IMG/VR virus record: IMGVR_UViG_3300047157_000197
Coordinates: 1-64,000 of that record
DNA: 64,000 nt
Direction: 5' to 3' (one strand)
In this document: piece after piece, positions 1 through 64,000 of the stretch
Position numbering within the stretch: position 1 is the first letter of the stretch
Layout of the letters: each line of letters starts with the position of its first letter
Notes under the pieces: model-generated
The model's input: the letters and a program-made list of their open reading frames with translations, nothing else
Database searches by the model: none
Told to the model about the DNA's origin: nothing
Program-made: the position numbers and the translations under genes

Positions 1-114
1 GAATACAAGTATTTAATCCTTCAAGGTGGACGATATTATATTTGTGGTAAATGTAATGATGTAACTTATCCTACCGAAGATATAGATAAGGTAGTAGAAA
101 GAGGAAGAGATTAA
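1..114 (+). CDS. 3' end of a hypothetical protein (CxxC), truncated by window edge
   Basis: Frame 1 reads EYKYLILQGGRYYICGKCNDVTYPTEDIDKVVERGRD-stop. Confidence 0.6.
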   Translation, partial: EYKYLILQGGRYYICGKCNDVTYPTEDIDKVVERGRD

Positions 115-543
115 CTAACCCTATATACATAATACCCCTATATACAGGTATACCGAATCCCACTACCGCATACTCTATACTCCCATACTCCCATACCAAC
201 AGTACCCCCTAACTCCAGACTCAACCCCAAACCCTTTCCCCCATAATAACCAAAACGATAACACCCTCGAACTCCCGATACTCACCTAAAACTTTCCCCA
301 TAACTCTCTCTATTCCAATGTGTTAAATGGGGGTAAAAGGGTGAGGGGGCTGTGAAAGTACGAGGTTTTTAATCCTTTTTAAGAGGGTCTGAGATTGAAT
401 CCGTACCAAGATATTACACCCTACCCTAATTAACCACTATACCCTCTTATATGGAGTGTACAAGGGAGTTGGGGAGTGGTGCACATACTCACTATGGGGT
501 AAGCGTATGTGTTGTTGGAGGTTATTTTTTTCCGGAGTAACTA

Positions 544-702
544 TGACACATTGTCACACCCCCTACTTGGGACTCAATTGCATTATTCGTAATTCTACAC
601 TATGACACCTTGTCACCCGATTATGGATTATTTAAAATATTGGAATAAACCGCCCATTTCATTGTCATATTCGTAAATCCACCATACTATGACACATTGT
701 CA
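544..702. promoter_or_regulatory. Three TGAC-N5-GTCA palindromic operator-like sites
   Basis: 544-556, 603-615, 690-702; half site at 662-667. Confidence 0.6.
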
Positions 703-711
703 TGAGATTTA

Positions 712-743
712 TTTGTTTATTTAAAAAAATTGTCGTATCTTTA
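712..743 (+). promoter_or_regulatory. Bacteroidota-type promoter (weaker match)
   Basis: TTTGT-N19-TATCTTTA. Confidence 0.5.
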
Positions 744-842
744 GGGTGGTTGTGGGTGGGAGTGTACACATCAGTATAAAGGGGTCACCAGCGGCACTGG
801 AGTACTGGAGTGGAAAATAAATTAAAAATAAGTCCTAAATTG

Positions 843-874
843 TTTGGTAGTCTCAGTTATTTTTCGTATATTAG
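843..874 (+). promoter_or_regulatory. Bacteroidota-type promoter
   Basis: TTTGG-N19-TATATTAG, 9 nt before ATG 884. Confidence 0.7.
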
Positions 875-883
875 TCATGTAAT

Positions 884-1102
884 ATGAGAGATATGAGAGA
901 TATAAAGAAATTAGTTCCCTATATAGGGTTAGGTGTAGTGATTGCCATTATACTGTTGTTGGTACCGATGATTATTCGAGGTTTTTTCGCGATATTGTTA
1001 CTTTTGATGAAAAATCCACTTGAATTCCTTATTGGAACCACGATTTTGCTCCTGTGTATGTATATAGGGGAGAAGATAATAAATAAACCATTAAATAAAT
1101 AA
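884..1102 (+). CDS. Small membrane protein
   Basis: 72 aa with 2-3 hydrophobic segments. Confidence 0.6.
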   Translation: MRDMRDIKKLVPYIGLGVVIAIILLLVPMIIRGFFAILLLLMKNPLEFLIGTTILLLCMYIGEKIINKPLNK

Positions 1103-1105
1103 AAC

Positions 1106-1438
1106 ATGAGAAACATTACCAAAATCCTCGACAGAAGTCAGAGGTTATTCCTAGCTGGGAATATGAAAAAGAGTTATTCTATCGCTATTGATGGGATTAC
1201 CGAACTATCCCAAGTAAACAGAAGATTAAACGAAGAAACCCAAGGTTGGGATTTAAAGAAAGCGTACGATTACAAGGGTACTTACAAGATTCAAGGTAAA
1301 ACTCTTACCAATTGGATGGAGAAATTATGGACAATAGTTGAAAATACTGGAGTTGAACCGATTGTAGAGGAGTATGAAACTGATATGATTCAGTACAGTA
1401 TAGATAATACACAGACGTTAGTAAAGAATAGAAAATAA
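1106..1438 (+). CDS. Hypothetical protein
   Basis: 110 aa ORF, A-rich leader, adjacent to upstream gene. Confidence 0.65.
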   Translation: MRNITKILDRSQRLFLAGNMKKSYSIAIDGITELSQVNRRLNEETQGWDLKKAYDYKGTYKIQGKTLTNWMEKLWTIVENTGVEPIVEEYETDMIQYSIDNTQTLVKNRK

Positions 1439-1449
1439 TTCTAATTTTA

Positions 1450-1481
1450 TTAGGATATATCAAATAAATTTTGTATATTAG
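1450..1481 (+). promoter_or_regulatory. Bacteroidota-type promoter in front of the candidate ncRNA
   Basis: TTAGG-N19-TATATTAG. Confidence 0.7.
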
Positions 1482-1486
1482 CCCTG

Positions 1487-1850
1487 TAGTTGAGGTTGAT
1501 GATTGAGAATATAGGGTTTGATTCCCTCTCTAGTTAATCTCCAAAGACCTCCTCTTAATAGAATTAGAGGCCGTCAGTAGTGTTGGGAGATACACCTACT
1601 ATAAAAACTGAATCTCTTTTAAAGAAATGTGAGCTGTTGGTGGTATTTTCTCACTCTAAACAACGAACCACCACATATAACGATGATGAGTCACAGGCGA
1701 TGAAATGATACTACGCTCGGAATCGAATTTCATCCACAGATTAGGGGTTTTCTGTGGAGATTAATAGGAGCCAACTCAACTCTCTCCTATCCTAAGTGTT
1801 CAATCTGAACCACCCACTAAGTTATGGCTTCCTTCTTAGTGGGTTTTTTT
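1487..1850 (+). ncRNA. Candidate large structured ncRNA (~365 nt) of unrecognised family
   Basis: Own promoter and terminator, no ORF, several perfect 7-10 bp helices, a long-range helix and two possible pseudoknots. Confidence 0.7.
1812..1850 (+). terminator. Rho-independent terminator
   Basis: ACCCACTAAG/CTTAGTGGGT 10 bp stem followed by a T run. Confidence 0.85.
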
Positions 1851-1864
1851 ATTCCCTATACTCT

Positions 1865-1932
1865 GGAGCCGGGAACATGACATAATGTCAGATGCTGGCT
1901 CCTGTACCTATTGTTAATAACTTGTTAATAAC
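1865..1932. repeat. Nested palindrome containing TGAC-N5-GTCA, then tandem TTGTTAATAAC x2
   Basis: GGAGCCGG(1865-72)/CTGGCTCC(1895-1902); TGACATAATGTCA 1878-1890; 11-mers at 1911-1921 and 1922-1932. Confidence 0.65.
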
Positions 1933-1956
1933 TTTTTTAAAATAAACCTCTTTTTA

Positions 1957-1988
1957 TTAGGTTTTTACAAAAAATAGTCGTATATTAC
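1957..1988 (+). promoter_or_regulatory. Bacteroidota-type promoter
   Basis: TTAGG-N19-TATATTAC. Confidence 0.7.
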
Positions 1989-2024
1989 ATATGTAATAAG
2001 TAATAATCCTTAAAACTAAAAAAT

Positions 2025-2285
2025 ATGAATTTATTAAGATTAGAAAGCGTTGGTTCAGTCCTTGATTTGGTGGACAATATGGTATATCCAGAAATGGTAG
2101 ATGGTTCCCTTGATTTAGAAATGGGTGTTCATTTAGATGAATGTTCTGATGAGTGGGTACTTGGTTTATCTGTATATGATAGAACTCAGATGAGTATCAA
2201 CAATGCGGTGTGGTCTCAAACTTCAAACGTCCTGAGAAATCAGTTGAGGTTTGAAAACGAAATCGGTGGAATAGAAAATTTATAA
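2025..2285 (+). CDS. Hypothetical protein
   Basis: 86 aa acidic ORF downstream of a promoter. Confidence 0.6.
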   Translation: MNLLRLESVGSVLDLVDNMVYPEMVDGSLDLEMGVHLDECSDEWVLGLSVYDRTQMSINNAVWSQTSNVLRNQLRFENEIGGIENL

Positions 2286-2376
2286 AAAGAACTTCGGTAT
2301 ATGTAGTAATAATACTACTAGCTCACATATACCCTATATACAGTATAGTAGTATAACAAATTAAATAAAATATAAT

Positions 2377-2613
2377 ATGAGTAAATGGAAACACAGAAAC
2401 TGTATTATTGAATTAACCCCTAGCGAGTTAATCCCTACTATGGTTACTATTACCAAAACCCCTAAACTTAGAGGTGGGTTTTTAAACAAAAGGTATATTA
2501 CCTTAGAAAAGTGCTTTGAACAAATTGAATATTTTGAATCCCATAGGTTGATAAAATCTAAAGAGAAATATGTCAAAGGACAATTAGAAGATGTGGTTGT
2601 TATAGACGAATAG
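2377..2613 (+). CDS. Hypothetical protein
   Basis: 78 aa ORF. Confidence 0.55.
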   Translation: MSKWKHRNCIIELTPSELIPTMVTITKTPKLRGGFLNKRYITLEKCFEQIEYFESHRLIKSKEKYVKGQLEDVVVIDE

Positions 2614-2849
2614 CAAAACCCTTGTACTCCCCCCTACACACCGAGGTTTCTTGTAAATGGCTCGAAGGCGATTAAGGGTAAAGGGGCTCGAGTACGTTTT
2701 TTTATCGAGGTCAATTTTTTTCCCTATAAGAAAAAATAGGCTATCCAACCCCCAAGGGTTGCATGGTATGCAATAATACAATATAACGCAATGATGAGCA
2801 GAGTAGTAGGGTACTACACATACGAGGTTGAAAATTTAAGAATAAAATT

Positions 2850-3008
2850 ATGAGTAAAATAGGAGATACAATCCGATTCAGATTCGCTGGTTGTTGGGAA
2901 TCAGGAGTGGTTACTGAGGTAGTTAAGAAAGGAAACAAGATTTTATCGTATAGGGTTAAGGATAGTAAATATACTTACTCTGTTGATAGGGTTAATGTTA
3001 AAAAGTAA
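2850..3008 (+). CDS. Small beta-rich (SH3/KOW-like) protein, missing from ORF track
   Basis: 52 aa MSKIGDTIRFRFAGCWESGVVTEV...; A-rich leader. Confidence 0.5.
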   Translation: MSKIGDTIRFRFAGCWESGVVTEVVKKGNKILSYRVKDSKYTYSVDRVNVKK

Positions 3009-3130
3009 TTTTCTTTTCTCTTCTGTATGTATATAGTGAGTAGAGCTAGTATCATTATTAGTGTTACCGAAGATTAATCGAGGTTATAAATGTTAGATTA
3101 CAATATTTAAATAAAAAAGAAAATAACAAT

Positions 3131-3409
3131 ATGGGAAATCCAGCTAGAGAGTATTTAAGAAAAATGAAAGAAATACAAAGAAAAAATGGCGATGAGAAAT
3201 TAACTCAAGAAGAAATAGATATGCTGTTTAAATCACTTAAAGATAAAGAAGGTAAATCTTTATTTCCTTTATCAAAACGAGAAAGAGATATAGATAGAAA
3301 AAATGGTATAAAACGAAATCCAAAATTAGGGTGTTTAGTAGCAACACTTGGAACTCTCTTAGTTTGGGCAACTTTATACAAAATTATAATTAATACAATA
3401 ATACAATAA
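3131..3409 (+). CDS. Hypothetical protein with C-terminal TM helix
   Basis: 92 aa with hydrophobic C-terminus. Confidence 0.6.
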   Translation: MGNPAREYLRKMKEIQRKNGDEKLTQEEIDMLFKSLKDKEGKSLFPLSKRERDIDRKNGIKRNPKLGCLVATLGTLLVWATLYKIIINTIIQ

Positions 3410-3414
3410 AAGTT

Positions 3415-3669
3415 ATGACAATTAAAGATTACAGAAAGTTTATAAACTCCCTACCAGAGAAGTTTGATGATTTTGAACTTACTCATCGTGAGTACACTAC
3501 CGTAGAGGGAGATAGTATAAAAGCAAAAGAAGTTGAAGTTTACTCAGTACATATAGATGAGGATAACAAAGTAGGGTGTAATATGCATCAAAACTCATAT
3601 GAAGCTTTTATCAAGTTTACGACCTCTACTTTGAACCGAAAGGTAGAATCAGAAAAAGTTGAAGAATAA
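3415..3669 (+). CDS. Hypothetical protein
   Basis: 84 aa ORF in operon. Confidence 0.6.
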   Translation: MTIKDYRKFINSLPEKFDDFELTHREYTTVEGDSIKAKEVEVYSVHIDEDNKVGCNMHQNSYEAFIKFTTSTLNRKVESEKVEE

Positions 3670-3701
3670 TTAGGATATATCCAAAATAATTCGTATATTA
3701 T
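3670..3701 (+). promoter_or_regulatory. Bacteroidota-type promoter
   Basis: TTAGG-N19-TATATTAT. Confidence 0.7.
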
Positions 3702-3901
3702 GAATATGAAAAAAACAGATAATGAACAAGTAGGTTGTGGAATAATGACCTTAATATTTGTAGTACTGGCAATAACACTAATCGTAAAACTATTATAATG
3801 AATAAATTAATTTGGAGAATGTATAACGAGAATCGTATCTCATTAGAAGTAGCAGAAGAACTACTTGATTGTTATTACAATAGAACTAATAAAATATATT
3901 A

Positions 3902-4108
3902 ATGAAAGAAGAATATAGACACTTACTTACAGATAGACAGAAATTGTGGTTAGAATCTCAACATCATAGATTAGAGAACGAATGGCAATATCTTGCTTTA
4001 GAAGTTAGACACAGAGGAAAGTATTCTGATTTTGAAAGAGGACAACTTAATGAGTTGGCTAGATTAGTTAGAACTAAAAAGAACACAATAGATAATATAA
4101 TCATATAA
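3902..4108 (+). CDS. Small helical protein, paralog family member 1
   Basis: GKYSDFERGQLNELA motif. Confidence 0.6.
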   Translation: MKEEYRHLLTDRQKLWLESQHHRLENEWQYLALEVRHRGKYSDFERGQLNELARLVRTKKNTIDNIII

Positions 4109-4332
4109 TGTATAATAACGCAACATTCGTAGATAAGGCACAAATAAAGAATCTGAAGAAGATGGATGATTTCGTAAAGAATAATATGGATAGATTTCCA
4201 AACGATGTATCAGAGAAAATCAGAGAGTTAATTACCAAGATAATAGAAAAAGGACATTATTATGAAGCAGAGGCAGATGTTCTCAATATGGTAGGTAATG
4301 AATATAATCAATGGAAAAAAGAAAATAGATAA
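4108..4332 (+). CDS. Small helical protein, paralog family member 2
   Basis: GHYYEAEADVLNMVGNEYN motif; stop/start overlap. Confidence 0.65.
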   Translation: MYNNATFVDKAQIKNLKKMDDFVKNNMDRFPNDVSEKIRELITKIIEKGHYYEAEADVLNMVGNEYNQWKKENR

Positions 4333-4562
4333 TGAGATATACAGAACTAAACGATAAAAAGTTAAAATGGATAAATAAATTTTTTGATACTATATATGGA
4401 TATTATTGTGATGGTAACAATAGAGTTTACCAATGGGAACTTCAAAAAGAATTGAAGTTTTTAAACTATATTAAAGATTGTGGTGAATATACCTTAGAAG
4501 ATGCAGATAAATTAAACTCAATAAAAAACTTATATAATCATATAAAAAATGGACAAGTATAG
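4332..4562 (+). CDS. Small helical protein, paralog family member 3
   Basis: GEYTLEDADKLNSIKNLYN motif; stop/start overlap. Confidence 0.65.
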   Translation: MRYTELNDKKLKWINKFFDTIYGYYCDGNNRVYQWELQKELKFLNYIKDCGEYTLEDADKLNSIKNLYNHIKNGQV

Positions 4563-4770
4563 AAAAACTGATGGTAATAAATATTACCTAAAACAACTCA
4601 ATTCCGAATCAGGTGAATTAGAGTGGATAGAAATTAACTTAGAAAGTAGTACAGAACCAGTAGTAGAATTATCAAAAAATGAGATGATTCTGAATAAACC
4701 TACACATGAGTACTATTTTGAAAGAGAGTTTCCTGATTATGTAACCAAATCAGAGTATGAAGATAAATAA
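4549..4770 (+). CDS. Hypothetical protein
   Basis: 73 aa ORF in tightly packed operon. Confidence 0.55.
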   Translation: MDKYRKTDGNKYYLKQLNSESGELEWIEINLESSTEPVVELSKNEMILNKPTHEYYFEREFPDYVTKSEYEDK

Positions 4771-4784
4771 TCAACTAAAATATC

Positions 4785-4970
4785 ATGGAAAAGAAAGAAT
4801 TAACAACCAACGAATATCGAAATGAGATAGAATTTCAGATAACTAACGCAAGAATAAACGCAGAATCCCCATATAATGATGGTTGGACTCAAGAAGGTTA
4901 CCGAGAAAAGGTGATTTCTTTAGAAAAAAAACTAAAAACAATAGGAAAACAACTAAAACTTAAGTTTTAA
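4785..4970 (+). CDS. Hypothetical protein
   Basis: 61 aa ORF, coupled to next gene. Confidence 0.55.
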   Translation: MEKKELTTNEYRNEIEFQITNARINAESPYNDGWTQEGYREKVISLEKKLKTIGKQLKLKF

Positions 4971-5191
4971 TGCCTCCACAAAATAAGTTTACTGGAAATA
5001 AATTTGAAGATTACCACTATCAGTACCTAGAAAAGTTAATTAAATGGTATGCAACTGATAAAGTTGTACATAGGAACAATAAAATAAAGGTAGAGTGGTT
5101 ATCTGGTTTGATGAAAGAACAATTTTATGATGAACATCAAAGAAAATTTCTAAATAAGATGGTAAAATCTTATAATAATAGAAAAAAATGA
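4970..5191 (+). CDS. Small helical protein, paralog family member 4
   Basis: QFYDEHQRKFLNKMVKSYN motif. Confidence 0.6.
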   Translation: MPPQNKFTGNKFEDYHYQYLEKLIKWYATDKVVHRNNKIKVEWLSGLMKEQFYDEHQRKFLNKMVKSYNNRKK

Positions 5192-6072
5192 GTAAAAAAT
5201 ACTTAATTGCATGTGGAGATTCATTTACAGAAGGTCATGTTTTAGGTAAACCTGCAAGTTGGGCAACTTACGTTGGGCCAAAACTTGGGTTAGAAACCAT
5301 AAACATTGCATGTGGTGGTATGTCAAACGATTGGATTTGTAATACAACCCTTACTTGGTTGATGAAAAACAAAGAAAAAGCTAAAGATTCAGTAGTTATG
5401 ATAGGCTGGACAGAGTTTGGTAGGCAACATACTGTGTATCAACCGATTAATGAATATTGGCCAGGTAACACAAGATGGTCTACTACAATTTCTCCAGCAG
5501 ATTTTATACCTAATTTTGTTGATATTAACGATAATGATATTCCTCAAGCACTAAAAGAGCTAGAAATTAACAAAAAAGCACTGATTCCTTGGTTTGGTTC
5601 CTTTAGTGATTGTCTGTATAAGACGTATCGTTCTATACTTTTTGTTAAAGAATACTGTGAATCTAATAATATTCCTTATATATTCTTTGATATGGTAGAT
5701 AATCATAAGGCAATACTCACCCCATCTATTGAAGGAGATTCACCAGATGGTAAAAATTATAACATTTCAGTAAAAAATAGAGCTAAAAATGAGAAAAATG
5801 AGTGGACATACTTTGATTTAGGACCAGTAAGACACGACCAATATGATTTAATTAATGAAAATATGACCAATTATTTGTTTGATTCTCATTATCATTACAT
5901 TTCTGAGGAAAATTCTTTGTTAGGATTTATGGAAAATTACCCAAATAAAAGTAAAGGAGGCCAGGATGGTGATTATATGAAAGGAAATTCCGGTCATTTA
6001 AATATCGAGGGTTCTAAATGGTTCTCTGAATATGTAGTTAAATGGTATAAAAGTACCCCAAAATTAATATAA
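5188..6072 (+). CDS. SGNH/GDSL-like hydrolase or acyltransferase-fold protein
   Basis: N-terminal ACGDSFTEG, GGMSNDWI and C-terminal GHLNIEG motifs. Confidence 0.65.
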   Translation: MSKKYLIACGDSFTEGHVLGKPASWATYVGPKLGLETINIACGGMSNDWICNTTLTWLMKNKEKAKDSVVMIGWTEFGRQHTVYQPINEYWPGNTRWSTTISPADFIPNFVDINDNDIPQALKELEINKKALIPWFGSFSDCLYKTYRSILFVKEYCESNNIPYIFFDMVDNHKAILTPSIEGDSPDGKNYNISVKNRAKNEKNEWTYFDLGPVRHDQYDLINENMTNYLFDSHYHYISEENSLLGFMENYPNKSKGGQDGDYMKGNSGHLNIEGSKWFSEYVVKWYKSTPKLI

Positions 6073-6077
6073 TAATA

Positions 6078-6085
6078 TATTTATA
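6078..6085 (+). promoter_or_regulatory. Putative late promoter TATTTATA
   Basis: Recurrent motif, 17 nt before ATG 6103. Confidence 0.5.
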
Positions 6086-6102
6086 TTGGTAAAGGTTACA
6101 TC

Positions 6103-7338
6103 ATGGAAGAAGCAGATATAATAAAACAACGATTCAATACTCACGATAGGTCACAAATGAGCTATATGAGTTATGAATCAAAGAAATTTTACCTACAAAC
6201 CACAGCAAAAACGGCATCATCTTGGTCTAATTTAAGAATTGATGATACACCAATTAACCTTAGTTTTAAGATTAATACCCTAAAAGCATACACAGAAGCT
6301 TCTGAAATTGGTGCAGGTGAAGAATCGGATTATGGTAAACAACAAAAAAAGACTATAAAAGATTGGAATTCTCTTATGAATGGTAAATCTTGTAAAAAAG
6401 ATTTCGTTTTCTTTATAAGAAACCCACTAGAAAAGGTAGCTACTGGCTTTGTTCAAGATGTTTTACTAAAAGAAATAAATGAAGATAGTGTAAATTCACT
6501 TCTTTTTCAAAAATATTTATTAGATTTAGGATATTCTAAATATGAGGTTACTAAGTTTTGTAACTTTTATAACCCAAACTTTCACGCTCAAAATAAAAGA
6601 GGGGGTGTAAACTCAAAGAATTTTCAAAATTTTCCTGATGTAAGTAATTTTGGTACTGATAATATCTTTTTACCAATATTCTATCACATGATAGAATCAA
6701 TAGTAGACCATTGGTGTACTGATATACCTAGAGTTATTAATGAAGTCAATCAAGGTCACAAAATGAGTAATTTATTATTTATTTTAAAAATTTTAACATA
6801 TCCACCACATAATGTAGATATATCTAAGATTCATGTAATGGATATAAACAGACAGAATATTGGAGAATCACTAAACAGCAAGTATGGAATGAAAATAGAT
6901 ACAGCTAAAGCTCATTCTAGAGAACCATACTTTAAACATATGGTGTTTGCTGCTTTTAAAAAACACCTACCATTATTAAGTTCTTTTTTAAGTACGGAAC
7001 TTGCGATTTATTCTGAAATAATAAATAAGTTATATCCACTAGAAAACTATACTGAAGAAAAGAAACTACCATCTGGTGTTTTTAATACTGATGAGTATTT
7101 AGTTAATGATAATATACCACAAGATTTTAAACATAGAATTAATTGGACTCCATTAAATCAACATTTAATTTACGAACAATTTAAAGTTAAAAGTGTTAAT
7201 GTAGAAAGTGAGCTTTCCAAGGTTATGCATCTTATAAAATCTGATGGAAAGGGAAGTATAGAAACTGTTCTAAGGGAAAATGAGGATAACGATGCTAGTA
7301 GTAATAGTAGTCAGTTATTGGTTGATAATTTATTTTAA
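6103..7338 (+). CDS. Sulfotransferase-like protein
   Basis: TAKTASS resembles the 5'-PSB loop and FFIRNPLEKVATG the 3'-PB motif. Confidence 0.55.
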   Translation: MEEADIIKQRFNTHDRSQMSYMSYESKKFYLQTTAKTASSWSNLRIDDTPINLSFKINTLKAYTEASEIGAGEESDYGKQQKKTIKDWNSLMNGKSCKKDFVFFIRNPLEKVATGFVQDVLLKEINEDSVNSLLFQKYLLDLGYSKYEVTKFCNFYNPNFHAQNKRGGVNSKNFQNFPDVSNFGTDNIFLPIFYHMIESIVDHWCTDIPRVINEVNQGHKMSNLLFILKILTYPPHNVDISKIHVMDINRQNIGESLNSKYGMKIDTAKAHSREPYFKHMVFAAFKKHLPLLSSFLSTELAIYSEIINKLYPLENYTEEKKLPSGVFNTDEYLVNDNIPQDFKHRINWTPLNQHLIYEQFKVKSVNVESELSKVMHLIKSDGKGSIETVLRENEDNDASSNSSQLLVDNLF

Positions 7339-7428
7339 AGTTTTTTCAACCCCTAACCCCTTTATACAGCTATAACTACTAAGGAAAAATGAAAACGTAA
7401 AAAAAGTTTTAAAAACTTATTAACAATT

Positions 7429-8244
7429 ATGATATTAAATAAAAAATTACTGACCGAACGAGGATACCTAACCTTTAATTTAAAAGAGTTAGATGAAGAA
7501 CTTTATAATGAGTTTAAAAAAACATATACTAAAGAATTTTTAAATAAGAAAATAAAAATATTCAGATTTGATACCTCGATTGATATTAGTAATGGGGATG
7601 TGGTTCCAGATGAATTGTTTACAACACAATTTAAAGTTAAGTACGAGGGCGATACCTATATTAGAGAAGATGATTTTCCTATACGAGATATAAAAGGAAA
7701 GACACATGGCAAGATTGAAGAATTAAAAAAACTTCAAAACTATATAAATGAATTAGATACTCCACCAAATTTTGATAACGTAGGTCAAGAATGGTATTAT
7801 GGGCCATTACGAGTTATTGATAATTATGGAAATATAACCGAACCAGCCAAAACGTTACAAAAACTTTATATAGATGTTATTAAAAATTTATATAAAGATG
7901 ATATCGTAACTATTGAAGATTACCTACCACATACTACACGAAGACAAGACGGTAGTATAGTAGAAGGAACTGATGTTACAATGTATATTAAAAATAATTA
8001 TATCGCATCTCATGCAGATGGAATTGATGGTAATAGATTATGTGTATTATTAATGTATCTTAACGATGATTGGGAAAATGGATATGGTGGAGAAATTGTA
8101 GTGAACGAAGAAATAACAGTACCACCATTATTTGGAAATATTGTAATATTAGATTTCACAGAAAATAATATTGAACATGAAGTTTTAAAAGTACTAAACG
8201 AAAGTTTTGAAAGATATGCAATAATTAAGTTTTTTTACAAATAA
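7429..8244 (+). CDS. 2OG-Fe(II) oxygenase (prolyl-hydroxylase-like)
   Basis: HADG, LLMYLNDDWENGYGGE, distal HEV. Confidence 0.85.
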   Translation: MILNKKLLTERGYLTFNLKELDEELYNEFKKTYTKEFLNKKIKIFRFDTSIDISNGDVVPDELFTTQFKVKYEGDTYIREDDFPIRDIKGKTHGKIEELKKLQNYINELDTPPNFDNVGQEWYYGPLRVIDNYGNITEPAKTLQKLYIDVIKNLYKDDIVTIEDYLPHTTRRQDGSIVEGTDVTMYIKNNYIASHADGIDGNRLCVLLMYLNDDWENGYGGEIVVNEEITVPPLFGNIVILDFTENNIEHEVLKVLNESFERYAIIKFFYK

Positions 8245-8247
8245 CAA

Positions 8248-8508
8248 ATGAGTCAAATTAGAGAAATAATAGAAGGTTGGGCAAATGTAATCAAAGACCA
8301 GTTTGATGCAGTAGACCCAGTCACTAAACAAGTATCAAAAAGAAGATTAGAATTATGTAACGGTTGTCCATTAAGACAAGGTAATGTATGTTCTCCTCAC
8401 ATATGGGGATATGATATAATTTCAGGTGACAAGAAAGTTGGGTGTGGTTGTAATATAAGTGCTAAGACATTATCACCATCATCTAGATGTCCTTTAAACA
8501 AATGGTAA
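8248..8508 (+). CDS. Small Cys-rich, probably metal-binding protein
   Basis: RLELCNGCP...C...CGC...RCPLNKW. Confidence 0.7.
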   Translation: MSQIREIIEGWANVIKDQFDAVDPVTKQVSKRRLELCNGCPLRQGNVCSPHIWGYDIISGDKKVGCGCNISAKTLSPSSRCPLNKW

Positions 8509-8509
8509 A

Positions 8510-8911
8510 ATGAAATTAAAAATATTATTATTATTTGTTTGTTGTAATCTGTTCTCTCAGAAAATCATTATATCTGATGAGTTTACTTGGTACGATGGAA
8601 CTCTAAAAGGAGTAATAAATTATTCATCTATAATGGTTGGAGAGAAAATCTTTGTTGGAGTAGAAAGTGGAACATGGAAAAGTATTGATGGTATCTTGGC
8701 TGCAGAAACAAATATAAATGAGAACTTTTCTATATATTCAGGTATTAGGTTTAAGAAACAAATCAGAGGATACTTTATGAATGTCAACTATAATACAGAT
8801 AGATGTTTATGTAGAAAACAATGGCCTATAAAGTATTATATAGGATTAAAAAGCTTAGATTTAAAAAATGTTAGATTATCAATAGGGATAAGATACGGAT
8901 TAAAAATATGA
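8510..8911 (+). CDS. Secreted beta-rich protein, possible outer-membrane barrel
   Basis: Signal peptide ending LFS|Q; amphipathic strands; C-terminus LSIGIRYGLKI. Confidence 0.5.
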   Translation: MKLKILLLFVCCNLFSQKIIISDEFTWYDGTLKGVINYSSIMVGEKIFVGVESGTWKSIDGILAAETNINENFSIYSGIRFKKQIRGYFMNVNYNTDRCLCRKQWPIKYYIGLKSLDLKNVRLSIGIRYGLKI

Positions 8912-9067
8912 TTATTATGAATAGAGAAAATCGAATGGCTAAATCAGAAACAGCTAGAAACAAAAGAAAAAAAGTTAAAGAAACTTTGGAAACAATAGAA
9001 AAAAGAAGAAGAGCAGATGCTAAGAATCTTAAAAAGAAAATTAATAAACTAAAAAAAAGACATCACG

Positions 9068-9196
9068 ATGGGAAGTAAATTTTTCGGTAATAAACACGAC
9101 AACAAAACAAATAAGAATAAAAAATTAAATCCAAAATCTAACTCGAAAAGTAAGGGTAGTAATATGGGAGTAAGAAAAGTAGGTAGAGGAAGTTAA
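9068..9196 (+). CDS. Small basic peptide, missing from ORF track
   Basis: 42 aa MGSKFFGNKH...VRKVGRGS; stop directly before ATG 9198. Confidence 0.45.
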   Translation: MGSKFFGNKHDNKTNKNKKLNPKSNSKSKGSNMGVRKVGRGS

Positions 9197-9197
9197 G

Positions 9198-9905
9198 ATG
9201 AGTAAAACTTTATTAGTATTCTTTGGAGATTTCAGAACCTTTGATTTGGTAATACCACGTCTAAAAGATTTAGATAAAGTAGATATGATTATATCGACAT
9301 GGAGTACCACAACAAAAAATAATAATATCATTGATATTGATGAGGATGTAATAAGAAAGGTTATACCAAATATAAAACAAATTTTTATTTCAGATAGTAG
9401 TGTTGTAAAACATCACGCTAAGATTGGTAAAGACCACCCACATTGGATAAACACTCGTAGAATGATTTATCATTGGAAACTTGTAACAAACAATATTGAA
9501 AACCTCCACGAATACGATAACATAATATATCAACGATGTGATATAGTATCTAATTGGGAAAATATACTAACTAACGAAATAGAAAAAAATACTCTCTATT
9601 TAAATTATAATAATTCTCCATATGTAACTTCTAATATGTATCCAAACGCACATTGGTGTAATGACTATATCTTTTTCGGAGATGTTACAATTGTAAACAA
9701 ATTTATCAACTCTATAAACGAAGAAGATAAAGATGATGATGGCAACCAAATACCTTTAGATTCTCATAGAACAATATATCGAACTTTAGTTGACAATAAT
9801 ATTAACTACACTAACTACCCCTTACGAGGTTATCTATATAGAGAAGATACTATACCCACTTTCGATAGTGGAGAGTCTTTGGCACTTATTAGTGGTCCTG
9901 AATAA
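9198..9905 (+). CDS. Putative glycosyltransferase-like protein
   Basis: FFGDFRTF, IISTW, YDNIIYQRCD, NDYIFFG pattern seen in phage GT-like proteins. Confidence 0.45.
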   Translation: MSKTLLVFFGDFRTFDLVIPRLKDLDKVDMIISTWSTTTKNNNIIDIDEDVIRKVIPNIKQIFISDSSVVKHHAKIGKDHPHWINTRRMIYHWKLVTNNIENLHEYDNIIYQRCDIVSNWENILTNEIEKNTLYLNYNNSPYVTSNMYPNAHWCNDYIFFGDVTIVNKFINSINEEDKDDDGNQIPLDSHRTIYRTLVDNNINYTNYPLRGYLYREDTIPTFDSGESLALISGPE

Positions 9906-9918
9906 TTTAACTTAAATA

Positions 9919-9950
9919 TTTGGAATTATCATTTTTTTTTCGTATATTTA
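9919..9950 (+). promoter_or_regulatory. Bacteroidota-type promoter
   Basis: TTTGG-N19-TATATTTA. Confidence 0.7.
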
Positions 9951-9956
9951 CATATT

Positions 9957-10175
9957 ATGAATACAATACAACAAATTTGCTTATACTTAGCAATAGGATT
10001 TCTTTGGGCAGGTGTAATAGAGTACACAACTACAAAATGGAAAGTAGGTGGAGAATGGAGTAATGGAGAACGAATAGTTCAAGCTACTCTATGGCCAATA
10101 TTCTTTTTGAAATTCGTAGTTGCTTTTTGGATTTCATTTTTTGGTATGGATAACGATGACACTAATGATTATTAA
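9957..10175 (+). CDS. Small membrane protein
   Basis: Two hydrophobic segments. Confidence 0.6.
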   Translation: MNTIQQICLYLAIGFLWAGVIEYTTTKWKVGGEWSNGERIVQATLWPIFFLKFVVAFWISFFGMDNDDTNDY

Positions 10176-10181
10176 GACTCA

Positions 10182-10532
10182 ATGAAGAAATGTAACGTAT
10201 GTAACAAACAAAAACCTAACCTATGGTTTAAACGAAATAAGAAAACTTGTAGAGGGTGTGAGAGAACGTTCAGCAACTGGTTAATAAGATTACTCGTTAT
10301 AGAGAGAAGATTAACACCTCAAGAAAGATTAGGTAATAGATTAGGGTATATGGGAAGTGCGTTTATAATGATGTCTCCTTACTTACTACCGTATGATAAC
10401 ATGGGAGTGTACACTTATTTAATCGGTGCAATATTATCCCTACCTCAAGTTTGGTTAGCAAAACAATGGAACTTAGTAGTAATCAATTTAAATTTATTAA
10501 TTGGTTATGGATTGTATCTATATAACGTATGA
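10182..10532 (+). CDS. CxxC-CxxC domain fused to a 3-TM membrane module
   Basis: CNVC...CRGC followed by three hydrophobic helices. Confidence 0.55.
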   Translation: MKKCNVCNKQKPNLWFKRNKKTCRGCERTFSNWLIRLLVIERRLTPQERLGNRLGYMGSAFIMMSPYLLPYDNMGVYTYLIGAILSLPQVWLAKQWNLVVINLNLLIGYGLYLYNV

Positions 10533-10709
10533 TATTTATATACAAGAGATTTAAATCAAAAGATTACAACCTCGAATAACATTCATTCAAAGGTAATAAA
10601 AAATTTTTTCGGTAAATCTAATGTATCAAATACTAATAACACTATAACAATTAAGAACGGAAATCATTAATAACTAATAACTCAGTATAACAAAGGATAT
10701 AACACTACT

Positions 10710-11153
10710 ATGGCAGATAACTTTAATTGGGATGATTATTTACCTAACGATGATGAGGACGATAACAACGAAGATGATATGTTTGGAACTACACCCGAAC
10801 CATGGGTAGAAAGACAAATGGAAATTGAAAAAGCTTTGCTATTCTCAGAACTAAGAAGCGGAATACCTATACCCTTATCCCCTCAAGACTGGGATGAGAT
10901 GTGGGAACTAACTACCGAGGATATGAATACAATGACTCAAGTATGGATTAGACACTTTATGCGTGAATCCGATTCTAATAGAGGGAAGTGGAATATAATC
11001 AATACTTATCGCAATGAGTGGTTATCCCAACTTCTACACCATAACGAAGAACAAGAAGAGTATGAACTGTGTTCTCTTATTAACGAAATCTTACTTTGGT
11101 CTAACAATCAACGGACGTGGAAAAAGATATCGGATGCAATGATAGAAAAATAG
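10710..11153 (+). CDS. Acidic hypothetical protein
   Basis: 147 aa; C-terminal EEQEEYELC helix, possibly UVR-like. Confidence 0.6.
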   Translation: MADNFNWDDYLPNDDEDDNNEDDMFGTTPEPWVERQMEIEKALLFSELRSGIPIPLSPQDWDEMWELTTEDMNTMTQVWIRHFMRESDSNRGKWNIINTYRNEWLSQLLHHNEEQEEYELCSLINEILLWSNNQRTWKKISDAMIEK

Positions 11154-11164
11154 GGTATGCATAA

Positions 11165-11172
11165 TATTTATA
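11165..11172 (+). promoter_or_regulatory. Putative late promoter TATTTATA
   Basis: Upstream of radical SAM gene. Confidence 0.4.
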
Positions 11173-11246
11173 ATACTATCAATAAAAAAGAGGAAGAAAA
11201 TTTCCGACTAAAAAATTTTAAAAAATCGACACGATTTTAGTTTTAT

Positions 11247-13055
11247 ATGAATGAAGTTGAAAAAAGGATAAAACATCAAATAGATAACAATACTGGTCAA
11301 GTTGATTTAAAGATTGATTTGGTTAAGTATATGCAACAATCTGAACGTGCCAAACAATACGAGGAATCGGTGAAGGAAAAGGGTGAGGAATTCAAACACC
11401 AATTTCGATATGAGGTAATCGGTGAACAAGATGCACTTCTTTTTCAAGTTCCCAATATAAACGAATCGGGTTATTACGCGGGTGTGGTTGCCTTAAAATC
11501 ATATGTAGATAAGTTCCATTCGGATTTGAACGTTGAGATTATCGACCCCATTATAGATTACTTCTATTTAAACCCACCTAACAAAGAAGGTGATTTCTTT
11601 CAAATGTTTAATACCTACGCAAGACAAGGTGAGTGGGAAGAACTTTTAAAGTTTCAAGAGATACATGATATGTGCGAAGGATTCATTTTCAAATACATAG
11701 ATAAGTGTAATCCCGCCTTTATTGGTTTAAGTATCATTGATGGTAATATAGATGCATCTCTCGCAATTTCAAGTTTAATAAAAAAGAAATACCCTCATAT
11801 TAAAATACTAATGGGTGGAAATGGAATCGAGGTTTTAGATTTCGGTATGTTACCTAACTCAAAATATACTACAATAAATTATGATTTTGTAGATGTATTT
11901 TCAAGAGGTGATGGTGAAGCAACATTTGTTGAAATTCTTAAATGTGATATGAGTGATGATGCTCTTTCAAAGATTAAAGGTCTTGTTTGGAGAAAATCAA
12001 CAGGTGGGTATGTAGATACTCCAATGGAATTGACTCACAATCCAACGAGAGAAAACATAGATATGAATTCATTACCAATGCCTGATTATTCATCATTGGA
12101 ACAAAATTATTATTACCACTCTACATATCAATATTCAGTTCCTTTAGTTTTAAGTAGAGGTTGTCCATATCGTTGTACCTTTTGTTCAGTACCAGAATTT
12201 ATACCTGTATTTAGATATAGAACACACGAGAGTGTTTTAGAAGAAATGGAGTATTGGATAAACAAAGGAAGAAAGGGATTCTTCATGCACGATAGTATTA
12301 TCAATGGTAATCCAAAATGGTTAATGACCTTTTGTGAAATGATAATAGAAAGGTGGGGAGAATATCAAATTGATTTCGGTGGTAATATGAGATTACAAAA
12401 TGTAATGAGAAACTTAGATACAATGTGGTTATTTAGAAGAGCAGGATTATCCAAGATGATAACTGGCTTTGAATCTGCATCTGAACCTGTTTTGAAACAT
12501 ATGAAGAAATATACTTCTATGGAAGGTGTACGAGAAATCTTTGATAATGTAAGAGCAATAAACAAAGTACTACAAAAGGAAAGACCTCATGCACCAAAGA
12601 TGCAATTTGCAATGCAACTTATTATTGGGTACTTAAATGAAACACGAGTAGATTTTCAACGAACAGTAGATTTCGTAAAAGAATATAATGATTGTATGTC
12701 AGAGATACTTACTTGTTCTGCATTTCTACTTCATCAAACCCTACAAGATAAATGGGTAAAAGAAGGAGAACCTCTTATTCAACATAGAAACTCTGTTATA
12801 TTTGATACAATGTATAACACCACACAGAACAGATTAGATTGGTTAAATGAAATAGAGGTGGTTTTTAAAAATTACAACTTACCATATTCCATATACAATA
12901 GAGGAATCTTTTATGAACTTATAAAAGAAAACGAAAATGAACAAGTTCATTACACATGGATTGATGGAGAATTATTCTTTGGCCCAAACGGAGAAACTCC
13001 TCACATAAAACAAATCCAAGAAAAACTTGGTATAGTAAAAAAACAATTATTTTAA
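11247..13055 (+). CDS. B12-binding radical SAM protein (class B methyltransferase-like)
   Basis: SRGCPYRCTFC (CxxxCxxC), cobalamin-binding-like FIGLS...ILMGG and RGDGE segments. Confidence 0.88.
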   Translation: MNEVEKRIKHQIDNNTGQVDLKIDLVKYMQQSERAKQYEESVKEKGEEFKHQFRYEVIGEQDALLFQVPNINESGYYAGVVALKSYVDKFHSDLNVEIIDPIIDYFYLNPPNKEGDFFQMFNTYARQGEWEELLKFQEIHDMCEGFIFKYIDKCNPAFIGLSIIDGNIDASLAISSLIKKKYPHIKILMGGNGIEVLDFGMLPNSKYTTINYDFVDVFSRGDGEATFVEILKCDMSDDALSKIKGLVWRKSTGGYVDTPMELTHNPTRENIDMNSLPMPDYSSLEQNYYYHSTYQYSVPLVLSRGCPYRCTFCSVPEFIPVFRYRTHESVLEEMEYWINKGRKGFFMHDSIINGNPKWLMTFCEMIIERWGEYQIDFGGNMRLQNVMRNLDTMWLFRRAGLSKMITGFESASEPVLKHMKKYTSMEGVREIFDNVRAINKVLQKERPHAPKMQFAMQLIIGYLNETRVDFQRTVDFVKEYNDCMSEILTCSAFLLHQTLQDKWVKEGEPLIQHRNSVIFDTMYNTTQNRLDWLNEIEVVFKNYNLPYSIYNRGIFYELIKENENEQVHYTWIDGELFFGPNGETPHIKQIQEKLGIVKKQLF

Positions 13056-13421
13056 ATGGCAGAAAAATTCAATTGGTTATTTTTAGGTTACGCAGTAATA
13101 TTAATAACTCTAGGTCAGGTAGGAGCTTACCTACAACACAATTATCAATTTTTAGATAAAAGATTTCCACCAGAGTGGTGGGGGTGGTATGTTTGTGCAA
13201 TACCAATCACATGGTTCTTTTTAAAAGGAACCTATTATGGTGTAAACGCATTTGATGGAGATTTATGGCCGAATCGTTTTATAGGATTTGTTATAGGTAT
13301 TGTATCATATAGTATCTTAACTTCATATATGTTTAAACAAGATATTACTCCAAAAATATTTACACAAATAGTATTGTGTTTTGTAATACTAATGGTACAA
13401 TTCTTATGGAAAGGAAAATAA
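13056..13421 (+). CDS. 4-TM membrane protein (DMT/SMR-like size)
   Basis: Four hydrophobic helices. Confidence 0.6.
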   Translation: MAEKFNWLFLGYAVILITLGQVGAYLQHNYQFLDKRFPPEWWGWYVCAIPITWFFLKGTYYGVNAFDGDLWPNRFIGFVIGIVSYSILTSYMFKQDITPKIFTQIVLCFVILMVQFLWKGK

Positions 13422-14729
13422 GCTTAAATAATTTATTTAAAACAAAAATCAATAATAAGAGAATTCTATTATTAGAACCCGGTTGTGATTTACAGAACCT
13501 TGGTTTTTGTGGATTAAACTTTTTCCAAACAACCAAGACTTCAACATTAACAAATGTAACTAATATAGAAAGTTTCAAAAACACTCATTGGGATTATATT
13601 ATTTCTCATGTATTTCATATAAGAAATATGAGAAGAGCTGATGCTTCGTTATTTGAAAAATACAATATAACTTGTGATACACTTGTACTCGATGAGATAG
13701 GTGAAGGGTTTTCACTAGATGGTGATGCAAAACGAGTTTTTATTGATGTAGAATTTGATAAAAAAGTAAAAGCAAAGAAATGTAAATGGCTAGCCACCAT
13801 TTTATGATTATTCCGATATTCAACCACGATATCCAAATGTAGAATTTTTCTCTGAGAAATTCACAACTCCATTGTTATTCTGTGGAAAAACAAATCATAT
13901 GATACATGGTGGTTTGGGAGAAGTTAATGGTGAAGTTGTTAAAGTACATCAGTTACAATTGGGTAATCACATAGTAGCCGGTTTAAAATGGAAACCCGAA
14001 GAAAAAGAAAAACTCTTTATGTCATTAAATAATGATGTTAGACCACATCGTAGTTTACTAATACATTATTTAACAAACGAAAACCTAATAGAAAAGGGTT
14101 ATGTATCTTACCTCAACCCACCATCTGATTTACAGATGAAACTAACAGATGATGTATATATAGAAAAATTAAATATTAAAAGACACACACTTCCATGGGA
14201 AGGGGATACTAATAATATGAATAGATTTGGTATTCAAAATATAGTAGCAGAAAAAACATACATTGATATTGTTACTGAATCAAGTACTGGACATTGGCCA
14301 TTTAAAACTGAAAAATGTTTAAAACCATTTTACAATTTACAATTCCCTATGATTATTGGTCATGGTGGAATTATGAAAGAATTAAGAGAATTAGGATTTG
14401 ATTTATTTGATGATATAATTAATCACGAATATGATACACACAAACATCCAAAATACATAAAATCCTCAATCCAAGATATAGAATTAGATGGTTGGAATGA
14501 TAATTTAAGAATACCATTATTAGTTGAGGAATTAAAAAGATTATCAACTCTTAATATTAAAAAAATCTATGAAGATAATAAAGATAGATTAATAAAAAAC
14601 CAAGAACTTGTTTGGAAACTAACCATTGAAAATAACGATATGTTATACGCGTTAGGAGATTTTGTTTTTGATAACGCTATAGAATACTTTGATACTCCAG
14701 TTGAACACTTAAAAAAGATTTATTTATGA
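13406..14729 (+). pseudogene. Probably one ~440-codon gene (GT-like phage family) split by a +1 frameshift near 13800
   Basis: ORF 13406-13807 continues in the +1 frame (YDYSDIQPRYPNVEFFSEKFTTPLLFCGK...) into ORF 13872-14729, which has IVTES, KTEKCLKPF and LGFDLFDDIINHEYD. Confidence 0.55.
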
Positions 14730-14944
14730 AACAGATAGATTTACATGGATTAAGACATGATGCTGCAGTAGATAGAGCAGAAGATTTTGTATTAATGGAA
14801 TCACATAACTCTATGTTTGAATGTAGAATAATTGTAGGTAATTCCTCTACGATGACAAAGAGAGTTACTGATATGTTAGAGAGTCATCAATTTAAATATT
14901 ATATTCCAAGTTGGAATGTAGGAGAAATAATAGTTTCAAATTAA
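14726..14944 (+). CDS. Stand-alone Smr-domain-like protein
   Basis: IDLHGL start and RIIVGNS motif. Confidence 0.7.
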   Translation: MKQIDLHGLRHDAAVDRAEDFVLMESHNSMFECRIIVGNSSTMTKRVTDMLESHQFKYYIPSWNVGEIIVSN

Positions 14945-14976
14945 TTAGGATATTACAAATATTTTTCGTATATTTG
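14945..14976 (+). promoter_or_regulatory. Bacteroidota-type promoter
   Basis: TTAGG-N19-TATATTTG, exact TAnnTTTG match. Confidence 0.8.
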
Positions 14977-14993
14977 TAGTACAAATAAAGCAA

Positions 14994-15182
14994 ATGAGAA
15001 AATTAACATACAAAATAACAGAAGTATCTAATACTTATGGATTAGAGTTTATTACCGATAGAAGTGATAAATGGACTAAAGAACAATATACAAGAAATAG
15101 AAAACCATTAACAATGGAATTAATTAGTGATGAAACCACAAAAGAAAAAGAACCAATATCAAGAAAAATTAAGTTGGGATGA
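14994..15182 (+). CDS. Hypothetical protein
   Basis: 62 aa, first gene after promoter. Confidence 0.6.
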   Translation: MRKLTYKITEVSNTYGLEFITDRSDKWTKEQYTRNRKPLTMELISDETTKEKEPISRKIKLG

Positions 15183-15183
15183 T

Positions 15184-15303
15184 ATGTCATATGGTGAGGC
15201 TTCTCATCATATTGGTAAAAAGACAACTGAGAAGGTTCACAAATCTCAAAAACAATATTCAAGAAAACCCAAACACAAAAACAGATTTACAGATGATGAA
15301 TAA
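15184..15303 (+). CDS. 39 aa basic peptide with ArfA-like YxRKxKH motif, missing from ORF track
   Basis: MSYGEASHHIGKKTTEKVHKSQKQYSRKPKHKNRFTDDE; starts 1 nt after the upstream stop. Confidence 0.5.
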   Translation: MSYGEASHHIGKKTTEKVHKSQKQYSRKPKHKNRFTDDE

Positions 15304-15787
15304 AAGACAGCTATTAATTATTGGATTTATTCTTATGGCAATAATAGTGAGAGTATTACCACATCCACCTAATGTTACACCAATACTTGCAATCGCTTTA
15401 TTTGGTGGAACTACATTTAAAAACAAATGGCTTGGTGTGTTACTACCTCTGATAGCAATGGGAATATCTGATATGTATTTAGGTTTTTATAGTATCTCTT
15501 ATTGGGTATATGGTTCGTTCTTTCTTGTTAGTATGTTAGGAACATATTGGAAAAAGATAGGGGTTAAGAATGTACTTATATCATCTTTAATCTTTTTTAT
15601 AATTACCAACTTTGGAGTTTGGTTAGGTGGTTATCCAAAAACAATAGAAGGGTTTTTACTTTGTTATACAATGGCAATACCTTTCTTTATAAACTCTATA
15701 TTAGGAAATTTATTTTTCAGTTATCTATTAAAGTATTCATTTAGATATTCTGAAAAGAAACTTATGCTCGGTTCGTCTATCGGTTAG
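15293..15787 (+). CDS. DUF6580-like putative transporter (ECF S-component-like)
   Basis: RVLPHPPNVTPILAIALFGG motif, multiple TMs; start moved to ATG 15293. Confidence 0.7.
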   Translation: MMNKRQLLIIGFILMAIIVRVLPHPPNVTPILAIALFGGTTFKNKWLGVLLPLIAMGISDMYLGFYSISYWVYGSFFLVSMLGTYWKKIGVKNVLISSLIFFIITNFGVWLGGYPKTIEGFLLCYTMAIPFFINSILGNLFFSYLLKYSFRYSEKKLMLGSSIG

Positions 15788-15837
15788 GACCTCAGGTTTT
15801 CATCCTGGTAAGAGGGGTTCGATTCCCCTACCGAGTA
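15766..15837 (+). tRNA. trnE: tRNA-Glu(TTC), no encoded CCA
   Basis: Acceptor GCTCGGT/ACCGAGT, anticodon arm CAGG-TTTTCAT-CCTG, T-loop TTCGATT. Confidence 0.93.
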
Positions 15838-15884
15838 CAACTATTGTTCATTGAAATATTGTTTAATTAAATAAAAATAAAATT

Positions 15885-16244
15885 ATGGAAACACTTTATA
15901 TTGTAATAGGTGCATTCTCATCCATTTTTATATTCCTTTTGGGATATGCGGTGAGTGGTGTGTTTAATGGAAAAAAAAGAGTAGATGAACTTGAGAAGTT
16001 CATTGATGTAACAGATGATAGAGTTACAGAAGTAGATAGAGAAAGAAACTTTTGGAAAGAAGATACTTACGCAACTCTTGAACGCTTAAACGAAGAAGAT
16101 GATAATATAAAAAAATTATTAGATTCAAGATTAGATAGATTAGAAAGTAGAATTATAGGTATGATTCCACCTACCAACGAAGAGTTGATGAAGCGAATCG
16201 AGAAAATAGAAGAAGAATCTTACAGATTAAGAATGAATATGTAA
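15885..16244 (+). CDS. N-terminal TM plus coiled-coil protein
   Basis: Hydrophobic N-terminus, heptad-rich remainder. Confidence 0.6.
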   Translation: METLYIVIGAFSSIFIFLLGYAVSGVFNGKKRVDELEKFIDVTDDRVTEVDRERNFWKEDTYATLERLNEEDDNIKKLLDSRLDRLESRIIGMIPPTNEELMKRIEKIEEESYRLRMNM

Positions 16245-16267
16245 GATATTAAATTGAACAATAGTTA

Positions 16268-16353
<86 letters not shown>

Positions 16354-16357
16354 AAAA

Positions 16358-16431
16358 GGGGAATTAGCTCAGTTGGCTAGAGCACTACGCTTGCACCGTA
16401 GGGGTCATCGGTTCGAATCCGATATTCTCCA
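16358..16431 (+). tRNA. trnA: tRNA-Ala(TGC)
   Basis: GGGGAAT/ATTCTCC acceptor with G3-U70, CTACG-CTTGCAC-CGTAG anticodon arm. Confidence 0.93.
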
Positions 16432-16472
16432 CAATGGTGGTATCACCACTAATTAATAATAATAATAAAAAC

Positions 16473-16943
16473 ATGAGTAAATTAAAAGAAAAGTTTGGTA
16501 AATACTTTCAATTCAAAAATACCACAAATGGAACTGATTACTTTTTAAGAGGATTGGCACTAATATTATTCATCATTCCAATAGGAATATGTATAGGAAT
16601 AGGAATCGCATTACTTCCATCTAATCCAGCAATCGCAGGATTATTAGTTGGGTTAGGTGTATTGGGTGTTATACCAATGATATGGTTTTCACTAGCAACT
16701 ACTTACAAAAGAATCAATGCATTCTTTCCTGGTAAAGCTGGATGGTTAGTAGCAATAACAATTTTATATTCTTTTATCTTAGAAGCATTTAATCCTCAGA
16801 ATGTATTAAATACGTTGGATACACCAGCACCAACTTTACCTAATGGAGATTACATTACTTATTTAGTATTAGCAATACCTTCATTAGTGTGGAGTTTATA
16901 TTTACTATTTGGTAATTCAAAAGTTAAAAAACATATTGGATAA
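16473..16943 (+). CDS. DUF805-like membrane protein
   Basis: YFLRG...SLATTYKRINA pattern; start moved to ATG 16473. Confidence 0.6.
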   Translation: MSKLKEKFGKYFQFKNTTNGTDYFLRGLALILFIIPIGICIGIGIALLPSNPAIAGLLVGLGVLGVIPMIWFSLATTYKRINAFFPGKAGWLVAITILYSFILEAFNPQNVLNTLDTPAPTLPNGDYITYLVLAIPSLVWSLYLLFGNSKVKKHIG

Positions 16944-17320
16944 TGAATAAGGTATTCTTATTTATATTACTTCTAACTTCTTCCTTACTTAGTTCACAAA
17001 ACTTTGTTGGGGAGAATTTTAGGTTATCAACGGATAGTGGTAACGTAGTAATTACATTTGAGGACCAAAATTCTGATGGAACTTATATTGGTGGTGTACT
17101 AACTAAATCATTTGGAAAACTTACAATTACAAAAAAAGAATTCCAAACTAAGTTTATTCCTAATCTAAAAAAGATTAGTGGTAAAAAAGATTATGAGATA
17201 GTAGAAGGTTCATATCGATTAGATAAATACTCGTTTGATACAGAGAGTGTATTTATACAAGTAGGTAATAAGATAGGTTCTATTACAACAAAAGAAATTA
17301 AAAAGTTAAGAAAACTATAA
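16943..17320 (+). CDS. Secreted protein
   Basis: Signal peptide ending LLSS|Q. Confidence 0.6.
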   Translation: MNKVFLFILLLTSSLLSSQNFVGENFRLSTDSGNVVITFEDQNSDGTYIGGVLTKSFGKLTITKKEFQTKFIPNLKKISGKKDYEIVEGSYRLDKYSFDTESVFIQVGNKIGSITTKEIKKLRKL

Positions 17321-17326
17321 AACTAA

Positions 17327-17401
17327 GCCTTTGTAGCTCAGCTGGCTAGAGCATCTGCATTTGTAATCAGAATGTCGTGGGTTCGAGTCCCTCCAAAGGC
17401 T
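17327..17401 (+). tRNA. trnT: tRNA-Thr(TGT) with an extra nucleotide in the anticodon stem
   Basis: GCCTTTG/CAAAGGC acceptor; TCTG(C)A-TTTGTAA-TCAGA anticodon arm. Confidence 0.82.
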
Positions 17402-17424
17402 CAATAATAATTTAAACAAAGTAA

Positions 17425-17622
17425 ATGAAAGATAAGATAGTATTTCTTTTATCGGTAGGTATAATCGTTTTACTTGGAATGTTAATAATAGGAGATTTTA
17501 TTATTTCTTTAAAAGAAAACAGACCAGTAGATGAATCAATTATACATTTGATACAAATATCAATTACAGGTATAATAGGAATATTAGGAACTTATTTTGG
17601 AATGAAAAACAAAAACAAATAA
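17425..17622 (+). CDS. Two-TM small protein (holin-like size)
   Basis: Two hydrophobic helices, basic C-terminus. Confidence 0.55.
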   Translation: MKDKIVFLLSVGIIVLLGMLIIGDFIISLKENRPVDESIIHLIQISITGIIGILGTYFGMKNKNK

Positions 17623-17625
17623 ATT

Positions 17626-17862
17626 ATGGCAAATCCAATAGTATGTCTTGAAGCAATCAACAAAGTAAAATCCTCAGTTCAAGGGAATGACCCAAGAACT
17701 TGGATGAAAGCCTGTGCAATAGAAACCTTACTAAAAGGTAAAAGTGGTAAACATTTTAAAAATTGTTTAATAGGTAAAATGGAATCTACTGCTCATCATA
17801 TCGAAGACCCTGCTGGTTATGCAGATGAATTGTATAATAAGATTAAGGGAGCTTGTAGTTAA
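17626..17862 (+). CDS. Small helical protein with four Cys
   Basis: 78 aa; Cys near both termini. Confidence 0.6.
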   Translation: MANPIVCLEAINKVKSSVQGNDPRTWMKACAIETLLKGKSGKHFKNCLIGKMESTAHHIEDPAGYADELYNKIKGACS

Positions 17863-17868
17863 ATAAAA

Positions 17869-18075
17869 ATGGTATTTCCTTCATATAAAAGACCGATAGA
17901 ATATATTAATAAGAAACCTTTTCTTATTCATTCTATTATGCCTATTGATAGAGTTAGGAACGCTAACATGGTTAAAGAATGGTTAGGAGTTGATACTGTA
18001 TTTAAAGTACATTCAAAAGGAGTGTACTATTTTTGTGAAGAAATAAAAGAACCCGAATGGGAAAATATAGATTAA
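17869..18075 (+). CDS. Hypothetical protein
   Basis: 68 aa ORF in operon. Confidence 0.6.
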   Translation: MVFPSYKRPIEYINKKPFLIHSIMPIDRVRNANMVKEWLGVDTVFKVHSKGVYYFCEEIKEPEWENID

Positions 18076-18088
18076 ATACTTATATAAT

Positions 18089-18547
18089 ATGAGATGGGTA
18101 GAATACTTTAGAAACTTGGCACACCAAGTAAAACTTAAATCAAAAGATGAAAGCACACAGATAGGTGCAATTATCGTTGGTAAAGATAAAGAAATTGTAT
18201 CTACTGGATATAACTCATTCCCACGAGGATTGACAGATGATATTAAATCAAGACAAGAACGACCTGAAAAATATTATTGGTTTGAACATGCTGAAAGAAA
18301 TGCAATATACAATGCTGCAAGAATAGGAGTATCTACTAAAGGAACTACTATGTATCTTAGTTGTGGAATCCCATGTGTAGATTGTGCAAGAGGAATCATA
18401 AATGCTGGTATCACAAGAATCTTTTGTGAACGAGGTGTTACCACTAAAGGAAAACATTGGGAAGAAAATTACCACAGAAGCTTCGATATGTTAGAAGAAG
18501 CAGAAATAAATGTTCAATTTTATGACAATGAATATGGAGGGTTGTAA
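18089..18547 (+). CDS. dCMP deaminase family protein
   Basis: TGYN, HAERNAI and PCVDC zinc-deaminase motifs. Confidence 0.9.
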   Translation: MRWVEYFRNLAHQVKLKSKDESTQIGAIIVGKDKEIVSTGYNSFPRGLTDDIKSRQERPEKYYWFEHAERNAIYNAARIGVSTKGTTMYLSCGIPCVDCARGIINAGITRIFCERGVTTKGKHWEENYHRSFDMLEEAEINVQFYDNEYGGL

Positions 18548-18576
18548 TACTTATAATTATAAAGGAGGTATTCACT

Positions 18577-18738
18577 ATGTCAACATGCTCAAAGTACACA
18601 GAAGAACTATTACACAAATCCCATTCACTTGGTATAATCGATGATGTATATTCTTTATCTAAAGAAATTAGAGAACAAGATACACGAATAGATTTTGATT
18701 GTGCTATTGAAAAGGCATTCAATCATCTTACCAAGTAA
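18577..18738 (+). CDS. 53 aa hypothetical protein, missing from ORF track
   Basis: MSTCSKYTEELLHKSHSLGII...; strong SD AAAGGAGGT at 18561-18569, TACTTATA at 18548-18555. Confidence 0.6.
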   Translation: MSTCSKYTEELLHKSHSLGIIDDVYSLSKEIREQDTRIDFDCAIEKAFNHLTK

Positions 18739-18750
18739 TTTCTTTTAATA

Positions 18751-18758
18751 TATTTATA
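18751..18758 (+). promoter_or_regulatory. Putative late promoter TATTTATA
   Basis: 17 nt before ATG 18776. Confidence 0.5.
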
Positions 18759-18775
18759 TTAAAGAAAACCGCATA

Positions 18776-19741
18776 ATGGCTCGTACAGAAATAAATAGTG
18801 GAGATTCTAATAGCTCAACACAAACTACTATCTTAAATAACTTAAGACCAGAGCAGGGTATAACAGAACCAATACAACCAACTGATAGTAATTCCACAGA
18901 CACTTCTAATACAAACACCCCACCAACACCATCAACAGGTTTAGATATTACAAACATAACCGCAACCGAAGTTGTGGGAATGAGTAGTTTACCTTACGTT
19001 CAACAACCATATCCATTTGAGGTAGGAATAGACCCATCTTCAAAATACATAGTTTCTAATGATGCAATAAAATTTACAGGAAAATATGATGAAAATTTTA
19101 TAAAGTTCAAAACATATTCAATTGATGATATTCTTTCTTTAGATATAGCTGAATATCCAACTAGTTTTAATTTTATAGTAGAGTTTATAGATGATGCAAC
19201 ACGAGAGTTTTGGTCATCACCAGATTTAGTAGCTCAACTAAAAGCAGAAAAACAAGCAGGAAACCCATATACTAATAGAAGAACAGTGCCTATTATTCAA
19301 TTTGATTTTAAATTTATAAAAAACTATGGTATAGGTGAACAGTTTAAAATACCAGAAGATTATGCAGAAGTTGAAGTTCTCTCTACAATTACTTCAAAAG
19401 AAGATGTCTTGAAACATATAAACTGGTTAGTAAGTAGTGATACTTCTTTACGACCTGCTAGTGAAATGGGAAGTTGGGAATTACAACTTACAGAAACTTT
19501 AGGAATGGACCATTCCAAGGAATTGGATGCATTAAATTCAAAACTTATAAACGAAGAATCAAATATATCAGAAAATATAAGACCAGATGATTATGATGAT
19601 AGTGATACAGCCACAAATTCTTTTATAGAATTTTCTCCATTTGGTGTACCTGGTCAAAGAGCACATGAACGTAGAAGATATGAAGGTACATTATATAGAT
19701 GGAGTAAGATTAACAATACTTGGTTTATTATAACGGAATGA
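18776..19741 (+). CDS. Hypothetical protein, possibly virion-associated
   Basis: 321 aa with S/T/P/N-rich N-terminus; late motif upstream. Confidence 0.6.
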   Translation: MARTEINSGDSNSSTQTTILNNLRPEQGITEPIQPTDSNSTDTSNTNTPPTPSTGLDITNITATEVVGMSSLPYVQQPYPFEVGIDPSSKYIVSNDAIKFTGKYDENFIKFKTYSIDDILSLDIAEYPTSFNFIVEFIDDATREFWSSPDLVAQLKAEKQAGNPYTNRRTVPIIQFDFKFIKNYGIGEQFKIPEDYAEVEVLSTITSKEDVLKHINWLVSSDTSLRPASEMGSWELQLTETLGMDHSKELDALNSKLINEESNISENIRPDDYDDSDTATNSFIEFSPFGVPGQRAHERRRYEGTLYRWSKINNTWFIITE

Positions 19742-19742
19742 T

Positions 19743-20090
19743 ATGGTTAATAACAACTTATTAGCAACAACGTCTTGGAGAAATTATTTACTTCCAAGAA
19801 ATCAACGCGTTACAAACTTTTTAAAATCGCGTGGGTCTGATGTATTTTGGCAAATATGTCAAAACATACATGAAGCATATAGAGATAAGAAAAGTGAATT
19901 AATGATGTTGATACATCCAAACTTATCACACGCAATATTAATACCAGAAAAAGATTATATTGAAGTAATTAATCTTGCACTAAAACATTTTACAGAAGAT
20001 GAGAATTATGAAAAGTGTATTAAAATTAATACTATAAAAATAGATATAACAACAAAAACAAAAGTTATTTCAGATATATCTTTATTATAA
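19743..20090 (+). CDS. Hypothetical protein
   Basis: 115 aa; ENYEKC helix. Confidence 0.6.
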   Translation: MVNNNLLATTSWRNYLLPRNQRVTNFLKSRGSDVFWQICQNIHEAYRDKKSELMMLIHPNLSHAILIPEKDYIEVINLALKHFTEDENYEKCIKINTIKIDITTKTKVISDISLL

Positions 20091-20098
20091 TACAAAAC

Positions 20099-20644
20099 AT
20101 GGTTTTACAAAAAATATTATTTTCTAAAGAGGAATGTAATAAAATATTATCTTTTTCTAAAAGTTTTAAACAATCAACTGTTACCACTACATCTACATCT
20201 AATTCCCCCCACAAATTCACAATCTCTTATAACAAAGAACATAGAGATTCACTAACATCTAATGTTGATTGTCTTGAAATTGGAAAAATTATATTACCTA
20301 AAATCTCTTTATTGGATGATACTATAATATCAACACCTACAATAAACATGAATATAGTAAAGTATGAAGAAGGTCATTACTTTAAAAAACACCAAGATAG
20401 AAGTAGTGATAATTATTTTGAAAGAAAAAAAACATTAGTAGTACAACTATCCGAAGAAGATACATATAAAGGTGGTTCTTTACGAGTTTGGGAAAATGAA
20501 AAAAATCCATATATAACTGCTTCAAAGAAAATAGGAAACACAATTATATTTGATTCTGGTCATTATCATGAAGTTACTACATTGGAAGTAGGAACTCGAT
20601 ATGCATTGATATGTTGGTTAGAACCTAATAATTTAAAAAAGTAG
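20099..20644 (+). CDS. 2OG-Fe(II) oxygenase
   Basis: HQD, LVVQLSEEDTYKGG, HEV, RYALICW. Confidence 0.88.
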   Translation: MVLQKILFSKEECNKILSFSKSFKQSTVTTTSTSNSPHKFTISYNKEHRDSLTSNVDCLEIGKIILPKISLLDDTIISTPTINMNIVKYEEGHYFKKHQDRSSDNYFERKKTLVVQLSEEDTYKGGSLRVWENEKNPYITASKKIGNTIIFDSGHYHEVTTLEVGTRYALICWLEPNNLKK

Positions 20645-20684
20645 TTTTCTTTTGTTTAATAAACACCAAAAGTTATTTTAATTA

Positions 20685-20692
20685 TATTTATA
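20685..20692 (+). promoter_or_regulatory. Putative late promoter TATTTATA
   Basis: Upstream of the Hint protein. Confidence 0.5.
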
Positions 20693-20726
20693 TACAAACG
20701 ATAAACATTACAAAAGGAAATAAATA

Positions 20727-23021
20727 ATGAAAGGAACTTTATTCTCAGCGGATTTTATAGAAGATTCAAGCTCAAACCTTAGATTATTAGAATTAAATAC
20801 CGATACTGGTTTTATATCAAATACATTAGATACACGATTTGATTTTACAGCTTTCAACACAGTACTATCAACAAATAATATAACAGAGCTAGTTATTGTT
20901 TATAAAGATTTTCAAAAAAACTTTGTAACAACACTTGAATCATATATACAATCCAACGCAACATTTATAACAACAGTTACAAAACAAGTTGAGGATTCTG
21001 ATAGTATATATCCTACGGCAGTTACTGATGCTGCTGATAAGTTTATACTTAGGTTAGCATATGATGAAAACGCATTGTTTGATTCAACGTATTGTAAAGA
21101 AAGAGCAAATGTACAAAAATTATTTTATGATAATTCTGCAACAGGTTCTATACCTGAGTTTTATTATAGTGGTAGTGATTATGTTGTAAATACACTTACT
21201 AGTGATTTAAACGCACATTCAATTTTACCTGATTTAGTTGTTAAAGATAAAACAGAAACATTTAGTCCTTTAAGGTTTTTAAAACTTGGTAACGCAACAT
21301 CAGCTTCTGCAGATAGAATTAGTGATTACGTTAACAATTACATAGGAGATTCTCAAACAGTTGAAAAATTCCATTACAACAATGCAGATATTACAGCGGA
21401 TAATAAATTATCAGCTATAAGAATATTTGGGATTGTATATGGTTCAGATATTAATCATGTAGTTATTGGTCAATATAAAGTACCATCGTTTTTTGAAATA
21501 CCAACGGCCGATTCTTTATCTTATATAGAATCTAATAAATTAATAAATGAATACCAACCTAAACATTATTTTGAACTTACTTCAAATTATGTTAGACTTA
21601 CAACAGAAGATGCAATTCATAAAGATGAAGTAGTAATCACATCTACTGATGGTGAACTACAAGTAGAAAATGTAGTAACTGGTTCTCTGCTTAAATCAAT
21701 GTTTATTGCTGGGTCACCAGATACTGATGATTTAGATGTTTATAAACATTGGGTTGCAACTGGTTCTATACTTCCAAGCGGTTCGTTTGTAACACAATCA
21801 ATTGTTACTTCAGTTGAGGAAAGTTCGCTTGATAATTATGGTATGACTGGAGAAATTATATTAGCAAATGATGAAAAAATATATACATCTATAACAAAAA
21901 ATTTATTAGCATATAATACAAGTTCTAATGATTATAGATTCTTACAACAGTACGAACTAATACCATCAGAACATTTCTTAGTAGATAAAGATGATAATAA
22001 AATTAATATAGTAGCTAACAATGTTGCAGTATTAGATGATGCATCAATTGAAAATTATTATAGAATTGATGTTGAAACAACCGATTCATATTTTGTAAGT
22101 GCATCTGCAAATTCATTTATTGTTCACAATGCTCCATGTTTTATAGCAGGAACTAAAGTTCATATAGAAGAAAAAGGAATAACAAACATTGAAGATGTTG
22201 AAGTTGGAGATAAAGTTATTTCATACAACCACGATACAGACACATCAGAATATAAAGAAGTATTAAAGGTTAGAAAACAAGAAGATAAAAATGTTGTAAA
22301 ATATGTATTTGAAAATGGTACAGAATTAACAGGTACACCAGACCACCCATTGTTTGTAAATGGCAAAGGATACTCTTCATATTATCCAAAAGAAACACTT
22401 GAAGATAGTGGATTGGACGTAGAACAGATATTACTTGGTGATGAAGTTTTACATATAGATGGATATGGTGTAGTTATATCTGATATTATAGAGATAGAAG
22501 AAACACATACAGTTTATAATCTAGAAGAAGTAGAAGATAATCATAACTTTTTTGTAAACCAATTTTTGGCACACAATAGAGAAAGTTTACCTTGTTGTTT
22601 TATCGCAGGTACACAAATATCTTTATCTAATAACGATAGTAAAAATATAGAAGATATTATAATAGGTGATGAAGTAATAGGTTGGAAAGATGGTGAGTTT
22701 ACAAATGGTCTTGTAACTGAGTTAAAACCAACAATACTAGGTAACCGTTCTTTATATAATATCAACGATTTTGAATTAACATTTACAAGTGAACATCCAT
22801 TTTTAACAAAAGATGGTTGGAAATCAATTGCACCAGATAGTGGAACTGGTTATGGAATTTTAGAAGTAAATGATATTATCAATAAAGATGGTAAATGGAT
22901 TCAAATAAAAGAAATCAAAGAAGTTCAAGGAGATGCTGAATACAACACTCCAGTTTATAACTTTACAGTAAAGGATATTCGCAGTTATATTGCTGATGGT
23001 ATCGTAGTACATAACAAATAA
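20727..23021 (+). CDS. Protein with three tandem Hint (intein-like) domains, the first degenerate
   Basis: ...IVHN-AP-CFIAGTKV...TPDH...LAHN-RESLPC-CFIAGTQI...TSEH...VVHN-K. Confidence 0.85.
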   Translation: MKGTLFSADFIEDSSSNLRLLELNTDTGFISNTLDTRFDFTAFNTVLSTNNITELVIVYKDFQKNFVTTLESYIQSNATFITTVTKQVEDSDSIYPTAVTDAADKFILRLAYDENALFDSTYCKERANVQKLFYDNSATGSIPEFYYSGSDYVVNTLTSDLNAHSILPDLVVKDKTETFSPLRFLKLGNATSASADRISDYVNNYIGDSQTVEKFHYNNADITADNKLSAIRIFGIVYGSDINHVVIGQYKVPSFFEIPTADSLSYIESNKLINEYQPKHYFELTSNYVRLTTEDAIHKDEVVITSTDGELQVENVVTGSLLKSMFIAGSPDTDDLDVYKHWVATGSILPSGSFVTQSIVTSVEESSLDNYGMTGEIILANDEKIYTSITKNLLAYNTSSNDYRFLQQYELIPSEHFLVDKDDNKINIVANNVAVLDDASIENYYRIDVETTDSYFVSASANSFIVHNAPCFIAGTKVHIEEKGITNIEDVEVGDKVISYNHDTDTSEYKEVLKVRKQEDKNVVKYVFENGTELTGTPDHPLFVNGKGYSSYYPKETLEDSGLDVEQILLGDEVLHIDGYGVVISDIIEIEETHTVYNLEEVEDNHNFFVNQFLAHNRESLPCCFIAGTQISLSNNDSKNIEDIIIGDEVIGWKDGEFTNGLVTELKPTILGNRSLYNINDFELTFTSEHPFLTKDGWKSIAPDSGTGYGILEVNDIINKDGKWIQIKEIKEVQGDAEYNTPVYNFTVKDIRSYIADGIVVHNK

Positions 23022-23036
23022 TAAATAAAAAGAAAA

Positions 23037-23186
23037 ATGGCAAATACACCTCTATCAACTTATAAGACAATACCAGTTGCTGATTTATATACACGACCTT
23101 CGAGTGCATTAACTAGTGATGAATCAACTAAAAGTGATACTATATTAAGTAATTTTTTTACTTACTTTAAAGCGAAACACTCATAA
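23037..23186 (+). CDS. 49 aa hypothetical protein, missing from ORF track
   Basis: MANTPLSTYKTIPVADLYTRPSS...FFTYFKAKHS; A-rich leader. Confidence 0.5.
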   Translation: MANTPLSTYKTIPVADLYTRPSSALTSDESTKSDTILSNFFTYFKAKHS

Positions 23187-23205
23187 TAGAACCAAAATTC
23201 TGTTT

Positions 23206-23934
23206 ATGGATATTTTGAAATATTGGAATAAAATTACATTTGATATAACATCTTTCAAATGGTTTTTATCCGAGAGAAAAAATAAAAGTTTTAAAACAAG
23301 TGGTTCTGATAGTACCACTAACAATCTTTATACTTACAACGACTTAGGATTTAGAGGTGATTCACTTCCTCTTGTTGGTAAAAAGTTAATGGCAGTTGGT
23401 TGTTCTCACACAGAAGGAATTGGTGTAAACGATAATCAAACCTGGCCTCACTACTTATCTAAACTCTTAAACTATTCACACATCAACTTTGGATTTACTG
23501 GTAGGAGTAATGATTATATAGCTAGATGTATCTTAACCTTTACCGAAGAAATAAAACCTGATTTAGTTTGTATAATGTATTCTTATCCAGAAAGACGAGA
23601 ATATTACACAAAAGAAAACGGAGTTGAACCATTTCACCCAAACCCTTGGGGATGGTTTTCAGAATCAAAAAATACAAATTATTTTAAATCTAAATTACAA
23701 CTATCGAATGATAATGAGGATTTTATAAATTGGTATAAAAATCATTTACTAATTACAAACTTTTTACAGAACAAGAACATTCCTTATATTTGGAATGGAA
23801 TATTTATTAACAATGAGTATGATGATGGTTTTAGATTTGATGGTGATTATAATATACCATATAACAACCACGCAACTCCAAACGAAAATAAAGATTACGC
23901 AAATAAATTATTTAATTTTATAAAGAAAAAATAA
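23206..23934 (+). CDS. SGNH/GDSL-like protein
   Basis: AVGCSHTEG, GRSNDYIAR, C-terminal NHATP. Confidence 0.65.
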   Translation: MDILKYWNKITFDITSFKWFLSERKNKSFKTSGSDSTTNNLYTYNDLGFRGDSLPLVGKKLMAVGCSHTEGIGVNDNQTWPHYLSKLLNYSHINFGFTGRSNDYIARCILTFTEEIKPDLVCIMYSYPERREYYTKENGVEPFHPNPWGWFSESKNTNYFKSKLQLSNDNEDFINWYKNHLLITNFLQNKNIPYIWNGIFINNEYDDGFRFDGDYNIPYNNHATPNENKDYANKLFNFIKKK

Positions 23935-24599
23935 TGGGTACAGAAAACAAAAGTAAAACTCCACCAAAGGGAAAAGTTAGATTTTCAATTACATTATCAG
24001 AAGAACAAAAGATGGCTAAGACAAATATCTTATATCATCCTTATAACTTTGTTCTTGGAAAAGCAGGTAGTGGTAAAACGTTACTTGCAGTACAAATCGG
24101 ATTAGATATGTTTTTTCAAAGAAAGATAAATCAAATCATTATAACAAGACCAACAGTATCTAATGAAGATAATGGATATCTACCAGGTTCACTTGATGAA
24201 AAGATGGAACCTTGGTTAGTACCAATTCGTTCCAATATGAGAAAGGTTTATAACAAACCAGCCATTTTAGAAAAAATGGAATCTGATGAGAAGATTGAAT
24301 TGGTATCTTTATCTCACTTTAGAGGAAGAACATTTGATAACGCAATAGTTATAGTAGATGAGTTCCAAAACTTGACTAAACAACAACTTAGTATGGTGTT
24401 GGGTAGATTGGGTAAGGGTTCTACTATGATACTTTGTGGAGACCCACAACAAATTGATTTAAAGTTTGCTAATGATTCTGCTATACACGAAGTACCAAAG
24501 GTTAAAGAATCTAAATATGTTTATTCAGTTAGTCTATTAGATAACCACAGACATGAATCATTAGATGAGATACTAAGATTGTTACAAAATTACGCATAA
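23934..24599 (+). CDS. phoH: PhoH-family ATPase
   Basis: GKAGSGKT, ITRP, GYLPGSLDEKM, RGRTF, IVDEFQN, GDPQQID. Confidence 0.92.
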   Translation: MGTENKSKTPPKGKVRFSITLSEEQKMAKTNILYHPYNFVLGKAGSGKTLLAVQIGLDMFFQRKINQIIITRPTVSNEDNGYLPGSLDEKMEPWLVPIRSNMRKVYNKPAILEKMESDEKIELVSLSHFRGRTFDNAIVIVDEFQNLTKQQLSMVLGRLGKGSTMILCGDPQQIDLKFANDSAIHEVPKVKESKYVYSVSLLDNHRHESLDEILRLLQNYA

Positions 24600-24615
24600 T
24601 TGTTAAGGTAAAACT

Positions 24616-24632
24616 TTAACATAATTTTAACA
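24616..24632 (+). promoter_or_regulatory. TTAACA-N5-TTAACA direct repeat (OmpR/PhoP-type box-like)
   Basis: 11 bp period, directly upstream of a -33 element. Confidence 0.45.
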
Positions 24633-24639
24633 TTTAATA

Positions 24640-24671
24640 TTAGGTTTTGTAGTTTATTTTCACTATATTTA
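24640..24671 (+). promoter_or_regulatory. Bacteroidota-type promoter
   Basis: TTAGG-N19-TATATTTA. Confidence 0.7.
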
Positions 24672-24708
24672 CTATGTAAATAATTAATAACACTTAAAAC
24701 TTAAATAA

Positions 24709-24987
24709 ATGAATTACTTAGTACATCCTCAACATATCGTATCAAGAGCCCTTGGTATCGATTCTTTCACAAAAATGATTAATGACGAACAAGTTCAATT
24801 CTCTGAATTGGTTGATACCTCAGTTGAAATAGCTGAAGAATGGACTAATGATTGGGATGAAGACCAAGGATTTGGTTCTTCAGATGGAACTTACCTTCTA
24901 AAAGATTTTATTGATACTATTATATCATCTTACACTAAGGGATATAAAACAGTATTTAATCCTTCATTATCAATCGTAAAACTTTAA
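24709..24987 (+). CDS. Hypothetical protein
   Basis: 92 aa after promoter. Confidence 0.6.
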   Translation: MNYLVHPQHIVSRALGIDSFTKMINDEQVQFSELVDTSVEIAEEWTNDWDEDQGFGSSDGTYLLKDFIDTIISSYTKGYKTVFNPSLSIVKL

Positions 24988-24990
24988 GAC

Positions 24991-25245
24991 ATGAGAATAG
25001 GATATAAAAAATTTAAAGAAATTAAAAAATGGTATGGTTCATCTGATTTTGAAATCGGATATGATTCTTACTTTACTCAAGGTAAAGGAATAACACTTAG
25101 ATTTGGGTATTGGCAAAAAGTAGATTTTGAAGGATTACAAGAAATACTACCACATTATTGTAAGGTAACCGAAAACATTGTTGATGAAGATGATGATTGT
25201 GGAACTTTATATAATTATAATATTACTGATGATAGAATTTATTAA
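24991..25245 (+). CDS. Hypothetical protein
   Basis: 84 aa ORF. Confidence 0.6.
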   Translation: MRIGYKKFKEIKKWYGSSDFEIGYDSYFTQGKGITLRFGYWQKVDFEGLQEILPHYCKVTENIVDEDDDCGTLYNYNITDDRIY

Positions 25246-25296
25246 AAATAATGTTATTTAGAATCAATATAAACTGATAAAATAAATCACTTTTTA

Positions 25297-25328
25297 CTTG
25301 ACTCGTATTGCTTTTTTTCGTATATTAG
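25297..25328 (+). promoter_or_regulatory. Bacteroidota-type promoter
   Basis: CTTGA-N19-TATATTAG. Confidence 0.65.
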
Positions 25329-25383
25329 TCTTGTAGTTGAGTTGGGGATTTAACCCCATTAATAAACCTTTAAAATATAAAAT

Positions 25384-25683
25384 ATGATAAAAGAAATGAA
25401 TTTAGGATTAGTAAAAATGAATGAGAGTAAGACTGAACTTTATGGAGTTCAATATTACAAATCTAAGTGGGAAAGAAACTTAGGTGATACTTTAACTATC
25501 GATGGTGAAAAGTGGTTAGTTGGTATTATCGGTGATACTAAGAATGGTGTAATTTCTGCTCTTAATGATATTGTTAAAAAACACAATTCTATAACCAATA
25601 AGAAAAAATACCAACAGAGAAAAGAAGAAAAGTTCATTATGAATAATATTCTTAATAATGTAATGAAAGAATTAAACCTTTAA
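25384..25683 (+). CDS. Hypothetical protein
   Basis: 99 aa ORF. Confidence 0.6.
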   Translation: MIKEMNLGLVKMNESKTELYGVQYYKSKWERNLGDTLTIDGEKWLVGIIGDTKNGVISALNDIVKKHNSITNKKKYQQRKEEKFIMNNILNNVMKELNL

Positions 25684-25695
25684 AATAATTAAAAT

Positions 25696-25887
25696 ATGAT
25701 AAAAGTAAACGATAAAATAAAATTTGAAAACAAGTATGGAACAATACAAGAAGGAATTGTTACCGATACTAACTACCAATGTGAATTTGATGCAGACCTT
25801 AATGGGTGTGTTAGAATAGACGTAGATTATGGCAATAAAATCATTGGTTCAATAAGTACATTAATAGATAAATCACAAATAATATAA
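25696..25887 (+). CDS. Small SH3/KOW-like protein
   Basis: IKVNDKIKF...EGIVTD pattern. Confidence 0.5.
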   Translation: MIKVNDKIKFENKYGTIQEGIVTDTNYQCEFDADLNGCVRIDVDYGNKIIGSISTLIDKSQII

Positions 25888-25904
25888 ATTTTAAAACGTA
25901 AAAT

Positions 25905-26087
25905 ATGAGTAAATTAAATGAAAGATATCCGAATGGGTACATGGGTAAAATTGAGTATTGGACTAGTAAGTTGAATGCTGAGGTTATGAATACGAAAGTT
26001 CCTAACTTAGAGGAGATAGATAGGATTCACAGAAAGTTGGATTACTTTATCCAAAGACAATGGGATTCCGTAGTAACAGTAAAATAA
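25905..26087 (+). CDS. Hypothetical protein
   Basis: 60 aa ORF. Confidence 0.55.
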   Translation: MSKLNERYPNGYMGKIEYWTSKLNAEVMNTKVPNLEEIDRIHRKLDYFIQRQWDSVVTVK

Positions 26088-26303
26088 GATTTAGTACTAA
26101 CCAGTAAAATTAATTAAAATGATAAAAGCAATTAAAAGTAAATTATTAACTTACCTATTCAAAGATTGGGTAATGAATGAAACAGATTTAGAAACACTAC
26201 AAGTATCTAAACAATTTATCTCAAAAAGAGAACAAGCAATTACAGGTCATGTACCGATATTGGGATTCAGGTCTCACTCAACCGAGAAGATACAATAAAA
26301 ATT

Positions 26304-26918
26304 TTGAAAGTATTAATATTAGGTATATCAAGAAGTGGAACCACTTCATTACTAAAGGGATTTAAACACCAAAAGTATATAACAGTTGGGGAACCTTTTA
26401 ATAATGCTATTAATTTAAATAGAGATTATCCACCCGTAGAACTTATTGATAATGATAATATTTGTGTAAAAACCCTTTGCAATCAAATACCTAATAATCT
26501 CGATATATCATTTTATGCTTTTATTAAAAAATTTATTAAAGAGTTTGATAAAATTATTTTACTCGATAGAAAAAATAGCATAGAACATGAAGAAAGTTTT
26601 ATGCATATGTATTGGAGATTATCCATTAATCAACTTGCTCATACAAAATGGAGTAGTGGTGTAGTACCAAATGATTTTAAAGAGAATTTTTATAAAGACG
26701 GTGGAATGAATCGTTTATATTTACAAAAAGAACAATTAAAAAAAATATCAAGCTACATTAATACTCCAATAACATGGTATGAAGAATTATATGGCGAAGA
26801 TAGAATACAATCACTAAAGGTTATAACCAAATGGGATTTAGACTTAGATTCAAACCTTTTAAACAATTATCTCAATCCAAAACATAAACTTAAACAAGTT
26901 AATAAAACCATAATATAA
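26304..26918 (+). CDS. Sulfotransferase-family protein
   Basis: GISRSGTT, GEPFN, LLDRKN, WYEELY; TTG start. Confidence 0.7.
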   Translation: MKVLILGISRSGTTSLLKGFKHQKYITVGEPFNNAINLNRDYPPVELIDNDNICVKTLCNQIPNNLDISFYAFIKKFIKEFDKIILLDRKNSIEHEESFMHMYWRLSINQLAHTKWSSGVVPNDFKENFYKDGGMNRLYLQKEQLKKISSYINTPITWYEELYGEDRIQSLKVITKWDLDLDSNLLNNYLNPKHKLKQVNKTII

Positions 26919-26923
26919 ATAAA

Positions 26924-28129
26924 ATGAAAGTAAAAAATTTAATATTCTATATTACTATTTTTATAGGATTAACCTCATGTGAAAAAGATTTTATTGATGA
27001 TGAGCTTTGTTGTGTACCACCACCTGTGGAAACAATGAAACTTGAATCATATTATAACCAAAAAAGTGGAATAGTATTTAGATGGGGACATTATACATCT
27101 AACTCAACCTCATCAGATATGGGTGAAGTTGGTGGTCATTTTGCTGGTGGACAAGCATACCATGATGTTAATAATGATGGATTTCAAGATATACTTGTTA
27201 CATACCATAGTGAAACAAACGAGTCATCTACTAATTGGTATTTAAATCAAGGAGATGATATACAATTTACAAAAACTTATTTAATAAACGAATCAACAAC
27301 AGGCTTATCTTCATACAAAATTCTTAAAACAGATGTTAATAATGATAATAGAGCAGATTTTATTTTATTAGGTGTAGATGAAACTGTACCAGGAAATTAT
27401 GGTGGAAACTTTACAGTTTTAAAACAAACAACCGAAGGAACCTTTGATGTTATTTCAATTGATGATGGAAATGGATTATGGTTTCACACCGGAGCTGCAG
27501 GAGATTTAAACAACGATGGTTTTGTTGATGTGGTTGGTGCAACGTATATTTGGTTAGGAGATGGAAATGGAAACTTTACTAATACAAATATTAGTGTTCA
27601 TGATTTTGGAGTTGAACCAGCATTAAGTTATGAGATACTTGATATAAACAACGATGGGTTTAATGATATAGTAGTAGGAACACAAGAACCAGGACCTGAT
27701 ATGTATGGAAGTACTTCGAGTATATTATTAGGTAAATCTATTTTTGGAGAGTATAATGTTATACCATTACCGAGTACCGAGACAACACATACAATGGATT
27801 TAGAATTTTTAGATTATGATAATGATGGTGATTTGGATATTTTAGAATTAAGGGGTGTTTCATCTGGTCATGATGAATACTCAACTTATACTTTTATACA
27901 TCTATATACAAATAACAATTTAACATTTACTTTGGATAACGATGTTTTTAGTGAAGCTATAGATGGTGGATATTTACTTGGAAGTGATGATAAAAATGGT
28001 TGGTCAAGAATAAAAATTGATGATATTGATAATGATGGAGTAGATGATATAGTACAAGATAACCACAATGATAGTAATTATAACGGATTAAAAAAAATTA
28101 ACGGAAATTGGAAAAAATATCAATTTTAA
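26924..28129 (+). CDS. Lipoprotein with FG-GAP/VCBS repeats (beta-propeller)
   Basis: Lipobox LTSC; repeats DVNNDGFQD, DVNNDNRAD, DLNNDGFVD, DINNDGFND, DYDNDGDLD, DIDNDGVDD. Confidence 0.82.
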   Translation: MKVKNLIFYITIFIGLTSCEKDFIDDELCCVPPPVETMKLESYYNQKSGIVFRWGHYTSNSTSSDMGEVGGHFAGGQAYHDVNNDGFQDILVTYHSETNESSTNWYLNQGDDIQFTKTYLINESTTGLSSYKILKTDVNNDNRADFILLGVDETVPGNYGGNFTVLKQTTEGTFDVISIDDGNGLWFHTGAAGDLNNDGFVDVVGATYIWLGDGNGNFTNTNISVHDFGVEPALSYEILDINNDGFNDIVVGTQEPGPDMYGSTSSILLGKSIFGEYNVIPLPSTETTHTMDLEFLDYDNDGDLDILELRGVSSGHDEYSTYTFIHLYTNNNLTFTLDNDVFSEAIDGGYLLGSDDKNGWSRIKIDDIDNDGVDDIVQDNHNDSNYNGLKKINGNWKKYQF

Positions 28130-28161
28130 TTAGGATATTACAAATATTTTTCGTATATTTA
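28130..28161 (+). promoter_or_regulatory. Bacteroidota-type promoter
   Basis: TTAGG-N19-TATATTTA. Confidence 0.75.
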
Positions 28162-28169
28162 CATAGTAA

Positions 28170-28688
28170 ATGAGTGATAATATTAACCCTAACAAAGAAA
28201 AAGATTTGAAAAAAAAGATAGTTTACATTGACATGGATGGCGTATTAGTTGATTTCGGAAAAGCAATCGAAGATTGGTTTACTAACCACCCACATTTAAA
28301 AGGAAGATACGAAACGTTTCCTGACCACATCCAAGGATTATTCAGAATTGCACCACCAATGAAAGATGCTATTGAGGCTGTAAAGAAACTACACGAAAGT
28401 GGTAAGTATGAATTATTCATTGCTACTTCTGCTCCTTGGGGTAACCCACAAAGTAATACCGATAAAAGATTTTGGATAGAGGATTACTTCGGTGATATAT
28501 TTCACAAAAGAATGTTCATCACTCACAGAAAAGATTTGTTAGTTGGTGATTATCTTATTGATGATAGAATCAAGAATGGTGCTGGTGAGTTTGGTGGAGA
28601 GTTATTGAGATTCGGAGTAGATTGGGAAAACGATAACAAACCAAATGAATATCCAACTTGGGATAGTATATTAGAAAAATTATTATAA
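28170..28688 (+). CDS. 5'(3')-deoxyribonucleotidase (HAD, NT5C-like)
   Basis: YIDMDGVLVD, ATSAPW, RKDLLVGDYLIDD. Confidence 0.88.
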   Translation: MSDNINPNKEKDLKKKIVYIDMDGVLVDFGKAIEDWFTNHPHLKGRYETFPDHIQGLFRIAPPMKDAIEAVKKLHESGKYELFIATSAPWGNPQSNTDKRFWIEDYFGDIFHKRMFITHRKDLLVGDYLIDDRIKNGAGEFGGELLRFGVDWENDNKPNEYPTWDSILEKLL

Positions 28689-29161
28689 TGAATAGAAAAG
28701 AACAAACAGAAAAATTCGCATTAGATGGAATTAAATTAATAGTTCTTATCATAGCGGTACTAGCAGTATTTGCATCTTTCATGAGTTGTACAGTTGAAGA
28801 TGATATGTTGATGTTGGAACAACCAAAATTAGAACTTGACGGTAGATTACCAATGGATTCAAATGGATATTATCATTTAGAACTAAATCAAAATACTAAT
28901 CAAACAATACACACAATAAGTGGTACTGTTGATGACTATTATTCTAATGAACCATTAAAGGTAAGTTGGGATAGTAATCTTACTTGGATATACCAAGGAG
29001 ATGATGTGAGTACATCTAATCAATCATCTTATGTAGTTAATGGTAAAGTTCACAATGTGATAGCACCAATCAATACAATGGTAGGAGATACTCTTATACT
29101 AACAGGTACTATTAGAGAATATTTAGTTACCGATACAATTAAAATAGTTCTTAATGAGTGA
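28688..29161 (+). CDS. Putative lipoprotein with beta-sandwich domain
   Basis: Hydrophobic stretch ending FMSC, then acidic TVEDD. Confidence 0.55.
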   Translation: MNRKEQTEKFALDGIKLIVLIIAVLAVFASFMSCTVEDDMLMLEQPKLELDGRLPMDSNGYYHLELNQNTNQTIHTISGTVDDYYSNEPLKVSWDSNLTWIYQGDDVSTSNQSSYVVNGKVHNVIAPINTMVGDTLILTGTIREYLVTDTIKIVLNE

Positions 29162-29486
29162 AGTAGTTGAATGGCCATTAAACCCAATTACCGAAGAAAC
29201 TTTTGTAAATCAAAATTGGGAAAGATACGATGAAATTGAAATAACAAAAAGTGGTAAAAAAGATAAATATTATTATTTTATGTTACCTTTACCAAAAGAT
29301 AATCCCGATGATAAAGCATTATGTTTGATATCAACTACAAATGATGAATATGAAGATTTTGATTTTTTAAAAAAAGGTGAATACTTAGTTGAAGTTGAGG
29401 GAACTGCATCTTTAGGTATTTGTAGATATGAAGAAGAATTAGCAATATTATATAAAGCATTAACAAAACAAAATATAGAAGATTAA
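29154..29486 (+). CDS. Hypothetical protein
   Basis: 110 aa ORF. Confidence 0.6.
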   Translation: MSEVVEWPLNPITEETFVNQNWERYDEIEITKSGKKDKYYYFMLPLPKDNPDDKALCLISTTNDEYEDFDFLKKGEYLVEVEGTASLGICRYEEELAILYKALTKQNIED

Positions 29487-29496
29487 ATTATAAAAC

Positions 29497-30159
29497 ATGA
29501 GAAATTATACAGCAGAACAATTACAAGGTAACTATGATAAATTCATAGGTGCATTAAAAAAAGTATTTAAAGGTGAGAGATTAGAAAAACTCTTACTTAT
29601 GTATTCCGAAACGGAATTAGGACAAGAACTGGCATTGGCACCCGCAAGTGGTAAACTACATTTCCATTCAGCTTATGTTGGTGGTTATATAGACCATGTT
29701 ATGAATGTTGCAAGAAACGCATATAAATTAAGAAAAGTTTACGAAGAAGGTGGAGTTAAGGTAGATTTTACAGATGAAGAATTATTATTCGCTGCATTCC
29801 ATCACGATTTAGGTAAACTTGGTACTAGAGAAAACGGCCCTTTATATAAAGCAGAAACATCTGATTGGCATAGAAAGAATCAAAACTCAATGTTCAAACA
29901 TAATGGTGAATTACATTTTATGGATGTAACCCATAGAGCACTTTGGTTACTTAATCAATATGATATCAAATATAACGAAAAAGAAATGTTAGGAATTATG
30001 TTGGCCGATGGATTATATAATGATGCAACTAAACCATACTTCATTTCTTACAGAGAAGAATTTAGATTAAAAACAGATTTACCATATGTTTTACATTGGG
30101 CAGACCACATGAGTTGTAGACAAGAAAATAAAGAGTGGGAAGATTCAAAACCATTTTAA
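29497..30159 (+). CDS. HD-domain phosphohydrolase
   Basis: HSAYVGGYIDHV, FHHDLGK, HWADH. Confidence 0.85.
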   Translation: MRNYTAEQLQGNYDKFIGALKKVFKGERLEKLLLMYSETELGQELALAPASGKLHFHSAYVGGYIDHVMNVARNAYKLRKVYEEGGVKVDFTDEELLFAAFHHDLGKLGTRENGPLYKAETSDWHRKNQNSMFKHNGELHFMDVTHRALWLLNQYDIKYNEKEMLGIMLADGLYNDATKPYFISYREEFRLKTDLPYVLHWADHMSCRQENKEWEDSKPF

Positions 30160-30160
30160 C

Positions 30161-30205
30161 TGACAAATAGTCATGTTATATGTTTACAAAACTGACAAAA
30201 TGTCA
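30161..30205. promoter_or_regulatory. Two TGAC-N5-GTCA sites upstream of Hsp20
   Basis: 30161-30173 and 30193-30205; partial TGAC at 30216. Confidence 0.65.
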
Positions 30206-30283
30206 TCTTATATGTTGACAAAAACGATTGGTATGAATTTGGTACAATAGATAGTAAATGTATAATTAAAAAAAAGGAATATT

Positions 30284-30655
30284 ATGTTTTACACAATTAA
30301 TGAAAATTTCGTAGATAACTTCTTTAAGGACATCTACACAACAAAACCAACTGATAGATTGAATTCACAATTTGAAGCAACAATATTAGAAGATGGTAAA
30401 CAACAAGTTACAATTAACACTATTGGACATAATCCAAAAGATATTACAGTAGATGTTACAGATGAAGAAATCACAGTCAAATCTACAAAAGGAGAAGATA
30501 CTTCTTCGTTTGTTAAGAATATTGATTTAGTATTAACAGTTGGTGCTGATTACGATGGTACAAAAACAACTGCTAAATTTGATAATGGGTTACTTACTCT
30601 CCTCATTGATAAGAAAATTAATAAAAAGGCAAAGTCTTTAAAGATTTCTTATTAA
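30284..30655 (+). CDS. Small heat-shock protein (Hsp20/alpha-crystallin)
   Basis: GHNPKDITV..., TAKFDNGLLTL. Confidence 0.8.
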   Translation: MFYTINENFVDNFFKDIYTTKPTDRLNSQFEATILEDGKQQVTINTIGHNPKDITVDVTDEEITVKSTKGEDTSSFVKNIDLVLTVGADYDGTKTTAKFDNGLLTLLIDKKINKKAKSLKISY

Positions 30656-30676
30656 AACCAATTAATCAAAAATAAG

Positions 30677-30703
30677 AAAAGGGGATTGGTTTCCCCTTTT
30701 TTT
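30677..30703 (+). terminator. Rho-independent terminator, possibly bidirectional
   Basis: AAAAGGGGA/TCCCCTTTT stem with T run. Confidence 0.8.
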
Positions 30704-30712
30704 ATATCTTAA

Positions 30713-30720
30713 TATTTATA
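30713..30720 (+). promoter_or_regulatory. Putative late promoter TATTTATA
   Basis: Directly after a terminator, before ATG 30743. Confidence 0.5.
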
Positions 30721-30742
30721 CATATACAATAAACTATATCAA

Positions 30743-30922
30743 ATGAAAGATATTTACAAACAAAAAGTTTCAAACGCATTAGATTCGTGTGTAAGCAAAT
30801 CTAAAGTAGTTAGAGAAATGGTAACAGGTGAAAGACCCGCTGACCCTAAAACAGCTAGTTCTTATTTACAACAAATCGAGAAATCACTCGAAGAAATCAA
30901 GGAATTTATTGAAAGGGGGTAA
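30743..30922 (+). CDS. 59 aa hypothetical protein, missing from ORF track
   Basis: MKDIYKQKVSNALDSCVSKSKVVREM...IERG. Confidence 0.55.
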   Translation: MKDIYKQKVSNALDSCVSKSKVVREMVTGERPADPKTASSYLQQIEKSLEEIKEFIERG

Positions 30923-30928
30923 CACCTT

Positions 30929-32200
30929 ATGAAGTTTAGAACTTTACTATTAGGAATATCAGCATTGTTCGTGGCATTTAATGCTGCGTTCTTTTCGGTA
31001 AGTGGTTTATCGAAACTATTTGCTGGTGCTTCACTCTCTGTAATTGTTATGGCTAGTTCATTAGAACTTGCTAAACTTATTACTGCTGGTTACCTATACA
31101 ATTATTGGGATAAGATAAACAAATCATTTAGATTGTATTTAAGTGGTGCAGTTATTATTTTAATCCTTATAACATCATTAGGTATCTATGGATTCTTAAC
31201 TTCTGCATTTCAAGATACATTCAATCAATTCAGTATAAAAGAAAAACAATTAGCATTCCTACAACAAAAAGAAAAGTTTTGGGGTGATGATGTAATAAGA
31301 TATGATGAAGAACTTAAAAGAATTAGCGGTAACATTAGTACTCTTTCTAATGCGAAATCTCAATCAATCCAAGTACGAGACACCTCGGTGGTTGGGGGCG
31401 TTAGAACAACCATCTCTACTTCCGAACTTAGGATTTCTCAAAAACGTATCGAAGTTGAAGAACAAAATCGTAAAGGTGTTCAAGCGAAAAGAGAAGTAGC
31501 AGCAGATTCATTACAATCAATTCAATTAAAAATATTAGATGTTGAATCATCAGAAGGTGTATCATCTGAATTAGGACCACTTGAATATCTTAGTGGATTA
31601 TTAGATAGACCTATGGATGTTATTATTAATTGGTTTATCTTAATTATTATCTTTGTATTTGACCCACTTGCAGTTGCACTTGTAATTGCATTTAACAACG
31701 CAGTAATGGTTGATAGGGGAATTGTTAAAAAAGAAAAAGTAATTCGTAAGAGAGAGTTATATGATGAGATACCAGAAGATGAGGATGATAGTTCTATTGA
31801 TAAAGAAATGGCTATGGCTCATTTAACAAACCAAATGGGAGATGATGATAGTGATATTGACAATCTAACAGAATCTGATAAAGATTCTAAAATAGAAAGC
31901 TTAGAAGAAACATTAGATACTGTATTAGATGACGTTACTTTTGAAAAAGCAGATTTAAACAAAGATGGTATTGTAACCCAAGAAGAAGAAAGAGAATTTT
32001 ACGAAACAACAGGTTGGAAAAACTCACATAATGGTAATCCTTATTTTACTCACCCTTGGTTTGATTGGCAGAAAAAAGAAAGATGGATTAACGATAGAGA
32101 TGCTATCAATTATTGGTTAAATGTAAAGGGAGGTAACAGAACCGCACTATCTCAATTTAAAAAAGAATACCCAACAGATTTTACTAAAAAAACTTATTAA
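30929..32200 (+). CDS. Multi-TM coiled-coil membrane protein with an EF-hand loop
   Basis: 3 N-terminal TMs, coiled coil, TM DPLAVAL, DLNKDGIVTQEE. Confidence 0.7.
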   Translation: MKFRTLLLGISALFVAFNAAFFSVSGLSKLFAGASLSVIVMASSLELAKLITAGYLYNYWDKINKSFRLYLSGAVIILILITSLGIYGFLTSAFQDTFNQFSIKEKQLAFLQQKEKFWGDDVIRYDEELKRISGNISTLSNAKSQSIQVRDTSVVGGVRTTISTSELRISQKRIEVEEQNRKGVQAKREVAADSLQSIQLKILDVESSEGVSSELGPLEYLSGLLDRPMDVIINWFILIIIFVFDPLAVALVIAFNNAVMVDRGIVKKEKVIRKRELYDEIPEDEDDSSIDKEMAMAHLTNQMGDDDSDIDNLTESDKDSKIESLEETLDTVLDDVTFEKADLNKDGIVTQEEEREFYETTGWKNSHNGNPYFTHPWFDWQKKERWINDRDAINYWLNVKGGNRTALSQFKKEYPTDFTKKTY

Positions 32201-32204
32201 AAAA

Positions 32205-32236
32205 TTTGGATAATTCAAATAATTTTCGTATATTTA
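32205..32236 (+). promoter_or_regulatory. Bacteroidota-type promoter
   Basis: TTTGG-N19-TATATTTA. Confidence 0.75.
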
Positions 32237-32266
32237 CTTTGTAAATAAAACGTAAAACTATATAAT

Positions 32267-33214
32267 ATGAATTTAGGTTATGCCTGTATCAACATGACTC
32301 TTGGTAAAAACAAACCAAAAGTTACTACTAATCGTTCAATGATTAAACGTACCTTCTTAGAGAAAGGTATAGATTATGCTGGTGAATTATCTTTACAAAA
32401 TGCTAGAGATTTATTCACTATACTAGAATGGAACAACAAAAACAACATCAAATGTTTCAGATTATCCTCGGATATATTTCCTTGGGCTTCTGAATATGGT
32501 ATTGAAAATTCTCCATACTACAAACGTATAGAAACTGTATTACAAGCATGTGGTAAATATGCTATTGATAATGGTATTCGTATCACATCACACCCTGGTC
32601 CTTTCAATGTATTAGTTTCACCAAGACCTCATGTTGTAGAAAATACTATTACTGATTTATCATTACATGGTAAAGTATTTGATATGATGGGATTGAGTAG
32701 AACTCCATACAACAAACTAAACATTCATTGTAATGGTGTGTATGGTGATAAGATTTCTGCTATGGATAGATTCTGTAAGAACTTCGAGAGATTACCAGAA
32801 TCAGTACAAACAAGATTAACAGTAGAGAATGATGATAAGGCATCTATGTACTCAGTAAAAGATTTGATGTACATACATGAACGTATTGGTATCCCTATTG
32901 TATTTGATTATCATCACCACAAATTCAATACAGGTGATTTATCAGAACAAGAAGCATTAGAACTTGCATTATCTACTTGGCCTAAAGGTATCAAACCAAT
33001 GGTTCATTATTCAGAATCAAAAAGATTACACGAAGGTAATGATAAGATTAAAGTACAGGCTCATTCAGATTACATTAATGAATTACCAAACTCATATGGT
33101 AACGATATAGATGTTATGGTTGAGGCTAAGGCAAAAGAACTATCTATACTTCCATATATTAATTCAAATAGATGTGAGTATAGTGGATTATTAAGTACAT
33201 CAAGTTATGAATAA
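32267..33214 (+). CDS. uvsE: UV DNA damage endonuclease
   Basis: LGYACIN, FRLSSD, HPGPF, LTVENDD, FDYHHH, VHYSES, MVEAKAKE. Confidence 0.92.
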   Translation: MNLGYACINMTLGKNKPKVTTNRSMIKRTFLEKGIDYAGELSLQNARDLFTILEWNNKNNIKCFRLSSDIFPWASEYGIENSPYYKRIETVLQACGKYAIDNGIRITSHPGPFNVLVSPRPHVVENTITDLSLHGKVFDMMGLSRTPYNKLNIHCNGVYGDKISAMDRFCKNFERLPESVQTRLTVENDDKASMYSVKDLMYIHERIGIPIVFDYHHHKFNTGDLSEQEALELALSTWPKGIKPMVHYSESKRLHEGNDKIKVQAHSDYINELPNSYGNDIDVMVEAKAKELSILPYINSNRCEYSGLLSTSSYE

Positions 33215-33518
33215 AATAAAACAACACTTACAAAGATACATTGGGTGGTACTTTTTAGTAGCATCACTTGGATTGATTATAGGAGAAGAATACTTTACAG
33301 GTTTTCTTATAGGATTAATAACTCTTTTAAAAATACCACCATTTGATTGGATAGGTAGAGCTATGGATTGGGCTGCTGGTATCGGAGTTTATTGGGGATT
33401 GAAACTGAGAAGTTGGAAAGAGAAACAAAATAAACCAATTCAAGTAATAGTAACAATAGTTGCTATAATTCTAATATTATTAATATGGTGGTTTATGCCT
33501 GAATGTGAATTATGTTAA
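33207..33518 (+). CDS. Membrane protein
   Basis: Several hydrophobic segments. Confidence 0.6.
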   Translation: MNKIKQHLQRYIGWYFLVASLGLIIGEEYFTGFLIGLITLLKIPPFDWIGRAMDWAAGIGVYWGLKLRSWKEKQNKPIQVIVTIVAIILILLIWWFMPECELC

Positions 33519-33660
33519 AAATAAAATATGAAAAAAGAAAAGAAAGTTAGACAGTACAGAAGTAATCAAGGTAGAAGTCCAAAACAACAAAGTCAAAATG
33601 AAAAGGGAATGTTCATTAGTTGTATGGGTTTATTGATTATAGTAACTGGATTAATCTTAT

Positions 33661-33888
33661 ATGGATTATTCAATGGGTAATATAAACTCAATTCCACAAG
33701 TAGTTGTGGTACACAAAAAACCTCGTAAGAATGGTAAAGTATTTTTAGAGGTATTTGAAAACACGCGTGTTGATGATATTATCAATGCTAGAAAATTAAA
33801 ACCACTTATACCAAAAGAAAACGAAATACTCGATATAGGAGTAGGAATTTCATTTGTTGAAAGGTATAAGAAAAAACACAAATTATGA
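33661..33888 (+). CDS. Hypothetical protein
   Basis: ~75 aa; start may be ATG 33667. Confidence 0.55.
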   Translation: MDYSMGNINSIPQVVVVHKKPRKNGKVFLEVFENTRVDDIINARKLKPLIPKENEILDIGVGISFVERYKKKHKL

Positions 33889-34124
33889 AAAAATTAAAAC
33901 TTATTATGGGAATTATAATTCCCTTCGGATTAGCAGGAATTCCATTTGGAGCTGCATTAGAACTTGTTAAACAAGGAGAAGAACCAACTGCAATAATTGT
34001 AGGATTGTTAACACCAACAATATTAGCAGCATTTATCTTAGTCAAACAAATAAAAAATGATTATGATAGAAAAGAAGCTATTCAAAGAAGAAGAGCAAAT
34101 AATTACAGAAGAAAAAAGAAATAA
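33885..34124 (+). CDS. Small membrane protein
   Basis: Two TMs, basic tail. Confidence 0.55.
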   Translation: MKKLKLIMGIIIPFGLAGIPFGAALELVKQGEEPTAIIVGLLTPTILAAFILVKQIKNDYDRKEAIQRRRANNYRRKKK

Positions 34125-34127
34125 GGT

Positions 34128-34712
34128 TTGAGTACAAAAAAGCATTTAGTAGTAATCGGTCATCCTGACAATAAATCATTTTGTTACAATGGTATATTTA
34201 AAACTATTGTAAGACAACTGAAAAGACACAACGAAACTTTTGAGGTTATTGATGTGTATGATGATAAACTACATCGTGATAGAACAGAATTAATTAAGGA
34301 TTATAAAAGATTAGTTACATGGTCAACTCACATTTATTTTGTATCACCAGTATGGTGGTTTAGAATGACACCTAAGATGGAAACATTCTTTGATGAAGTT
34401 CTTACACCAGGATTTGCATATAAGTTTGTACCTTTATTTGGTAAGTATGCTTACCCAAAACCATTTCTTAGTGATAAGAAAGTTAGAACTTATATTACAC
34501 ATGGTGCACCGATGTTACCTGTTATTACTTTATATCTTAATTCAGTTAAGTTAAGATTGGTAATGGGAGTATATACATTTGTATTTGGGTGGAAACCATC
34601 GAGGTGGTTTAAAACAAAACAATTTTGGTCTGTTCCATTTGTAGATGCAAAGAAACGAGCAAAATACTTACGAGTAGTAAAAGAAGATATTAGAAAAGAT
34701 TTAGGTCTGTGA
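34128..34712 (+). CDS. Flavodoxin-fold NAD(P)H oxidoreductase (MdaB/KefF-like)
   Basis: VIGHPDNKSFC, SPVWWFRMTPKMETFFDEV, PGFAY. Confidence 0.82.
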   Translation: MSTKKHLVVIGHPDNKSFCYNGIFKTIVRQLKRHNETFEVIDVYDDKLHRDRTELIKDYKRLVTWSTHIYFVSPVWWFRMTPKMETFFDEVLTPGFAYKFVPLFGKYAYPKPFLSDKKVRTYITHGAPMLPVITLYLNSVKLRLVMGVYTFVFGWKPSRWFKTKQFWSVPFVDAKKRAKYLRVVKEDIRKDLGL

Positions 34713-36091
34713 AATTAAGAGAGAATCAAATAGAACCAGTAGCAATTGGAGTTGAGTTTTTACGAACTCCAAAAATGAAACCATCGATTATCGTAGCACC
34801 AACTGCTTTCGGTAAATCGATTGTTATTGCTGCAATTGCCAAAGAACTTGGTGAGAAGATTTTGGTTCTACAACCATCAAAAGAATTATTAGAACAAAAC
34901 TATGATAAGTTTGTTACTCTTGGTGGAACTGCATCAATCTATTCAGCATCGGCTGGTAGTAAAGAAATGGGTCGTGTAACATACGCAACAATTGGTTCGA
35001 TAATCAATATTGCACACGAGTTCAAAAGTATGGGGGTCAGTAAAATCATCATAGATGAGTGTGATAGATATCCAAGAAACAAATCAGGACAGTTAAGGAG
35101 ATTTGTGGATGGTATGAAAGCAACTCATGTCCTTGGTCTTACTGCAACCCCCTTGAAATTGCAAACGAATATGGGAGATACTGGTCCGTATTCTAAATTA
35201 GTAATGTTAACGAATCGTTCTAAACATGGTGTATTTTTTAAGTACATACTTCATGTTTCACAGATTCAAGATATTGTTAAGTTAAACTATTGGAGTAAGT
35301 TAGAATATCAATCATATGATTTCGATACAGGTGCCTTAGTTTATAATTCGAGTGGTGCTGAATATACACAAGATTCTATTGCTCGTTCTTATGAGAATCA
35401 AAACATTGGTGATAAGATTGTAAAGAAGATTGCTGAAGTACAAGATAGGAAATCTATATTAGTTGCAGTACCAACGATAGAACAAGCAACTAATCTTGCA
35501 AAAAGAATTCCACAAGCAGCAGTTGTACATGGTGGAACTCCAAAAGATGAACGTAAAAGAATCATAGAAGAATTCAGAAATCAACAGATACGAGTTATTG
35601 TACAAGTTAATGTACTAACAGTTGGATTTGATTATCCTGAATTGGATTGTTTGATTACAGGTAGACCAACCGCATCTATATCTTGGTGGTATCAGTTTGT
35701 TGGTAGAGGAACTCGTATTCACGATGATAAAGAAGATTGTTTAGTTGTAGATTTTGTAGGTTCAGTAGAAAGATTTGGTAAAGTAGAGGAACTATATTAT
35801 AAAGATACTGGTGGTGAAGAATGGGAATTGTTTGGAGAAGGTAAAAAACAAATCACAGGTATTCCAATACACGAAATCGGAATTCACTTAGAGGGTGGAG
35901 TAAATCTTGCAGAAAAGAAAAACGAAGATGGTGATATAGAAAAAGTTTATATGACCTTTGGAAAGTATAAAGGTAAACCCGTTGCATCAGTTCCACCTTA
36001 TTATAGAAAGTGGATGATAGATAATATTACATGGGGGCCATGGAATATTAAAATAAAAGAAGAAATAGAAAGATTAGCAAATATAAAATAA
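34709..36091 (+). CDS. SF2 DEAD/DEAH helicase (RadD/YejH-like) with C-terminal DUF3820-like domain
   Basis: APTAFGKS, IIDECD, GLTATP, VLTVGFDYP, QFVGRGTR; MTFGKYKG tail. Confidence 0.9.
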   Translation: MKLRENQIEPVAIGVEFLRTPKMKPSIIVAPTAFGKSIVIAAIAKELGEKILVLQPSKELLEQNYDKFVTLGGTASIYSASAGSKEMGRVTYATIGSIINIAHEFKSMGVSKIIIDECDRYPRNKSGQLRRFVDGMKATHVLGLTATPLKLQTNMGDTGPYSKLVMLTNRSKHGVFFKYILHVSQIQDIVKLNYWSKLEYQSYDFDTGALVYNSSGAEYTQDSIARSYENQNIGDKIVKKIAEVQDRKSILVAVPTIEQATNLAKRIPQAAVVHGGTPKDERKRIIEEFRNQQIRVIVQVNVLTVGFDYPELDCLITGRPTASISWWYQFVGRGTRIHDDKEDCLVVDFVGSVERFGKVEELYYKDTGGEEWELFGEGKKQITGIPIHEIGIHLEGGVNLAEKKNEDGDIEKVYMTFGKYKGKPVASVPPYYRKWMIDNITWGPWNIKIKEEIERLANIK

Positions 36092-36669
36092 TGTATAAAA
36101 AACTTTTATATAATGATGATTGTATTTTAGATACCATTTCAAAAAAGGTAATTTTTGATTTTAATAAAGAATGGGATAATTACGAAAAATGGAAACTAAA
36201 AAATCCAAACATTGAGCATGGTATTACAAAAGAAAGAGATGGTAGGTTAAAATGGAATCAAGGAGTACCTATTAAAAAAGAAAATGAAGAGTTTTACTAC
36301 CAATTAAACGGTAAACTATTTAAGAAAAAAATATACAATGAAACTGAACTAATTCAGCAGTTAGAATATTTTACAGAAGATGATTTAAATTTTGATGCGG
36401 AAGTAGTATATAAAGAAACTAATTATTCTAACGGAGTATTGACAGAAGAAATACGATATTATTATTATCCTAGATATGTTCAAACTCATATAATTTTTTA
36501 TCCACCAAATGATACATATTCTTTATCATATTATAAAAAAGAACTAGATATAGCTGGAAAATTGATTAGTGAAATAGAATGTAAAGTTATAAATGAAATA
36601 AAATATTTTAAAGAAACCATATTTGATGCAATCGGTAATATAAAAAATACAAAAGAGTGGGAAGAGTAA
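36091..36669 (+). CDS. Hypothetical protein
   Basis: 192 aa, Tyr-rich. Confidence 0.6.
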   Translation: MYKKLLYNDDCILDTISKKVIFDFNKEWDNYEKWKLKNPNIEHGITKERDGRLKWNQGVPIKKENEEFYYQLNGKLFKKKIYNETELIQQLEYFTEDDLNFDAEVVYKETNYSNGVLTEEIRYYYYPRYVQTHIIFYPPNDTYSLSYYKKELDIAGKLISEIECKVINEIKYFKETIFDAIGNIKNTKEWEE

Positions 36670-37154
36670 AAAAATTATTTATTGATAAAATTATAAAAGA
36701 TAAAAAAATTACTTTTAGTAAAAACAAAAACTTTTATCTTCATGTCTATGTAAATGTAGAAAATGGAGTAGGTACGTTTAATATAAATAATAATTTTATA
36801 AAACACACTGCAAAAAAACTTACAGAATATATAAATGACTCAAAATATAAAAATGTAGTTTTAATATGTAGAAGTGAAAAAGAACAATTTTCAGAAGCAT
36901 TTCCTAAATTAAATGATTTAATGTATTTAAAAGATAATACTAAAAAGAATTTAAAAATATTTTATCAAGACCCATGGCCATCTCATGTTCCAAATTTTAT
37001 TGAAGATGAAAAAACTTTATATATAAGATTTGGGTTTGATGAAGGAAGTGAATTTGATAAATTATGTGTTAATGACCCAACCTTTAAAACAACACAAGTA
37101 GATGGAGATTATTGGTTTTTGTTAAACAACATAAATAATAAATTATTATATTAA
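36657..37154 (+). CDS. Hypothetical protein
   Basis: 165 aa ORF. Confidence 0.6.
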   Translation: MGRVKKLFIDKIIKDKKITFSKNKNFYLHVYVNVENGVGTFNINNNFIKHTAKKLTEYINDSKYKNVVLICRSEKEQFSEAFPKLNDLMYLKDNTKKNLKIFYQDPWPSHVPNFIEDEKTLYIRFGFDEGSEFDKLCVNDPTFKTTQVDGDYWFLLNNINNKLLY

Positions 37155-37155
37155 T

Positions 37156-38061
37156 ATGAATTCACTAGATTTAAGATACCAAAATATATTACAAGATATA
37201 TTATTAGAAGGAAAAGAAAAAGGAGATAGAACTGGCACAGGTACTATATCTGTATTTGGTAAACAAATTAGACATGATATGAGTGATGGATTTCCTTTAC
37301 TAACCACAAAGAAGATGGCAGTTAAAACTATGATGACTGAATTAAAGTGGTTTCTAAAAGGAGATACTAATATCAAATACTTAGTTGAGAACAACTGTCA
37401 TATTTGGGACGGTGATGCTTATAAAGTATATGAACGAACTTATCTTCATGATTTAGATGAACCTCTACCACAAAAAGAGTTTATAAATAAAATAAAAACC
37501 GATGATGAGTTTGCAAGAGTATGGGGTGAGTTAGGACCAATCTATGGTAAACAATGGAGAGAATGGTCACCAGTTGCAGGTGAGATAAACAAAGGTGGTA
37601 AAGACCAAATCAAAGAATTAATTAAAAATATAAAAGAGAACCCTGATAGTAGAAGATTGATGGTATCAGCTTGGAACGTAAGTGAGTTACCTCTAGTAGT
37701 TCTTCCTCCTTGTCATTATGGATTCCAATGTTATGTAAACGATGGTAAGTTATCTCTAATGTGGAATCAACGTTCAGTAGATACATTCTTAGGGTTACCA
37801 TTTAATATTGCATCCTATGGTACTCTATTACTCTTATTATGTGAAGAAACAAATTTAGAACCAGGTGAACTGATTGGGAACTTAGGTGATACTCATTTAT
37901 ATAAAAATCATATTGAACAAGCAGAAGAACAGAGATTACGAAGTTCTTTTACATTACCAACAATAAAATTATCTAACGTAGATATTTTAAATGGAGAATG
38001 GGATTATGAAATAGAAGGATATAAATATCACCCAACAATTAAAGCACCATTAAGTAATTAA
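37156..38061 (+). CDS. thyA: Thymidylate synthase
   Basis: DRTGTGT, FPLLTTKK, LPPCH, QRSVDTFLGLPFN, GDTHLYKNH. Confidence 0.96.
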   Translation: MNSLDLRYQNILQDILLEGKEKGDRTGTGTISVFGKQIRHDMSDGFPLLTTKKMAVKTMMTELKWFLKGDTNIKYLVENNCHIWDGDAYKVYERTYLHDLDEPLPQKEFINKIKTDDEFARVWGELGPIYGKQWREWSPVAGEINKGGKDQIKELIKNIKENPDSRRLMVSAWNVSELPLVVLPPCHYGFQCYVNDGKLSLMWNQRSVDTFLGLPFNIASYGTLLLLLCEETNLEPGELIGNLGDTHLYKNHIEQAEEQRLRSSFTLPTIKLSNVDILNGEWDYEIEGYKYHPTIKAPLSN

Positions 38062-38168
38062 TATGACAAAACAAGAAATAGTAAAAAAAATCGTGGAATT
38101 AAAACTTATTAAACCACAAACACAAAAAATTAAATTACAAATTCAAAAGTTACAACAAAAACTAAACA

Positions 38169-39134
38169 ATGATTAGAACAGCAGAATGTGTATCACCGAT
38201 GCACCCAGACAAGATGTGTGATAGAATATCAGACACATTATTAGATTTACATTTAGAACAAGACCCAAACTCACGAGTAGCAATTGAAACTTGTGGTGGT
38301 ATGGGAGAAGTTTATATCACAGGAGAAGTTACTTCAAATGCAGTAGTAACGAGAAATGATATTGTAAAGGTAGTTCATAGTGTAACTACCGATGATACGA
38401 TTGAAGTTATCATTAACATCAACTCACAATCACCAGAGATTGCAAATGGAGTAGATACTGGTGGAGCAGGTGACCAAGGAATTATGATTGGTTATGCTTG
38501 TAGAGATAATAAAGAATTTTTACCACAAGAATATTTCTTATCAAGAGAACTAAACAAGTATGTATTTAGTAAATATCCGTATGATGGTAAAACTCAAGTT
38601 ACTATGAATGGTAACTCACTTAGAGTTGTATGTTCATTTCAGAAAGCACCAACAAAAGAATTACAACAATTGGTATATGAATATTTTGAAGATTATCCAG
38701 AATATCAAATTGAAGCATTACATTGTAATCCTGCTGGAGAGTGGAACATTGGTGGATTTACTGCTGATGCTGGATTAACTGGTAGAAAACTTGCAGTAGA
38801 TAATTATGGACCGAGAGTTCCACTTGGTGGTGGAGCATTTAGTGGTAAGGATTCTACTAAGGTTGATAGAAGTGCAGCTTATATGGGAAGAAGAATAGCA
38901 GTAGATATATTAGAACAAAGACCAGAGGTACAAGAAGTAATGGTTCAACTTGCTTATGCAATTGGATATGACCAACCTCTACAAGCAACTGCTATCGTTG
39001 ATGGAGAACACGAATTTATCAAGGGATATGATTTATCCCCTAAAGGAATAATTGATTTCTTAGAACTAAGAAAACCAATATTTGGAGAAACCGCAGGGTT
39101 TGGACACATGGGTGCAGGATTTAAATGGAAATAA
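38169..39134 (+). CDS. metK: S-adenosylmethionine synthetase
   Basis: HPDKMCD, GAGDQG, DGKTQV, DAGLTGRK, GGGAFSGKD...KVDRS. Confidence 0.95.
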   Translation: MIRTAECVSPMHPDKMCDRISDTLLDLHLEQDPNSRVAIETCGGMGEVYITGEVTSNAVVTRNDIVKVVHSVTTDDTIEVIININSQSPEIANGVDTGGAGDQGIMIGYACRDNKEFLPQEYFLSRELNKYVFSKYPYDGKTQVTMNGNSLRVVCSFQKAPTKELQQLVYEYFEDYPEYQIEALHCNPAGEWNIGGFTADAGLTGRKLAVDNYGPRVPLGGGAFSGKDSTKVDRSAAYMGRRIAVDILEQRPEVQEVMVQLAYAIGYDQPLQATAIVDGEHEFIKGYDLSPKGIIDFLELRKPIFGETAGFGHMGAGFKWK

Positions 39135-39135
39135 A

Positions 39136-39167
39136 TTAGGAATTATAAAATAATTTTCGTATATTTG
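39136..39167 (+). promoter_or_regulatory. Bacteroidota-type promoter
   Basis: TTAGG-N19-TATATTTG. Confidence 0.8.
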
Positions 39168-39185
39168 TATAACAAATAGATTACA

Positions 39186-39659
39186 ATGAGTAAAAAATAT
39201 AAAGTAATATTAATTAGTGGTGGATTTGACCCTGTACATAAAGGTCATATCGAATGTATCCAAAATGCTAAGAAGTTAGCAGATGAAGTTTGGATAGGAC
39301 TTAACAACGATAGTTGGTTAAGAAGAAAAAAAGGTAAATCTTTTATGAAAGAAGGAGAACGAAAGTTTATAATGGAATCACTAAGAGATGTAGATTATGT
39401 TTATGTAATGAATCCACTTATACATGGAGATGATACAGCAATTGATTTTATTGACCATGCAAGAAAAAAGTTTGTAAATCAAAATGGTGATTTACCAAAA
39501 GGTGTAATGGCATTTGGTAATGGTGGAGATAGAACAGAAACAACTACACCAGAGAATGATGTATGTAATTCATACGGAATAGAATCAGTATGGGGATTGG
39601 GTAAGAAGATTCAATCATCATCTTGGTTATTAGAAAAATATTTAAATATAGCAGAATAA
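39186..39659 (+). CDS. Cytidylyltransferase-family nucleotidyltransferase (TagD/RfaE-like)
   Basis: SGGFDPVHKGH (HxGH), GLNND, FGNGGDR, QSSS. Confidence 0.85.
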   Translation: MSKKYKVILISGGFDPVHKGHIECIQNAKKLADEVWIGLNNDSWLRRKKGKSFMKEGERKFIMESLRDVDYVYVMNPLIHGDDTAIDFIDHARKKFVNQNGDLPKGVMAFGNGGDRTETTTPENDVCNSYGIESVWGLGKKIQSSSWLLEKYLNIAE

Positions 39660-39660
39660 A

Positions 39661-39900
39661 ATGAACATAGAACAATTAGTAAACGATTACCCCAATGATA
39701 TGGAGCTTGGAAAAAAAGTAAGAGAACTATATCGCGAGGGAAGAAAATTCCAAGATAAACTTTCTGAAAAAATGAAAGATGCAAAAATATTTGAATCACC
39801 TGATGGTGGTAGAACAATCTACGTTAGAGGTTGGGGAGAACCAACATCAAATAGAAAATTATCAACAACCCAATTAAATATATTTGATGAAACTAATTAA
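39661..39900 (+). CDS. Hypothetical protein
   Basis: YPNDMELG and IFESPDGGRTIYVR segments. Confidence 0.6.
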   Translation: MNIEQLVNDYPNDMELGKKVRELYREGRKFQDKLSEKMKDAKIFESPDGGRTIYVRGWGEPTSNRKLSTTQLNIFDETN

Positions 39901-40507
39901 AGACCCAAATAAATTAAAATCAGTAATTACCCCATCTACTTTTACTAAAGAAGAAATTGATAAAGTATCAAAAGTTTTATCAACAGAACTTGAAAAACAT
40001 GGCGGATTAGGATTATCTGCAAACCAAATAGGTTTAACAGATAGAGTATGTATAGTAAATGTAAAAGAACCATTGATATTGGTTAATCCAAGAGTTACAG
40101 AAGCTTCAAAAGAAACAGTTGTATATCTTGAGCAATGTTTATCATTAGATAAAACAATGAAAAAACCTGTGCAAACATTAAGACATAAATCATTTACAGT
40201 AGAATGTGATAATTTAGGAACAGTTATATTTTCATCTGATAAAAAAGAAGGAGAAACTTGGAAAGATTCAGAAGAATTTTATTCTGATGAAGGATTATTA
40301 GAATGTGTATGTGCTCAACACGAAATAGACCATCTTAATGGAATTCTTATAACAGATTCTTCAAGAAGATATACTACAACAGTACGAAGAGAAAAAAAGT
40401 ATGGTAGAAACGAAAGAGTAATGGTAAAATTACCAGATGGTTCTACTGAATTTATGAAATACAAAAAGGCAGAACCACTACTTTTAGTTGGTTGTGAAAT
40501 CTTATAA
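39884..40507 (+). CDS. def: Peptide deformylase with C-terminal extension
   Basis: GLSANQIG, EQCLS, QHEIDHLNG. Confidence 0.92.
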   Translation: MMKLIKDPNKLKSVITPSTFTKEEIDKVSKVLSTELEKHGGLGLSANQIGLTDRVCIVNVKEPLILVNPRVTEASKETVVYLEQCLSLDKTMKKPVQTLRHKSFTVECDNLGTVIFSSDKKEGETWKDSEEFYSDEGLLECVCAQHEIDHLNGILITDSSRRYTTTVRREKKYGRNERVMVKLPDGSTEFMKYKKAEPLLLVGCEIL

Positions 40508-40519
40508 TTTAATTTAAAA

Positions 40520-40789
40520 ATGGGTAAACTTATATTTACATATACAGACAAAGACTTTATAGAACTCAATAGAGAAGCAAGTAGAATTGAATTAGATGTG
40601 CCAGATGATATGGATATTAACGAATATAAAGTTGTTTGTATTCGATTGGCTACAGCAATGGGTTATAGTAGTACCACTATAAAAAAATCATTTGGTGATT
40701 TAGTTTATGGGGGAGAAGATAAAAACGAACTAAAGGAATTACTAAATGAACTCAACATCAAAGACAACAATAAAAAAACTAAAAAGTAA
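40520..40789 (+). CDS. Hypothetical protein
   Basis: 89 aa ORF. Confidence 0.6.
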   Translation: MGKLIFTYTDKDFIELNREASRIELDVPDDMDINEYKVVCIRLATAMGYSSTTIKKSFGDLVYGGEDKNELKELLNELNIKDNNKKTKK

Positions 40790-41051
40790 ATTACTTACTC
40801 AAAGTTTAGTGACTCAGAGTTTAATGGATTTACTAATAGAAAAAAAGATTTTTACTAGAGAAGAAATATTAGATAAAATTGATTTTAATATGGAACTATG
40901 GGAAGAAGTAGTTGCAGAAAATAAAGAAAGAATTACTGATGCTGATGTCGATGCATTAAATGAAATATTAGAAACAGATATATTAGAAGAATCTGAACTT
41001 GGAGAAGATGTTTTTAGTGGGTTATATTACGGACCAATGGGAGAGTGTTAA
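40746..41051 (+). CDS. Acidic hypothetical protein
   Basis: 101 aa; ends LYYGPMGEC. Confidence 0.55.
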   Translation: MNSTSKTTIKKLKSKLLTQSLVTQSLMDLLIEKKIFTREEILDKIDFNMELWEEVVAENKERITDADVDALNEILETDILEESELGEDVFSGLYYGPMGEC

Positions 41052-41067
41052 AAAAACTCTTTAAAAA

Positions 41068-41099
41068 TTAGGATATATCGAATTTTTTTCGTATATTTA
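41068..41099 (+). promoter_or_regulatory. Bacteroidota-type promoter
   Basis: TTAGG-N19-TATATTTA. Confidence 0.75.
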
Positions 41100-41124
41100 C
41101 ATAGTAAATCAAGGAGAAGTATCT

Positions 41125-41709
41125 ATGAAAAAACAAATATTAACAGTAATCATATCAATGATTGCAACAATTAGTTTAGTTGGATTCACAAAACATTATA
41201 TAAAACCTAAAATAAAAATAGTTACTGAATTGGAAAGTAAACCAATTCAACCTATTGAAATAAAACTAGAACCTGTATCTATTGAAATTAATGAAACTGA
41301 AATGTTTCTAAATGCAGTAGGAATGAGGGAATCATCAAACAGATATACAGTTGTAAACAAATGGGGTTACATGGGAAAATATCAGTTTGGTAAAAGAACT
41401 TTAAAGAATCTTGGATATGATGTATCGAGAAAAGAATTCTTAAATTCACCACACTTACAAGAAATGGCAATGTTAGATTTACTTTTACACAATAAAAAGA
41501 TTTTACAATCTTACATTGATATACATGAGGGTGAAGTAATCCATGGAACAGAAATAACTGAAAGTGGAATTTTAGCAGCTGCACATCTTGCAGGACCTGG
41601 TAATGTAAAAAGATACTTTAAAAAAGGAAAACAATTTAAAGATGGTAATGGTACAAAACTTACTTCGTATCTAACCAACTTTAGTGGATATGCATTAAAT
41701 TTAAAATAA
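41125..41709 (+). CDS. Lysozyme/lytic-transglycosylase-fold protein with N-terminal anchor
   Basis: AVGMRESS (catalytic Glu), MGKYQF, LAAAHLAGPG. Confidence 0.72.
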   Translation: MKKQILTVIISMIATISLVGFTKHYIKPKIKIVTELESKPIQPIEIKLEPVSIEINETEMFLNAVGMRESSNRYTVVNKWGYMGKYQFGKRTLKNLGYDVSRKEFLNSPHLQEMAMLDLLLHNKKILQSYIDIHEGEVIHGTEITESGILAAAHLAGPGNVKRYFKKGKQFKDGNGTKLTSYLTNFSGYALNLK

Positions 41710-41710
41710 C

Positions 41711-41986
41711 ATGATAGAACTACTTACTACCTATAATATTGTTATAGGAGTTTCTGTAATACTCAATATTATTTTGTTAATAGGTGTTAGAAACTTATTA
41801 AAACAAAATGAACAACTTGAAGATAGATTAATTAATACAATCAACTCTACAAGAAATAAAGTATCAGATGCTCTTGATAATATGAGAAAAATAGATAAAC
41901 GAGAGGCTTTTGAAAAAGATGATGAAGTTGGAATAACTTTTGATGAAATCAAAAAAATAGTAAATACCCTCAATAACGAAATATAA
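41711..41986 (+). CDS. TM plus coiled-coil protein
   Basis: N-terminal TM, heptad repeats. Confidence 0.6.
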   Translation: MIELLTTYNIVIGVSVILNIILLIGVRNLLKQNEQLEDRLINTINSTRNKVSDALDNMRKIDKREAFEKDDEVGITFDEIKKIVNTLNNEI

Positions 41987-41987
41987 T

Positions 41988-42761
41988 ATGCCAAAACCTA
42001 GAAGAAAAAAATCCAAGATATATTTTGGAACACCTGCACAAGAAGCAATAATAGAATATAATAACTGTGATGATTCGACTGTAAGGTCTAAAATTTATGA
42101 GGAACGAATCAAATATCCATTTGAAAAACTTGCAGAAAATGTTATGAATACATTCAAGTTTACTTATTTCGATGTACCGAAAATAGATGTACAAACAGAA
42201 GTTGTATCTATTATGGTACAAAAGATGCATATGTTTCAAGAAGGTAAGGGTAGAGCATTTTCTTATTTCACCATTATTGCAAAGAATCATTTAATTTTAA
42301 AAAATAATGGTAACTTTAAAAGGTGGAAACAAAACAATCTCCTTTCTCAAATGCCACTAACATGGAACCCTGAAAATGATTTTGTTAAAGAACAACGAGA
42401 TAGTGAGTTCAATGAATTTAAAAACATAATGTTAAAATATTGGGATGAAAACTTAAACTTTGTTTTTACTAAAAAAAGAGATTTACAAATTGCAGATTCT
42501 ATACTTGAATTATTTAGAAGAAGTGAGCATATAGAAAATTTTAATAAAAAACATTTATATTTACTTATCAGAGAAATGACAGATTGTAAAACTCATTATA
42601 TTACTAAGGTTGTAAATGTAATGAAAAAACATCAAAAGAAATTATTAAATGATTTTTTAGAACATGGTGAAATTATCAACAAACCAAAACCTAGATTTTG
42701 GGAAGATGAAGAAGATAAAAAGAATGATACGAATCCATATATAGATAATGAATATTTGTAA
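41988..42761 (+). CDS. Phage sigma-factor-like protein (T4 gp55-like)
   Basis: EKLAENV...GKGRAFSYFTIIAKN resembles the gp55-family region-2 motif AFxYFT. Confidence 0.55.
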   Translation: MPKPRRKKSKIYFGTPAQEAIIEYNNCDDSTVRSKIYEERIKYPFEKLAENVMNTFKFTYFDVPKIDVQTEVVSIMVQKMHMFQEGKGRAFSYFTIIAKNHLILKNNGNFKRWKQNNLLSQMPLTWNPENDFVKEQRDSEFNEFKNIMLKYWDENLNFVFTKKRDLQIADSILELFRRSEHIENFNKKHLYLLIREMTDCKTHYITKVVNVMKKHQKKLLNDFLEHGEIINKPKPRFWEDEEDKKNDTNPYIDNEYL

Positions 42762-42763
42762 AA

Positions 42764-44482
42764 ATGAGTAACGGTTATATTTTAGGAATAAGTTGTGGTT
42801 ATCATGATAGTGCAGCTGCATTAATTAAAGATGGGAATGTTTTGGGTGCATGTGAAGAAGAAAGATTCACTGGTATCAAACATGATTCTAGATTTCCAAT
42901 TAATACTATAAAGTGGTTAATGAAAACATACAAAGTAACACCAGATACTTTAAACGCTATCTGTTTTTACGAAAACCCACAAAATAAATTAGATAGAATA
43001 AAAGTAAGTACCGAAAAAAAACCTAAAAAATGGTATGAGTTTTTAAATAAAAAAAATAGTATTTTAATTAAAAATCAAGAGGCTTATAAAATTCTTCAAG
43101 AACAATTAAAAACTCTTTGTGGTAAAAATACAAAAATACATTATACTGACCACCACCAATCACATTTAGCATATTCATATTACACTTCAAACTTTAACGA
43201 ATCTGCAATCCTTTCAGTTGATGGTGTAGGTGAGTGGGAAACAACTGTTTTAGGAATAGGAACTGAAAATAAAATAAAAAAATTAAATAGTGTAAATTTT
43301 CCTCATTCCCTTGGAATGTTATATTCAACATTTACTGCCTTTCTTGGGTTTAAACCAAACGAGGGTGAGTATAAAGTAATGGGTTTAGCACCATATGGTA
43401 AACCTGAAAAGTATAATAAATTATTTAAGGAATTATATACAGAAAAAGAAGATGGTACTTTTGAATTAAAAATGGAGTACTTTACATACGAGTATTCTAA
43501 TACACATATGTTTAATGAAAAGTTAGGAAAATTATTTGAATTTCCAAACAGATTACCAGAAGAGCCATTAGAACAACATCACAAGGATTTAGCAGCATCA
43601 TTACAATACAATTACGAAAAACTATTTTTTAGATTATTGAATGAATTACATGATAAAACAAAATCTGACAACTTATGTTTGAGTGGTGGGTGTGCTTATA
43701 ATGGAACTGCAAATGGTAAGATATTAAAAAGAACAAACTTTAAAAATCTATACATCCCACCTGCTCCATCAGATGCTGGTTCTGCTATTGGATGTGGACT
43801 TGATTATTACTATAAATCAAAAGATAATGTAAGAATAAAAAATTCAAACCCATATCTTGGTCCAATGTATTCAAAAGATGAAATTTTTGAAGCAACAGAA
43901 AAATATAAAGATAAAATTTGGGTAGAAACAAAACTTTATGAACAAATTATTGATATTGTTGCTGAAGAAATTAAAGATGGTAGTGTTATAGGATGGTTTC
44001 AAGGTAGGATGGAGTTTGGTGCACGTGCATTAGGTAATCGTTCTATCTTAGCAAATCCAAGAGACCCTCAAATGAAATCTCGTTTAAATAAGATGATTAA
44101 AAAAAGAGAAGGGTTTAGACCTTTTGCTCCAATTGTAAAAGAATCTTCTTCAACCAGTTATTTTAATTACGAAGATACTGTACCTTATATGAATCAGGTA
44201 GTAAAGGTAAAAAGCCATCATGCAAAAAACTTACCAGCAATAACACATATTGATAATTCAGCTAGAATACAAACTCTAAATAAAAATCAACATAGACATA
44301 TGTTTTCTTTGTTAGAAAAATTAGAAACAATAAATGATTACCCTATTGTTATAAACACTTCATTTAATTTAAAAGACCAAACAATGGTTCTTACACCCGA
44401 GGATGCAATTAAAACTTTCTTAAATTGTGAAATGGATATTCTTATACTTCATAACCTTATAATTAAAAAAAAGATACTTTAG
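42764..44482 (+). CDS. Carbamoyltransferase (NodU/CmcH/TobZ family)
   Basis: GYHDSAA, EEERF, HHQSH, VDGVGE, GEYKVMGLAPYG, SDAG, GARALGNRS, RPFAP, NTSFN. Confidence 0.95.
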   Translation: MSNGYILGISCGYHDSAAALIKDGNVLGACEEERFTGIKHDSRFPINTIKWLMKTYKVTPDTLNAICFYENPQNKLDRIKVSTEKKPKKWYEFLNKKNSILIKNQEAYKILQEQLKTLCGKNTKIHYTDHHQSHLAYSYYTSNFNESAILSVDGVGEWETTVLGIGTENKIKKLNSVNFPHSLGMLYSTFTAFLGFKPNEGEYKVMGLAPYGKPEKYNKLFKELYTEKEDGTFELKMEYFTYEYSNTHMFNEKLGKLFEFPNRLPEEPLEQHHKDLAASLQYNYEKLFFRLLNELHDKTKSDNLCLSGGCAYNGTANGKILKRTNFKNLYIPPAPSDAGSAIGCGLDYYYKSKDNVRIKNSNPYLGPMYSKDEIFEATEKYKDKIWVETKLYEQIIDIVAEEIKDGSVIGWFQGRMEFGARALGNRSILANPRDPQMKSRLNKMIKKREGFRPFAPIVKESSSTSYFNYEDTVPYMNQVVKVKSHHAKNLPAITHIDNSARIQTLNKNQHRHMFSLLEKLETINDYPIVINTSFNLKDQTMVLTPEDAIKTFLNCEMDILILHNLIIKKKIL

Positions 44483-44543
44483 TTAATTTTTTCTCTACTT
44501 ATCTTAAAGAACCCTTGTCGTATAATAAAGAGGCTAGGAATAG

Positions 44544-44573
44544 AAACCCAACGAATTTCGGTTGGGTTTTTTT
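44544..44573 (+). terminator. Rho-independent terminator
   Basis: AAACCCAAC/GTTGGGTTT stem with T run. Confidence 0.8.
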
Positions 44574-44734
44574 GTACATAAATATATAAACCCCAAATAC
44601 ACTTCGTTAATTAGGTATAGAATATATATTCTAATTTTTTTGTTTATATATACCATAGTTATTTAGTGGATATCCCTTAGTTTTGTAAGATGGAACAGTT
44701 ATTCACATTTAATTAAAACAAAAGGAAAAACAAT

Positions 44735-44965
44735 ATGGAATTTTTGAAAAAAATAGGCTCTTGGGCTGATGAATTGACAAAGATTGGTATTAGCATAATC
44801 GCCTTAGGAGTAGTATTTGAAGTATTATTCAAAGGTGCAGACATCCCTTTCTGGCCAGAAGTATCAGTAGTTGATAACATTATGGCTATTTTAGGAAGTT
44901 TGAGTGCTGAAGGTCTGTTAGGACTTGTAGGTGCTTTTGTACTTTATCACATTATTAAGAAGTAA
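44735..44965 (+). CDS. Small membrane protein (holin-like size)
   Basis: 76 aa with two hydrophobic helices. Confidence 0.6.
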   Translation: MEFLKKIGSWADELTKIGISIIALGVVFEVLFKGADIPFWPEVSVVDNIMAILGSLSAEGLLGLVGAFVLYHIIKK

Positions 44966-45000
44966 GGATTAGAAGTAATTCTAACAACGCGTTTATGATT

Positions 45001-45028
45001 AAACCTCACACTAAAAGTGAGGTTTTTT
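45001..45028 (+). terminator. Rho-independent terminator
   Basis: AAACCTCAC/GTGAGGTTT stem with T run. Confidence 0.8.
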
Positions 45029-45037
45029 CGTTTACTA

Positions 45038-45045
45038 TATTTATA
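45038..45045 (+). promoter_or_regulatory. Putative late promoter TATTTATA opening the structural module
   Basis: Directly after a terminator, before ATG 45067. Confidence 0.55.
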
Positions 45046-45066
45046 TACAACTAATATGGTATAATC

Positions 45067-45480
45067 ATGAGTACAGATTTTGAATTATTTCCTGGTAAGA
45101 ACCTTAGTGGATTGTTTAAAGATATCTATGAGAATCAACAAAACAAGAAACAAAGAATTTCTGAGCTAATTGCTGAAATGAAAACAGTAATTAGACATGC
45201 AGGGGATATGGCAGTAATTGGGCCAATCATAAAAGATTTAGTTGATACATCAGTTAAGAATGATGATTCACTAATCAAGATGGCAGCAATTGCACAAAGA
45301 ATTATTGGAGCATCACAAAAAGCAGAAGGGGATAGTGGATTTCTTTCTGATGATGAAAAAGAACAATTACTAAAACAATTGGATGAAACTATTTCACAAG
45401 TAGCAGATGAACAAGATATAAAAGTTGATGAACTTACTAATGAAGTAGAAGAATTAAAACAAAAGGTAAGTAATGCGTAG
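45067..45480 (+). CDS. Helical hypothetical protein
   Basis: 137 aa coiled-coil-rich. Confidence 0.65.
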   Translation: MSTDFELFPGKNLSGLFKDIYENQQNKKQRISELIAEMKTVIRHAGDMAVIGPIIKDLVDTSVKNDDSLIKMAAIAQRIIGASQKAEGDSGFLSDDEKEQLLKQLDETISQVADEQDIKVDELTNEVEELKQKVSNA

Positions 45481-46780
45481 AGGAGCAGTTGCAGCATCGG
45501 CAAAAAGTAATTTAAGTGGCAGAGCTCCAAATGAATCTGCATCGTCTACTGGTTTAGTGATGGATGTAGTTTACAATGAAACGCACCCAAAGATAGTAGA
45601 ACTTCAAAAAGAACTTCAAAAAGAAGGAGTTGACCCACGCACCGTAAATTTTTTATATTACGCAAAAATTAGAAAAGAAAGTGATACCACATCATCACCA
45701 ACAAGTGGTCAATGGGTTCCACCACATAGTTATAATGATTTAGATTTACCAGTAAAAAATGAACGAGTTCAATTAATAAAAATACAAGGTAGAGAATGTT
45801 ATAAACGTATTGCATCATTTAATTTAAATTTACCAAACTTTGACCCAAATGCAATATTGGTAAACAATCCAGTCACTCACAAAGATGATTCTGACCAATC
45901 AACAAAATATAAAGAAGTATCTTCCACAGGTACCCCAACCTCTGATAAAGCAAGTTCAGAAGAACAACGACCAAAAAATGAGTTCATAAAACCAGAACAA
46001 ATAAATCCACTAAAAGCATTTGAGGGTGATAAATTAATACAATCAAGATTTGGTCAATCAATACGATTTAGTGGTTACTACAATGAGACAGAAGAGTTTT
46101 CACCAACTATAATAATTAGAAATAGACAGGCAACTCCAGCGGATTTAAATGAAAAAACCCCAACACTAGAAGATTTTAAAGAAGATGGTTCTATAATTGC
46201 ATTATCAAGTAATGAACAGAAATTACCTTATTCAAAAGATTTTCTAAATGCACAAGTAAGTGCTTTTGGTGGAGGATATACCGAGGGTGGTGAGTTCGAA
46301 GAAAATACATATCCTGCAGAACTTGTGGGTGGTAACATTTTAATTAAAAGTTCAAGAATAACACTTGCATCACAAGAGGGAGAAATGATATTTTTATCTA
46401 AAGGAAATTATGGATTTATTTCTGATGGCTTATTTACTATTGATAATTTTAATCCTAATGCTGAAGAATCTGATAAGGGTTTAGGTGGTGCACTTTTAAA
46501 TTTTGGTGGAGATGTGATTGTAAAGAGTAATGGAGATGATATAAAATTATTAGGAGATGAGGGTGGTTTGATTTATCTTAATACACTAAATCAAGAAGAA
46601 CCAATCGTTAAAGGAAATACATTAAAGGATTTATTAACAGAATTAATTGATTTAATTAATAATCAAATTTTTTCTACTCCAGCAGGTCCAACCGCATTAG
46701 GACCAAATAATAGAACAGATTTTCAAAATTTAAGTGATAGGTTAGAAACATTCTTATCTGAAAAAAACTATACAGAATAA
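45473..46780 (+). CDS. Baseplate hub/spike-like protein (gp5/gpV-like)
   Basis: GDKLIQSRFGQSIRF, beta-repeat region, EPIVKGNTL...TPAGPT; upstream of gp25-like gene. Confidence 0.5.
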   Translation: MRRGAVAASAKSNLSGRAPNESASSTGLVMDVVYNETHPKIVELQKELQKEGVDPRTVNFLYYAKIRKESDTTSSPTSGQWVPPHSYNDLDLPVKNERVQLIKIQGRECYKRIASFNLNLPNFDPNAILVNNPVTHKDDSDQSTKYKEVSSTGTPTSDKASSEEQRPKNEFIKPEQINPLKAFEGDKLIQSRFGQSIRFSGYYNETEEFSPTIIIRNRQATPADLNEKTPTLEDFKEDGSIIALSSNEQKLPYSKDFLNAQVSAFGGGYTEGGEFEENTYPAELVGGNILIKSSRITLASQEGEMIFLSKGNYGFISDGLFTIDNFNPNAEESDKGLGGALLNFGGDVIVKSNGDDIKLLGDEGGLIYLNTLNQEEPIVKGNTLKDLLTELIDLINNQIFSTPAGPTALGPNNRTDFQNLSDRLETFLSEKNYTE

Positions 46781-46783
46781 CCA

Positions 46784-48205
46784 ATGTCGTTCCAAGTATT
46801 CAAAACAAATATGAGTTTATGGATGCAAACACCAGATAAACTAGCTACTGGTAATGCAGAATCATATCAAGATTTCGCGGATAAATTAACCGCAGAATAT
46901 GATATTGCCGTAAAAAGTGGTTACCAAACAATTAATTTGGTTAGGGTAAGTAAAGGTAATACCGAATTAATGAAATCATTAATAACTATTGCGTGTTTAA
47001 CTGCATTAAATAAACAAGAGGGTAAACATAACTTTATAGATGAAATTGGAAAAGCCGTATTAGGTTATTGGACAGGGTGTCAACTAACATCAGGTATACC
47101 ACCACTACTTCCTGCATTTGGAGCAATAAGAAATATATCAACAATATACGCGTTTTGTAGTTCACCTGGTACTTGGACACCAACTGGTTTAAACGAACCA
47201 ACTGATGATAGTGATATATTTTTAGATAATCTTATAAGTGCTATGTTAATACATTTAACAAGTTTAAATTTTATTTATTTTACATTATCAATATATCCAG
47301 GTCCTGTAACACCACCTGCACCTGGTTTTTTATTTTCACAAGGTTATACAATTTCACCTTCAACCAAATCACCTGTGAATTTAATACAAATAGTTGAGGA
47401 AATAATAAACACACAAGTTACCGATACATCAGATACCTTAACTGAAAAAGAAATTACATTATATAAACAAGAAAAGGAAAGTGCACAAACTATTATTAAT
47501 GATGATGCACAACCAGAACAAGCAAAACAAGTTGCAGAAGAATTTACTAAAAGAGTAACACAATTAATATCAACAAAAGCACATGATTCTACTCCTGTTT
47601 TTTATTCCGAAGAAGAACTTAAACAAATTGATGCACTACAACCAGATGAGTTTAAATGTGAAAGTGGAAGAAGGGTTGTAGAAATTGCAAGAGGTGATAT
47701 TGGAATATGTGAATATAAAAACAGAAACTATGGTGGGTTTGGGCCAGGAGAACAAAGAAATGCCTCTGGTAGAATTGATGAAATGGTAAACACGACTGGA
47801 TTGGATAATGAAGGAAATGTACAAAGAACAGGTAAAGGATATTTTTGGTGTGCAGGAGCAACAAGTCAATGGTGGAAAGATGCGGGATTATCATTACCTA
47901 CTTATAATTCAACAGGTGGTCCTGCCTTATGTAATCGTTGGTTAGAGTGGGGTAGAGAAAACGGTTATTTTTCTTCAATACCAAAAGAGGGTGCTGCTAT
48001 TTTATATAGAGGTGGACGAAAGCCAGGAGCTGTTCACATTGGTATTGTAGAAAGTATTATTCCAGGTATTGGTGTTGGAACCATAGAAGGAAACACAAGT
48101 GGTGGTGCAGCTTTTGCTGATAATGGGGGTGGATGTTATCGAAAAGTAGCCAAATGGAGTAAAGGAAATATTATAGGTTTTGTAAATCCACCCGATTGCG
48201 TATAA
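46784..48205 (+). CDS. Structural protein with C-terminal CHAP amidase domain
   Basis: FWCAGATS (Cys), HIGIV (His), TIEGNTS. Confidence 0.75.
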   Translation: MSFQVFKTNMSLWMQTPDKLATGNAESYQDFADKLTAEYDIAVKSGYQTINLVRVSKGNTELMKSLITIACLTALNKQEGKHNFIDEIGKAVLGYWTGCQLTSGIPPLLPAFGAIRNISTIYAFCSSPGTWTPTGLNEPTDDSDIFLDNLISAMLIHLTSLNFIYFTLSIYPGPVTPPAPGFLFSQGYTISPSTKSPVNLIQIVEEIINTQVTDTSDTLTEKEITLYKQEKESAQTIINDDAQPEQAKQVAEEFTKRVTQLISTKAHDSTPVFYSEEELKQIDALQPDEFKCESGRRVVEIARGDIGICEYKNRNYGGFGPGEQRNASGRIDEMVNTTGLDNEGNVQRTGKGYFWCAGATSQWWKDAGLSLPTYNSTGGPALCNRWLEWGRENGYFSSIPKEGAAILYRGGRKPGAVHIGIVESIIPGIGVGTIEGNTSGGAAFADNGGGCYRKVAKWSKGNIIGFVNPPDCV

Positions 48206-48225
48206 CCATAAAATTAATACTAATA

Positions 48226-48233
48226 TATTTATA
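48226..48233 (+). promoter_or_regulatory. Putative late promoter TATTTATA
   Basis: 21 nt before ATG 48255. Confidence 0.5.
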
Positions 48234-48254
48234 TTCAGACAAACACAATTTAAA

Positions 48255-48845
48255 ATGAACAACAAACAATTAATAAAAGTAATAAAGACTCTTGTTGAGG
48301 TAGAAACTGCCAAACAACAAGAACGTTTTTTATCGAAAACTTTTCCAAAGATATTGGCAGAGGAAGTAAATAAAAGATTAGCAGAGATGAAGGGAGGTGT
48401 AGTCAGCGTTCCCTCTCCGCAAGTAGTTGTAGAGAATGTGATAGACCCATTTGAACAAGCAGAACTTGCACTTGAGGAACAAAGACAAGCACCAACAAAA
48501 AAACTTTCAAACAATCCAATATTGAATGAGGTTTTAAATAATACAAAACCCTTTTCAAAAGCACAGAGAAGTTCAACACCAGGTGGAGGTAAATCAGTAT
48601 TAGATAATCTACCACAACAACAACCAATTCAAGAGAGTATGGATAAAACTGTTGAGTTTACTTCTCAAGGAGCTGGAGCTGGAGTTGGAGGATTGAGAAC
48701 TCAGATGGCTCATAAAATGGGATATGGTGAGGTTACAACAAGACAAAATAAAACAGGTCTTGGAGTACAAACAGGATTACCTGGTCTTGATAAAATATTA
48801 AATAGAGATAATTCTGAACTTGTAAAAAAGTTTAAAACTAGATAG
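48255..48845 (+). CDS. Hypothetical late protein
   Basis: 196 aa; LNEVLNNT and LNRDNSELVKK motifs. Confidence 0.65.
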   Translation: MNNKQLIKVIKTLVEVETAKQQERFLSKTFPKILAEEVNKRLAEMKGGVVSVPSPQVVVENVIDPFEQAELALEEQRQAPTKKLSNNPILNEVLNNTKPFSKAQRSSTPGGGKSVLDNLPQQQPIQESMDKTVEFTSQGAGAGVGGLRTQMAHKMGYGEVTTRQNKTGLGVQTGLPGLDKILNRDNSELVKKFKTR

Positions 48846-48855
48846 GGAGTAAACA

Positions 48856-49287
48856 ATGGCTTATATTCTTGATAAAAAAGTAGTAACCGATACTGAGGAG
48901 TTTTCAAATCAGGCATATGGTATCACCTTACCAGTACAACGAGGTAATACTGGTTATTTTTCTCAAGCGTTTAGTTCATTCGAGCAGGCAAAAAGTAATT
49001 TAAGAAATTTACTTTTAACAAGAAAGGGAGAAAGAATATTTCAACCAAATTTTGGTTCTGGTATTCATGAGTTATTATTTGAACAATCAACTAATGACCT
49101 TGAATCAAGATTACAAGAAAATATAACAGATAGTGTAAACTTTTGGTTACCATATATAAACATAGATACCATAGATGTAAATATGACTGATGAAATGAAA
49201 GATAGATATACTGCAGAAATGAAAGTACAATTTACAGTTGGTAATGTATATGAACCACAAGAAATAACATTTTTAGTTGAGGGATAA
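48856..49287 (+). CDS. Baseplate wedge subunit, T4 gp25-like
   Basis: SNLRNLLLTRKGERIFQPNFGS...FWLPYI. Confidence 0.85.
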   Translation: MAYILDKKVVTDTEEFSNQAYGITLPVQRGNTGYFSQAFSSFEQAKSNLRNLLLTRKGERIFQPNFGSGIHELLFEQSTNDLESRLQENITDSVNFWLPYINIDTIDVNMTDEMKDRYTAEMKVQFTVGNVYEPQEITFLVEG

Positions 49288-49293
49288 TAAAAC

Positions 49294-51318
49294 ATGGCAT
49301 TAAATAGTATAAATAGAAATCCAAATAGTGGTAGAGATATTAAGTATCTTAATAAAGATTTTTCTCAATTTAGACAAAATCTAATTGAGTACGCAAAAAC
49401 TTATTTCCCAACAACCTATTCAGATTTTAATGAAGCATCACCTGGAATGATGTTTATAGAAATGGCATCATATCTTGGAGATGTACTTTCATATTATACA
49501 GATGATACTTTAAAAGAATCGTTAATAACAACAGCAGAAGATAGAGAGAACATAATTGCACTGGCCGAGTACTTGGGTTATAAACCAAAAGTAACCTCTC
49601 CAGCGATTGTTAAATTGAGTGTATATCAAACAGTTCCAGTCATTGGTGCAGGTACAACCGAAGTTAGACCCGATGATAGATATTATTTAAGAATACCAGA
49701 AGGAATGACAGTAACTGCCACAACTCAAGGACAACAATTTAGAAGTACTGAAATGGTAGATTTTGCATCTGAGGATGATAGAGAAGTTTCAATTTATAGA
49801 ACGGATGATGATGGAGAACCAACTCTTTATTTAATTAAAAAATATGTAAATGCAATATCAGGTCAATTGGTAAGTGTAACTCATAATTTTGGTTCATCTC
49901 CTTCTCAATTTTCTAAAATACCTTTAGTTGAAAATAATATAATAGATATTGTAGATGTAAGAGATTCCAATGGAAATAAATGGTATCATGTTCCTTACCT
50001 AGCACAAGAAATGGTTTTTTCTGACTACGCAACAAGTGATACAACAGATAAAGAGTTAGCACAATTTAAAGAATCGGTACCAAGTATTTTAAAAACTTTA
50101 AAAACAACGAGAAGATTTACAACAAAAGTAAATGCAGATAATACAACAACTCTTGTATTTGGTGCAGGAAACTCAACTTCATCAGATGAGCAATTAATTC
50201 CAAACTTTAAAAATGTTGGTTTAGGATTAAAATCTTCAATTGATAATTTAGGTGCATCTTTTGACCCATCAAATTTTTTAAAAACAACATCATACGGACA
50301 GGCACCAACTGGTGAATTTACAATTGATTATATTATAGGTGGTGGAGTTGGTTCTAATGTTGGTGTTGGAGAATTGGTACAACTAGATAGAATAACTTTT
50401 CAAGATGATAGAGAAACCTTTACAACAGATGCAGAAAGACGTTTACTACAACAATGTAAAAATTCAGTAGCATGTGATAACGAGGAAGCTGGTACAGGTG
50501 GTAAGGGTGCAGATACATCCGATGAAATTAAACAAAACGCATTAGCTAATTTTGGTTCACAAAATAGAGCAGTAACAAGAAAAGATTACCAAGTAAGAGC
50601 ACTTTCATTACCTGCAAAGTATGGTGGAATTGCTAAAGCATATTGTGCACCAGATGGTGAACTTGATAACAACTCACCTTCTTCTATTCTTACAGATAAA
50701 AATTCTTTAGAAGAATTTGTAGGATTGGTAGAACAATTAAAAGATTCAGATTCATCTCAGCAAGAAATTAAAAATAGAGTTGTAAAATATCTTGGTAGTA
50801 AAAAGAAAAACATAACTGAAAAAAATAACCCATTTGCAATTAACTTATATGTTTTAGGATATAATTCAGATAAAAATCTTTCAACATTAAATCAAGCTAT
50901 TAAAGAAAATTTAAAAACATATATAAGTGAATATAGAATGTTAACAGATGGTATTAATATTTTAAATGGATTTATTATTAACATTGGTGTTGAATTTGAA
51001 ATAAAAGTTTACAATGGGTATAATAAAAGACAAGTACTTACAAGAACTCAGATAGAAATACAAAATTATTTCAATATTGATAAATGGGCATTTAATATGC
51101 CAATTAATATTTCTGAGGTAGAGTTATTAATAGCAGGTGTAGAGGGAGTTCAATCTGTACCAAAGTGTGAAATCGTTAACAAATGTTTAGGAAACTATTC
51201 ACAAAATTCATATAACATAATAGATGCAACTAAAGGTAAGATAGTTTATCCATCTTTAGACCCATCGATATTTGAAGTTAAGTTTCCAAATAAAGATATA
51301 AGAGGGAGAGTAGTATAA
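49294..51318 (+). CDS. Baseplate wedge subunit, T4 gp6-like
   Basis: DFSQFRQNL, SDFNEASPGMMFIE, YLGYKP, QNRAVTRKDY. Confidence 0.85.
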   Translation: MALNSINRNPNSGRDIKYLNKDFSQFRQNLIEYAKTYFPTTYSDFNEASPGMMFIEMASYLGDVLSYYTDDTLKESLITTAEDRENIIALAEYLGYKPKVTSPAIVKLSVYQTVPVIGAGTTEVRPDDRYYLRIPEGMTVTATTQGQQFRSTEMVDFASEDDREVSIYRTDDDGEPTLYLIKKYVNAISGQLVSVTHNFGSSPSQFSKIPLVENNIIDIVDVRDSNGNKWYHVPYLAQEMVFSDYATSDTTDKELAQFKESVPSILKTLKTTRRFTTKVNADNTTTLVFGAGNSTSSDEQLIPNFKNVGLGLKSSIDNLGASFDPSNFLKTTSYGQAPTGEFTIDYIIGGGVGSNVGVGELVQLDRITFQDDRETFTTDAERRLLQQCKNSVACDNEEAGTGGKGADTSDEIKQNALANFGSQNRAVTRKDYQVRALSLPAKYGGIAKAYCAPDGELDNNSPSSILTDKNSLEEFVGLVEQLKDSDSSQQEIKNRVVKYLGSKKKNITEKNNPFAINLYVLGYNSDKNLSTLNQAIKENLKTYISEYRMLTDGINILNGFIINIGVEFEIKVYNGYNKRQVLTRTQIEIQNYFNIDKWAFNMPINISEVELLIAGVEGVQSVPKCEIVNKCLGNYSQNSYNIIDATKGKIVYPSLDPSIFEVKFPNKDIRGRVV

Positions 51319-52376
51319 TGTATTATTTTGTAACAGCATCCAAAGATTCAACAATTTATCTTCAACAACCAGGTCAAAATACTGGTAGAGATGAGATATT
51401 AGAAATATCTAAAATTTATTATGGTAATCTTAAAGATATTGCTCGTTCTTTAATTAAATTTGATACAGCACCACTATCTGAATCTATTGCAAGTGGAGAA
51501 ATAACAATGAGTTCTGCAGAAATGCTTTTAACACATTGTGTAGGAACTGAAATACCAAATGAATATACAATTTATGCATATCCTATATCGCAATCATGGG
51601 ATATGGGTATTGGAACACGATTTGATAAGATTTCAACCGATGGAGTATCTTGGAATAGTAGAAAAACATCTACTTCTTGGATAATTGGTTCGGCATCATT
51701 AGAAAGTTCAGGTTCATATAATGGTAAAGGTGGGGTATGGTACACTGGTTCTTCCGCAAGTCAATTATTTAATTACGAATCAACTGATATTTCAATGGAT
51801 GTATCTCAATCAATATCATCATGGGTTGAGGGAGATTTACCAAACGAAGGATTTATATTAAAACATGATTCTGCTAAAGAAAACGATACGATTGATTATG
51901 GACAATTAAAATTCTTTTCAAAAGAAACAAATACTATATATCAACCGAAATTAAGAATTGGATGGGATGATTCTAGTTTTATAACTGGTTCACTAACAGA
52001 ACTTACATCTGATGATATTCATGTTACTTTTAAAAGATTAAAAACTAGATATAAAGTTGGAAGCAAACCAGAAATTAGAGTTTTCGGTAGAGAAAAATAC
52101 CCACTTAAAACTTATGCAAATGAATATGCTTATACAGATGTTTATTATTTACCAACTTCAAGTTATTATCAAGTTAAAGATATAGTTACGGATGACGTAG
52201 TTGTGCCTTTTGGAGATTATACAAAATTATCTTGTGATTCAAATGGAAATTATTTTAAACTTAATTTAACAAATTGGGAATATAATAGAGATTATTATTT
52301 AGAAATTAAAATAGATAGAGATGGTGTAGTTGAATACTTTGTAGATAAAGATTTAACTTTTACTGTGGAAAAATAA
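51318..52376 (+). CDS. Structural protein (DNRLRE-like beta domain plus Ig-like tail)
   Basis: KDSTIY...NTG.DEILEI...RSLIKFD...FFSKET..QPKLRI. Confidence 0.55.
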   Translation: MYYFVTASKDSTIYLQQPGQNTGRDEILEISKIYYGNLKDIARSLIKFDTAPLSESIASGEITMSSAEMLLTHCVGTEIPNEYTIYAYPISQSWDMGIGTRFDKISTDGVSWNSRKTSTSWIIGSASLESSGSYNGKGGVWYTGSSASQLFNYESTDISMDVSQSISSWVEGDLPNEGFILKHDSAKENDTIDYGQLKFFSKETNTIYQPKLRIGWDDSSFITGSLTELTSDDIHVTFKRLKTRYKVGSKPEIRVFGREKYPLKTYANEYAYTDVYYLPTSSYYQVKDIVTDDVVVPFGDYTKLSCDSNGNYFKLNLTNWEYNRDYYLEIKIDRDGVVEYFVDKDLTFTVEK

Positions 52377-52377
52377 G

Positions 52378-53568
52378 ATGGCATTAACTGATAAATTTAG
52401 AATCAACGAACTTGCACAAAAAGGTTCCAAGGTAGAGAGAAGAACTACTTCTGGTAAAATTCTTGTGCAAAAACTAGATGGAAAAGAAATCAGGCCTAAG
52501 AATATAGAAGAACAAAAACCATTTGGTGATGTAGTAATTAAAGCAAAAAATCAAAACCCAAAGTTTAAATCAGAACTTAATGAGGTTGATATTACACCAA
52601 ATATAGAACAAACTTCTTTTAGTGGTGAATCTACTGGTTATGTAGAGAAACCAAAATATAATGAAGAAGAATTAAAAAAGGCAGTAGATGTTAAGGTTGA
52701 TGAGTTAATTAAAAAAAAGAAACCCAAAAGAGGACCATATATACTTAAATCAAAATATGATGATTTACGAAAAAAATATGAAGATGCTCTGGCACAAATA
52801 GCTGATTTAAGAAAACAACTTAATACTGCACTTGCAGAAATTGAAAGATTAAATGGAGTTGTTGAACAATTAAAAGTAGAAGTTGATTCTGCAAAATTAC
52901 AACAAGCAGCAGCAGAAAACCAATTACAAGCAGCAAACAATAGATACATTACACTATTAAGTGATTTCCAACAAGCAATTATTAAAGGTACTAAGGAAGC
53001 AATAGAGAGAGTATCATTAGAAGCACAAGTACGAGGATTACAGGCACAAAAAGAAACTTTAATTAGAATAGAAGAACAAGAAGAAGCAGCACAAGAGGAA
53101 ACAGCAATAAGAGCAAACCTAAGTGGACCTGATAATTCATATGACCAAAAAGGAGATACTGGTTGGAAAGTACCCGAACCACATCAAGACCCGAGTTTAT
53201 TTGAAACTAGACAAATTCATTTTAGAAGTAACAGAGGAGGTTCAGGTTGGAGTGGTTTAGATTCACTTGAATTATATAACTTTAGTGAAGAAGCAGAAAC
53301 TACATGGTCTATTTCAGTAGTAGCAGGACAAGGTGGTCATGGAACACCATGGTTAGGTTTTTCAAAAAGTAATGGTACAATACCACCAAGAAGTGGTGAA
53401 ACACCTGGTAAGGTTGAAATAGATGCGGTGAAAGTTAGAGCAGTGAATTCCCCTAAAGGTAGAAGAAAAGAATTTACAGATGATATTACACTAACTATTG
53501 GTCAAGATACTTATAACTTAAAAGGTATATTTTATAGAAAACTTAGAAAAGGCGGCGACGGAAACTAA
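52378..53568 (+). CDS. Structural protein with long coiled coil
   Basis: Long Ala/Gln/Glu heptad run, then beta-rich C-terminus. Confidence 0.6.
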   Translation: MALTDKFRINELAQKGSKVERRTTSGKILVQKLDGKEIRPKNIEEQKPFGDVVIKAKNQNPKFKSELNEVDITPNIEQTSFSGESTGYVEKPKYNEEELKKAVDVKVDELIKKKKPKRGPYILKSKYDDLRKKYEDALAQIADLRKQLNTALAEIERLNGVVEQLKVEVDSAKLQQAAAENQLQAANNRYITLLSDFQQAIIKGTKEAIERVSLEAQVRGLQAQKETLIRIEEQEEAAQEETAIRANLSGPDNSYDQKGDTGWKVPEPHQDPSLFETRQIHFRSNRGGSGWSGLDSLELYNFSEEAETTWSISVVAGQGGHGTPWLGFSKSNGTIPPRSGETPGKVEIDAVKVRAVNSPKGRRKEFTDDITLTIGQDTYNLKGIFYRKLRKGGDGN

Positions 53569-55292
53569 TGGCAATAAAAGATTTTAAAGACATAGAGGGA
53601 AGAAAGGGTTATCTTGTAGAACAAGAAGATAGAAAAATATTTCAAAAAGAAATATCAAAGGCTAACTTTGGTCTTGGGTGTGCCGATATGATTGAGTTTA
53701 TACTTTATGATGTGAGTGATAATAAGTTACCACAAGGTGATACTGGTAATCTTGTAAGATATATTCATTTAGATGATGCAAATATTTCTAAATATTTTTT
53801 AATATCGGATAACATTCTTACTAAAAAAATAGGAGATGTGCCGGAATTTGTGGTAGATTTAGAAGCTCTAATAAAAGAGGCTGGATATAATAATGGTATT
53901 TTTAAAACACAAGTTACTCTTTTAAATCGTAGATTAGGAGAAGAACTTCTTGATTCTAATAAATTATGGATACATGAAATTGCACCATCAAGGACTGAAA
54001 TTAGAGTTTTACCAATTAGAGCAAAAGAAGAAAATAAAGATTTAGAAAAAAGATATAGTGTTTTTACAGAAGGTGATACTTTTAGAGATGATGTAATTTA
54101 TCATATTGAAAAATTTATAGAAAGTTTTGATATAGAAAAAATCATAACAAAATTTTTACTTTCAAAAGGAACTGAGAGTGATGGTAAAAACTATATCAAT
54201 AAAATAAAACAAGAATTTAAAATTCAAAATTTTGATATCTTTATGTACCAAATTGAAACAAAATTAATCGAATCAATGAAGTATTACGCAAACAGAAGAG
54301 TTTGGAATATAAATGATATTAATTATGGTAAACCAACCGAAGAACAAGATTGTATAGAATTATCAGTTAAAAAATTAAAACAAGATACAATTACTGCTCT
54401 AATTAATTCAATTGATTTTAATTTACCAAAAAGAACTATTCAAGATAATAGTGTACTTACTAAGGAAGAACAAATAACTTTAGATAAGGTAAAACAAATA
54501 TTAAAAAGTTCAACATCAGATAATATTTATGATACAACCGTACCTCCAAATGAGGTCAAAGGTTGTACAGACCCAAAAGCACTTAATTTTAATGAGGCAG
54601 CAACAGTTAATGATGGTACTTGTGAGTATAGAGATACAATAGTTATAAAAGGGTGTACTAATCCAAAAGCTACAAACTATAACCCTAAGGCAAATGAAGA
54701 TGATGGTAGTTGTACATTTGAAAGCAATACAGAAACAAAAATATGGTATATTTGGTCTGATATTGCATCATTCGAATATAGAGATGAGTTTGATGTGTTA
54801 CAAACAATAAATGGAGGAGAATATGATTCATTTAAAGTAGCACAAAAAAAGAATTCATTTAAGATAGTAACTGGTGATGTTAGAGATTATGCAAAAACAA
54901 GACCACAAACTACATTAAAAAAGTATAGTATAAAAAACACAGACGGAATCGATGAATACGGTGAAGACATATATGGAAGCCAATTAAACTCAGCGTTTAG
55001 TGCACAATATATGGATGCAAATGGAGAACCTCGTGATACTAATCTGATTTACCAAGGAGAAAGTATTACTATCTGTGCAGAAAAAGATAGTATAACATAT
55101 CCTCCTAATTTAAAAGTTACATTATTAGGAGAGTGTGATACACAAATTAGTCCAGGCGGTGGAAGTACTAGTGGTGGAAGTGGAAATAACTCAGGTCCTC
55201 TTGGTGGAGGGAGTGGTAGAGATATACCAGTTCCAGGTGATGGCGATGTAGTAGTAGATTACAATGATTTAAACATAAAAAATTACAGATAA
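53568..55292 (+). CDS. Baseplate/tail-associated protein with two Cys repeats
   Basis: EIAPSRTEIR motif; GCTDPKALNF...NDGTC and GCTNPKATNY...DDGSC. Confidence 0.6.
   Translation: MAIKDFKDIEGRKGYLVEQEDRKIFQKEISKANFGLGCADMIEFILYDVSDNKLPQGDTGNLVRYIHLDDANISKYFLISDNILTKKIGDVPEFVVDLEALIKEAGYNNGIFKTQVTLLNRRLGEELLDSNKLWIHEIAPSRTEIRVLPIRAKEENKDLEKRYSVFTEGDTFRDDVIYHIEKFIESFDIEKIITKFLLSKGTESDGKNYINKIKQEFKIQNFDIFMYQIETKLIESMKYYANRRVWNINDINYGKPTEEQDCIELSVKKLKQDTITALINSIDFNLPKRTIQDNSVLTKEEQITLDKVKQILKSSTSDNIYDTTVPPNEVKGCTDPKALNFNEAATVNDGTCEYRDTIVIKGCTNPKATNYNPKANEDDGSCTFESNTETKIWYIWSDIASFEYRDEFDVLQTINGGEYDSFKVAQKKNSFKIVTGDVRDYAKTRPQTTLKKYSIKNTDGIDEYGEDIYGSQLNSAFSAQYMDANGEPRDTNLIYQGESITICAEKDSITYPPNLKVTLLGECDTQISPGGGSTSGGSGNNSGPLGGGSGRDIPVPGDGDVVVDYNDLNIKNYR
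54561..54719 (+). repeat. Two tandem GCT[DN]P-x-A-x-N[FY]...DG[ST]C protein repeats
   Basis: Seen directly in the translation. Confidence 0.75.
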
Positions 55293-55309
55293 AAACTAGG
55301 GTAAAATAA

Positions 55310-58300
55310 ATGCCACATAATAATAGAGAACATATAAAACCAACCCAACGAGGGAAACGAAAAGGCCAAATCATTACTGATGGAGAGAAAGTTAATGGTC
55401 AAGTTGTGTATGGTACTTGGGAATGGAATGGAAGTCGATGGATTGATATTACAACCGATTCGGATGTATTTAGTAGAGATGAAGATGTAGATAAATCATC
55501 TGATAATCCAAGTAGTTCTAAAAATGGAGTTGATATATTTGATTCAAAGCTAACAGATGGTGATTCAAATACAAAAGGTAGTGATTTAGATACAGAAGAT
55601 AGTGATTTAAAGCCAGATGGTGAAAACCCACTTTCACTAGCTCCGAGTATAGAAATAACTGTTAAGGCAACCAAACCTTCAGCAATATTTATTGATGGAG
55701 AAGACACGCTATTACAAACATCTCATACATTTAATTATACGGCAAAAGAATTATTAACTCCAAAAATATTTACAGTTAAAGCAAGTGAAAGTTTTATATC
55801 AACGGATGTATATAAAGTTTCTGCAGTTCAAAAAGAATTTGGAAAAGGAGTTGAAGACTTAGACCTAGAGAATAAAAAAGGTTTGGTTAAATTTTCTTAC
55901 TATGAGTTTATAATATTAAAAAACAATAAAATATTTACAGAATTTACTCTAGACTATGATACCTTATTAGAAAATAGAGCAGCAACATTAGATTTTTCTA
56001 TTGATACTGATGGTACAGTAATCACACCAGAGCCAGAAAAAACATTAGTAGTAATTACATCAAATGTATCATCAAATGATATAATAAGATATCAAACAGC
56101 TCCTGATAATCAAACTGATTTTTTACTTGCTGAAGATGAAATTGAATTAGAGGTTACTTCAAATGTAAAAGATTTAGATAAATTTATTCAATTTTATGGT
56201 GTAGGAATTGATGATACAACTCATACAGTTGAATATACTATTAATACTCCAAATAATAGAGGAGGACAGACCGTAACTAATATTGATAGTGGAAAAGTAT
56301 TATTACAAGCAGGAACAACAAATATAACAGTTGATGCGATAAAAATACCACGAACTGATACACCAGGAATTCCACTTTTAAATATTTCTTCTAATCAATT
56401 AGTATATAACATAAATGGTGAAGAATTATTACAAATTCCATATAGAACTACTAATGCGGATTTAGTAGAATATTCAATAGGAAGTATTAAAAGACAAATT
56501 GGAAGTAGTGGTAGTATCACTCTAGATACAAAAGATTTTACAAACGGAGTTGGTACTTATACATTATATGCTCAAGCAAGAAGTTCTAATGGTGGTAGTG
56601 ATGTTAAAAAAATTATTATTGTTGTAGAAAGTAGAGAATATATACCTGGACCAGATATAACTCATATTAATTATCCACAAAATATTAAAGGAGCAGATTT
56701 TAAACAATTTAATGTCCCATTTAATGTTAGTTGGCAATCAATCAATACCGATTATATTAGAATCTATTCAGGAAAGTATGATGTTGAAGCTGAAAATAAC
56801 TATTACTTAGGTCAGTTTTCAGAATCAGGAGTTGCAACCTTTACTGTTGAAGATGTTTTAAGAAATGCAAGAAGAGAATTTTCTGAAGATGATAATATAT
56901 TACAATTTAAATTATTATTAGTTCCATTTAATTCTCAAGGTGATAAATTAACTGCTGGTAAAATAGAAGAAATAAATATTACATTTGATAAAGGTGATTT
57001 AGATTTAAGAAGAGGCGATGTAATTGGTGATATTAGAAAAGCATTTGAATATTGTTTTGATTATTCTGATTTTGATGAACCCACTTCACCATTCTTAACT
57101 CATTATTTACATTTAGGAGATGGAGATAATAAATTAATATCAACATATGGTATTGATGATGAAACGTTCTCAGAATATGAATTTGTAAATGATACAAATC
57201 AGAGAAAAAAGATTAAAGAAAATAAATCTATTGTTTTAAAATTATACGAACCTTTAGAAAATAAAATAGATGTAAACGATAAAATTTGGATTTCAAAAAT
57301 ACAATCAATACCTTTAATTGACCAAATAACACTATTAGATGATGTAACTTCTGATTGTATTCCATTAACACCAAATTTAAGTTTAGAATTAAATGATGAT
57401 ATTGGTTATCAAATTTATGATGATTTAGTAGCAAGTGGTTCAACATCATCAGAAGCAATAATACAAGAATTTGTTTCAGGTAGTGGATTCTCACTTGATA
57501 CACTTGAGTTAGAATATACATCGGGTAGTACTTACCAATGGGAAAATTTTGTAAAATACTCATCAGCAAAAGAAAGAGTTGCAAACTTTTATTATAAAAT
57601 AAAATTATTAGAATCACATAGAAGTAAACATGAATTACTTTCAAATGCTACTGGTTCTGCAGGTTCAGTTGCGAGTAAAAACGAACAAAAAAGAATACTT
57701 GGAAAAATATCTGAAATTAAACAAAACTTTGATGCATTTGAAAAACATCTTTATACTGTAAATGGTTCATTACAATACCCAAAAAATGGTAGTGTTGTTG
57801 GTGATATTAAACTTACCGATACTGGTAGTATAGTAAACCCATCTGATACCGCTGCAGTTAATTGGTATAATTCAATTTATACAGATGCAGCTTTATATGA
57901 TAGAAATAGCACAGAAAGATTAGTTAATAATTTACCAAGTCATATTCAAGAAGATGATAAAGGACAAGAATTTATTTTATTCTTTGATATGATTGGTCAA
58001 CATTTTGATATTTTATATCATTATATTAAACGATTATCTAAATCTAAAAAAACAGAAAACAAATTTGAAAATGGTATTATAAATGACTTAATGTATGAAA
58101 TGTTAAGTTCACTTGGTTGGGATGCCGATTTAGGATTATCATCAGAAACACTTTGGGAATATGCATTTGGTGAACATTCGGATGGTACAGAAATATCATC
58201 AATGTCAGGTAAAAGTAGACAAGAAGAAACTTGGAGAAGAATATTAAATAATTTACCATACCTATACAAACACAAAGGAACTAAAAGAGCTATTCACGCT

Positions 58301-60499
58301 GCATTATCTATTTATGGAATTCCAAATTCTATGTTAACTATAATGGAGTTTGGTGGACCAAAAGATACTACTACATCAAAATTAGTTAAATATACATATG
58401 ATGATAGCACATCTGCATTAAATATTAATGGTTCTAAAAAATTAACACTTCCTTGGAAAGTTTATAATGGCTCATATCCAAGTGCAGTTGAAATGAGAGT
58501 AGAAACTAATACTAAACAAAATCAAACTATACTTTCAAGTAGTGGTTGGAGTTTAGATTTAAATTATACATCAGGTTCAAATGCTAATTTACAATTAAAC
58601 GTATTATCTGGTTCAACTAATTATTCTGCATCAACAGAAGATTTTCCTTACTTTAACCAAGATTATACACAACTAGTTGTAAATAGAATAACTGGTTCAA
58701 CTACAACATTTGAAGTTCATGCAAAAGAAGGATTCCAAGAAAGAATTAGAAACGCAGTAAGTGCATCAGTAACAGTTGGAAATTCAAATGATTGGAATAG
58801 TGGAAGTGAATTGATTGTAGGTGGAGATAGTTCAGATTTTACTGGTTCAATAGATGAAATTAGATTATGGACAACTCCATTATCAGAATCACGAATTGAA
58901 AACCATGCATTAAATGGTGATGCAATTGATGGTAATCATATATCTTCTTCAACTGAAGATTTATTATTAAGAATTGATTTTGAACATCCAAGAAACTTAA
59001 ATTCAACTAGTGATAATTGGAGAAACACAATTGTTTCGGCATCTATGGTTTCAGATGGATTAACTTCGGTATCGGGTTCAATAGAAAATATTTCTCCTAA
59101 TACAAGTTATGCAAACTTTATAACTGCATCTAATTTTCCATCGGCATCATATCCACATGGGTTTACATTTTACAATAGAAAAAATACTTCAAATGTACCA
59201 AGTGTTGGAATAGCAGTTGGAGATAAAGTTAGATTTGAAGAACAATCATTAACATCAAATTTATCTTATAGAAGTAGAGCAACAAAAAAATCATACGATA
59301 CTTCACCATTAGATTCAGATAAATTAGGATTATTTTTCTCACCAGCAAAAGAATTAAATCTTGATATTGTAAAAACAATAGGTGATTTTAATATAGATGA
59401 TTTGATTGGAGACCCAAGTGATTACTACCAAGATAGTTATTCATCATTAGATTCTTTTAGAAAGTATTATTTTAATCGATATAACGTAGATTTCCACGAG
59501 TATATCCAATTAGTAAGGTATATTGATAAATCATTATTTAGTCTCTTAGAATCCCTTGTTCCTGCAAGAGCTAAGGTTACTACTGGTTTATTAATTGAAC
59601 CACATATGTTGGAGAGAAGTAAAATTAAAAGAGTTAAACCAACTGCAGAAAATAATAAAATTGAAGCTTCTATTAATATTCAAGATAATGTAGTTATAGA
59701 ATCATCAAAAGACAATTATTTAGTTGAACTTAATTTAATAGAACAATCAACAATATCTGGTTCTACAAATTTCTATGATGTTGAAATACAAGAAGTAATA
59801 AATAGTAATCTTGTAGGAACAAAAGATAATTATGAAAGTATAATATCTGCATCTAATACTATAACTCCAAGTGGAACCATTACACGAAATTCTGGTTCTG
59901 ATATGGGAGGATTTGATATTTCGGTCAATGCTAGGTTTACTCAAGCAATTCAAGGTGAATACGATTCAACTGCATATCAACAAATAGGAATGGAACCTGA
60001 TTCATTAACAGTTGGTGGTTTTGGATTATATGGTAGTGGTTCAAATGCAATTATTACAAAATTAGATAAAAACAATAACTTTGTTAGAGAACGAAATAAA
60101 GTATTTTTATTAAAAGAGGCATATACGATTAATATTCCGAAGAATATAAGTTCGCTTGATTCTTCACTAGGAACAGAAATAGAATCAGTAACCGAATATA
60201 GACATAAATTAACTATTTTACCATTTACTGGTTCTGATGGAAACGAATCAATAGACCCAATTGTAACTGGTAGTATTGTAGAAGTAACACCTTTAAATGG
60301 TGCATTCCCAACACATTACAAAAATACAGGAGATTTAACAAGTGGTATGGAAAATTCATTTTTTAATGGTTCAAAACAAACAAGTGCAACTACTTTAGAT
60401 GGTAGTTCACCAGTTCAATCATTTACTACTAATCCAAATACTCTTAGAGTTAATGAGAGTGGTAGAGGTTCAGGTGAACCAATATTAGAAGTAGAATAA
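55310..60499 (+). CDS. Large baseplate wedge-like protein (1729 aa) with LamG-like domain
   Basis: DMIGQHFD, NNLPYLYKHKGTKRAI...EFGG (phage-tail-P2/gp7-like), FTGSIDEIRLW. Confidence 0.65.
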   Translation: MPHNNREHIKPTQRGKRKGQIITDGEKVNGQVVYGTWEWNGSRWIDITTDSDVFSRDEDVDKSSDNPSSSKNGVDIFDSKLTDGDSNTKGSDLDTEDSDLKPDGENPLSLAPSIEITVKATKPSAIFIDGEDTLLQTSHTFNYTAKELLTPKIFTVKASESFISTDVYKVSAVQKEFGKGVEDLDLENKKGLVKFSYYEFIILKNNKIFTEFTLDYDTLLENRAATLDFSIDTDGTVITPEPEKTLVVITSNVSSNDIIRYQTAPDNQTDFLLAEDEIELEVTSNVKDLDKFIQFYGVGIDDTTHTVEYTINTPNNRGGQTVTNIDSGKVLLQAGTTNITVDAIKIPRTDTPGIPLLNISSNQLVYNINGEELLQIPYRTTNADLVEYSIGSIKRQIGSSGSITLDTKDFTNGVGTYTLYAQARSSNGGSDVKKIIIVVESREYIPGPDITHINYPQNIKGADFKQFNVPFNVSWQSINTDYIRIYSGKYDVEAENNYYLGQFSESGVATFTVEDVLRNARREFSEDDNILQFKLLLVPFNSQGDKLTAGKIEEINITFDKGDLDLRRGDVIGDIRKAFEYCFDYSDFDEPTSPFLTHYLHLGDGDNKLISTYGIDDETFSEYEFVNDTNQRKKIKENKSIVLKLYEPLENKIDVNDKIWISKIQSIPLIDQITLLDDVTSDCIPLTPNLSLELNDDIGYQIYDDLVASGSTSSEAIIQEFVSGSGFSLDTLELEYTSGSTYQWENFVKYSSAKERVANFYYKIKLLESHRSKHELLSNATGSAGSVASKNEQKRILGKISEIKQNFDAFEKHLYTVNGSLQYPKNGSVVGDIKLTDTGSIVNPSDTAAVNWYNSIYTDAALYDRNSTERLVNNLPSHIQEDDKGQEFILFFDMIGQHFDILYHYIKRLSKSKKTENKFENGIINDLMYEMLSSLGWDADLGLSSETLWEYAFGEHSDGTEISSMSGKSRQEETWRRILNNLPYLYKHKGTKRAIHAALSIYGIPNSMLTIMEFGGPKDTTTSKLVKYTYDDSTSALNINGSKKLTLPWKVYNGSYPSAVEMRVETNTKQNQTILSSSGWSLDLNYTSGSNANLQLNVLSGSTNYSASTEDFPYFNQDYTQLVVNRITGSTTTFEVHAKEGFQERIRNAVSASVTVGNSNDWNSGSELIVGGDSSDFTGSIDEIRLWTTPLSESRIENHALNGDAIDGNHISSSTEDLLLRIDFEHPRNLNSTSDNWRNTIVSASMVSDGLTSVSGSIENISPNTSYANFITASNFPSASYPHGFTFYNRKNTSNVPSVGIAVGDKVRFEEQSLTSNLSYRSRATKKSYDTSPLDSDKLGLFFSPAKELNLDIVKTIGDFNIDDLIGDPSDYYQDSYSSLDSFRKYYFNRYNVDFHEYIQLVRYIDKSLFSLLESLVPARAKVTTGLLIEPHMLERSKIKRVKPTAENNKIEASINIQDNVVIESSKDNYLVELNLIEQSTISGSTNFYDVEIQEVINSNLVGTKDNYESIISASNTITPSGTITRNSGSDMGGFDISVNARFTQAIQGEYDSTAYQQIGMEPDSLTVGGFGLYGSGSNAIITKLDKNNNFVRERNKVFLLKEAYTINIPKNISSLDSSLGTEIESVTEYRHKLTILPFTGSDGNESIDPIVTGSIVEVTPLNGAFPTHYKNTGDLTSGMENSFFNGSKQTSATTLDGSSPVQSFTTNPNTLRVNESGRGSGEPILEVE

Positions 60500-60542
60500 T
60501 ATTTATATTAAAAGAAAAAATTACTAAAATCAAAAATCATTA

Positions 60543-60550
60543 TATTTATA
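60543..60550 (+). promoter_or_regulatory. Putative late promoter TATTTATA
   Basis: Before ATG 60578; second copy at 60500-60507. Confidence 0.5.
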
Positions 60551-60577
60551 TATTGAAACATAATAGGAAAAAACACT

Positions 60578-61204
60578 ATGGCATATTTAGATAATACAGA
60601 AATTACAGTAGATGCAATTCTTACCAAAAAGGGTAGAGAAAAACTTGCATCTGGAGAAGGTCTTAATATCACCAAGTTCGCATTGGGTGATGATGAGATT
60701 GACTACACATTATATGAACCGGCACATCCAAAGGGTAGTGCATATTATGATGCTGCAATTAAAGCAATTCCAATTACAGAGGCATCACCAGATGAAACAC
60801 AAACTTTAAGATATAAGTTAGTTACTCTTCCAAAGGGTACTACAAAAATTCCAAAAGTAGAATTTGGTATTCCATCTATTTCTGTAAATCAAAATAGTGG
60901 TCAAGTATCCCTTACACCAACAACTTCACCAAGTGGTAATAAGCAAGGTGGATATACAATAGTGTTATCTAATAAAAACGCAGGTAGTATTGTTGGAAGT
61001 GGATTATCAGGAGGAGCTAGTTCAGTTCCTACTTTCTTAGGAGACGAAATAACTGCAACTGCAGCAATAGAAACAGGAGCAAAATTTACATTTATACCTA
61101 ATCCAAACGTAACTGCTACAATTGCAACAACAATTACAGTATATGGTAACGAAACAGGTGGTTCACAAACTATTCCTGTAACAGTAACATATGTATCAAG
61201 ATAA
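60578..61204 (+). CDS. Virion structural protein (tail/baseplate)
   Basis: VDAILTKKGREKLA...ITKFALGDDEIDY motif. Confidence 0.65.
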   Translation: MAYLDNTEITVDAILTKKGREKLASGEGLNITKFALGDDEIDYTLYEPAHPKGSAYYDAAIKAIPITEASPDETQTLRYKLVTLPKGTTKIPKVEFGIPSISVNQNSGQVSLTPTTSPSGNKQGGYTIVLSNKNAGSIVGSGLSGGASSVPTFLGDEITATAAIETGAKFTFIPNPNVTATIATTITVYGNETGGSQTIPVTVTYVSR

Positions 61205-61224
61205 AATAACAAGGAAAAAATAAA

Positions 61225-62451
61225 ATGGCACAAATACAAGGACAAGCGGGAGTAAATTTAACACAAGAGTTGGCTAACTATTTACAAGCCAGTAGTGGTA
61301 ATTTAACCTCAGAACAATTAATAAAAATAACCAACCAATATTTAAGTGGAGGTGATAAGTTAGGTGCAACTGGTGGTTCAATCTCAAATGGTATCTATAA
61401 AAGATTCGGAGAGTTTGACCAAGTAAATGGAAAAGTACAAGTTGTAACTACTGGTCTTTGGAGTGGAGATACTGGAAGTTTATCTTCTTTCTTTACATCT
61501 TCAACACAAGAAGTAGCAGCAAGTTCAAACTATTATTTAAATGCTTATGACTCATCAGCCATTTCAGATGTACAATTCGCAGTTGCTTATGGACATAAAT
61601 TTGGTAGTGGTTCTATATCACTTGCAAATGATGATTCTTCAACATTGGCAACTAAAGCAACTTATTCACAATATAAATCAATTCTTTTAGAACAAGGAGA
61701 TGATAAATTTGAAGTACCAAACAGTTCAGGTTCACTTCATAGTATAGATGATATTTATGTTATTAATTTATCAAGAGCAAGATATAAAGAAAAAATGGAT
61801 GCAGGAAACTGGTCATTAAGTTTAAGTGGTTCTAATGGAATCTCTACATTAATTGATGATAGTGGAAAGAAATTCTCAGATACAGTTGGAAAAGCGGGTA
61901 GAGTATTTGATGTAGTAAGTGGTTCACTTAATCTAGGTTCAGAAAATGAAGCAACAATAGTAGCAAAATATTCAAGTGGTTCACAAGCACAAGGACAAGG
62001 GTTTGGTAAATTTTATCCAGACCAAGGAATTATAATTCTTAATCCATCTGCAGTTGAATCATCAATTGGTTCATCAATAGATAAAGATTCTAGTGATGGT
62101 GGTGTATTAGGATATGGAATTTCTGCAGAAGCAAAAAATCATTTCTTATTATACAATGCAATTAAAGGTGGTGGAGATTTTGAAGCAAGAAGAACAGAAA
62201 ACGTTTCTACTTCACATTACTTTATAAGAGCAACAAATAGAGAATTTAACTTTTCTAATAATCCATCATTTGTAACTGGTTCAGATAATTCATTTGTTGA
62301 ATCATCTTTTGAAAAAGACCCAAAAACATTTATTACAACTATTGGATTATATAGTGATTCTAATGAAATGTTAGCAGTGGCTAAAACATCTCAACCAATT
62401 GCTAAATCGTTTGATAAAGAAGTATTAATCAAAGTAAAACTTGATTTTTAA
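61225..62451 (+). CDS. Virion structural protein
   Basis: FNFSNNPSF...ITTIGLY...LAVAKTSQPI C-terminal motif. Confidence 0.65.
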   Translation: MAQIQGQAGVNLTQELANYLQASSGNLTSEQLIKITNQYLSGGDKLGATGGSISNGIYKRFGEFDQVNGKVQVVTTGLWSGDTGSLSSFFTSSTQEVAASSNYYLNAYDSSAISDVQFAVAYGHKFGSGSISLANDDSSTLATKATYSQYKSILLEQGDDKFEVPNSSGSLHSIDDIYVINLSRARYKEKMDAGNWSLSLSGSNGISTLIDDSGKKFSDTVGKAGRVFDVVSGSLNLGSENEATIVAKYSSGSQAQGQGFGKFYPDQGIIILNPSAVESSIGSSIDKDSSDGGVLGYGISAEAKNHFLLYNAIKGGGDFEARRTENVSTSHYFIRATNREFNFSNNPSFVTGSDNSFVESSFEKDPKTFITTIGLYSDSNEMLAVAKTSQPIAKSFDKEVLIKVKLDF

Positions 62452-62526
62452 TAAATAACACAGAACGTTTGAGGTTGCAAACTTGAATGTTCACGAAAAA
62501 ATTTAAAGAATGATATCATTTTTTAT

Positions 62527-62551
62527 ACCCCACCACAAAGTGGGGTTTTTT
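62527..62551 (+). terminator. Rho-independent terminator
   Basis: ACCCCAC/GTGGGGT stem with T run. Confidence 0.75.
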
Positions 62552-62560
62552 GTTTCCATA

Positions 62561-62568
62561 TATTTATA
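62561..62568 (+). promoter_or_regulatory. Putative late promoter TATTTATA
   Basis: Directly after a terminator, before ATG 62587. Confidence 0.55.
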
Positions 62569-62586
62569 TAGAGGAGTAACAATATT

Positions 62587-63726
62587 ATGTTAAAAACAAT
62601 TCCAAAATCAAATATAAACCAAAGAACTTTTAAAGTTCACAAAAAGTTTGTACAAACTGAGGCTACTAACCCAATATATGTTGGGGAGTTAGCAAGTGAT
62701 GGTGCGTTTGAATCTTCTTCTGCAGCCACTACAAATGGAATATCTAATCATTCTTTATATGCATCAATAAAACATAAGTATTATAGAAATGATGGTAATA
62801 TTTTTAATACATTTGGTAAATACAATAATTTAGGTTTAATTTCATTTGAAAGACAACTTGAAAATAAAATAAGAGTTATCTCAATTCCACAATCTAAGAG
62901 AGGTTTGGGAATCAAACCAGGTAGTATTGAATTATTAGATACTAATACGGATATAATATATAGAGATACTGCAGATGGTACGATTTCATCAGATACACCA
63001 CAATATACTATAACTGATTTAGATTTTGGTACGGGAGACATAACAATATTAGATTCCGATAACGAAACCTTTACAGGTACTATTACCTCATTGGATTTAG
63101 AATCGGGTATATCAACAATGACATTTGATGGAGATACTAATATAGTAGATATTGTTTTAATAGATTTAGAAAATGGTATTTTAAAAACAGCAGCACCTTT
63201 AGAGTTTGAGGGATTAGAAATTGATGAACCAAGATTCGGTAATATATTTTACTCAGATGGTTTAATCGTTTTAGGAGATTCTACAAACATTGTTTCATAC
63301 AATTTAGAATATCGTTCAACAGAAACTATAACAGAACAAGAAGTTTTAATTACGGCTAAAGCAGGTGAATTCAATTATTCACAAAACCCATCGGCGGTAG
63401 AAGTTCAAGTTAGTGGTTCTTATGATTTTGTAACAACTGCAATACCAAATGTTTCTCCTGCAAGAACAAGAAAAATAACAGAATACAATGATATTAAACG
63501 AAGAGAATTTTATTCTGGTTCGATTAATCACTCAATAAGTGGTAGTTGGAATGACTATCATGAATCATCATCGATTGATAAAATAGGTTCATATTTATCA
63601 ACATACATAAGTACAATAGGATTATATGATACAGATGGTGATATGATTGCAGTAGCAAAATTACCAAAACCAATAAAAAATCTACCTAATTATGATGTAA
63701 ACTTTATAGTTAGATTTGACGTATAA
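62587..63726 (+). CDS. Virion structural protein, paralogous C-terminus to 61225-62451
   Basis: FNYSQNPS...YISTIGLY...IAVAKLPKPI. Confidence 0.65.
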   Translation: MLKTIPKSNINQRTFKVHKKFVQTEATNPIYVGELASDGAFESSSAATTNGISNHSLYASIKHKYYRNDGNIFNTFGKYNNLGLISFERQLENKIRVISIPQSKRGLGIKPGSIELLDTNTDIIYRDTADGTISSDTPQYTITDLDFGTGDITILDSDNETFTGTITSLDLESGISTMTFDGDTNIVDIVLIDLENGILKTAAPLEFEGLEIDEPRFGNIFYSDGLIVLGDSTNIVSYNLEYRSTETITEQEVLITAKAGEFNYSQNPSAVEVQVSGSYDFVTTAIPNVSPARTRKITEYNDIKRREFYSGSINHSISGSWNDYHESSSIDKIGSYLSTYISTIGLYDTDGDMIAVAKLPKPIKNLPNYDVNFIVRFDV

Positions 63727-63739
63727 TTAAAAAAAGTTA

Positions 63740-63747
63740 TATTTATA
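63740..63747 (+). promoter_or_regulatory. Putative late promoter TATTTATA
   Basis: Before ATG 63767. Confidence 0.5.
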
Positions 63748-63766
63748 TAAAATAGGAGAAAACATT

Positions 63767-63982
63767 ATGGCATATCAAATTTTAAACATTGATAAAACAG
63801 TACAAGAGGATAATTTAGAATTATCAGAAGAGCAATTACAAGCATACCGCGATTCTGCAGAATTAAATTATTACATTTACGACAGTTATGAAGGAGAGAG
63901 TGACATCTTTTCCGTACTTTTAGAAGAAAAAGGTGAAGAAGGTTGTGCAGATATACGAATCATTAAATTAATAGAAGAATAA
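63767..63982 (+). CDS. Acidic hypothetical protein
   Basis: 71 aa ORF with GGAG upstream. Confidence 0.6.
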   Translation: MAYQILNIDKTVQEDNLELSEEQLQAYRDSAELNYYIYDSYEGESDIFSVLLEEKGEEGCADIRIIKLIEE

Positions 63983-64000
63983 AATTATGGCAGCAATATA

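What the first reader, a model, noticed from the sequence alone, without database searches (positions are those of the whole stretch)
1487..1850. Self-contained ~365 nt, multi-domain structured ncRNA of no recognisable family
Seen: it has its own promoter (1450-1481) and terminator (1812-1850) and no ORF. Long-range helix TTAATCTCC(1534-42)/GGAGATTAA(1756-64) closes a multi-branch domain. Inside it: CCTCT/AGAGG (1551-70); AGTAGTGT/ACAC-c-TACT (1576-1600); GTGAG/CTCAC (1629-54), whose loop TGGTGGT(1638-44) can pair with ACCACCA(1667-73) as an H-type pseudoknot; GATGAAAT(1699-1706)/ATTTCATC(1727-34); CCACAGA/TCTGTGG (1734-57). Then ATAGGAG/CTCCTAT (1764-90), whose loop CCAACTCAACT can pair with the 5' end AGTTGAG-g-TTG (1488-98). 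GATTGA(1501-06)/TCAATC(1800-05) closes the ends. Some helices share bases, which hints at switching. I see no RNase P, tmRNA, SRP or intron signature. Inference: an undescribed phage ribozyme-like or scaffold RNA.
Basis: partly seen in the sequence, partly recalled or inferred. Interest (0 to 1): 0.85.

Follow-up and report, generated by a model that had tools for sequence, protein, structure and literature searches.

The report
Modular pseudoknotted RNA of marine phages
The flagged stretch is a real, separately transcribed non-coding RNA of an uncultured 276-kb marine phage; it belongs to a widespread, apparently undescribed RNA family built from a conserved 5' hairpin, swappable middle modules and a knotted 3' end, and its function is unknown.

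Summary
Real, and apparently new. Window ~1484-1850 (+) is a stand-alone non-coding transcription unit of an uncultured 276-kb marine phage. It has a promoter of the phage's own repeated class (1450-1479), no ORF, and an intrinsic terminator (1812-1850).

The family occurs in at least 120 marine metagenome stretches and several IMG/VR contigs, with 76 distinct full units of about 210-710 nt. It is absent from Rfam 15, GenBank phages, 185,579 reference genomes (apart from one mis-binned contig) and the searchable literature.

It rejects four proposed pairings: the long-range closing helix, the 5'-end/loop pairing, GATTGA/TCAATC and GATGAAAT/ATTTCATC.

The real plan is linear and modular:
- a 5' clamp hairpin with an invariant internal loop;
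- an insertion site for exchangeable modules (here X and Y; in relatives tRNA-like elements, a cloverleaf, even small ORFs);
- a conserved 3' domain: a hairpin presenting a near-invariant 25-nt loop, a GGGG-loop hairpin, a CU-rich strand, and a terminator whose loop is tied back by a covarying pseudoknot.

Function is unknown. I favour a stable, trans-acting early RNA particle or decoy (about 0.4). The main rival is a cis-acting transcript-end cassette.

The parts
1450..1479 (+). Promoter: TTAGGA (1450-1455), 18-nt spacer, TATATT (1474-1479). Start of transcription inferred at about 1485-1488.
   Evidence: The same composite motif occurs 12 times in the window, mostly just upstream of genes. 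A consensus cTTGGATAT..TTTTTCGTATATTTAC is seen in 58 distinct homologous upstream regions, at a fixed 18-20 nt from the 5' domain. The generic sigma-70 scan did not list it. The start site is inferred, not measured.
1492..1541 (+). 5' domain. Helix P1 (1492-1500 with 1533-1541) encloses the invariant internal loop GAUU (1501-04) / UA (1531-32), the invariant 3-bp GAG/CUC (1505-07 / 1528-30), and an optional apical hairpin (1513-16 / 1524-27, loop UUUGAUU).
   Evidence: P1 is 98.6% paired; 4 of 5 counted pairs change on both sides; 0/500 shuffles reach the observed values; slid controls give 34-57%. Abundant G.U pairs fix the strand as +. The apical stem covaries (AGGG/CCCU against GGAG/CUCC), but its loop varies and it is absent in many members.
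1546..1617 (+). Module X. Hairpin X1: 1546-48/1573-75 and 1551-55/1566-70. Hairpin X2: 1576-83/1592-1600. The X2 loop (1586-91) can pair with 1612-17 to form an H-type pseudoknot.
   Evidence: The X1 inner stem has four compensatory variants. X2 and its pseudoknot never vary, so they are plausible but untested. The module is present in only some relatives.
1629..1673 (+). Module Y, an H-type pseudoknot: S1 is 1629-33/1650-54 and S2 is 1638-44/1667-73.
   Evidence: At least five S1 variants and four S2 variants are all compensatory, for example UGGUGGU/ACCACCA, UGGUAGU/ACUACCA, UGGUGAU/AUCACCA and GGUAAU/AUUACC.
1681..1725 (+). Core hairpin: Pa (1681-84/1722-25), a 2x2 G/A internal loop, and Pb (1687-90/1716-19), closing a near-invariant 25-nt loop at 1691-1715 (UCAnAGGyGAUGAAAUGAUACUACG).
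   Evidence: Pb is 98% paired and 2 of its 4 pairs covary. Pa covaries as CGAU/AUCG, UGAU/AUCA and AGAU/AUCU. The loop is identical in lineages reached through a neighbouring protein, that is, not selected on the loop itself. An independent search on the 3' part found only a one-base-shorter variant.
1734..1757 (+). Hairpin H2, with the conserved loop UUAGGGGUUU (1741-1750).
   Evidence: 99% paired; all 6 counted pairs change on both sides; 34 distinct complementary stem combinations.
1766..1833 (+). Pseudoknot PK3: purine strand 1766-1772 pairs with the terminator-loop bases 1826-28 and 1830-33. It encloses the conserved CU-rich strand (1780-1792) and the small hairpin 1798-1801/1807-1810.
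   Evidence: Compensatory variants include GGAGACCA/UGGUCUCC, GGAGACUAU/AUAGUCUCC, GGGGACUU/AAGUCUCC, AGGGUGAU/AUCACCCU, AGAGACUC/GAGUCUCU and GAGGCCA/UGGCCUC. In a model-derived alignment that did not include this pairing, 69.7% of cells pair at slide 0 against 32-56% when slid. A subfamily with different sequences keeps the same topology.
1812..1850 (+). Intrinsic terminator: 10-bp stem 1812-21/1835-44, 13-nt loop, and a U7 tail (1844-1850).
   Evidence: 95-97% paired; 3 pairs change on both sides. The generic terminator scan missed it because the loop exceeds 8 nt.

Best explanation
This is a stand-alone early phage gene for a stable, structured, trans-acting RNA.

SHOWN
- A promoter of the phage's repeated class drives a non-coding unit of about 365 nt that ends at an intrinsic terminator.
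- The RNA is a linear chain of modules: a 5'-terminal clamp hairpin (P1) carrying an invariant internal loop; a single insertion site that in this phage holds modules X and Y; and a conserved 3' domain.
- In the 3' domain one hairpin displays a near-invariant 25-nt loop, a second displays a GGGG loop, and the terminator's own loop is tied back to an upstream purine strand by a pseudoknot that wraps a conserved CU-rich strand.
- The 5' and 3' domains alone make up the smallest members (about 210 nt). They are therefore the functional core, and the middle is an expansion site.

INFERRED
- The invariant loops and the CU-rich strand pack into one tertiary core that binds a macromolecule (a host or phage protein, the ribosome, or further copies of the RNA) at the start of infection, as a decoy or RNP.
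- The clamped 5' end and the knotted 3' end protect the RNA from end-dependent decay.
- The inserted modules, including tRNA look-alikes in relatives, tune or add targets. Their rapid exchange reflects an arms-race locus.
For: Transcription unit:
- Promoter class and a covarying terminator.
- 66 of 76 distinct units have no ORF of 45 aa or more.

RNA-level selection on the + strand:
- P1, Pb, H2, the terminator, Y S1/S2, X1 and PK3 all covary.
- There are many G.U pairs.

Core plus expansion site:
- Six minimal members of 210-226 nt consist of the 5' and 3' domains only, and RNAalifold recovers the same helices in them.
- Cargo varies among close relatives sharing 76-91% identical flanking genes.
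- The 3' part never occurs without the core hairpin (75 of 76, the exception cut by a contig end).

Invariant bases lie in loops and junctions while the helices covary, which is the usual signature of a tertiary fold or binding surface.

The neighbourhood is an early-gene block of small ORFs, one with a weak Gp4.5-like hit.

The closest analogy is GOLLD/ROOL: phage-encoded, with a conserved region plus a variable linker that sometimes holds tRNAs (PMC12286853, read).
Against: - No expression, stability or binding data exist.
- No conserved partner protein was found nearby; there are only small ORFs of unknown function.
- The same 5' and 3' domains flank small ORFs in 10 of 76 units, and the 3' domain alone follows protein genes in L077 and L089. 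A bare core hairpin plus U-run ends a gene in about 175-kb relatives. All three fit a cis role.
- The single-sequence folding energy is unremarkable.
- Tertiary contacts among invariant bases cannot be tested by covariation, and the mutual-information scan found none.
Confidence: 0.4

Rival explanations
1. Cis-acting transcript-end cassette. The 5' hairpin and the knotted 3' domain are portable UTR modules, a 5' stabiliser plus a reinforced terminator. They bound early transcription units and, like PeSL promoter-terminator cassettes of T4-type phages, serve as recombination points. The window's RNA would then be such a unit whose cargo happens to be non-coding.
For: - 10 of 76 units carry an ORF of 45 aa or more between the domains, and 4 have the 3' domain after a protein gene with no 5' domain.
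- A core hairpin plus U-run ends a gene in related 175-kb phages.
- A new promoter follows the terminator within 260 nt in 48 of 71 units.
- Module shuffling occurs between near-identical flanks.
- The PeSL precedent (PMC2839356, PMC4122927; titles and abstracts seen).
Against: - 87% of units encode nothing.
- The minimal members are only 5' domain plus 3' domain, a unit with nothing to stabilise.
- A 25-nt near-invariant loop, a conserved GGGG loop and a conserved CU-rich strand are far more than a terminator needs.
- The cargo modules are themselves under RNA-structure selection.
Confidence: 0.22
2. A new ribozyme class. The covarying helices hold invariant loop and junction bases that form an active site, for example for self-processing of the modular transcript.
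For: The conservation pattern (invariant unpaired bases, covarying stems, several pseudoknots) is the one typical of ribozymes. The modular transcripts with tRNA-like inserts might need processing.
Against: - No match to any ribozyme model in Rfam at E<=10.
- No conserved candidate cleavage site was identified.
- The core hairpin also works as a simple stand-alone element.
Confidence: 0.1
3. Precursor of small stable RNAs. The transcript is cut by tRNA-processing enzymes into pieces, tRNA look-alikes among them, that act on translation or decoy tRNA-targeting defences.
For: Relatives carry a 160-230-nt element closed by a 7-bp acceptor-like stem plus a T-arm (module Z), and a 75-nt four-way cloverleaf with compensatory changes in all four arms (module W). 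True tRNA genes lie within 1-2 kb in several loci.
Against: - The window's RNA has neither Z nor W.
- Its T-loop-like apical hairpin has a variable loop in relatives.
- ARAGORN and the Rfam tRNA/tmRNA models reject Z and W; only inconsistent sub-threshold calls appear.
- There is no encoded CCA and no G3.U70.
Confidence: 0.1
4. Riboswitch-like attenuator. The conserved 3' domain senses a ligand or factor and controls read-through of its terminator into the next early genes.
For: A conserved structured domain sits immediately upstream of, and is interlocked with, an intrinsic terminator. The H2 GGGGUU loop could in principle pair with the AACCACC at the foot of the terminator. That is my inference from the sequence; both partners are invariant, so it is untestable here.
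Against: - The downstream gene usually has its own promoter (48 of 71).
- The covarying tertiary pairing uses the terminator loop, which exists only once the hairpin has formed.
- No covarying antiterminator was found.
- The domain lies at the 3' end of non-coding units rather than in a 5' leader.
Confidence: 0.06
5. Not an RNA. It would be a DNA-level element (origin, packaging or recombination site), or decayed coding sequence.
For: It lies about 0.6 kb downstream of a conserved 760-nt gene-free region with repeats and inside the 2-kb overlap of the contig ends.
Against: - Strand-specific G.U pairs.
- Compensatory changes in nine or more helices.
- A promoter and a terminator bracket it.
- No reading frame is conserved.
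Confidence: 0.02

Closest known systems
GOLLD and ROOL RNAs (large ornate phage/prophage RNAs of unknown function)
   Same: Phage-encoded, several pseudoknots, no known protein partner. Conserved region(s) plus a variable linker that in GOLLD sometimes holds tRNAs; often near tRNA genes (PMC12286853). Here too, conserved 5' and 3' domains flank a variable insert that in relatives holds tRNA-like elements.
   Different: No sequence or structure match to the Rfam models. It is two to four times smaller (210-710 nt, against about 600-800 or more). It is an early-promoter unit ending in a knotted terminator. Multimerisation is untested.
tmRNA, and plant-virus tRNA-like structures with upstream pseudoknot domains
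   Same: A string of H-type pseudoknots. Relatives have an acceptor-like stem plus a T-arm closing a long insert.
   Different: No G3.U70, no encoded CCA, and no conserved tag reading frame. ARAGORN (default) and Rfam are negative. Only inconsistent permuted-tmRNA guesses appear at relaxed thresholds, with tags that run into or beyond the terminator. The window's member has no tRNA-like ends at all.
PeSL promoter-terminator cassettes of T4-type phages
   Same: A repeated early promoter and a stem-loop terminator bound small early units, and modules are shuffled between close relatives (PMC2839356 and PMC4122927).
   Different: A PeSL is a short composite DNA motif. Here about 210 nt of RNA structure with invariant loops and covarying helices is conserved, and most units carry no gene.
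phi29 pRNA (packaging RNA)
   Same: A structured phage RNA of a few hundred nucleotides made from an early promoter. Loop-to-strand pairing that covaries could in principle act between molecules. This comparison rests on my own knowledge of pRNA.
   Different: No match to the Rfam pRNA model. The phage type is unrelated. No evidence of ring formation or of a link to packaging.

Membership tests
tmRNA (standard or permuted) | Detected by ARAGORN or the Rfam tmRNA models | tested here: not met
   ARAGORN at default settings finds none. Rfam finds none at E<=10. At -ps70/80 only mutually inconsistent guesses appear, all marked 'Tag not identified'.
tmRNA (standard or permuted) | tRNA-like domain with a G3.U70 acceptor pair, a T-arm and a 3' CCA | tested here: not met
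   The only T-loop-like hairpin (1513-1527) is an optional apical element whose loop varies in relatives. The 9-bp pairing 1534-42/1756-64 has A3-U70 and is not conserved.
tmRNA (standard or permuted) | Conserved tag reading frame with a resume codon and a stop | tested here: not met
   No frame is conserved. Homologues differ by 1-2-nt indels within the candidate frames.
tRNA | Cloverleaf recognised by ARAGORN or Rfam RF00005 | tested here: not met
   The four tRNAs of the window lie at 15.7-17.4 kb; there is none at 1484-1850. Modules Z and W of relatives are also rejected.
GOLLD / ROOL / OLE / HEARO / raiA and other large Rfam RNAs | Match to the family covariance model | tested here: not met
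   cmscan of 1350-2000 at E<=10, and of 14 related loci at E<=0.5 to 1, gave no hit other than true tRNAs and chance matches.
Known self-cleaving ribozymes (hammerhead, twister, pistol, hatchet, HDV-like and others) | Match to the Rfam model or core consensus | tested here: not met
   No hit at E<=10. The GAUGA..GAAA..GAUAC run in the loop lacks the CUGAnGA core. That last point is my reading of the sequence.
Known self-cleaving ribozymes (hammerhead, twister, pistol, hatchet, HDV-like and others) | Self-cleavage activity | not testable with these tools
   Needs in-vitro transcription and cleavage assays.
Riboswitch / transcription attenuator | Mutually exclusive terminator and antiterminator, with the aptamer in a 5' leader of the regulated gene | tested here: inconclusive
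   The domain abuts a terminator. No covarying antiterminator was found, and the next gene usually has its own promoter.
PeSL-type promoter-terminator cassette | A short composite of a stem-loop terminator and an early promoter, repeated at module boundaries | tested here: inconclusive
   A terminator followed by a promoter within 260 nt occurs in 48 of 71 units, and the promoter is repeated 12 times in the window. The conserved RNA is much larger and is selected for structure.
phi29-type pRNA | Match to the Rfam pRNA model | tested here: not met
   The Rfam pRNA model gave no hit.
phi29-type pRNA | Intermolecular loop-loop pairing that forms a ring on the portal | not testable with these tools
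   Whether PK3 forms within one molecule or between molecules cannot be decided from sequence.

The most novel reading that the evidence does not exclude
A new class of ornate phage RNA with two possible readings.

(a) Its conserved 5' and 3' domains fold, perhaps joining several copies through the covarying purine-strand/terminator-loop pairing acting between molecules, as in pRNA or the ROOL/GOLLD cages. The resulting particle would display the invariant 25-nt loop and capture a host factor (a ribosomal component, a tRNA-handling enzyme or a defence nuclease) in the first minutes of infection. The exchangeable inserts, including tRNA mimics, would act as interchangeable baits.

(b) Alternatively, the invariant core is a new ribozyme.
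Probability: 0.2. Interest if true: 0.92.

Novelty: categorically new. Interest (0 to 1): 0.8.

Why it matters
Large bacterial and phage RNAs with many covarying helices and invariant loops have nearly always turned out to be ribozymes, sensors or RNP cores. Very few new classes of this complexity are found.

It sits among the first genes of big uncultured phages. It also shows something unusual, a fixed 5'/3' chassis into which pseudoknots, tRNA mimics, a cloverleaf or small genes are swapped between close relatives.

That makes it three things:
- a tractable candidate for a new RNA-based host-takeover or anti-defence device;
- a natural example of modular RNA engineering, including a terminator locked by a pseudoknot that may be a general 3'-end protection device;
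- a ready-made comparative data set for structure determination.

Tried and rejected
1. Permuted tmRNA. It was prompted by the T-loop-like GGGUUUGAUUCCC and by 'CUCCA' at 1538-42. ARAGORN and Rfam are negative, the acceptor pairing is not conserved, there is no tag frame, and the T-loop hairpin is optional with a variable loop.

2. Decoy ribosome-binding site, or a lambda-bar-like minigene (AGG..AUG AAA UGA / AUG AUA) in the invariant loop. The L173/L174 variant lacks one U, and so loses both the UGA and the second AUG.

3. Antisense RNA against a conserved host gene. The 25-nt loop pattern, searched on both strands, occurs in none of 185,579 reference genomes except one mis-binned phage contig. 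The 64-kb window holds no second match with up to 3 mismatches.

4. Hidden protein gene or alternative genetic code. There are stops of several kinds in all frames, and homologues differ by non-triplet indels.

5. Conserved protein partner next door. Only small early ORFs are present (72, 110, 86 and 78 aa), with no Pfam, PHROG or Atlas lead.

6. Tertiary covariation of the two variable loop positions. Only subfamily-linked signals appeared.

7. Close relatives in GenBank phages. None by blastn, even for the 35-nt core at E<=1.

8. Literature. No paper holds the motif strings in a relevant context. The 2023 catalogue of 10,006 viral candidate RNAs could not be checked because its supplements are not held.

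9. Column-wise counting of PK3 on MAFFT or model alignments is blurred by register shifts (68-70% paired). I therefore relied on unaligned best-duplex listings.

Full report
WHERE IT IS

The window is the start of IMG/VR contig IMGVR_UViG_3300047157_000197, 275,970 bp. About 2.0 kb at the two contig ends overlap. They differ only by homopolymer indels, one C/T at 1541 and a 90-nt indel. This looks like a long-read assembly of a circular map, so I do not claim a physical terminal repeat.

All ORFs of 120 aa or more but three run on the + strand, and G+C is 30%. The baseplate wedge protein is 36-42% identical to those of Microcystis phage Mel-JY01, Flavobacterium 'immuto' phages and a 484-kb uncultured phage. 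Shine-Dalgarno use is weak: 15 of 66 genes have an SD-like 4-mer, and the upstream regions are 52% A. The host is unknown. A Bacteroidota-like host is only a guess.

THE OBSERVATION

The folding energy is ordinary (z = -1.57). Rfam 15 gives nothing at gathering thresholds or at E<=10. ARAGORN at default settings finds no tRNA or tmRNA there. The question could therefore be answered only with homologues.

FINDING RELATIVES

GenBank phages hold no match.

The 110-aa ORF just upstream (1106-1438) has relatives at 62-91% identity. Their contigs show a 500-650-nt gene-free gap after the gene wherever identity is 76% or more. The gap is absent in the 62-65% relatives.

Alignment of those gaps showed a constant 5' leader, a constant 3' part, and a middle that differs by whole blocks.

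An 18-23-nt string from the constant 3' part was then found in:
- several IMG/VR contigs;
- one 2.3-kb contig of a 'Methanobacteriota' MAG, which is simply this phage.

About 100 distinct contexts resulted. A covariance model of the 3' domain finds exactly one copy in the window (1673-1849, 170.7 bits) and one per locus in all but one case.

STRUCTURE SUPPORTED BY COVARIATION (window coordinates)

1. 5' domain
- Helix P1 (1492-1500/1533-1541) is 98.6% paired. Four of five counted pairs change on both sides, 0/500 shuffles reach the observed values, and slid controls give 34-57%.
- P1 encloses invariant GAUU / UA and GAG/CUC. An optional apical hairpin has a covarying stem, but its 'T-loop' varies or is missing in relatives.
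- The many G.U pairs would be A.C on the other strand. The structure therefore belongs to the + strand RNA.

2. Module X
- Hairpin X1 covaries.
- Hairpin X2, and a possible pseudoknot of its loop with 1612-17, never vary.

3. Module Y

4. 3' domain
- Pa and Pb close a near-invariant 25-nt loop (1691-1715).
- H2 (1734-40/1751-57) is 99% paired, with all six counted pairs changed on both sides.
- The terminator is 95-97% paired.
- A purine strand (1766-72) pairs with the loop of the terminator hairpin (1826-33). At least six compensatory variants of this pairing exist, and a divergent subfamily keeps the same topology.
- RNAalifold on six minimal members independently recovers P1, Pa/Pb, H2, the small hairpin and the terminator, with 14 compensatory pairs.

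WHAT IS NOT SUPPORTED
- The long-range helix 1534-42/1756-64 is 43.6% paired.
- GATGAAAT/ATTTCATC is 36-66% paired.
- GATTGA/TCAATC is complementary in 3 of 43 variants.
- The 5'-end/loop pairing scores no better than permuted partners.

These are accidents of this one sequence. The multi-branch closed architecture and the 'switching' idea fall with them. The local ATAGGAG/CTCCTAT hairpin remains possible and competes with PK3.

THE FAMILY

Among 76 distinct units with the full 3' domain (213-709 nt), 66 have no ORF of 45 aa or more and 64 begin with the 5' domain. The smallest, 210-226 nt, are the 5' domain plus the 3' domain only.

The insertion site holds, in different relatives:
- X;
- Y;
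- Z, a 160-230-nt element closed by an acceptor-like 7-bp stem and a T-arm;
- W, a 75-nt four-way cloverleaf with non-tRNA loops and compensatory changes in all four arms;
- or a small ORF.

Neither ARAGORN nor Rfam accepts Z or W.

The 3' part never occurs without the core hairpin. The core hairpin does occur alone, followed by a U-run, after a gene in related phages of about 175 kb.

A search anchored on the 3' part, and so blind to the loop, found a variant loop one base shorter. The loop is therefore highly but not absolutely conserved. Much of the apparent invariance in the metagenome set comes from the search pattern itself.

Neighbouring genes are small early ORFs shared across the lineage, with no informative family match.

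PROMOTER AND TERMINATOR

The -35-like TTAGGA/TTGGAT, a 17-18-nt spacer and TATATT form a motif conserved in 58 upstream regions, at a fixed distance from the 5' domain. It is repeated 12 times in the window, mostly just upstream of genes. A further promoter follows the terminator within 260 nt in 48 of 71 units.

HOW IT MOST LIKELY WORKS

Shown: an autonomous, non-coding, strongly structured transcript with a conserved two-part core and an expansion site.

Inferred: the invariant unpaired bases (the 25-nt loop, the GGGG loop, the CU-rich strand and the 5' internal loop) form a tertiary core or binding surface, and the clamped 5' end and knotted 3' end make the RNA long-lived.

I favour a trans-acting early RNA particle or decoy (0.4). 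The main rival is a cis-acting 5'/3' cassette for early transcripts (0.22). That rival explains the ORF-bearing units. It does not explain the cargo-free minimal members or the amount of invariant sequence. A new ribozyme (0.1), a precursor of tRNA-like small RNAs (0.1), an attenuator (0.06) and a DNA-level element (0.02) follow.

COMPARISON WITH WHAT IS KNOWN

It works most like GOLLD/ROOL: phage-encoded, pseudoknotted, with conserved regions around a variable linker that can hold tRNAs (PMC12286853). It is not a member, because the models do not match and the size and layout differ.

It shares pseudoknot strings and, in relatives, tRNA-like ends with tmRNA and viral tRNA-like structures, but it fails every defining test.

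Its promoter-terminator setting recalls PeSL cassettes.

I found no description of it. The 2023 catalogue of viral candidate RNAs could not be checked, so an unnamed overlapping candidate there cannot be excluded.

VERDICT

A real feature: a new structured RNA family of unknown function.

Noticed in passing
window 114-880: A 760-nt gene-free stretch upstream of the early genes, 78-80% identical in relatives. It has almost G-free blocks (150-300, 400-450) and three copies of ACTATGACAC(A/C)TTGTCA at 540, 599 and 686. A 27-nt piece (302-328) is 78% identical to the RNA's conserved CU-rich strand at 1778-1804. A promoter-like motif lies at 712-742. Its nature (another RNA, an origin, or operator sites) is unexplained.
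   Followed up: partly
window 1866-1933: Just after the RNA's terminator, a GGAGCC..GGCTCC hairpin encloses another ATGACATAATGTCA palindrome. It is followed by two copies of TTGTTAATAAC. Both are conserved in relatives and may be regulator binding sites.
   Followed up: no
window 1-2023 and L001 4800-6918: The two ends of the 275,970-bp contig overlap by about 2.0 kb, with homopolymer indels, a 90-nt indel and a C/T at window 1541. This suggests a long-read assembly of a circular map. Sequence errors in the window are therefore possible.
   Followed up: yes
window 15766-17402: A cluster of four tRNA genes (Glu, Ser, Ala). The fourth, at 17327-17402, scores 56 bits with the Rfam tRNA model, but ARAGORN reads it as 'tRNA-???' with a two-base anticodon.
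   Followed up: no
window 20727-23021: A 764-aa ORF carries a Hint/intein domain at about residues 460-660. Outside the intein it has no relatives in GenBank phages.
   Followed up: no
window 2850-3008: A 52-aa early ORF, conserved in 23 related loci, has a weak Pfam hit to the T7 Gp4.5 inhibitor of toxin-antitoxin activation (E 0.029, below the family cut-off). This hints that the block holds anti-defence genes.
   Followed up: no
L052 (JABJFP010000298.1): A 2.3-kb contig of a GTDB MAG labelled 'Methanobacteriota archaeon SI074_bin128' carries this phage's RNA and its upstream region at about 94% identity. It is almost certainly a binning contaminant.
   Followed up: partly
L010 3334-4140 (ERZ10646601 contig_3638): Here the tRNA-like module Z breaks off after GTCTACTCA. 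It is followed by a coding fragment and second copies of the 72-aa and 110-aa genes. This is either a structural variant or a misassembly.
   Followed up: partly
L063 680-1070; L088, L062, L112 and L098 around the motif: In other marine phage contigs the core hairpin is joined to different downstream structures. In L063 a true tRNA gene lies about 270 nt downstream. In L088, L062 and L112 there is a long region rich in hairpins. These may be further RNA classes that use the same hairpin module.
   Followed up: no
window 11247-13055, 42764-44482, 7429-8244; L001 813-1451: Auxiliary metabolic-type genes: a radical SAM/B12-binding protein, a carbamoyltransferase (about 30% identical to those of cyanophages and Pelagibacter phage HTVC008M), a 2OG-Fe(II) oxygenase and a DegT-family aminotransferase.
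   Followed up: no

What the first reader, a model, noticed from the sequence alone, without database searches (positions are those of the whole stretch)
5188..14729. Large tailoring-enzyme set suggesting phage-made decorated glycans or hypermodification
Seen: SGNH-like (5188), sulfotransferase-like (6103), 2OG-Fe(II) (7429), GT-like (9198), B12 radical SAM (11247) and a split GT-like gene (13406). Second copies lie elsewhere (2OG 20099, SGNH 23206, sulfotransferase 26304), along with a cytidylyltransferase (39186), MetK (38169) and a NodU/TobZ carbamoyltransferase (42764). Known: these families acylate, sulfate, hydroxylate, methylate and carbamoylate sugars and other small acceptors. The late-type TATTTATA motif precedes 6103 and 11247. 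Inference: the product is made late and decorates the virion (or DNA) rather than supporting early metabolism.
Basis: partly seen in the sequence, partly recalled or inferred. Interest (0 to 1): 0.62.

Follow-up and report, generated by a model that had tools for sequence, protein, structure and literature searches.

The report
Jumbo phage glycan-tailoring gene block
A 274-kb marine phage, probably of Flavobacteriales, carries a conserved block of sugar-modifying enzyme genes that belongs to an unusually large phage-encoded glycan toolkit, and about half of the listed genes share their promoter type with the virion genes, which points to a phage-made decorated glycan rather than modified DNA.

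Summary
Confirmed: two 2OG-Fe(II) oxygenases, a cobalamin-type radical SAM enzyme, MetK, a cytidylyltransferase and a carbamoyltransferase. The "split GT" is one 450-aa GT-B glycosyltransferase broken here by a single extra C at 13794/5; it is intact in a ~99% identical variant and in relatives. The two SGNH calls rest on motifs, weak Pfam hits and paralogy. Gene 6103 is only weakly supported as a distant Sulfotransfer_2 relative. Gene 26304 has one motif and is not a copy of 6103. Gene 9198 could not be shown to be a GT.

The genome (~274 kb, redundant ends) also holds a nucleotide-sugar island outside the window, four more GT-B paralogues, two GT7-lectin fusions, two further radical SAM genes and a true sulfotransferase. 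I found no known entry enzyme for DNA hypermodification, and ThyA is canonical.

There are two promoter-like classes. One is bipartite and host-like and precedes replication genes. The other, tATATTTATAta, precedes virion genes and also 6103-9905 and 11247-14944. SGNH 5188, 26304, MetK, the cytidylyltransferase and the carbamoyltransferase lie in early-type units.

Verdict: the glycan reading is supported, DNA hypermodification is unlikely, and "late" holds for only part of the set. The acceptor (virion or host envelope) is unresolved.

The parts
3691..3699 (+). Class E (early, host-like) promoter-like site TCGTATATT. It heads the run of small overlapping ORFs 3902-5191 and, by start/stop overlap, SGNH gene 5188.
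5188..6072 (+). SGNH/GDSL-like esterase or acyltransferase (294 aa). Weak DUF6071 hit. Motifs: block I CGDSFTEG, GGMSND, NSGHLNIEG.
   Evidence: paralogues at 23206 and at genome 266217
6077..6085 (+). Class L (virion-type) promoter-like site ATATTTATA, 17 nt before the ATG of 6103. Conserved at the same place in relatives.
6103..7338 (+). 411-aa protein, a distant Sulfotransfer_2-like candidate. TAKTASSW is 5'-PSB-like and RNPLEKVATGF is 3'-PB-like.
   Evidence: the AF2 model failed
7429..8244 (+). 2OG-Fe(II) oxygenase of the prolyl-4-hydroxylase type (271 aa). HxD and distal H are present. Missing in relative L125.
8248..8508 (+). 86-aa Cys-rich small protein, conserved in relatives. Function unknown.
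8510..8911 (+). 133-aa protein with an N-terminal signal-like hydrophobic segment. Sits at another position in relatives.
9198..9905 (+). 235-aa conserved protein of unknown fold.
9940..9948 (+). Class E promoter-like site before the two small genes 9957 (72 aa, two hydrophobic segments) and 10182 (116 aa, N-terminal CxxC..CxxC).
10532..10540 (+). Class L promoter-like site upstream of the acidic 147-aa gene 10710-11153.
11164..11172 (+). Class L promoter-like site 74 nt before the radical SAM gene.
11247..13055 (+). Cobalamin-type (class B) radical SAM enzyme, methyltransferase-like, 602 aa, CPYRCTFC motif.
   Evidence: paralogue at genome 163386-165395
13056..13421 (+). 121-aa small membrane protein with 3-4 hydrophobic helices. 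Abuts the radical SAM gene and overlaps the GT-B gene. Kept next to the GT-B gene down to 46% GT identity.
13376..14729 (+). GT-B fold glycosyltransferase gene (450 aa when intact). In this record an extra C at 13794/13795 splits it into 13376-13807 and 13794/13872-14729.
14726..14944 (+). 72-aa Smr-domain protein overlapping the GT-B stop codon. Last gene of this L unit.
20099..20644 (+). Second 2OG-Fe(II) oxygenase (181 aa), in the L unit that starts at 18750.
23206..23934 (+). Second SGNH-like gene (242 aa), in the L unit that starts at 20684.
26304..26918 (+). 204-aa protein with an RSGTTSL P-loop-like motif. Sulfotransferase status untested beyond the motif. Lies in an E unit.
38169..39134 (+). 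MetK-like S-adenosylmethionine synthetase (242 bits, below the equivalog cut-off of 309). In the E unit with UvdE, a helicase and ThyA.
39186..39659 (+). Cytidylyl/adenylyltransferase (157 aa). Best model is rfaE domain II (heptose-1-P adenylyltransferase). Directly preceded by a class E site at 39157.
42764..44482 (+). NodU/TobZ-type carbamoyltransferase (572 aa), in the E unit that starts at 41089.

Best explanation
The region is part of a phage-encoded glycan synthesis and tailoring toolkit. It belongs to a ~274-kb marine jumbo myovirus whose host is probably a member of the Flavobacteriales.

Inside the finding there are two transcription units headed by the virion-type promoter tATATTTATAta.
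- Unit 1 (6103-9905) encodes a distant sulfotransferase-like protein, a P4H-type 2OG oxygenase, small Cys-rich and secreted-looking proteins, and an unknown 235-aa enzyme.
- Unit 2 (11247-14944) encodes a cobalamin-type radical SAM methylase-like enzyme, a small multi-pass membrane protein, a GT-B glycosyltransferase and an Smr protein.

Inferred mechanism, step by step:
1. Nucleotide sugars are made by the phage's own island at 84-98 kb and by the HldE-like, DegT and cytidylyltransferase genes.
2. The GT-B enzymes, five paralogues in all, transfer these sugars onto an acceptor.
3. The product is then tailored by sulfation, radical C-methylation (with SAM from the phage MetK), hydroxylation, O-acylation or de-acylation (SGNH) and carbamoylation.
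4. Because the core transferases and tailoring enzymes share their promoter class with the virion genes, the most likely acceptor is a virion protein, giving a glycan coat as in giant viruses and mycobacteriophages.

Shown here: the gene families, the GT-B fold, the conserved synteny, the two promoter classes and the genome-wide sugar inventory. Inferred, not shown: that the genes act on one product, the chemistry of each step, and the acceptor.
For: Families.

GT-B gene:
- AF2 model with pLDDT 91.4.
- All top structural matches are GT-B glycosyltransferases: T4 BGT Z 12.7, H. pylori alpha1,3-FucT Z 12.4, phage HY126 GT Z 11.2.
- Three of its four paralogues lie inside the nucleotide-sugar island, next to SDR epimerase/dehydratases, an RmlC-like epimerase and TPP E1-like genes.

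Conservation:
- The SGNH / sulfoT-like / 223-237-aa / rSAM / TM / GT-B / Smr order is kept in relatives at 64-85% GT identity.
- The TM plus GT-B pair is kept at 46%.
- Still more distant GT-B homologues sit beside TylF/CmcI-type sugar O-methyltransferase-like genes.

Promoters:
- Class L: 44 of 65 copies lie in the 7.4% non-coding DNA. It precedes the tail fibre, baseplate hub, adaptor and baseplate block, and also 6103, 10710 and 11247.
- Class L sites are positionally conserved in relatives.
- Class E precedes primase, DnaB, PolB and a nuclease.

Selection: both halves of the split GT show dN/dS of about 0.30.
Against:
- All genes are co-directional and no terminators were found in the region. 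Early transcripts could therefore read through, and promoter class is only a proxy for timing.
- Five of the twelve listed genes lie in early-type units.
- Synteny at 64-85% identity may simply reflect whole-genome collinearity. At 46% only the TM plus GT-B pair stays together.
- The 2OG gene is dispensable in one relative.
- 6103 is only weakly linked to sulfotransferases, and 9198 has no assignment.
- The small membrane protein, the signal-peptide protein and the HldE-like genes fit an envelope acceptor as well as a virion one.
- I found no clear acceptor signature in virion proteins, only two six-triplet collagen-like runs and two S/T-rich stretches.
Confidence: 0.42

Rival explanations
1. 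Host-envelope remodelling. The same enzymes modify a lipid-linked or surface polysaccharide of the infected cell (LPS, capsule or S-layer glycan). This could block superinfection, prevent progeny from re-adsorbing to lysing cells, or change the cell surface during the long infection of a jumbo phage. The small 121-aa membrane protein would anchor the GT-B enzyme or help to flip a lipid-linked sugar.
For: - The TM121 plus GT-B pair is conserved and the two genes overlap.
- Further small membrane proteins lie at 9957 and 10182, and a signal-peptide protein at 8510.
- HldE-like kinase and adenylyltransferase halves and a LegC/PseC-like DegT resemble LPS and capsule precursor pathways.
- From my own knowledge: temperate phages are known to modify O-antigen with a small flippase plus GTs (gtrABC).
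Against: - TM121 gave no Pfam family hit at E <= 0.01 when scanned against all of Pfam-A, which includes GtrA and the SMR family.
- The complex prediction for GT-B plus TM121 gave no verdict.
- The core units carry the virion-type promoter, which is late for a protective surface change.
- The phage shows no sign of lysogeny in the parts I annotated.
Confidence: 0.27
2. No single pathway. The genes are a loose collection of independently acting auxiliary genes of the kind common in marine myoviruses (2OG oxygenases, carbamoyltransferase, PhoH, MetK). They have different substrates, including proteins or peptides, for example P4H-type hydroxylation or radical SAM methylation of a peptide. Their proximity reflects genome collinearity only.
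For: - The region is a mosaic of alternating E and L units.
- One relative lacks the 2OG gene, and a more distant one replaces the rSAM with an unrelated 586-aa gene.
- Carbamoyltransferases occur in many cyanophage and pelagiphage records.
- The rSAM also scores with RiPP C-methyltransferase models.
- A Cys-rich 86-aa ORF lies nearby.
Against: - The density of sugar-specific families across the genome is hard to explain without a glycan product.
- The order from SGNH to Smr is kept in all relatives down to 64% identity.
Confidence: 0.22
3. DNA hypermodification. The GT-B enzyme, structurally closest to T4 beta- and alpha-glucosyltransferases, glycosylates a modified base in phage DNA, and the other enzymes decorate it further.
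For: The top structural hits include the T4 BGT and AGT DNA glucosyltransferases (Z 12.7 and 10.9). Phage DNA glycosylation with diverse glycans is documented (10.1101/2023.12.21.572611; PMC13326640).
Against: - The BGT hit is tied within one Z unit with GT10 fucosyltransferase (12.4), so the fold does not discriminate.
- The only thymidylate-synthase homologue found is a canonical ThyA above the equivalog cut-off. It has L143, D169 and N177, so it is not the N177D or D169N type that makes hm- or ho-pyrimidines.
- No C5 DNA methyltransferase, TET/JBP or TGT/DpdA family was found in the genome.
- GT-B paralogues sit inside a deoxy-sugar island.
Confidence: 0.06

Closest known systems
Giant-virus autonomous glycosylation machinery (chloroviruses, Mimivirus fibril glycans; reviewed in PMC9614988)
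   Same: The virus encodes nucleotide-sugar synthesis, several glycosyltransferases and tailoring enzymes for unusual sugars. The product decorates the virion. The genes are scattered in several clusters.
   Different: This is a tailed bacteriophage of about 274 kb. No glycan has been observed. The set includes a cobalamin-type radical SAM enzyme and sulfotransferase-like genes. I know of no report of these in giant-virus glycan pathways, but I did not check that here.
Mycobacteriophage virion glycosylation (Freeman et al. 2023, as cited in PMC12619734)
   Same: Phage-encoded glycosyltransferases decorate capsid and tail proteins, and the genes are expressed with structural genes.
   Different: Those phages carry about two GTs and use host sugars. 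Here the toolkit is far larger and includes sugar biosynthesis. Acceptor signatures were not found.
T4 beta-glucosyltransferase and alpha-glucosyltransferase, and phage DNA glycosylation systems (PMC13326640; 10.1101/2023.12.21.572611)
   Same: GT-B fold; best structural matches (Z 12.7 and 10.9).
   Different: Sequence identity is only 7-9%. No hydroxymethyl- or hydroxy-pyrimidine synthase, DNA C5-methyltransferase or TET partner is present. The promoter is of the virion type.
GT10 alpha1,3-fucosyltransferases (H. pylori FucT, human FUT9)
   Same: GT-B fold with Z 12.4 and 10.0 and the highest identity among the hits (12-13%). From memory, the family's conserved YIDVVTESS..PFKTEKxxKPF stretch resembles the GT10 FxxxFENS..YxTEK motif.
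   Different: The Pfam Glyco_transf_10 model did not pick this gene up in a genome scan at E <= 10. The Atlas feature score is only 0.79. The donor sugar is unknown.
Class B (cobalamin-dependent) radical SAM methyltransferases such as TokK and CysS, and sugar C-methylases such as GenK (the last from my own knowledge)
   Same: An N-terminal B12-like domain plus a CxxxCxxC radical SAM core. TokK and CysS are the best PDB sequence hits.
   Different: All curated subfamily models score far below their cut-offs (best is BchE, 110 of 481 bits). There is a roughly 140-aa N-terminal extension. The substrate is unknown. Such enzymes are very rare in phage records: 4 weak hits in 50,697 records.
Auxiliary-gene sets of marine T4-like cyanophages and pelagiphages (2OG oxygenases, carbamoyltransferase, PhoH)
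   Same: The same families are present. The carbamoyltransferase is 29-31% identical to those of HTVC008M and the S-SSM5-type phages listed.
   Different: The phage is not T4-like. Its baseplate is nearest to Microcystis phage Mel-JY01, a 484-kb uncultured phage and Flavobacterium immuto phages. The sugar toolkit is much larger.

Membership tests
SGNH/GDSL hydrolase superfamily (5188, 23206) | Block I GDS(L) with the nucleophilic Ser near the N-terminus | tested here: met
   5188 has CGDSFTEG at residues 9-16; 23206 has VGCSHTEG
SGNH/GDSL hydrolase superfamily (5188, 23206) | Block III GxND and block V DxxH | tested here: inconclusive
   GGMSND and GRSND are present. Block V in 5188 reads NSGHLNIEG, so the His is present but Asp is replaced by Asn.
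SGNH/GDSL hydrolase superfamily (5188, 23206) | A curated family model above its cut-off | tested here: not met
   DUF6071 scores 19.3 bits against a cut-off of 27 for both genes. A neighbouring paralogue in a relative reaches 43.7 bits.
Sulfotransferase, Sulfotransfer_2 type (6103) | 5'-PSB loop (PKxGxT/S) and 3'-PB (RNPxxRxxS) motifs in the right order | tested here: inconclusive
   The family consensus is TxPKxASSW ... RNPxxxFxSG. The window's own protein has TAKTASSW and RNPLEKVATGF, that is P>A, R>K and S>T.
Sulfotransferase, Sulfotransfer_2 type (6103) | Significant sequence or profile similarity to the family | tested here: inconclusive
   No Pfam hit. hhalign against a 25-sequence alignment (24 Flavobacteriales Sulfotransfer_2 proteins plus the phage's own) gives E 4.6e-4 and probability 33%, with controls at 0.14-0.44. 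The Atlas feature lead scores 0.93.
Sulfotransferase, Sulfotransfer_2 type (6103) | Sulfotransferase fold | not testable with these tools
Sulfotransferase (26304) | Family model hit or paralogy to a known member | tested here: not met
   No hit to PF03567, PF13469 or PF00685. No similarity to 6103 or to the phage's true Sulfotransfer_2. Only the RSGTTSL motif is present.
2OG-Fe(II) oxygenase (7429, 20099) | Pfam model above cut-off, and the HxD...H iron triad | tested here: met
   48.8 and 58.6 bits against a cut-off of 27. SHADG and IEHEV are seen in 7429.
Class B cobalamin-dependent radical SAM (11247) | CxxxCxxC cluster motif and a Radical_SAM domain | tested here: met
   CPYRCTFC is present; PF04055 scores 43.7 bits against a cut-off of 29.5.
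Class B cobalamin-dependent radical SAM (11247) | N-terminal B12-binding domain | tested here: inconclusive
   PF02310 scores 20.9 bits against a cut-off of 32.1. The best NCBIfam and PDB matches are all B12-rSAM enzymes (BchE, RiPP C-MT, PhpK, TokK, CysS) and span the region upstream of the core.
GT-B glycosyltransferase (13376-14729) | Two Rossmann-like domains matching solved GT-B enzymes over most of the length | tested here: met
   Model pLDDT is 91.4. All listed VIA rows are glycosyltransferases (nearly all GT-B), aligned over residues ~26-435, top Z 12.7.
GT10 fucosyltransferase (13376-14729) | Pfam Glyco_transf_10 model hit | tested here: not met
   A genome scan at E <= 10 reported only another locus, 83464-83616.
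Glycosyltransferase (9198) | Any family, profile or fold match to a GT | tested here: not met
   No hit in Pfam, NCBIfam or PHROGs, or in PDB by single sequence or profile. The fold was not modelled.
T4-type late promoter | TATAAATA on the coding strand about 10 nt before the transcript start | tested here: not met
   The motif on the coding strand is TATTTATA, the reverse complement.
Phage late promoter class (functional sense) | A motif enriched in intergenic DNA, upstream of virion genes and absent before replication genes | tested here: met
   44 of 65 copies are intergenic. It precedes the tail fibre, hub, adaptor and baseplate block. Replication genes carry the other motif. Timing itself was not measured.
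Known phage DNA hypermodification systems | An entry enzyme: a thymidylate synthase homologue with N177D or D169N, or a C5-MT plus TET pair, or DpdA/TGT | tested here: not met
   ThyA is canonical, with D169, N177 and L143, and has no paralogue. PF00145, PF12851 and PF01702 are absent.
HldE (ADP-heptose synthesis) | rfaE domain I kinase and domain II adenylyltransferase above cut-off | tested here: not met
   These are the best models for L007:6644-7387 (123 of 345 bits) and for 39186 (64.5 of 181.5 bits), so the genes are HldE-like only.

The most novel reading that the evidence does not exclude
This lineage of marine Bacteroidota jumbo phages autonomously builds a complex, sulfated and radical-SAM C-methylated (possibly also carbamoylated and branched-chain) glycan and attaches it to its own virion late in infection. 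That would be a bacteriophage counterpart of giant-virus glycan coats, and it would use a cobalamin-dependent radical SAM enzyme in a viral glycan pathway.
Probability: 0.22. Interest if true: 0.8.

Novelty: new variant of a known kind. Interest (0 to 1): 0.55.

Why it matters
Virus-encoded glycosylation is well described for giant eukaryotic viruses and has been shown for a few mycobacteriophages. It has not been described, as far as I could find, for marine phages with toolkits of this size. If the product coats the virion, it would affect adsorption, grazing, aggregation and immune or lectin recognition of abundant marine phages. It would also add sulfation and cobalamin-dependent radical methylation to viral glycan chemistry.

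The two cleanly separated promoter classes give a practical handle for predicting early and late genes in this uncultured phage lineage. One is a host-like bipartite class resembling the Bacteroidota -33/-7 type. The other is the phage-specific tATATTTATAta. They also support a Bacteroidota host.

Tried and rejected
- Megablast of the region against phage records found nothing.
- The search for related loci with the rSAM in viral contigs found nothing.
- AF2 of the 6103 family with 12 sequences failed (pLDDT 39.8), so no fold test was possible for it.
- Profiles of 6103 (A1, A5), 9198 (A4) and the GT-B family (A3) against PDB sequences gave nothing significant.
- hhalign of A1 against the single phage sulfotransferase gave nothing.
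- The 1.84-billion-protein profile search for 6103 returned 64 relatives, but the ten I looked up carry no informative name.
- The WavE idea for 9198 could not be tested; the model rang nowhere.
- Sulfotransfer_1 and _3 models did not hit 26304.
- The sigma-70 and terminator consensus scan of the region was at chance level.
- The Rfam scan found only the four tRNAs and no riboswitch before the B12 enzyme.
- Complex prediction for GT-B plus the 121-aa membrane protein gave no verdict (score 0.00). It counts neither for nor against binding.
Neither expression nor the reality of the frameshift could be checked in reads.
- A search for acceptor signatures found only two six-triplet collagen-like runs and two S/T-rich stretches, which is not informative.
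- Literature searches found no description of this gene set.
- 'Moraphages' (PMC12619734) are a different, mainly freshwater lineage. I did not test membership.

Full report
**What the window is.** The window is the first 64 kb of a 275,970-bp IMG/VR virus record. It has about 30% G+C and nearly all genes lie on the + strand. The first ~2 kb of the record recur at its end at 96-99% identity. The genome is therefore effectively closed at about 274 kb, and the genes at 262-272 kb are the upstream neighbours of the finding. The baseplate wedge protein is 36-42% identical to those of Microcystis phage Mel-JY01, a 484-kb uncultured phage and the Flavobacterium immuto phages. This makes it a jumbo myovirus, but not a T4-like one.

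Several hints point to a Flavobacteriales host:
- The best cellular matches of its ThyA are Flavobacteriaceae and Schleiferiaceae MAGs, at 59-63% identity.
- Distant relatives carry a Por_Secre_tail (T9SS) protein nearby.
- One promoter class resembles the Bacteroidota -33/-7 type, as described below.

Curated models confirm these genes:
- The two 2OG-Fe(II) oxygenases.
- The radical SAM enzyme. It has a CPYRCTFC motif and a sub-threshold B12-binding hit. Its best family and PDB matches are all cobalamin-dependent enzymes (BchE, RiPP C-methyltransferase, PhpK, TokK, CysS), though far below the subfamily cut-offs.
- MetK, the cytidylyltransferase and the carbamoyltransferase.

The two SGNH-like genes have only weak DUF6071 hits. 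They are mutual paralogues (E 3e-9) and carry GDS/GCS and GxSND motifs. Gene 5188 also has an xxHLNxEG block V in which the usual Asp is Asn.

Gene 6103 has no hit in any curated library. I collected homologues and built a 42-sequence alignment. Its consensus shows TxPKxASSW and RNPxxxFxSG. These resemble the two PAPS-binding motifs of Sulfotransfer_2. I then compared this profile with a 25-sequence alignment made of 24 Sulfotransfer_2 proteins from Flavobacteriales genomes plus the phage's own sulfotransferase. The two motifs aligned co-linearly at E 4.6e-4 and probability 33%. Unrelated control alignments gave 0.14-0.44. This is specific but weak support. The structure model failed.

Gene 26304 shows only an RSGTTSL motif. 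It is similar neither to 6103 nor to any sulfotransferase model. Gene 9198 has a conserved family of its own but no detectable relation to glycosyltransferases.

**The split gene.** Relatives encode a single 440-463-aa protein where the window has 13376-13807 plus 13872-14729. A DNA alignment shows one extra C at window position 13794/13795. The second frame is open from exactly that point. A ~99% identical intact 450-aa protein (P0017, 73 cluster members) exists in public data. Both halves have dN/dS of about 0.30 against a relative. The break is therefore very recent, confined to this strain, or an assembly error.

An AlphaFold model built on 33 homologues is confident (pLDDT 91.4). Its structural neighbours are GT-B glycosyltransferases throughout: T4 beta-glucosyltransferase (Z 12.7), H. 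pylori alpha1,3-fucosyltransferase (Z 12.4, the highest identity at 12-13%), phage HY126 GT and T4 alpha-glucosyltransferase. The fold does not say which donor or acceptor is used.

- Upstream, across the record join, lie a PfkB kinase whose best model is HldE domain I, further GDSL-like genes, a third 2OG oxygenase, a short LegC/PseC-like DegT aminotransferase and a DUF6071 protein. The window's cytidylyltransferase best matches HldE domain II.
- A true Sulfotransfer_2 gene lies 389 nt past the window end.
- At 84-98 kb there is a sugar island. It holds two GT7-type transferases fused to ConA-like lectin domains, another radical SAM gene, an RmlC-like epimerase, TPP E1-like subunits, three SDR epimerase/dehydratases and three paralogues of the window's GT-B.
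- A GT2 gene with a fourth SDR lies near 208 kb.
- A second B12-type rSAM paralogue lies at 163 kb.

The finding is thus one part of a genome-wide glycan toolkit.

**Conservation.**
- Metagenomic relatives with 64-85% GT identity keep the order SGNH, sulfoT-like, (2OG), 86 aa, 223-237 aa, 71, 116, 138-147, rSAM, TM121, GT-B, Smr. One of them lacks the 2OG gene.
- At 46% GT identity only the 121-aa membrane protein (55% identical) and the GT-B stay together. The gene upstream of them there is unrelated to the rSAM.
- At 32-37% identity the GT-B sits beside TylF/CmcI-type methyltransferase-like genes.

**Promoters and timing.** TATTTATA is not over-represented in the raw window count. Genome-wide, however, 44 of its 65 + strand copies fall in the 7.4% non-coding DNA, usually 17-35 nt before a start codon. 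The extended consensus is tATATTTATAta, with no upstream element. It precedes the tail fibre, baseplate hub, head-tail adaptor and the baseplate block.

A second motif is even more intergenic: 27 of its 29 copies of TCGTATAT. Its consensus is aATTnGG-N17-TCGTATATTt, and 25 of 28 sites have the upstream element. It precedes primase, DnaB helicase, family-B polymerase and a PD-(D/E)XK nuclease. It resembles the TTTG...TAnnTTTG promoters of Flavobacterium and Bacteroides (PMC7641319). Both motifs are positionally conserved in relatives. I call them class E (early, host-like) and class L (virion-type).

In the window, the genes divide as follows:
- Class L units: 6103-9905, 10710, 11247-14944, 18776-20644 (with 2OG 20099) and 20727 onwards (with SGNH 23206).
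- Class E units: SGNH 5188, 26304, MetK (together with UvdE, a helicase and ThyA), the cytidylyltransferase and the carbamoyltransferase.

Two corrections apply. It is the reverse complement of T4's TATAAATA, not the same element. Only seven of the twelve listed genes fall under it. Timing itself is inferred, because the genes are co-directional and I found no terminators in the region.

**DNA versus glycan.** The only thymidylate-synthase homologue exceeds the ThyA equivalog cut-offs. It has L143, D169 and N177. These are the canonical states, as opposed to the N177D or D169N variants that make hydroxymethyl- or hydroxy-pyrimidines (PMC13326640). No C5 DNA methyltransferase, TET/JBP or TGT/DpdA family was found. 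GT-B paralogues also sit among deoxy-sugar genes. DNA hypermodification by any known route is therefore unlikely, though an unknown route is not excluded.

**Conclusion.**
- Most likely (0.42): a phage-made, tailored glycan whose core transferases and modifiers are produced with the virion genes and that decorates virion proteins.
- Rival (0.27): the same chemistry aimed at the host envelope. The small membrane protein paired with the GT-B, the other membrane and signal-peptide ORFs and the HldE-like genes favour this.
- Rival (0.22): an unlinked collection of auxiliary genes.
- Rival (0.06): DNA hypermodification.

The complex prediction for GT-B with the membrane protein gave no verdict and is not used as evidence.

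Noticed in passing
window 4-2024 and genome 273,875-275,970: The record's two ends are redundant at 96-99% identity with a small indel, although IMG/VR classes it as linear with no end repeats. The genome is effectively closed at about 274 kb, and genes at 262-272 kb are the upstream neighbours of the finding.
   Followed up: yes
genome-wide; in the window at 864, 1978, 3691, 9940, 14966, 25318, 28151, 32226, 39157, 41089: A bipartite promoter-like motif, aATTnGG-N17-TCGTATATTt, with 27 of its 29 core copies intergenic. It precedes primase, DnaB, PolB and a nuclease, and resembles the Bacteroidota -33/-7 (TTTG..TAnnTTTG) promoter type. This suggests early transcription by host RNA polymerase and a Bacteroidota host.
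   Followed up: yes
genome 84,178-98,179 (L009:178-14179): A nucleotide-sugar island: two GT7-type transferases fused to Laminin_G_3 lectin-like domains, a 482-aa radical SAM gene, an RmlC-like epimerase, TPP E1 alpha/beta-like subunits, three SDR epimerase/dehydratases and three paralogues of the window's GT-B.
   Followed up: partly
genome 64,389-64,970 (L006:1492-2073): A bona fide Sulfotransfer_2 gene (193 aa, 50 bits, above the cut-off) lies just past the window end.
   Followed up: partly
genome 98,306-103,513 (L009:14306-19513): A 1735-aa protein with an N-terminal cytidylyltransferase-like region and a tRNA nucleotidyltransferase (CCA-adding type) domain, preceded by the class L motif.
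   Followed up: no
window 20727-23021: A 764-aa protein with a Hint/intein-like module at residues ~460-660 and an unannotated N-terminal half. It lies under a class L site. Homologues of 793 and 596 aa occur in relatives.
   Followed up: no
window 15766-17402: Four tRNA genes (Glu-TTC, Ser-TGA, Ala-TGC and one whose anticodon ARAGORN could not assign but which Rfam scores as a tRNA at 56 bits). They are interleaved with a DUF6580 membrane-protein gene (15179-15787).
   Followed up: no
window 8510-8911 versus L002:6403-6803: The 133-aa signal-peptide protein gene sits between the 2OG gene and 9198 in this genome. In the closest relatives it lies about 6 kb further upstream, a small local rearrangement.
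   Followed up: no
window 37156-38061: A canonical thymidylate synthase (L143, D169, N177), 59-63% identical to those of Flavobacteriales MAGs. It sits directly upstream of MetK in an early-type unit with UvdE (32267), a flavodoxin-like protein (34128) and an SF2 helicase (34709).
   Followed up: yes
genome 163,386-165,395; 185,172-185,783; 253,549-254,052; 241,602-242,690: Further paralogues outside the window: a second B12-type radical SAM gene, two paralogues of 26304 and a fifth GT-B family member.
   Followed up: no
window 26924-28129 and 39884-40507: An FG-GAP repeat protein (401 aa) directly after 26304, and a peptide deformylase after the cytidylyltransferase.
   Followed up: no

Follow-up and report, generated by a model that had tools for sequence, protein, structure and literature searches.

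The gene for a DUF6580 membrane protein in the 276-kb genome of a marine jumbo phage ends inside the adjoining tRNA-Glu(UUC) gene, and this overlap is real and conserved. The finding is best described as tRNA-punctuated gene packing in a phage, with a stop codon inside a tRNA. The DNA analyzed here, termed the window (64,000 nucleotides), is the first 64 kb of a virus record of 275,970 bp, with a G+C content of 30.5%. The features of the locus are as follows:

14726..14944, + strand, Smr-domain protein gene, 72 aa (Pfam Smr PF01713, 28.1 bits, cut-off 25.7)
14994..15182, + strand, conserved 62-aa gene, from the ORF list; its final 53 nt are shared with the 5' end of the small basic gene
15130..15303, + strand, small basic protein gene, 57 aa, from the alignment of relatives; stop TAA at 15301-15303
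15296..15787, + strand, DUF6580 membrane-protein gene; ATG at 15296, or possibly 15293, with the start set from relatives
15766..15787, + strand, CDS/tRNA overlap of 22 nt, the end of the DUF6580 gene within tRNA-Glu(UUC)
15766-15838, + strand, tRNA-Glu(UUC), from ARAGORN; no encoded CCA
15885-16244, + strand, ORF, array member downstream of tRNA-Glu
16268-16353, + strand, tRNA-Ser, array member
16358-16432, + strand, tRNA-Ala, array member
16434-16943, + strand, ORF, array member
16943-17320, + strand, ORF, array member
17327-17402, + strand, tRNA-Thr, array member; the part of the array downstream of tRNA-Glu spans 15885..17402

A stop codon inside tRNA-Glu

The open reading frame at 15179..15787 was found to be free of in-frame stops until the TAG at 15785-15787, and there is no stop codon in the DUF6580 frame before the start of tRNA-Glu at 15766. 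Positions 1-22 of the tRNA consist of the last base of a Met codon followed by six codons and the stop, with the TAG lying in the D-loop. A preliminary description of this DNA had already placed the stop codon within tRNA-Glu, and both its coordinates and its sequence were confirmed by the ORF itself, by ARAGORN and by the Rfam tRNA model (RF00005), which scored 51.7 bits at 15766-15837 (gathering score 29). RNase P would be expected to cut between 15765 and 15766.

The genetic code of the phage is standard, with TAG ending 27 of 238 long ORFs. Recoding of the TAG was considered and rejected, as long ORFs are found to end at each of TAA, TGA and TAG and the genome has no suppressor tRNA.

The stop-containing message would include the 5' part of the tRNA, since the TAG lies inside the tRNA and a scan for sigma-70 promoters and terminators gave no terminator-like site anywhere from the DUF6580 start codon through to the 3' end of tRNA-Glu. 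In the same scan, promoter-like sites occurred at the level of shuffled sequence and terminator-like sites slightly above it. It can soundly be inferred that an RNase P cut at 15765/15766 would remove the stop and leave a message ending ...AAA CUU AU-3'. Six metatranscriptome runs contain the region, in the form of assembled contigs (Logan) at a depth of ~ 5. Contigs from DNA runs span the junction up to 15822, and those from RNA runs, at this depth of ~ 5 and with tRNA words that are shared, end at 15761 (X16), at 15778 (X19) or earlier. Words of the tRNA recur in the tRNA-Glu genes of other organisms, which is why the contigs break there.

Conservation and origin of the overlap

Five close relatives (L001-L005) were taken from IMG/VR and a further relative (L134) came from ENA assemblies. 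The preliminary description had left the overlap to be looked for in relatives, and the same junction was found to be kept in L001, L002, L003, L005 and L134, with a protein identity of 77-84%. In the shared junction the tRNA begins at the third base of the codon that follows KKL or NKI, and the TAG falls in the D-loop; the junction is base-identical across the relatives that carry the fused unit. The shared overlap appears to represent one evolutionary event with a single origin.

Ten copies of tRNA-Glu were compared, and 9 of the 21 stem pairs carry double compensatory changes while none is broken. The acceptor stems vary by compensatory changes (GCUCGGU, GGCCCCU and GGCCCGU), and the DUF6580 tails vary along with them (MLGSSIG, LAPSSIG and LARSSNG). 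The compensatory changes in the acceptor stem thus alter the residues of the tail; it is the tRNA that is under selection, and the tail peptide just follows. These patterns show the tRNA-Glu that contains the stop codon to be functional.

The fused DUF6580/tRNA-Glu unit was found intact in at least three gene orders, one shared by the window, L001, L002 and L005, another in L003 and a third in L134. This persistence, like the base identity of the junction in all relatives with the unit, could be taken as a sign that the overlap is a selected switch, in which termination and tRNA maturation compete, the ratio of membrane protein to tRNA-Glu being governed by ribosome traffic and changing during infection. 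A ribosome at the TAG must, judging from the size of its footprint, cover the acceptor and D arms, and this would provide such a switch with its physical basis. However, retention is automatic once two needed genes overlap, the overlap goes back to a single origin, and the close relatives L004, L129 and L092 manage without it; a selected switch is regarded as rather unlikely.

The DUF6580 gene of L004, which encodes a protein 77% identical to that of the window, has its own TAA, with the tail INFNIK following the shared KL, and has no tRNA nearby. An adjacent tRNA-Glu was found in none of 80 cellular and 30 further viral DUF6580 genes, all of which have their own stops. The tails of these genes are not conserved and mostly extend 0-14 aa beyond the end of the match, reaching up to ~ 30 aa where the match ends early. 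A run of a DUF6580 frame into a tRNA-Leu was seen in a bacterial MAG (L070), where it is unrelated and due to chance.

A second, independent overlap was identified in L134 and L135, where the small basic gene enters a tRNA-Ala by 10 nt. In these two loci the gene ends ...ATG GGG AAT TAG, and its last 10 nt are positions 1-10 of the tRNA-Ala. The corresponding version of the small protein (P0030) is indexed in 29 collection blocks. Both overlaps, that of the DUF6580 gene with tRNA-Glu and that of the small gene with tRNA-Ala, are present in L134. A reading frame extending into a tRNA has thus arisen at least twice in this phage group. Limited literature searches returned no account of a conserved phage frame ending inside a tRNA, and nothing relevant was found in the literature on DUF6580, DUF7230 or phage CDS-tRNA overlaps.

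A compact array of protein and tRNA genes

Only four tRNAs were found in the 276-kb genome, all of them between 15.7 and 17.4 kb. The codons they read are GAA, UCA, GCA and ACA, each being the most used in its family in the long ORFs of the phage, where GAA makes up 84% of the Glu codons. No tmRNA gene was found in the 276-kb genome, and no RF-1/ArfB domain is encoded by the phage.

The stop-to-tRNA gaps in the downstream array of the window (15885..17402) are 23 and 6 nt, and the tRNA-to-ORF gaps there measure 1-46 nt. A similar organization was seen in ten related loci, where every tRNA lies within a one-strand ORF-tRNA-ORF array, with stop-to-tRNA gaps of mostly 6-26 nt and tRNA-to-ORF gaps of 1-46 nt. 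As all the tRNAs lie in such arrays with small gaps, the overlap can be viewed as an extreme of packing, and the 22-nt and 10-nt overlaps would together form the end of a continuum.

Upstream, the small basic gene is preceded by the conserved 62-aa gene, whose product has no Pfam or PHROG match. Homologues of this gene were found upstream of the small basic gene in L001, L002, L005, L134, L138, L131 and L129. The motif TATATTTG is present at 14969-14976, just upstream of the 62-aa gene, and we take it to be a possible Bacteroidota-type -7 promoter element; occurrences of the Bacteroidota -7 motif were counted, and the count is uninformative. Further upstream is the Smr-domain gene, which scored 26.7 bits in a six-frame search. 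Smr was likewise called in L138 and L139, where it precedes the small basic gene by ~ 0.9 kb, and the Smr-domain gene is probably best treated as neighborhood context of that gene. In L005, a 73-aa ORF at 1459-1680 looks similar to the Smr-domain gene when judged by eye.

The DUF6580 protein

The DUF6580 protein matches Pfam PF20221 with an E-value of 3e-47 (161.1 bits, cut-off 27) over residues 3-156 of 164, which covers profile positions 4-158 of 162. The predicted model (pLDDT 92.3, pTM 0.86) contains seven helical segments, and its confidence falls to ~ 50 over the last residues. When the model was compared with the PDB by Foldseek, the best match was 4huq_S (TM 0.64), followed by BtuM, FolT, BioY and ThiT. 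S-components or BtuM accounted for 11 of the 12 top matches (TM 0.49-0.64, with E-values of 0.14 or worse) and for all of the first 12 matches with a probability of at least 0.5.

The predicted six-helix fold of DUF6580 matches best the ECF S-components and their solitary relatives (FolT, BtuM, BioY and ThiT; TM 0.55-0.64), although sequence identity to the S-components is just 13-17%, the Foldseek E-values are weak and, unlike in ECF transporters, no ECF energizing module adjoins the phage gene. From the model, an S-component-like fold and the assignment as a transporter are a reasonable reading, and the protein probably serves micronutrient uptake.

The closest cellular homologues of the DUF6580 protein, at 45-57% identity, were found in marine Bacteroidota, mostly Flavobacteriales, which points to these bacteria as the likely host group. 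The host of the phage is probably a flavobacterium. GenBank phages were searched at the nucleotide and the protein level, using the region itself as well as the DUF6580 and small proteins; only tRNA matches or nothing useful came out, and these searches were set aside.

The small basic gene and its family

The preliminary description had reported a basic ORF of 39 aa, containing EKVHKSQKQYSRKPKHKNR and starting at ATG 15184, upstream of the DUF6580 gene. A basic gene with this sequence is indeed present at that place, but its length and start required revision. The relatives conserve 18 extra N-terminal residues ahead of ATG 15184, with the consensus MK.QKKK..YQEKLSWDD, and for this reason the gene was taken as 57 aa from ATG 15130. 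Its stop codon TAA falls inside the DUF6580 gene. The small gene shares 53 nt with the 62-aa gene and 8-11 nt with the beginning of the DUF6580 gene. Among nine relatives, codon-position differences numbered 925 at the third position versus 396 and 330 at the other two, and the gene is real and under clear coding selection.

The conserved core of the small protein was identified as WDDM(S/T)YGEASHHIGKKTTEKVHKSKKDYSRKxKHK, the best-conserved block of the family being WDDM(S/T)YGEASHHIGKKTTEKVHKS; in the basic stretch that follows, the charge is kept and the sequence is more variable (alignment A2). The family comprises ~ 100 sequence clusters of 60-96% identity from marine metagenomes. All of these clusters are unnamed or 'hypothetical' with the exception of P0081, which carries the name 'phosphoserine aminotransferase', evidently a JGI misnomer.

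An AlphaFold2 prediction based on 35 sequences gave a pLDDT of 64 and a pTM of 0.13, with one 3-residue helical turn only, and no fold search was possible because the model is disordered. DUF7230 (PF23876) matched weakly in 24 of 35 members, scoring 16-18 bits (cut-off 27) over the basic stretch only, and phrog_2701 gave a weak, sub-threshold match. A profile search of 1.84 billion representative proteins returned 34 matches, all of them small and unnamed apart from two giant repeat proteins, which look spurious. A search of the Protein Atlas with the small protein returned viral hypothetical clusters only. The sole match in a PDB profile search was the chlorovirus capsid protein P13 (E 0.5), which was taken as chance. 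The small protein is a real, conserved phage protein, predicted to be disordered, that is a neighbor of the tRNA cluster by synteny.

The small gene in relatives of the phage

In L133, L131 and L129, tRNA-Glu comes straight after the small gene, at distances of 3, 21 and 38 nt, respectively, and no DUF6580 gene intervenes. The acceptor stem of L133 is identical to that of the window, and in L129 the DUF6580 gene is found 3 kb further on, past the tRNA cluster. In L138 and L139, two other genes come after the small gene and no tRNA is overlapped. The genome of L004 (G156; 177 kb, with one tRNA) contains a diverged copy of the small gene 130 kb from that tRNA. From this distribution, the small gene appears to be independent of any overlap. 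The simplest history would be that, in one lineage, the small gene and tRNA-Glu became separated by insertion of the DUF6580 gene; the direction of this event is read from the distribution among relatives rather than from a rooted tree.

The preliminary description had proposed that the overlapping gene and the small basic gene form a pair, the first giving rise to a non-stop message and the second encoding a factor that rescues the ribosomes on it. The gene orders speak against this: the small gene occurs without the overlap in L004, L138 and L139, it adjoins tRNA-Glu without an intervening DUF6580 gene in L129, L131 and L133, and in L134 and L135 it is the small gene's own stop that lies inside a tRNA, in this case tRNA-Ala. 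A specific pair of non-stop message and rescue factor is considered unlikely.

The small protein could instead have its target in RNA from the tRNA cluster, or in the ribosome, without any relation to ArfA. It might, for instance, serve as a chaperone in precursor processing, bind the mRNA channel and thereby alter host translation, or bind nucleic acid as a packaged protein. Conservation across ~ 100 clusters under clear coding selection, the very basic and predicted disordered nature of the protein, and the usual place of its gene on the upstream border of the array are all consistent with such a role. The diverged copy in G156, however, lies 130 kb from the only tRNA of that genome, and no family reached its curated cut-off (16-18 versus 27 bits for DUF7230). 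A role of this kind is considered rather improbable.

Comparison of the small protein with ArfA

ArfA is unfolded off the ribosome and binds RF2 only on the ribosome. In structures, the P23-F25-R26 block of its N terminus contacts RF2 and activates it, while its basic C-terminal stretch fills the empty mRNA channel. The arfA gene is itself expressed from a message that is truncated before its stop codon.

The resemblance of the small protein to a segment of ArfA, which the preliminary description had pointed out, was examined with the E. coli ArfA sequence annotated in MG1655. BLASTP aligned TEKVHKSQKQYSRKPKHKNR with residues 29-48 of ArfA with 10 of 20 identities (E 6e-4, in a single pairwise comparison), and shuffled versions of the small protein attained the Smith-Waterman score of 48 in 0.3% of cases (p ~ 0.003). 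Among the 3442 stop-to-stop segments in the six frames of the genome, however, the resemblance ranked second, meaning that about one such match per genome is expected by chance and that the resemblance, though unusual, is not significant genome-wide. The small protein comes closer still to the tail of the ArfA of Pseudoalteromonas phage J2-1, with which it is identical at 9 of 18 positions.

The Pfam ArfA model (PF03889), for which E. coli ArfA served as the positive control (89.7 bits), gave no match in the window protein at E<=0.1, in any of 35 members of the small-protein family at E<=10, or in the six frames of the genome at E<=10. No ArfA chain was found at E<=10 when the family profile was run against the PDB. 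With hhalign, the probability was 17% over 24 columns against an alignment of enterobacterial ArfA proteins, and 16% over 21 columns, covering the basic tail only, when five phage ArfAs were added. Just columns 29-52 of ArfA were aligned, with the PLFRQR block left out. The residues P23, F25 and R26 of ArfA are nearly invariant (alignment A8, including the five phage ArfAs), and nothing in the small protein corresponds to the PLFRQR-type block to which they belong. The top conserved block of the small family, WDDMxYGEASHHIG, is absent from ArfA, and the GKGS glycines of the ArfA basic stretch KGKGSYxRKxKH are absent from the small protein.

Taken over ~ 20 basic residues, the resemblance to ArfA was upheld (10 of 20 identities), but it did not extend to homology by Pfam (0 of 35 members), PDB profile or hhalign (16-17% probability), and the PLFRQR block is missing. 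Modeling of the peptide with AlphaFold2 gave a disordered chain (pLDDT 64), as is common among proteins that are very small and highly basic. The small protein appears to have a tail like the channel-binding tail of ArfA and not to be a member of the ArfA family.

True ArfA genes were detected by tblastn in phages of Proteobacteria, and an ArfA-domain gene, gp30, is reported in pelagiphage HTVC027P (PMC12753301). No ArfA above the cut-off was found in 151 genomes of the class to which the nearest cellular relative of the DUF6580 gene belongs. With the ArfA proteins of phage J2-1, Citromicrobium phage vB_CbaS-RXM and HTVC027P (gp30), the small protein has in common its small size and its disorder, together with a K/R-rich stretch of the pattern Y-x-R-K-x-K-H-x-N-R. 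As in arfA, the stop of the small gene would in some relatives be removable by RNA processing. Unlike ArfA, the small protein has neither HMM nor profile-profile support, lacks the PLFRQR block and carries an unrelated conserved block of its own, and the presumed host class is without ArfA in the genomes searched.

According to the first reading of this locus, RNase P renders the DUF6580 message non-stop by design and the small protein is an ArfA-like rescuer that would enter the empty mRNA channel, bring in a release factor and set free the untagged protein, thus replacing tmRNA tagging. Its identities with the E. coli (10/20) and J2-1 (9/18) proteins at a shuffle p of 0.003, its predicted disorder, the existence of true ArfA genes in phages (PMC12753301), the nearby Smr-domain gene and the L134-type stop inside a tRNA, which recalls the truncated arfA message, are all in keeping with that reading. 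Against these stand the outcome of the family searches (Pfam 0 of 35, nothing by PDB profile, 16-17% by hhalign), the P23/F25/R26 block without a counterpart, a WDDMxYGEASHHIG block foreign to ArfA, the presence of the small gene without the overlap in L004, L138/139, L129, L131 and L133, and the 151 genomes of the presumed host class without an ArfA over the cut-off. The design is judged very improbable. The further suggestion of the preliminary description, a general counter to host RNase-based defences, is speculative.

A related proposal, to which we likewise give little credence, would make the small protein a sensor, like ArfA, of the empty mRNA channel, either independent in origin or diverged beyond recognition, with which flavobacterial jumbo phages handle messages left stop-less or poor in 3'-UTR after excision of the interleaved tRNAs. 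It would do so by recruiting a release factor or by blocking tmRNA tagging. A ribosome-directed role is possible given that the basic stretch beats 99.7% of shuffles and resembles that of J2-1. If true, such a sensor would extend alternative ribosome rescue to a phylum without a known ArfA, and would link rescue to a mitochondrion-like, tRNA-punctuated phage operon.

Gene packing, tRNA maturation and translation termination

The reading preferred here, and held to be reasonably probable, is that the locus is a packed array of protein and tRNA genes in which the overlap is tolerated or acts as a crude brake, and in which the small protein is a neighbor and not a homologue of ArfA. On this view, a tight array in which protein genes alternate with tRNAs begins at this locus of the marine phage. 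On insertion between the small basic gene and tRNA-Glu, the DUF6580 gene would have lost its own last codons and stop, its frame then running 22 nt into the tRNA to end at a TAG supplied by conserved D-loop bases. The fusion to the tRNA may have been tolerated because the C-terminal tail of DUF6580 is short and unconstrained.

Only transcripts that still carry the tRNA could then yield full-length DUF6580 protein. On terminating at the TAG, a ribosome would unfold the acceptor and D arms, such that translation and folding of the tRNA would for that moment exclude each other. Cleavage by RNase P at 15765/15766 would leave an upstream fragment without a stop codon, and the host tmRNA would handle ribosomes on the cut, stop-less DUF6580 message. 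Under this packing scheme the overlap would be a tolerated cost, or no more than a crude brake on the DUF6580 protein, and no dedicated device would be involved. As a counter-point, it is noted that the fused unit persisted through several rearrangements and ~ 20% protein divergence, which fits a selected function too.

Animal mitochondria complete truncated stops by polyadenylation. To our knowledge no such repair exists in bacteria or phages, and the cut phage message would therefore be truly non-stop. The punctuation of polycistronic transcripts by tRNAs in animal mitochondria was reportedly described by Ojala and colleagues in 1981. As in those mitochondria, protein and tRNA genes of the phage follow one another in alternation on a single strand, with hardly any spacing, excision of the tRNAs would part the messages, and some coding regions would lose their stop on processing. 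In contrast to the 1-2 nt that are usually shared in animal mitochondria, the phage overlap amounts to 22 nt and takes in 7 codons plus the stop, a far larger share. The array also resembles the compact tRNA clusters of the T4, T5 and KVP40 type, in that the tRNAs match preferred A-ending codons and small ORFs are interleaved on one strand, and it differs from them in the two independent cases of an upstream frame ending inside a tRNA.

If processing occurs, a conserved gene loses its stop codon whenever the neighboring tRNA matures, and the locus would offer a simple system in which termination, tRNA folding, RNase P and ribosome rescue compete. Gene callers that mask tRNAs may truncate or miss genes that end in tRNAs; PHANOTATE is one program that masks them (PMC6853651).

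Reading frames that end inside tRNAs

Termination of a reading frame within a tRNA was also seen at other loci. Elsewhere in the phage group, in a lineage represented by L134 (4171-4180), L135 and L128, it is the small basic gene that terminates within a tRNA, here tRNA-Ala, with its TAG stop codon forming positions 8-10 of the tRNA and the overlap amounting to 10 nt. In addition, the DUF6580 reading frame of a bacterial MAG assigned to Bacillati ANGP1 (L070, 4001-4567) enters a tRNA-Leu (4530-4619); this genome is rich in G+C, and the extension probably arose by chance.

Organization of the tRNA cluster

Throughout the phage group (window 15766-17402; related loci L001-L005 and L129-L138), every tRNA was found to alternate with ORFs on a single strand, and the gaps between tRNAs and ORFs are just 1-46 nt. 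In the window, for example, ORF 16434 begins 1 nt downstream of tRNA-Ala. The tRNA order is shuffled between relatives, and the cluster is therefore a rearrangement hot spot.

One tRNA of the cluster is irregular in the sequence as assembled:

17327-17402, plus strand, tRNA-Thr(UGU) whose anticodon stem has one additional C on its 5' strand

The extra C accounts for the 'tRNA-???' output of ARAGORN. Relatives carry a normal 75-nt tRNA-Thr, and base 17358 is missing from some of the assembled metatranscriptome contigs of related strains. The extra base could reflect strain variation or an error of assembly, or the tRNA could be an odd one.

Genes upstream of the small basic gene

Two short genes precede the small basic gene:

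14726-14944, plus strand, 72-aa protein consisting almost entirely of an Smr domain (Pfam, 28.1 bits)
14994-15182, plus strand, conserved 62-aa protein with the motif IEFITDR...WT..QY.RNR

SmrB and other Smr nucleases cleave messages at collided ribosomes, and the position of the Smr gene beside a possible non-stop message is therefore curious. A PDB sequence search with the 72-aa protein returned no match. An Smr gene is likewise called upstream of the small basic gene in two related phages (L138 and L139), and an ORF similar to the 72-aa protein occupies the same place in a third (L005).

The 62-aa gene is always located upstream of the small basic gene, which it overlaps by ~50 nt in most relatives. 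In the related phage locus L001, the two genes lie in one frame, separated by a stop codon and 18 nt.

ArfA homologues in other phages and a segment of this genome compared with ArfA

True ArfA homologues, either misannotated or lacking annotation, were observed in phages of Proteobacteria:

L144, Salmonella phage Arash gp99, labelled 'ribosomal protein L2'
L143, 386-535, Pseudomonas phage pf16, no gene called on that strand there
L145, 389-511, Roseobacter phage CRP-212, within an annotated large hypothetical gene

In the genome from which the window comes, but beyond the window, a 290-aa open segment on the plus strand at genome position ~202,800 gave a Smith-Waterman score of 52 against E. 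coli ArfA, slightly higher than the 48 obtained for the small basic protein.

Other genes in the window

Three further genes were recorded:

11247-13055, plus strand, radical SAM protein, an auxiliary enzyme, with a weak, subthreshold match to a B12-binding domain
20727-23021, plus strand, 764-aa ORF with a Hint/intein-type module (several Hint-family Pfam matches, residues 460-660)
42764-44482, plus strand, carbamoyltransferase, an auxiliary enzyme, with strong matches to both Pfam domains
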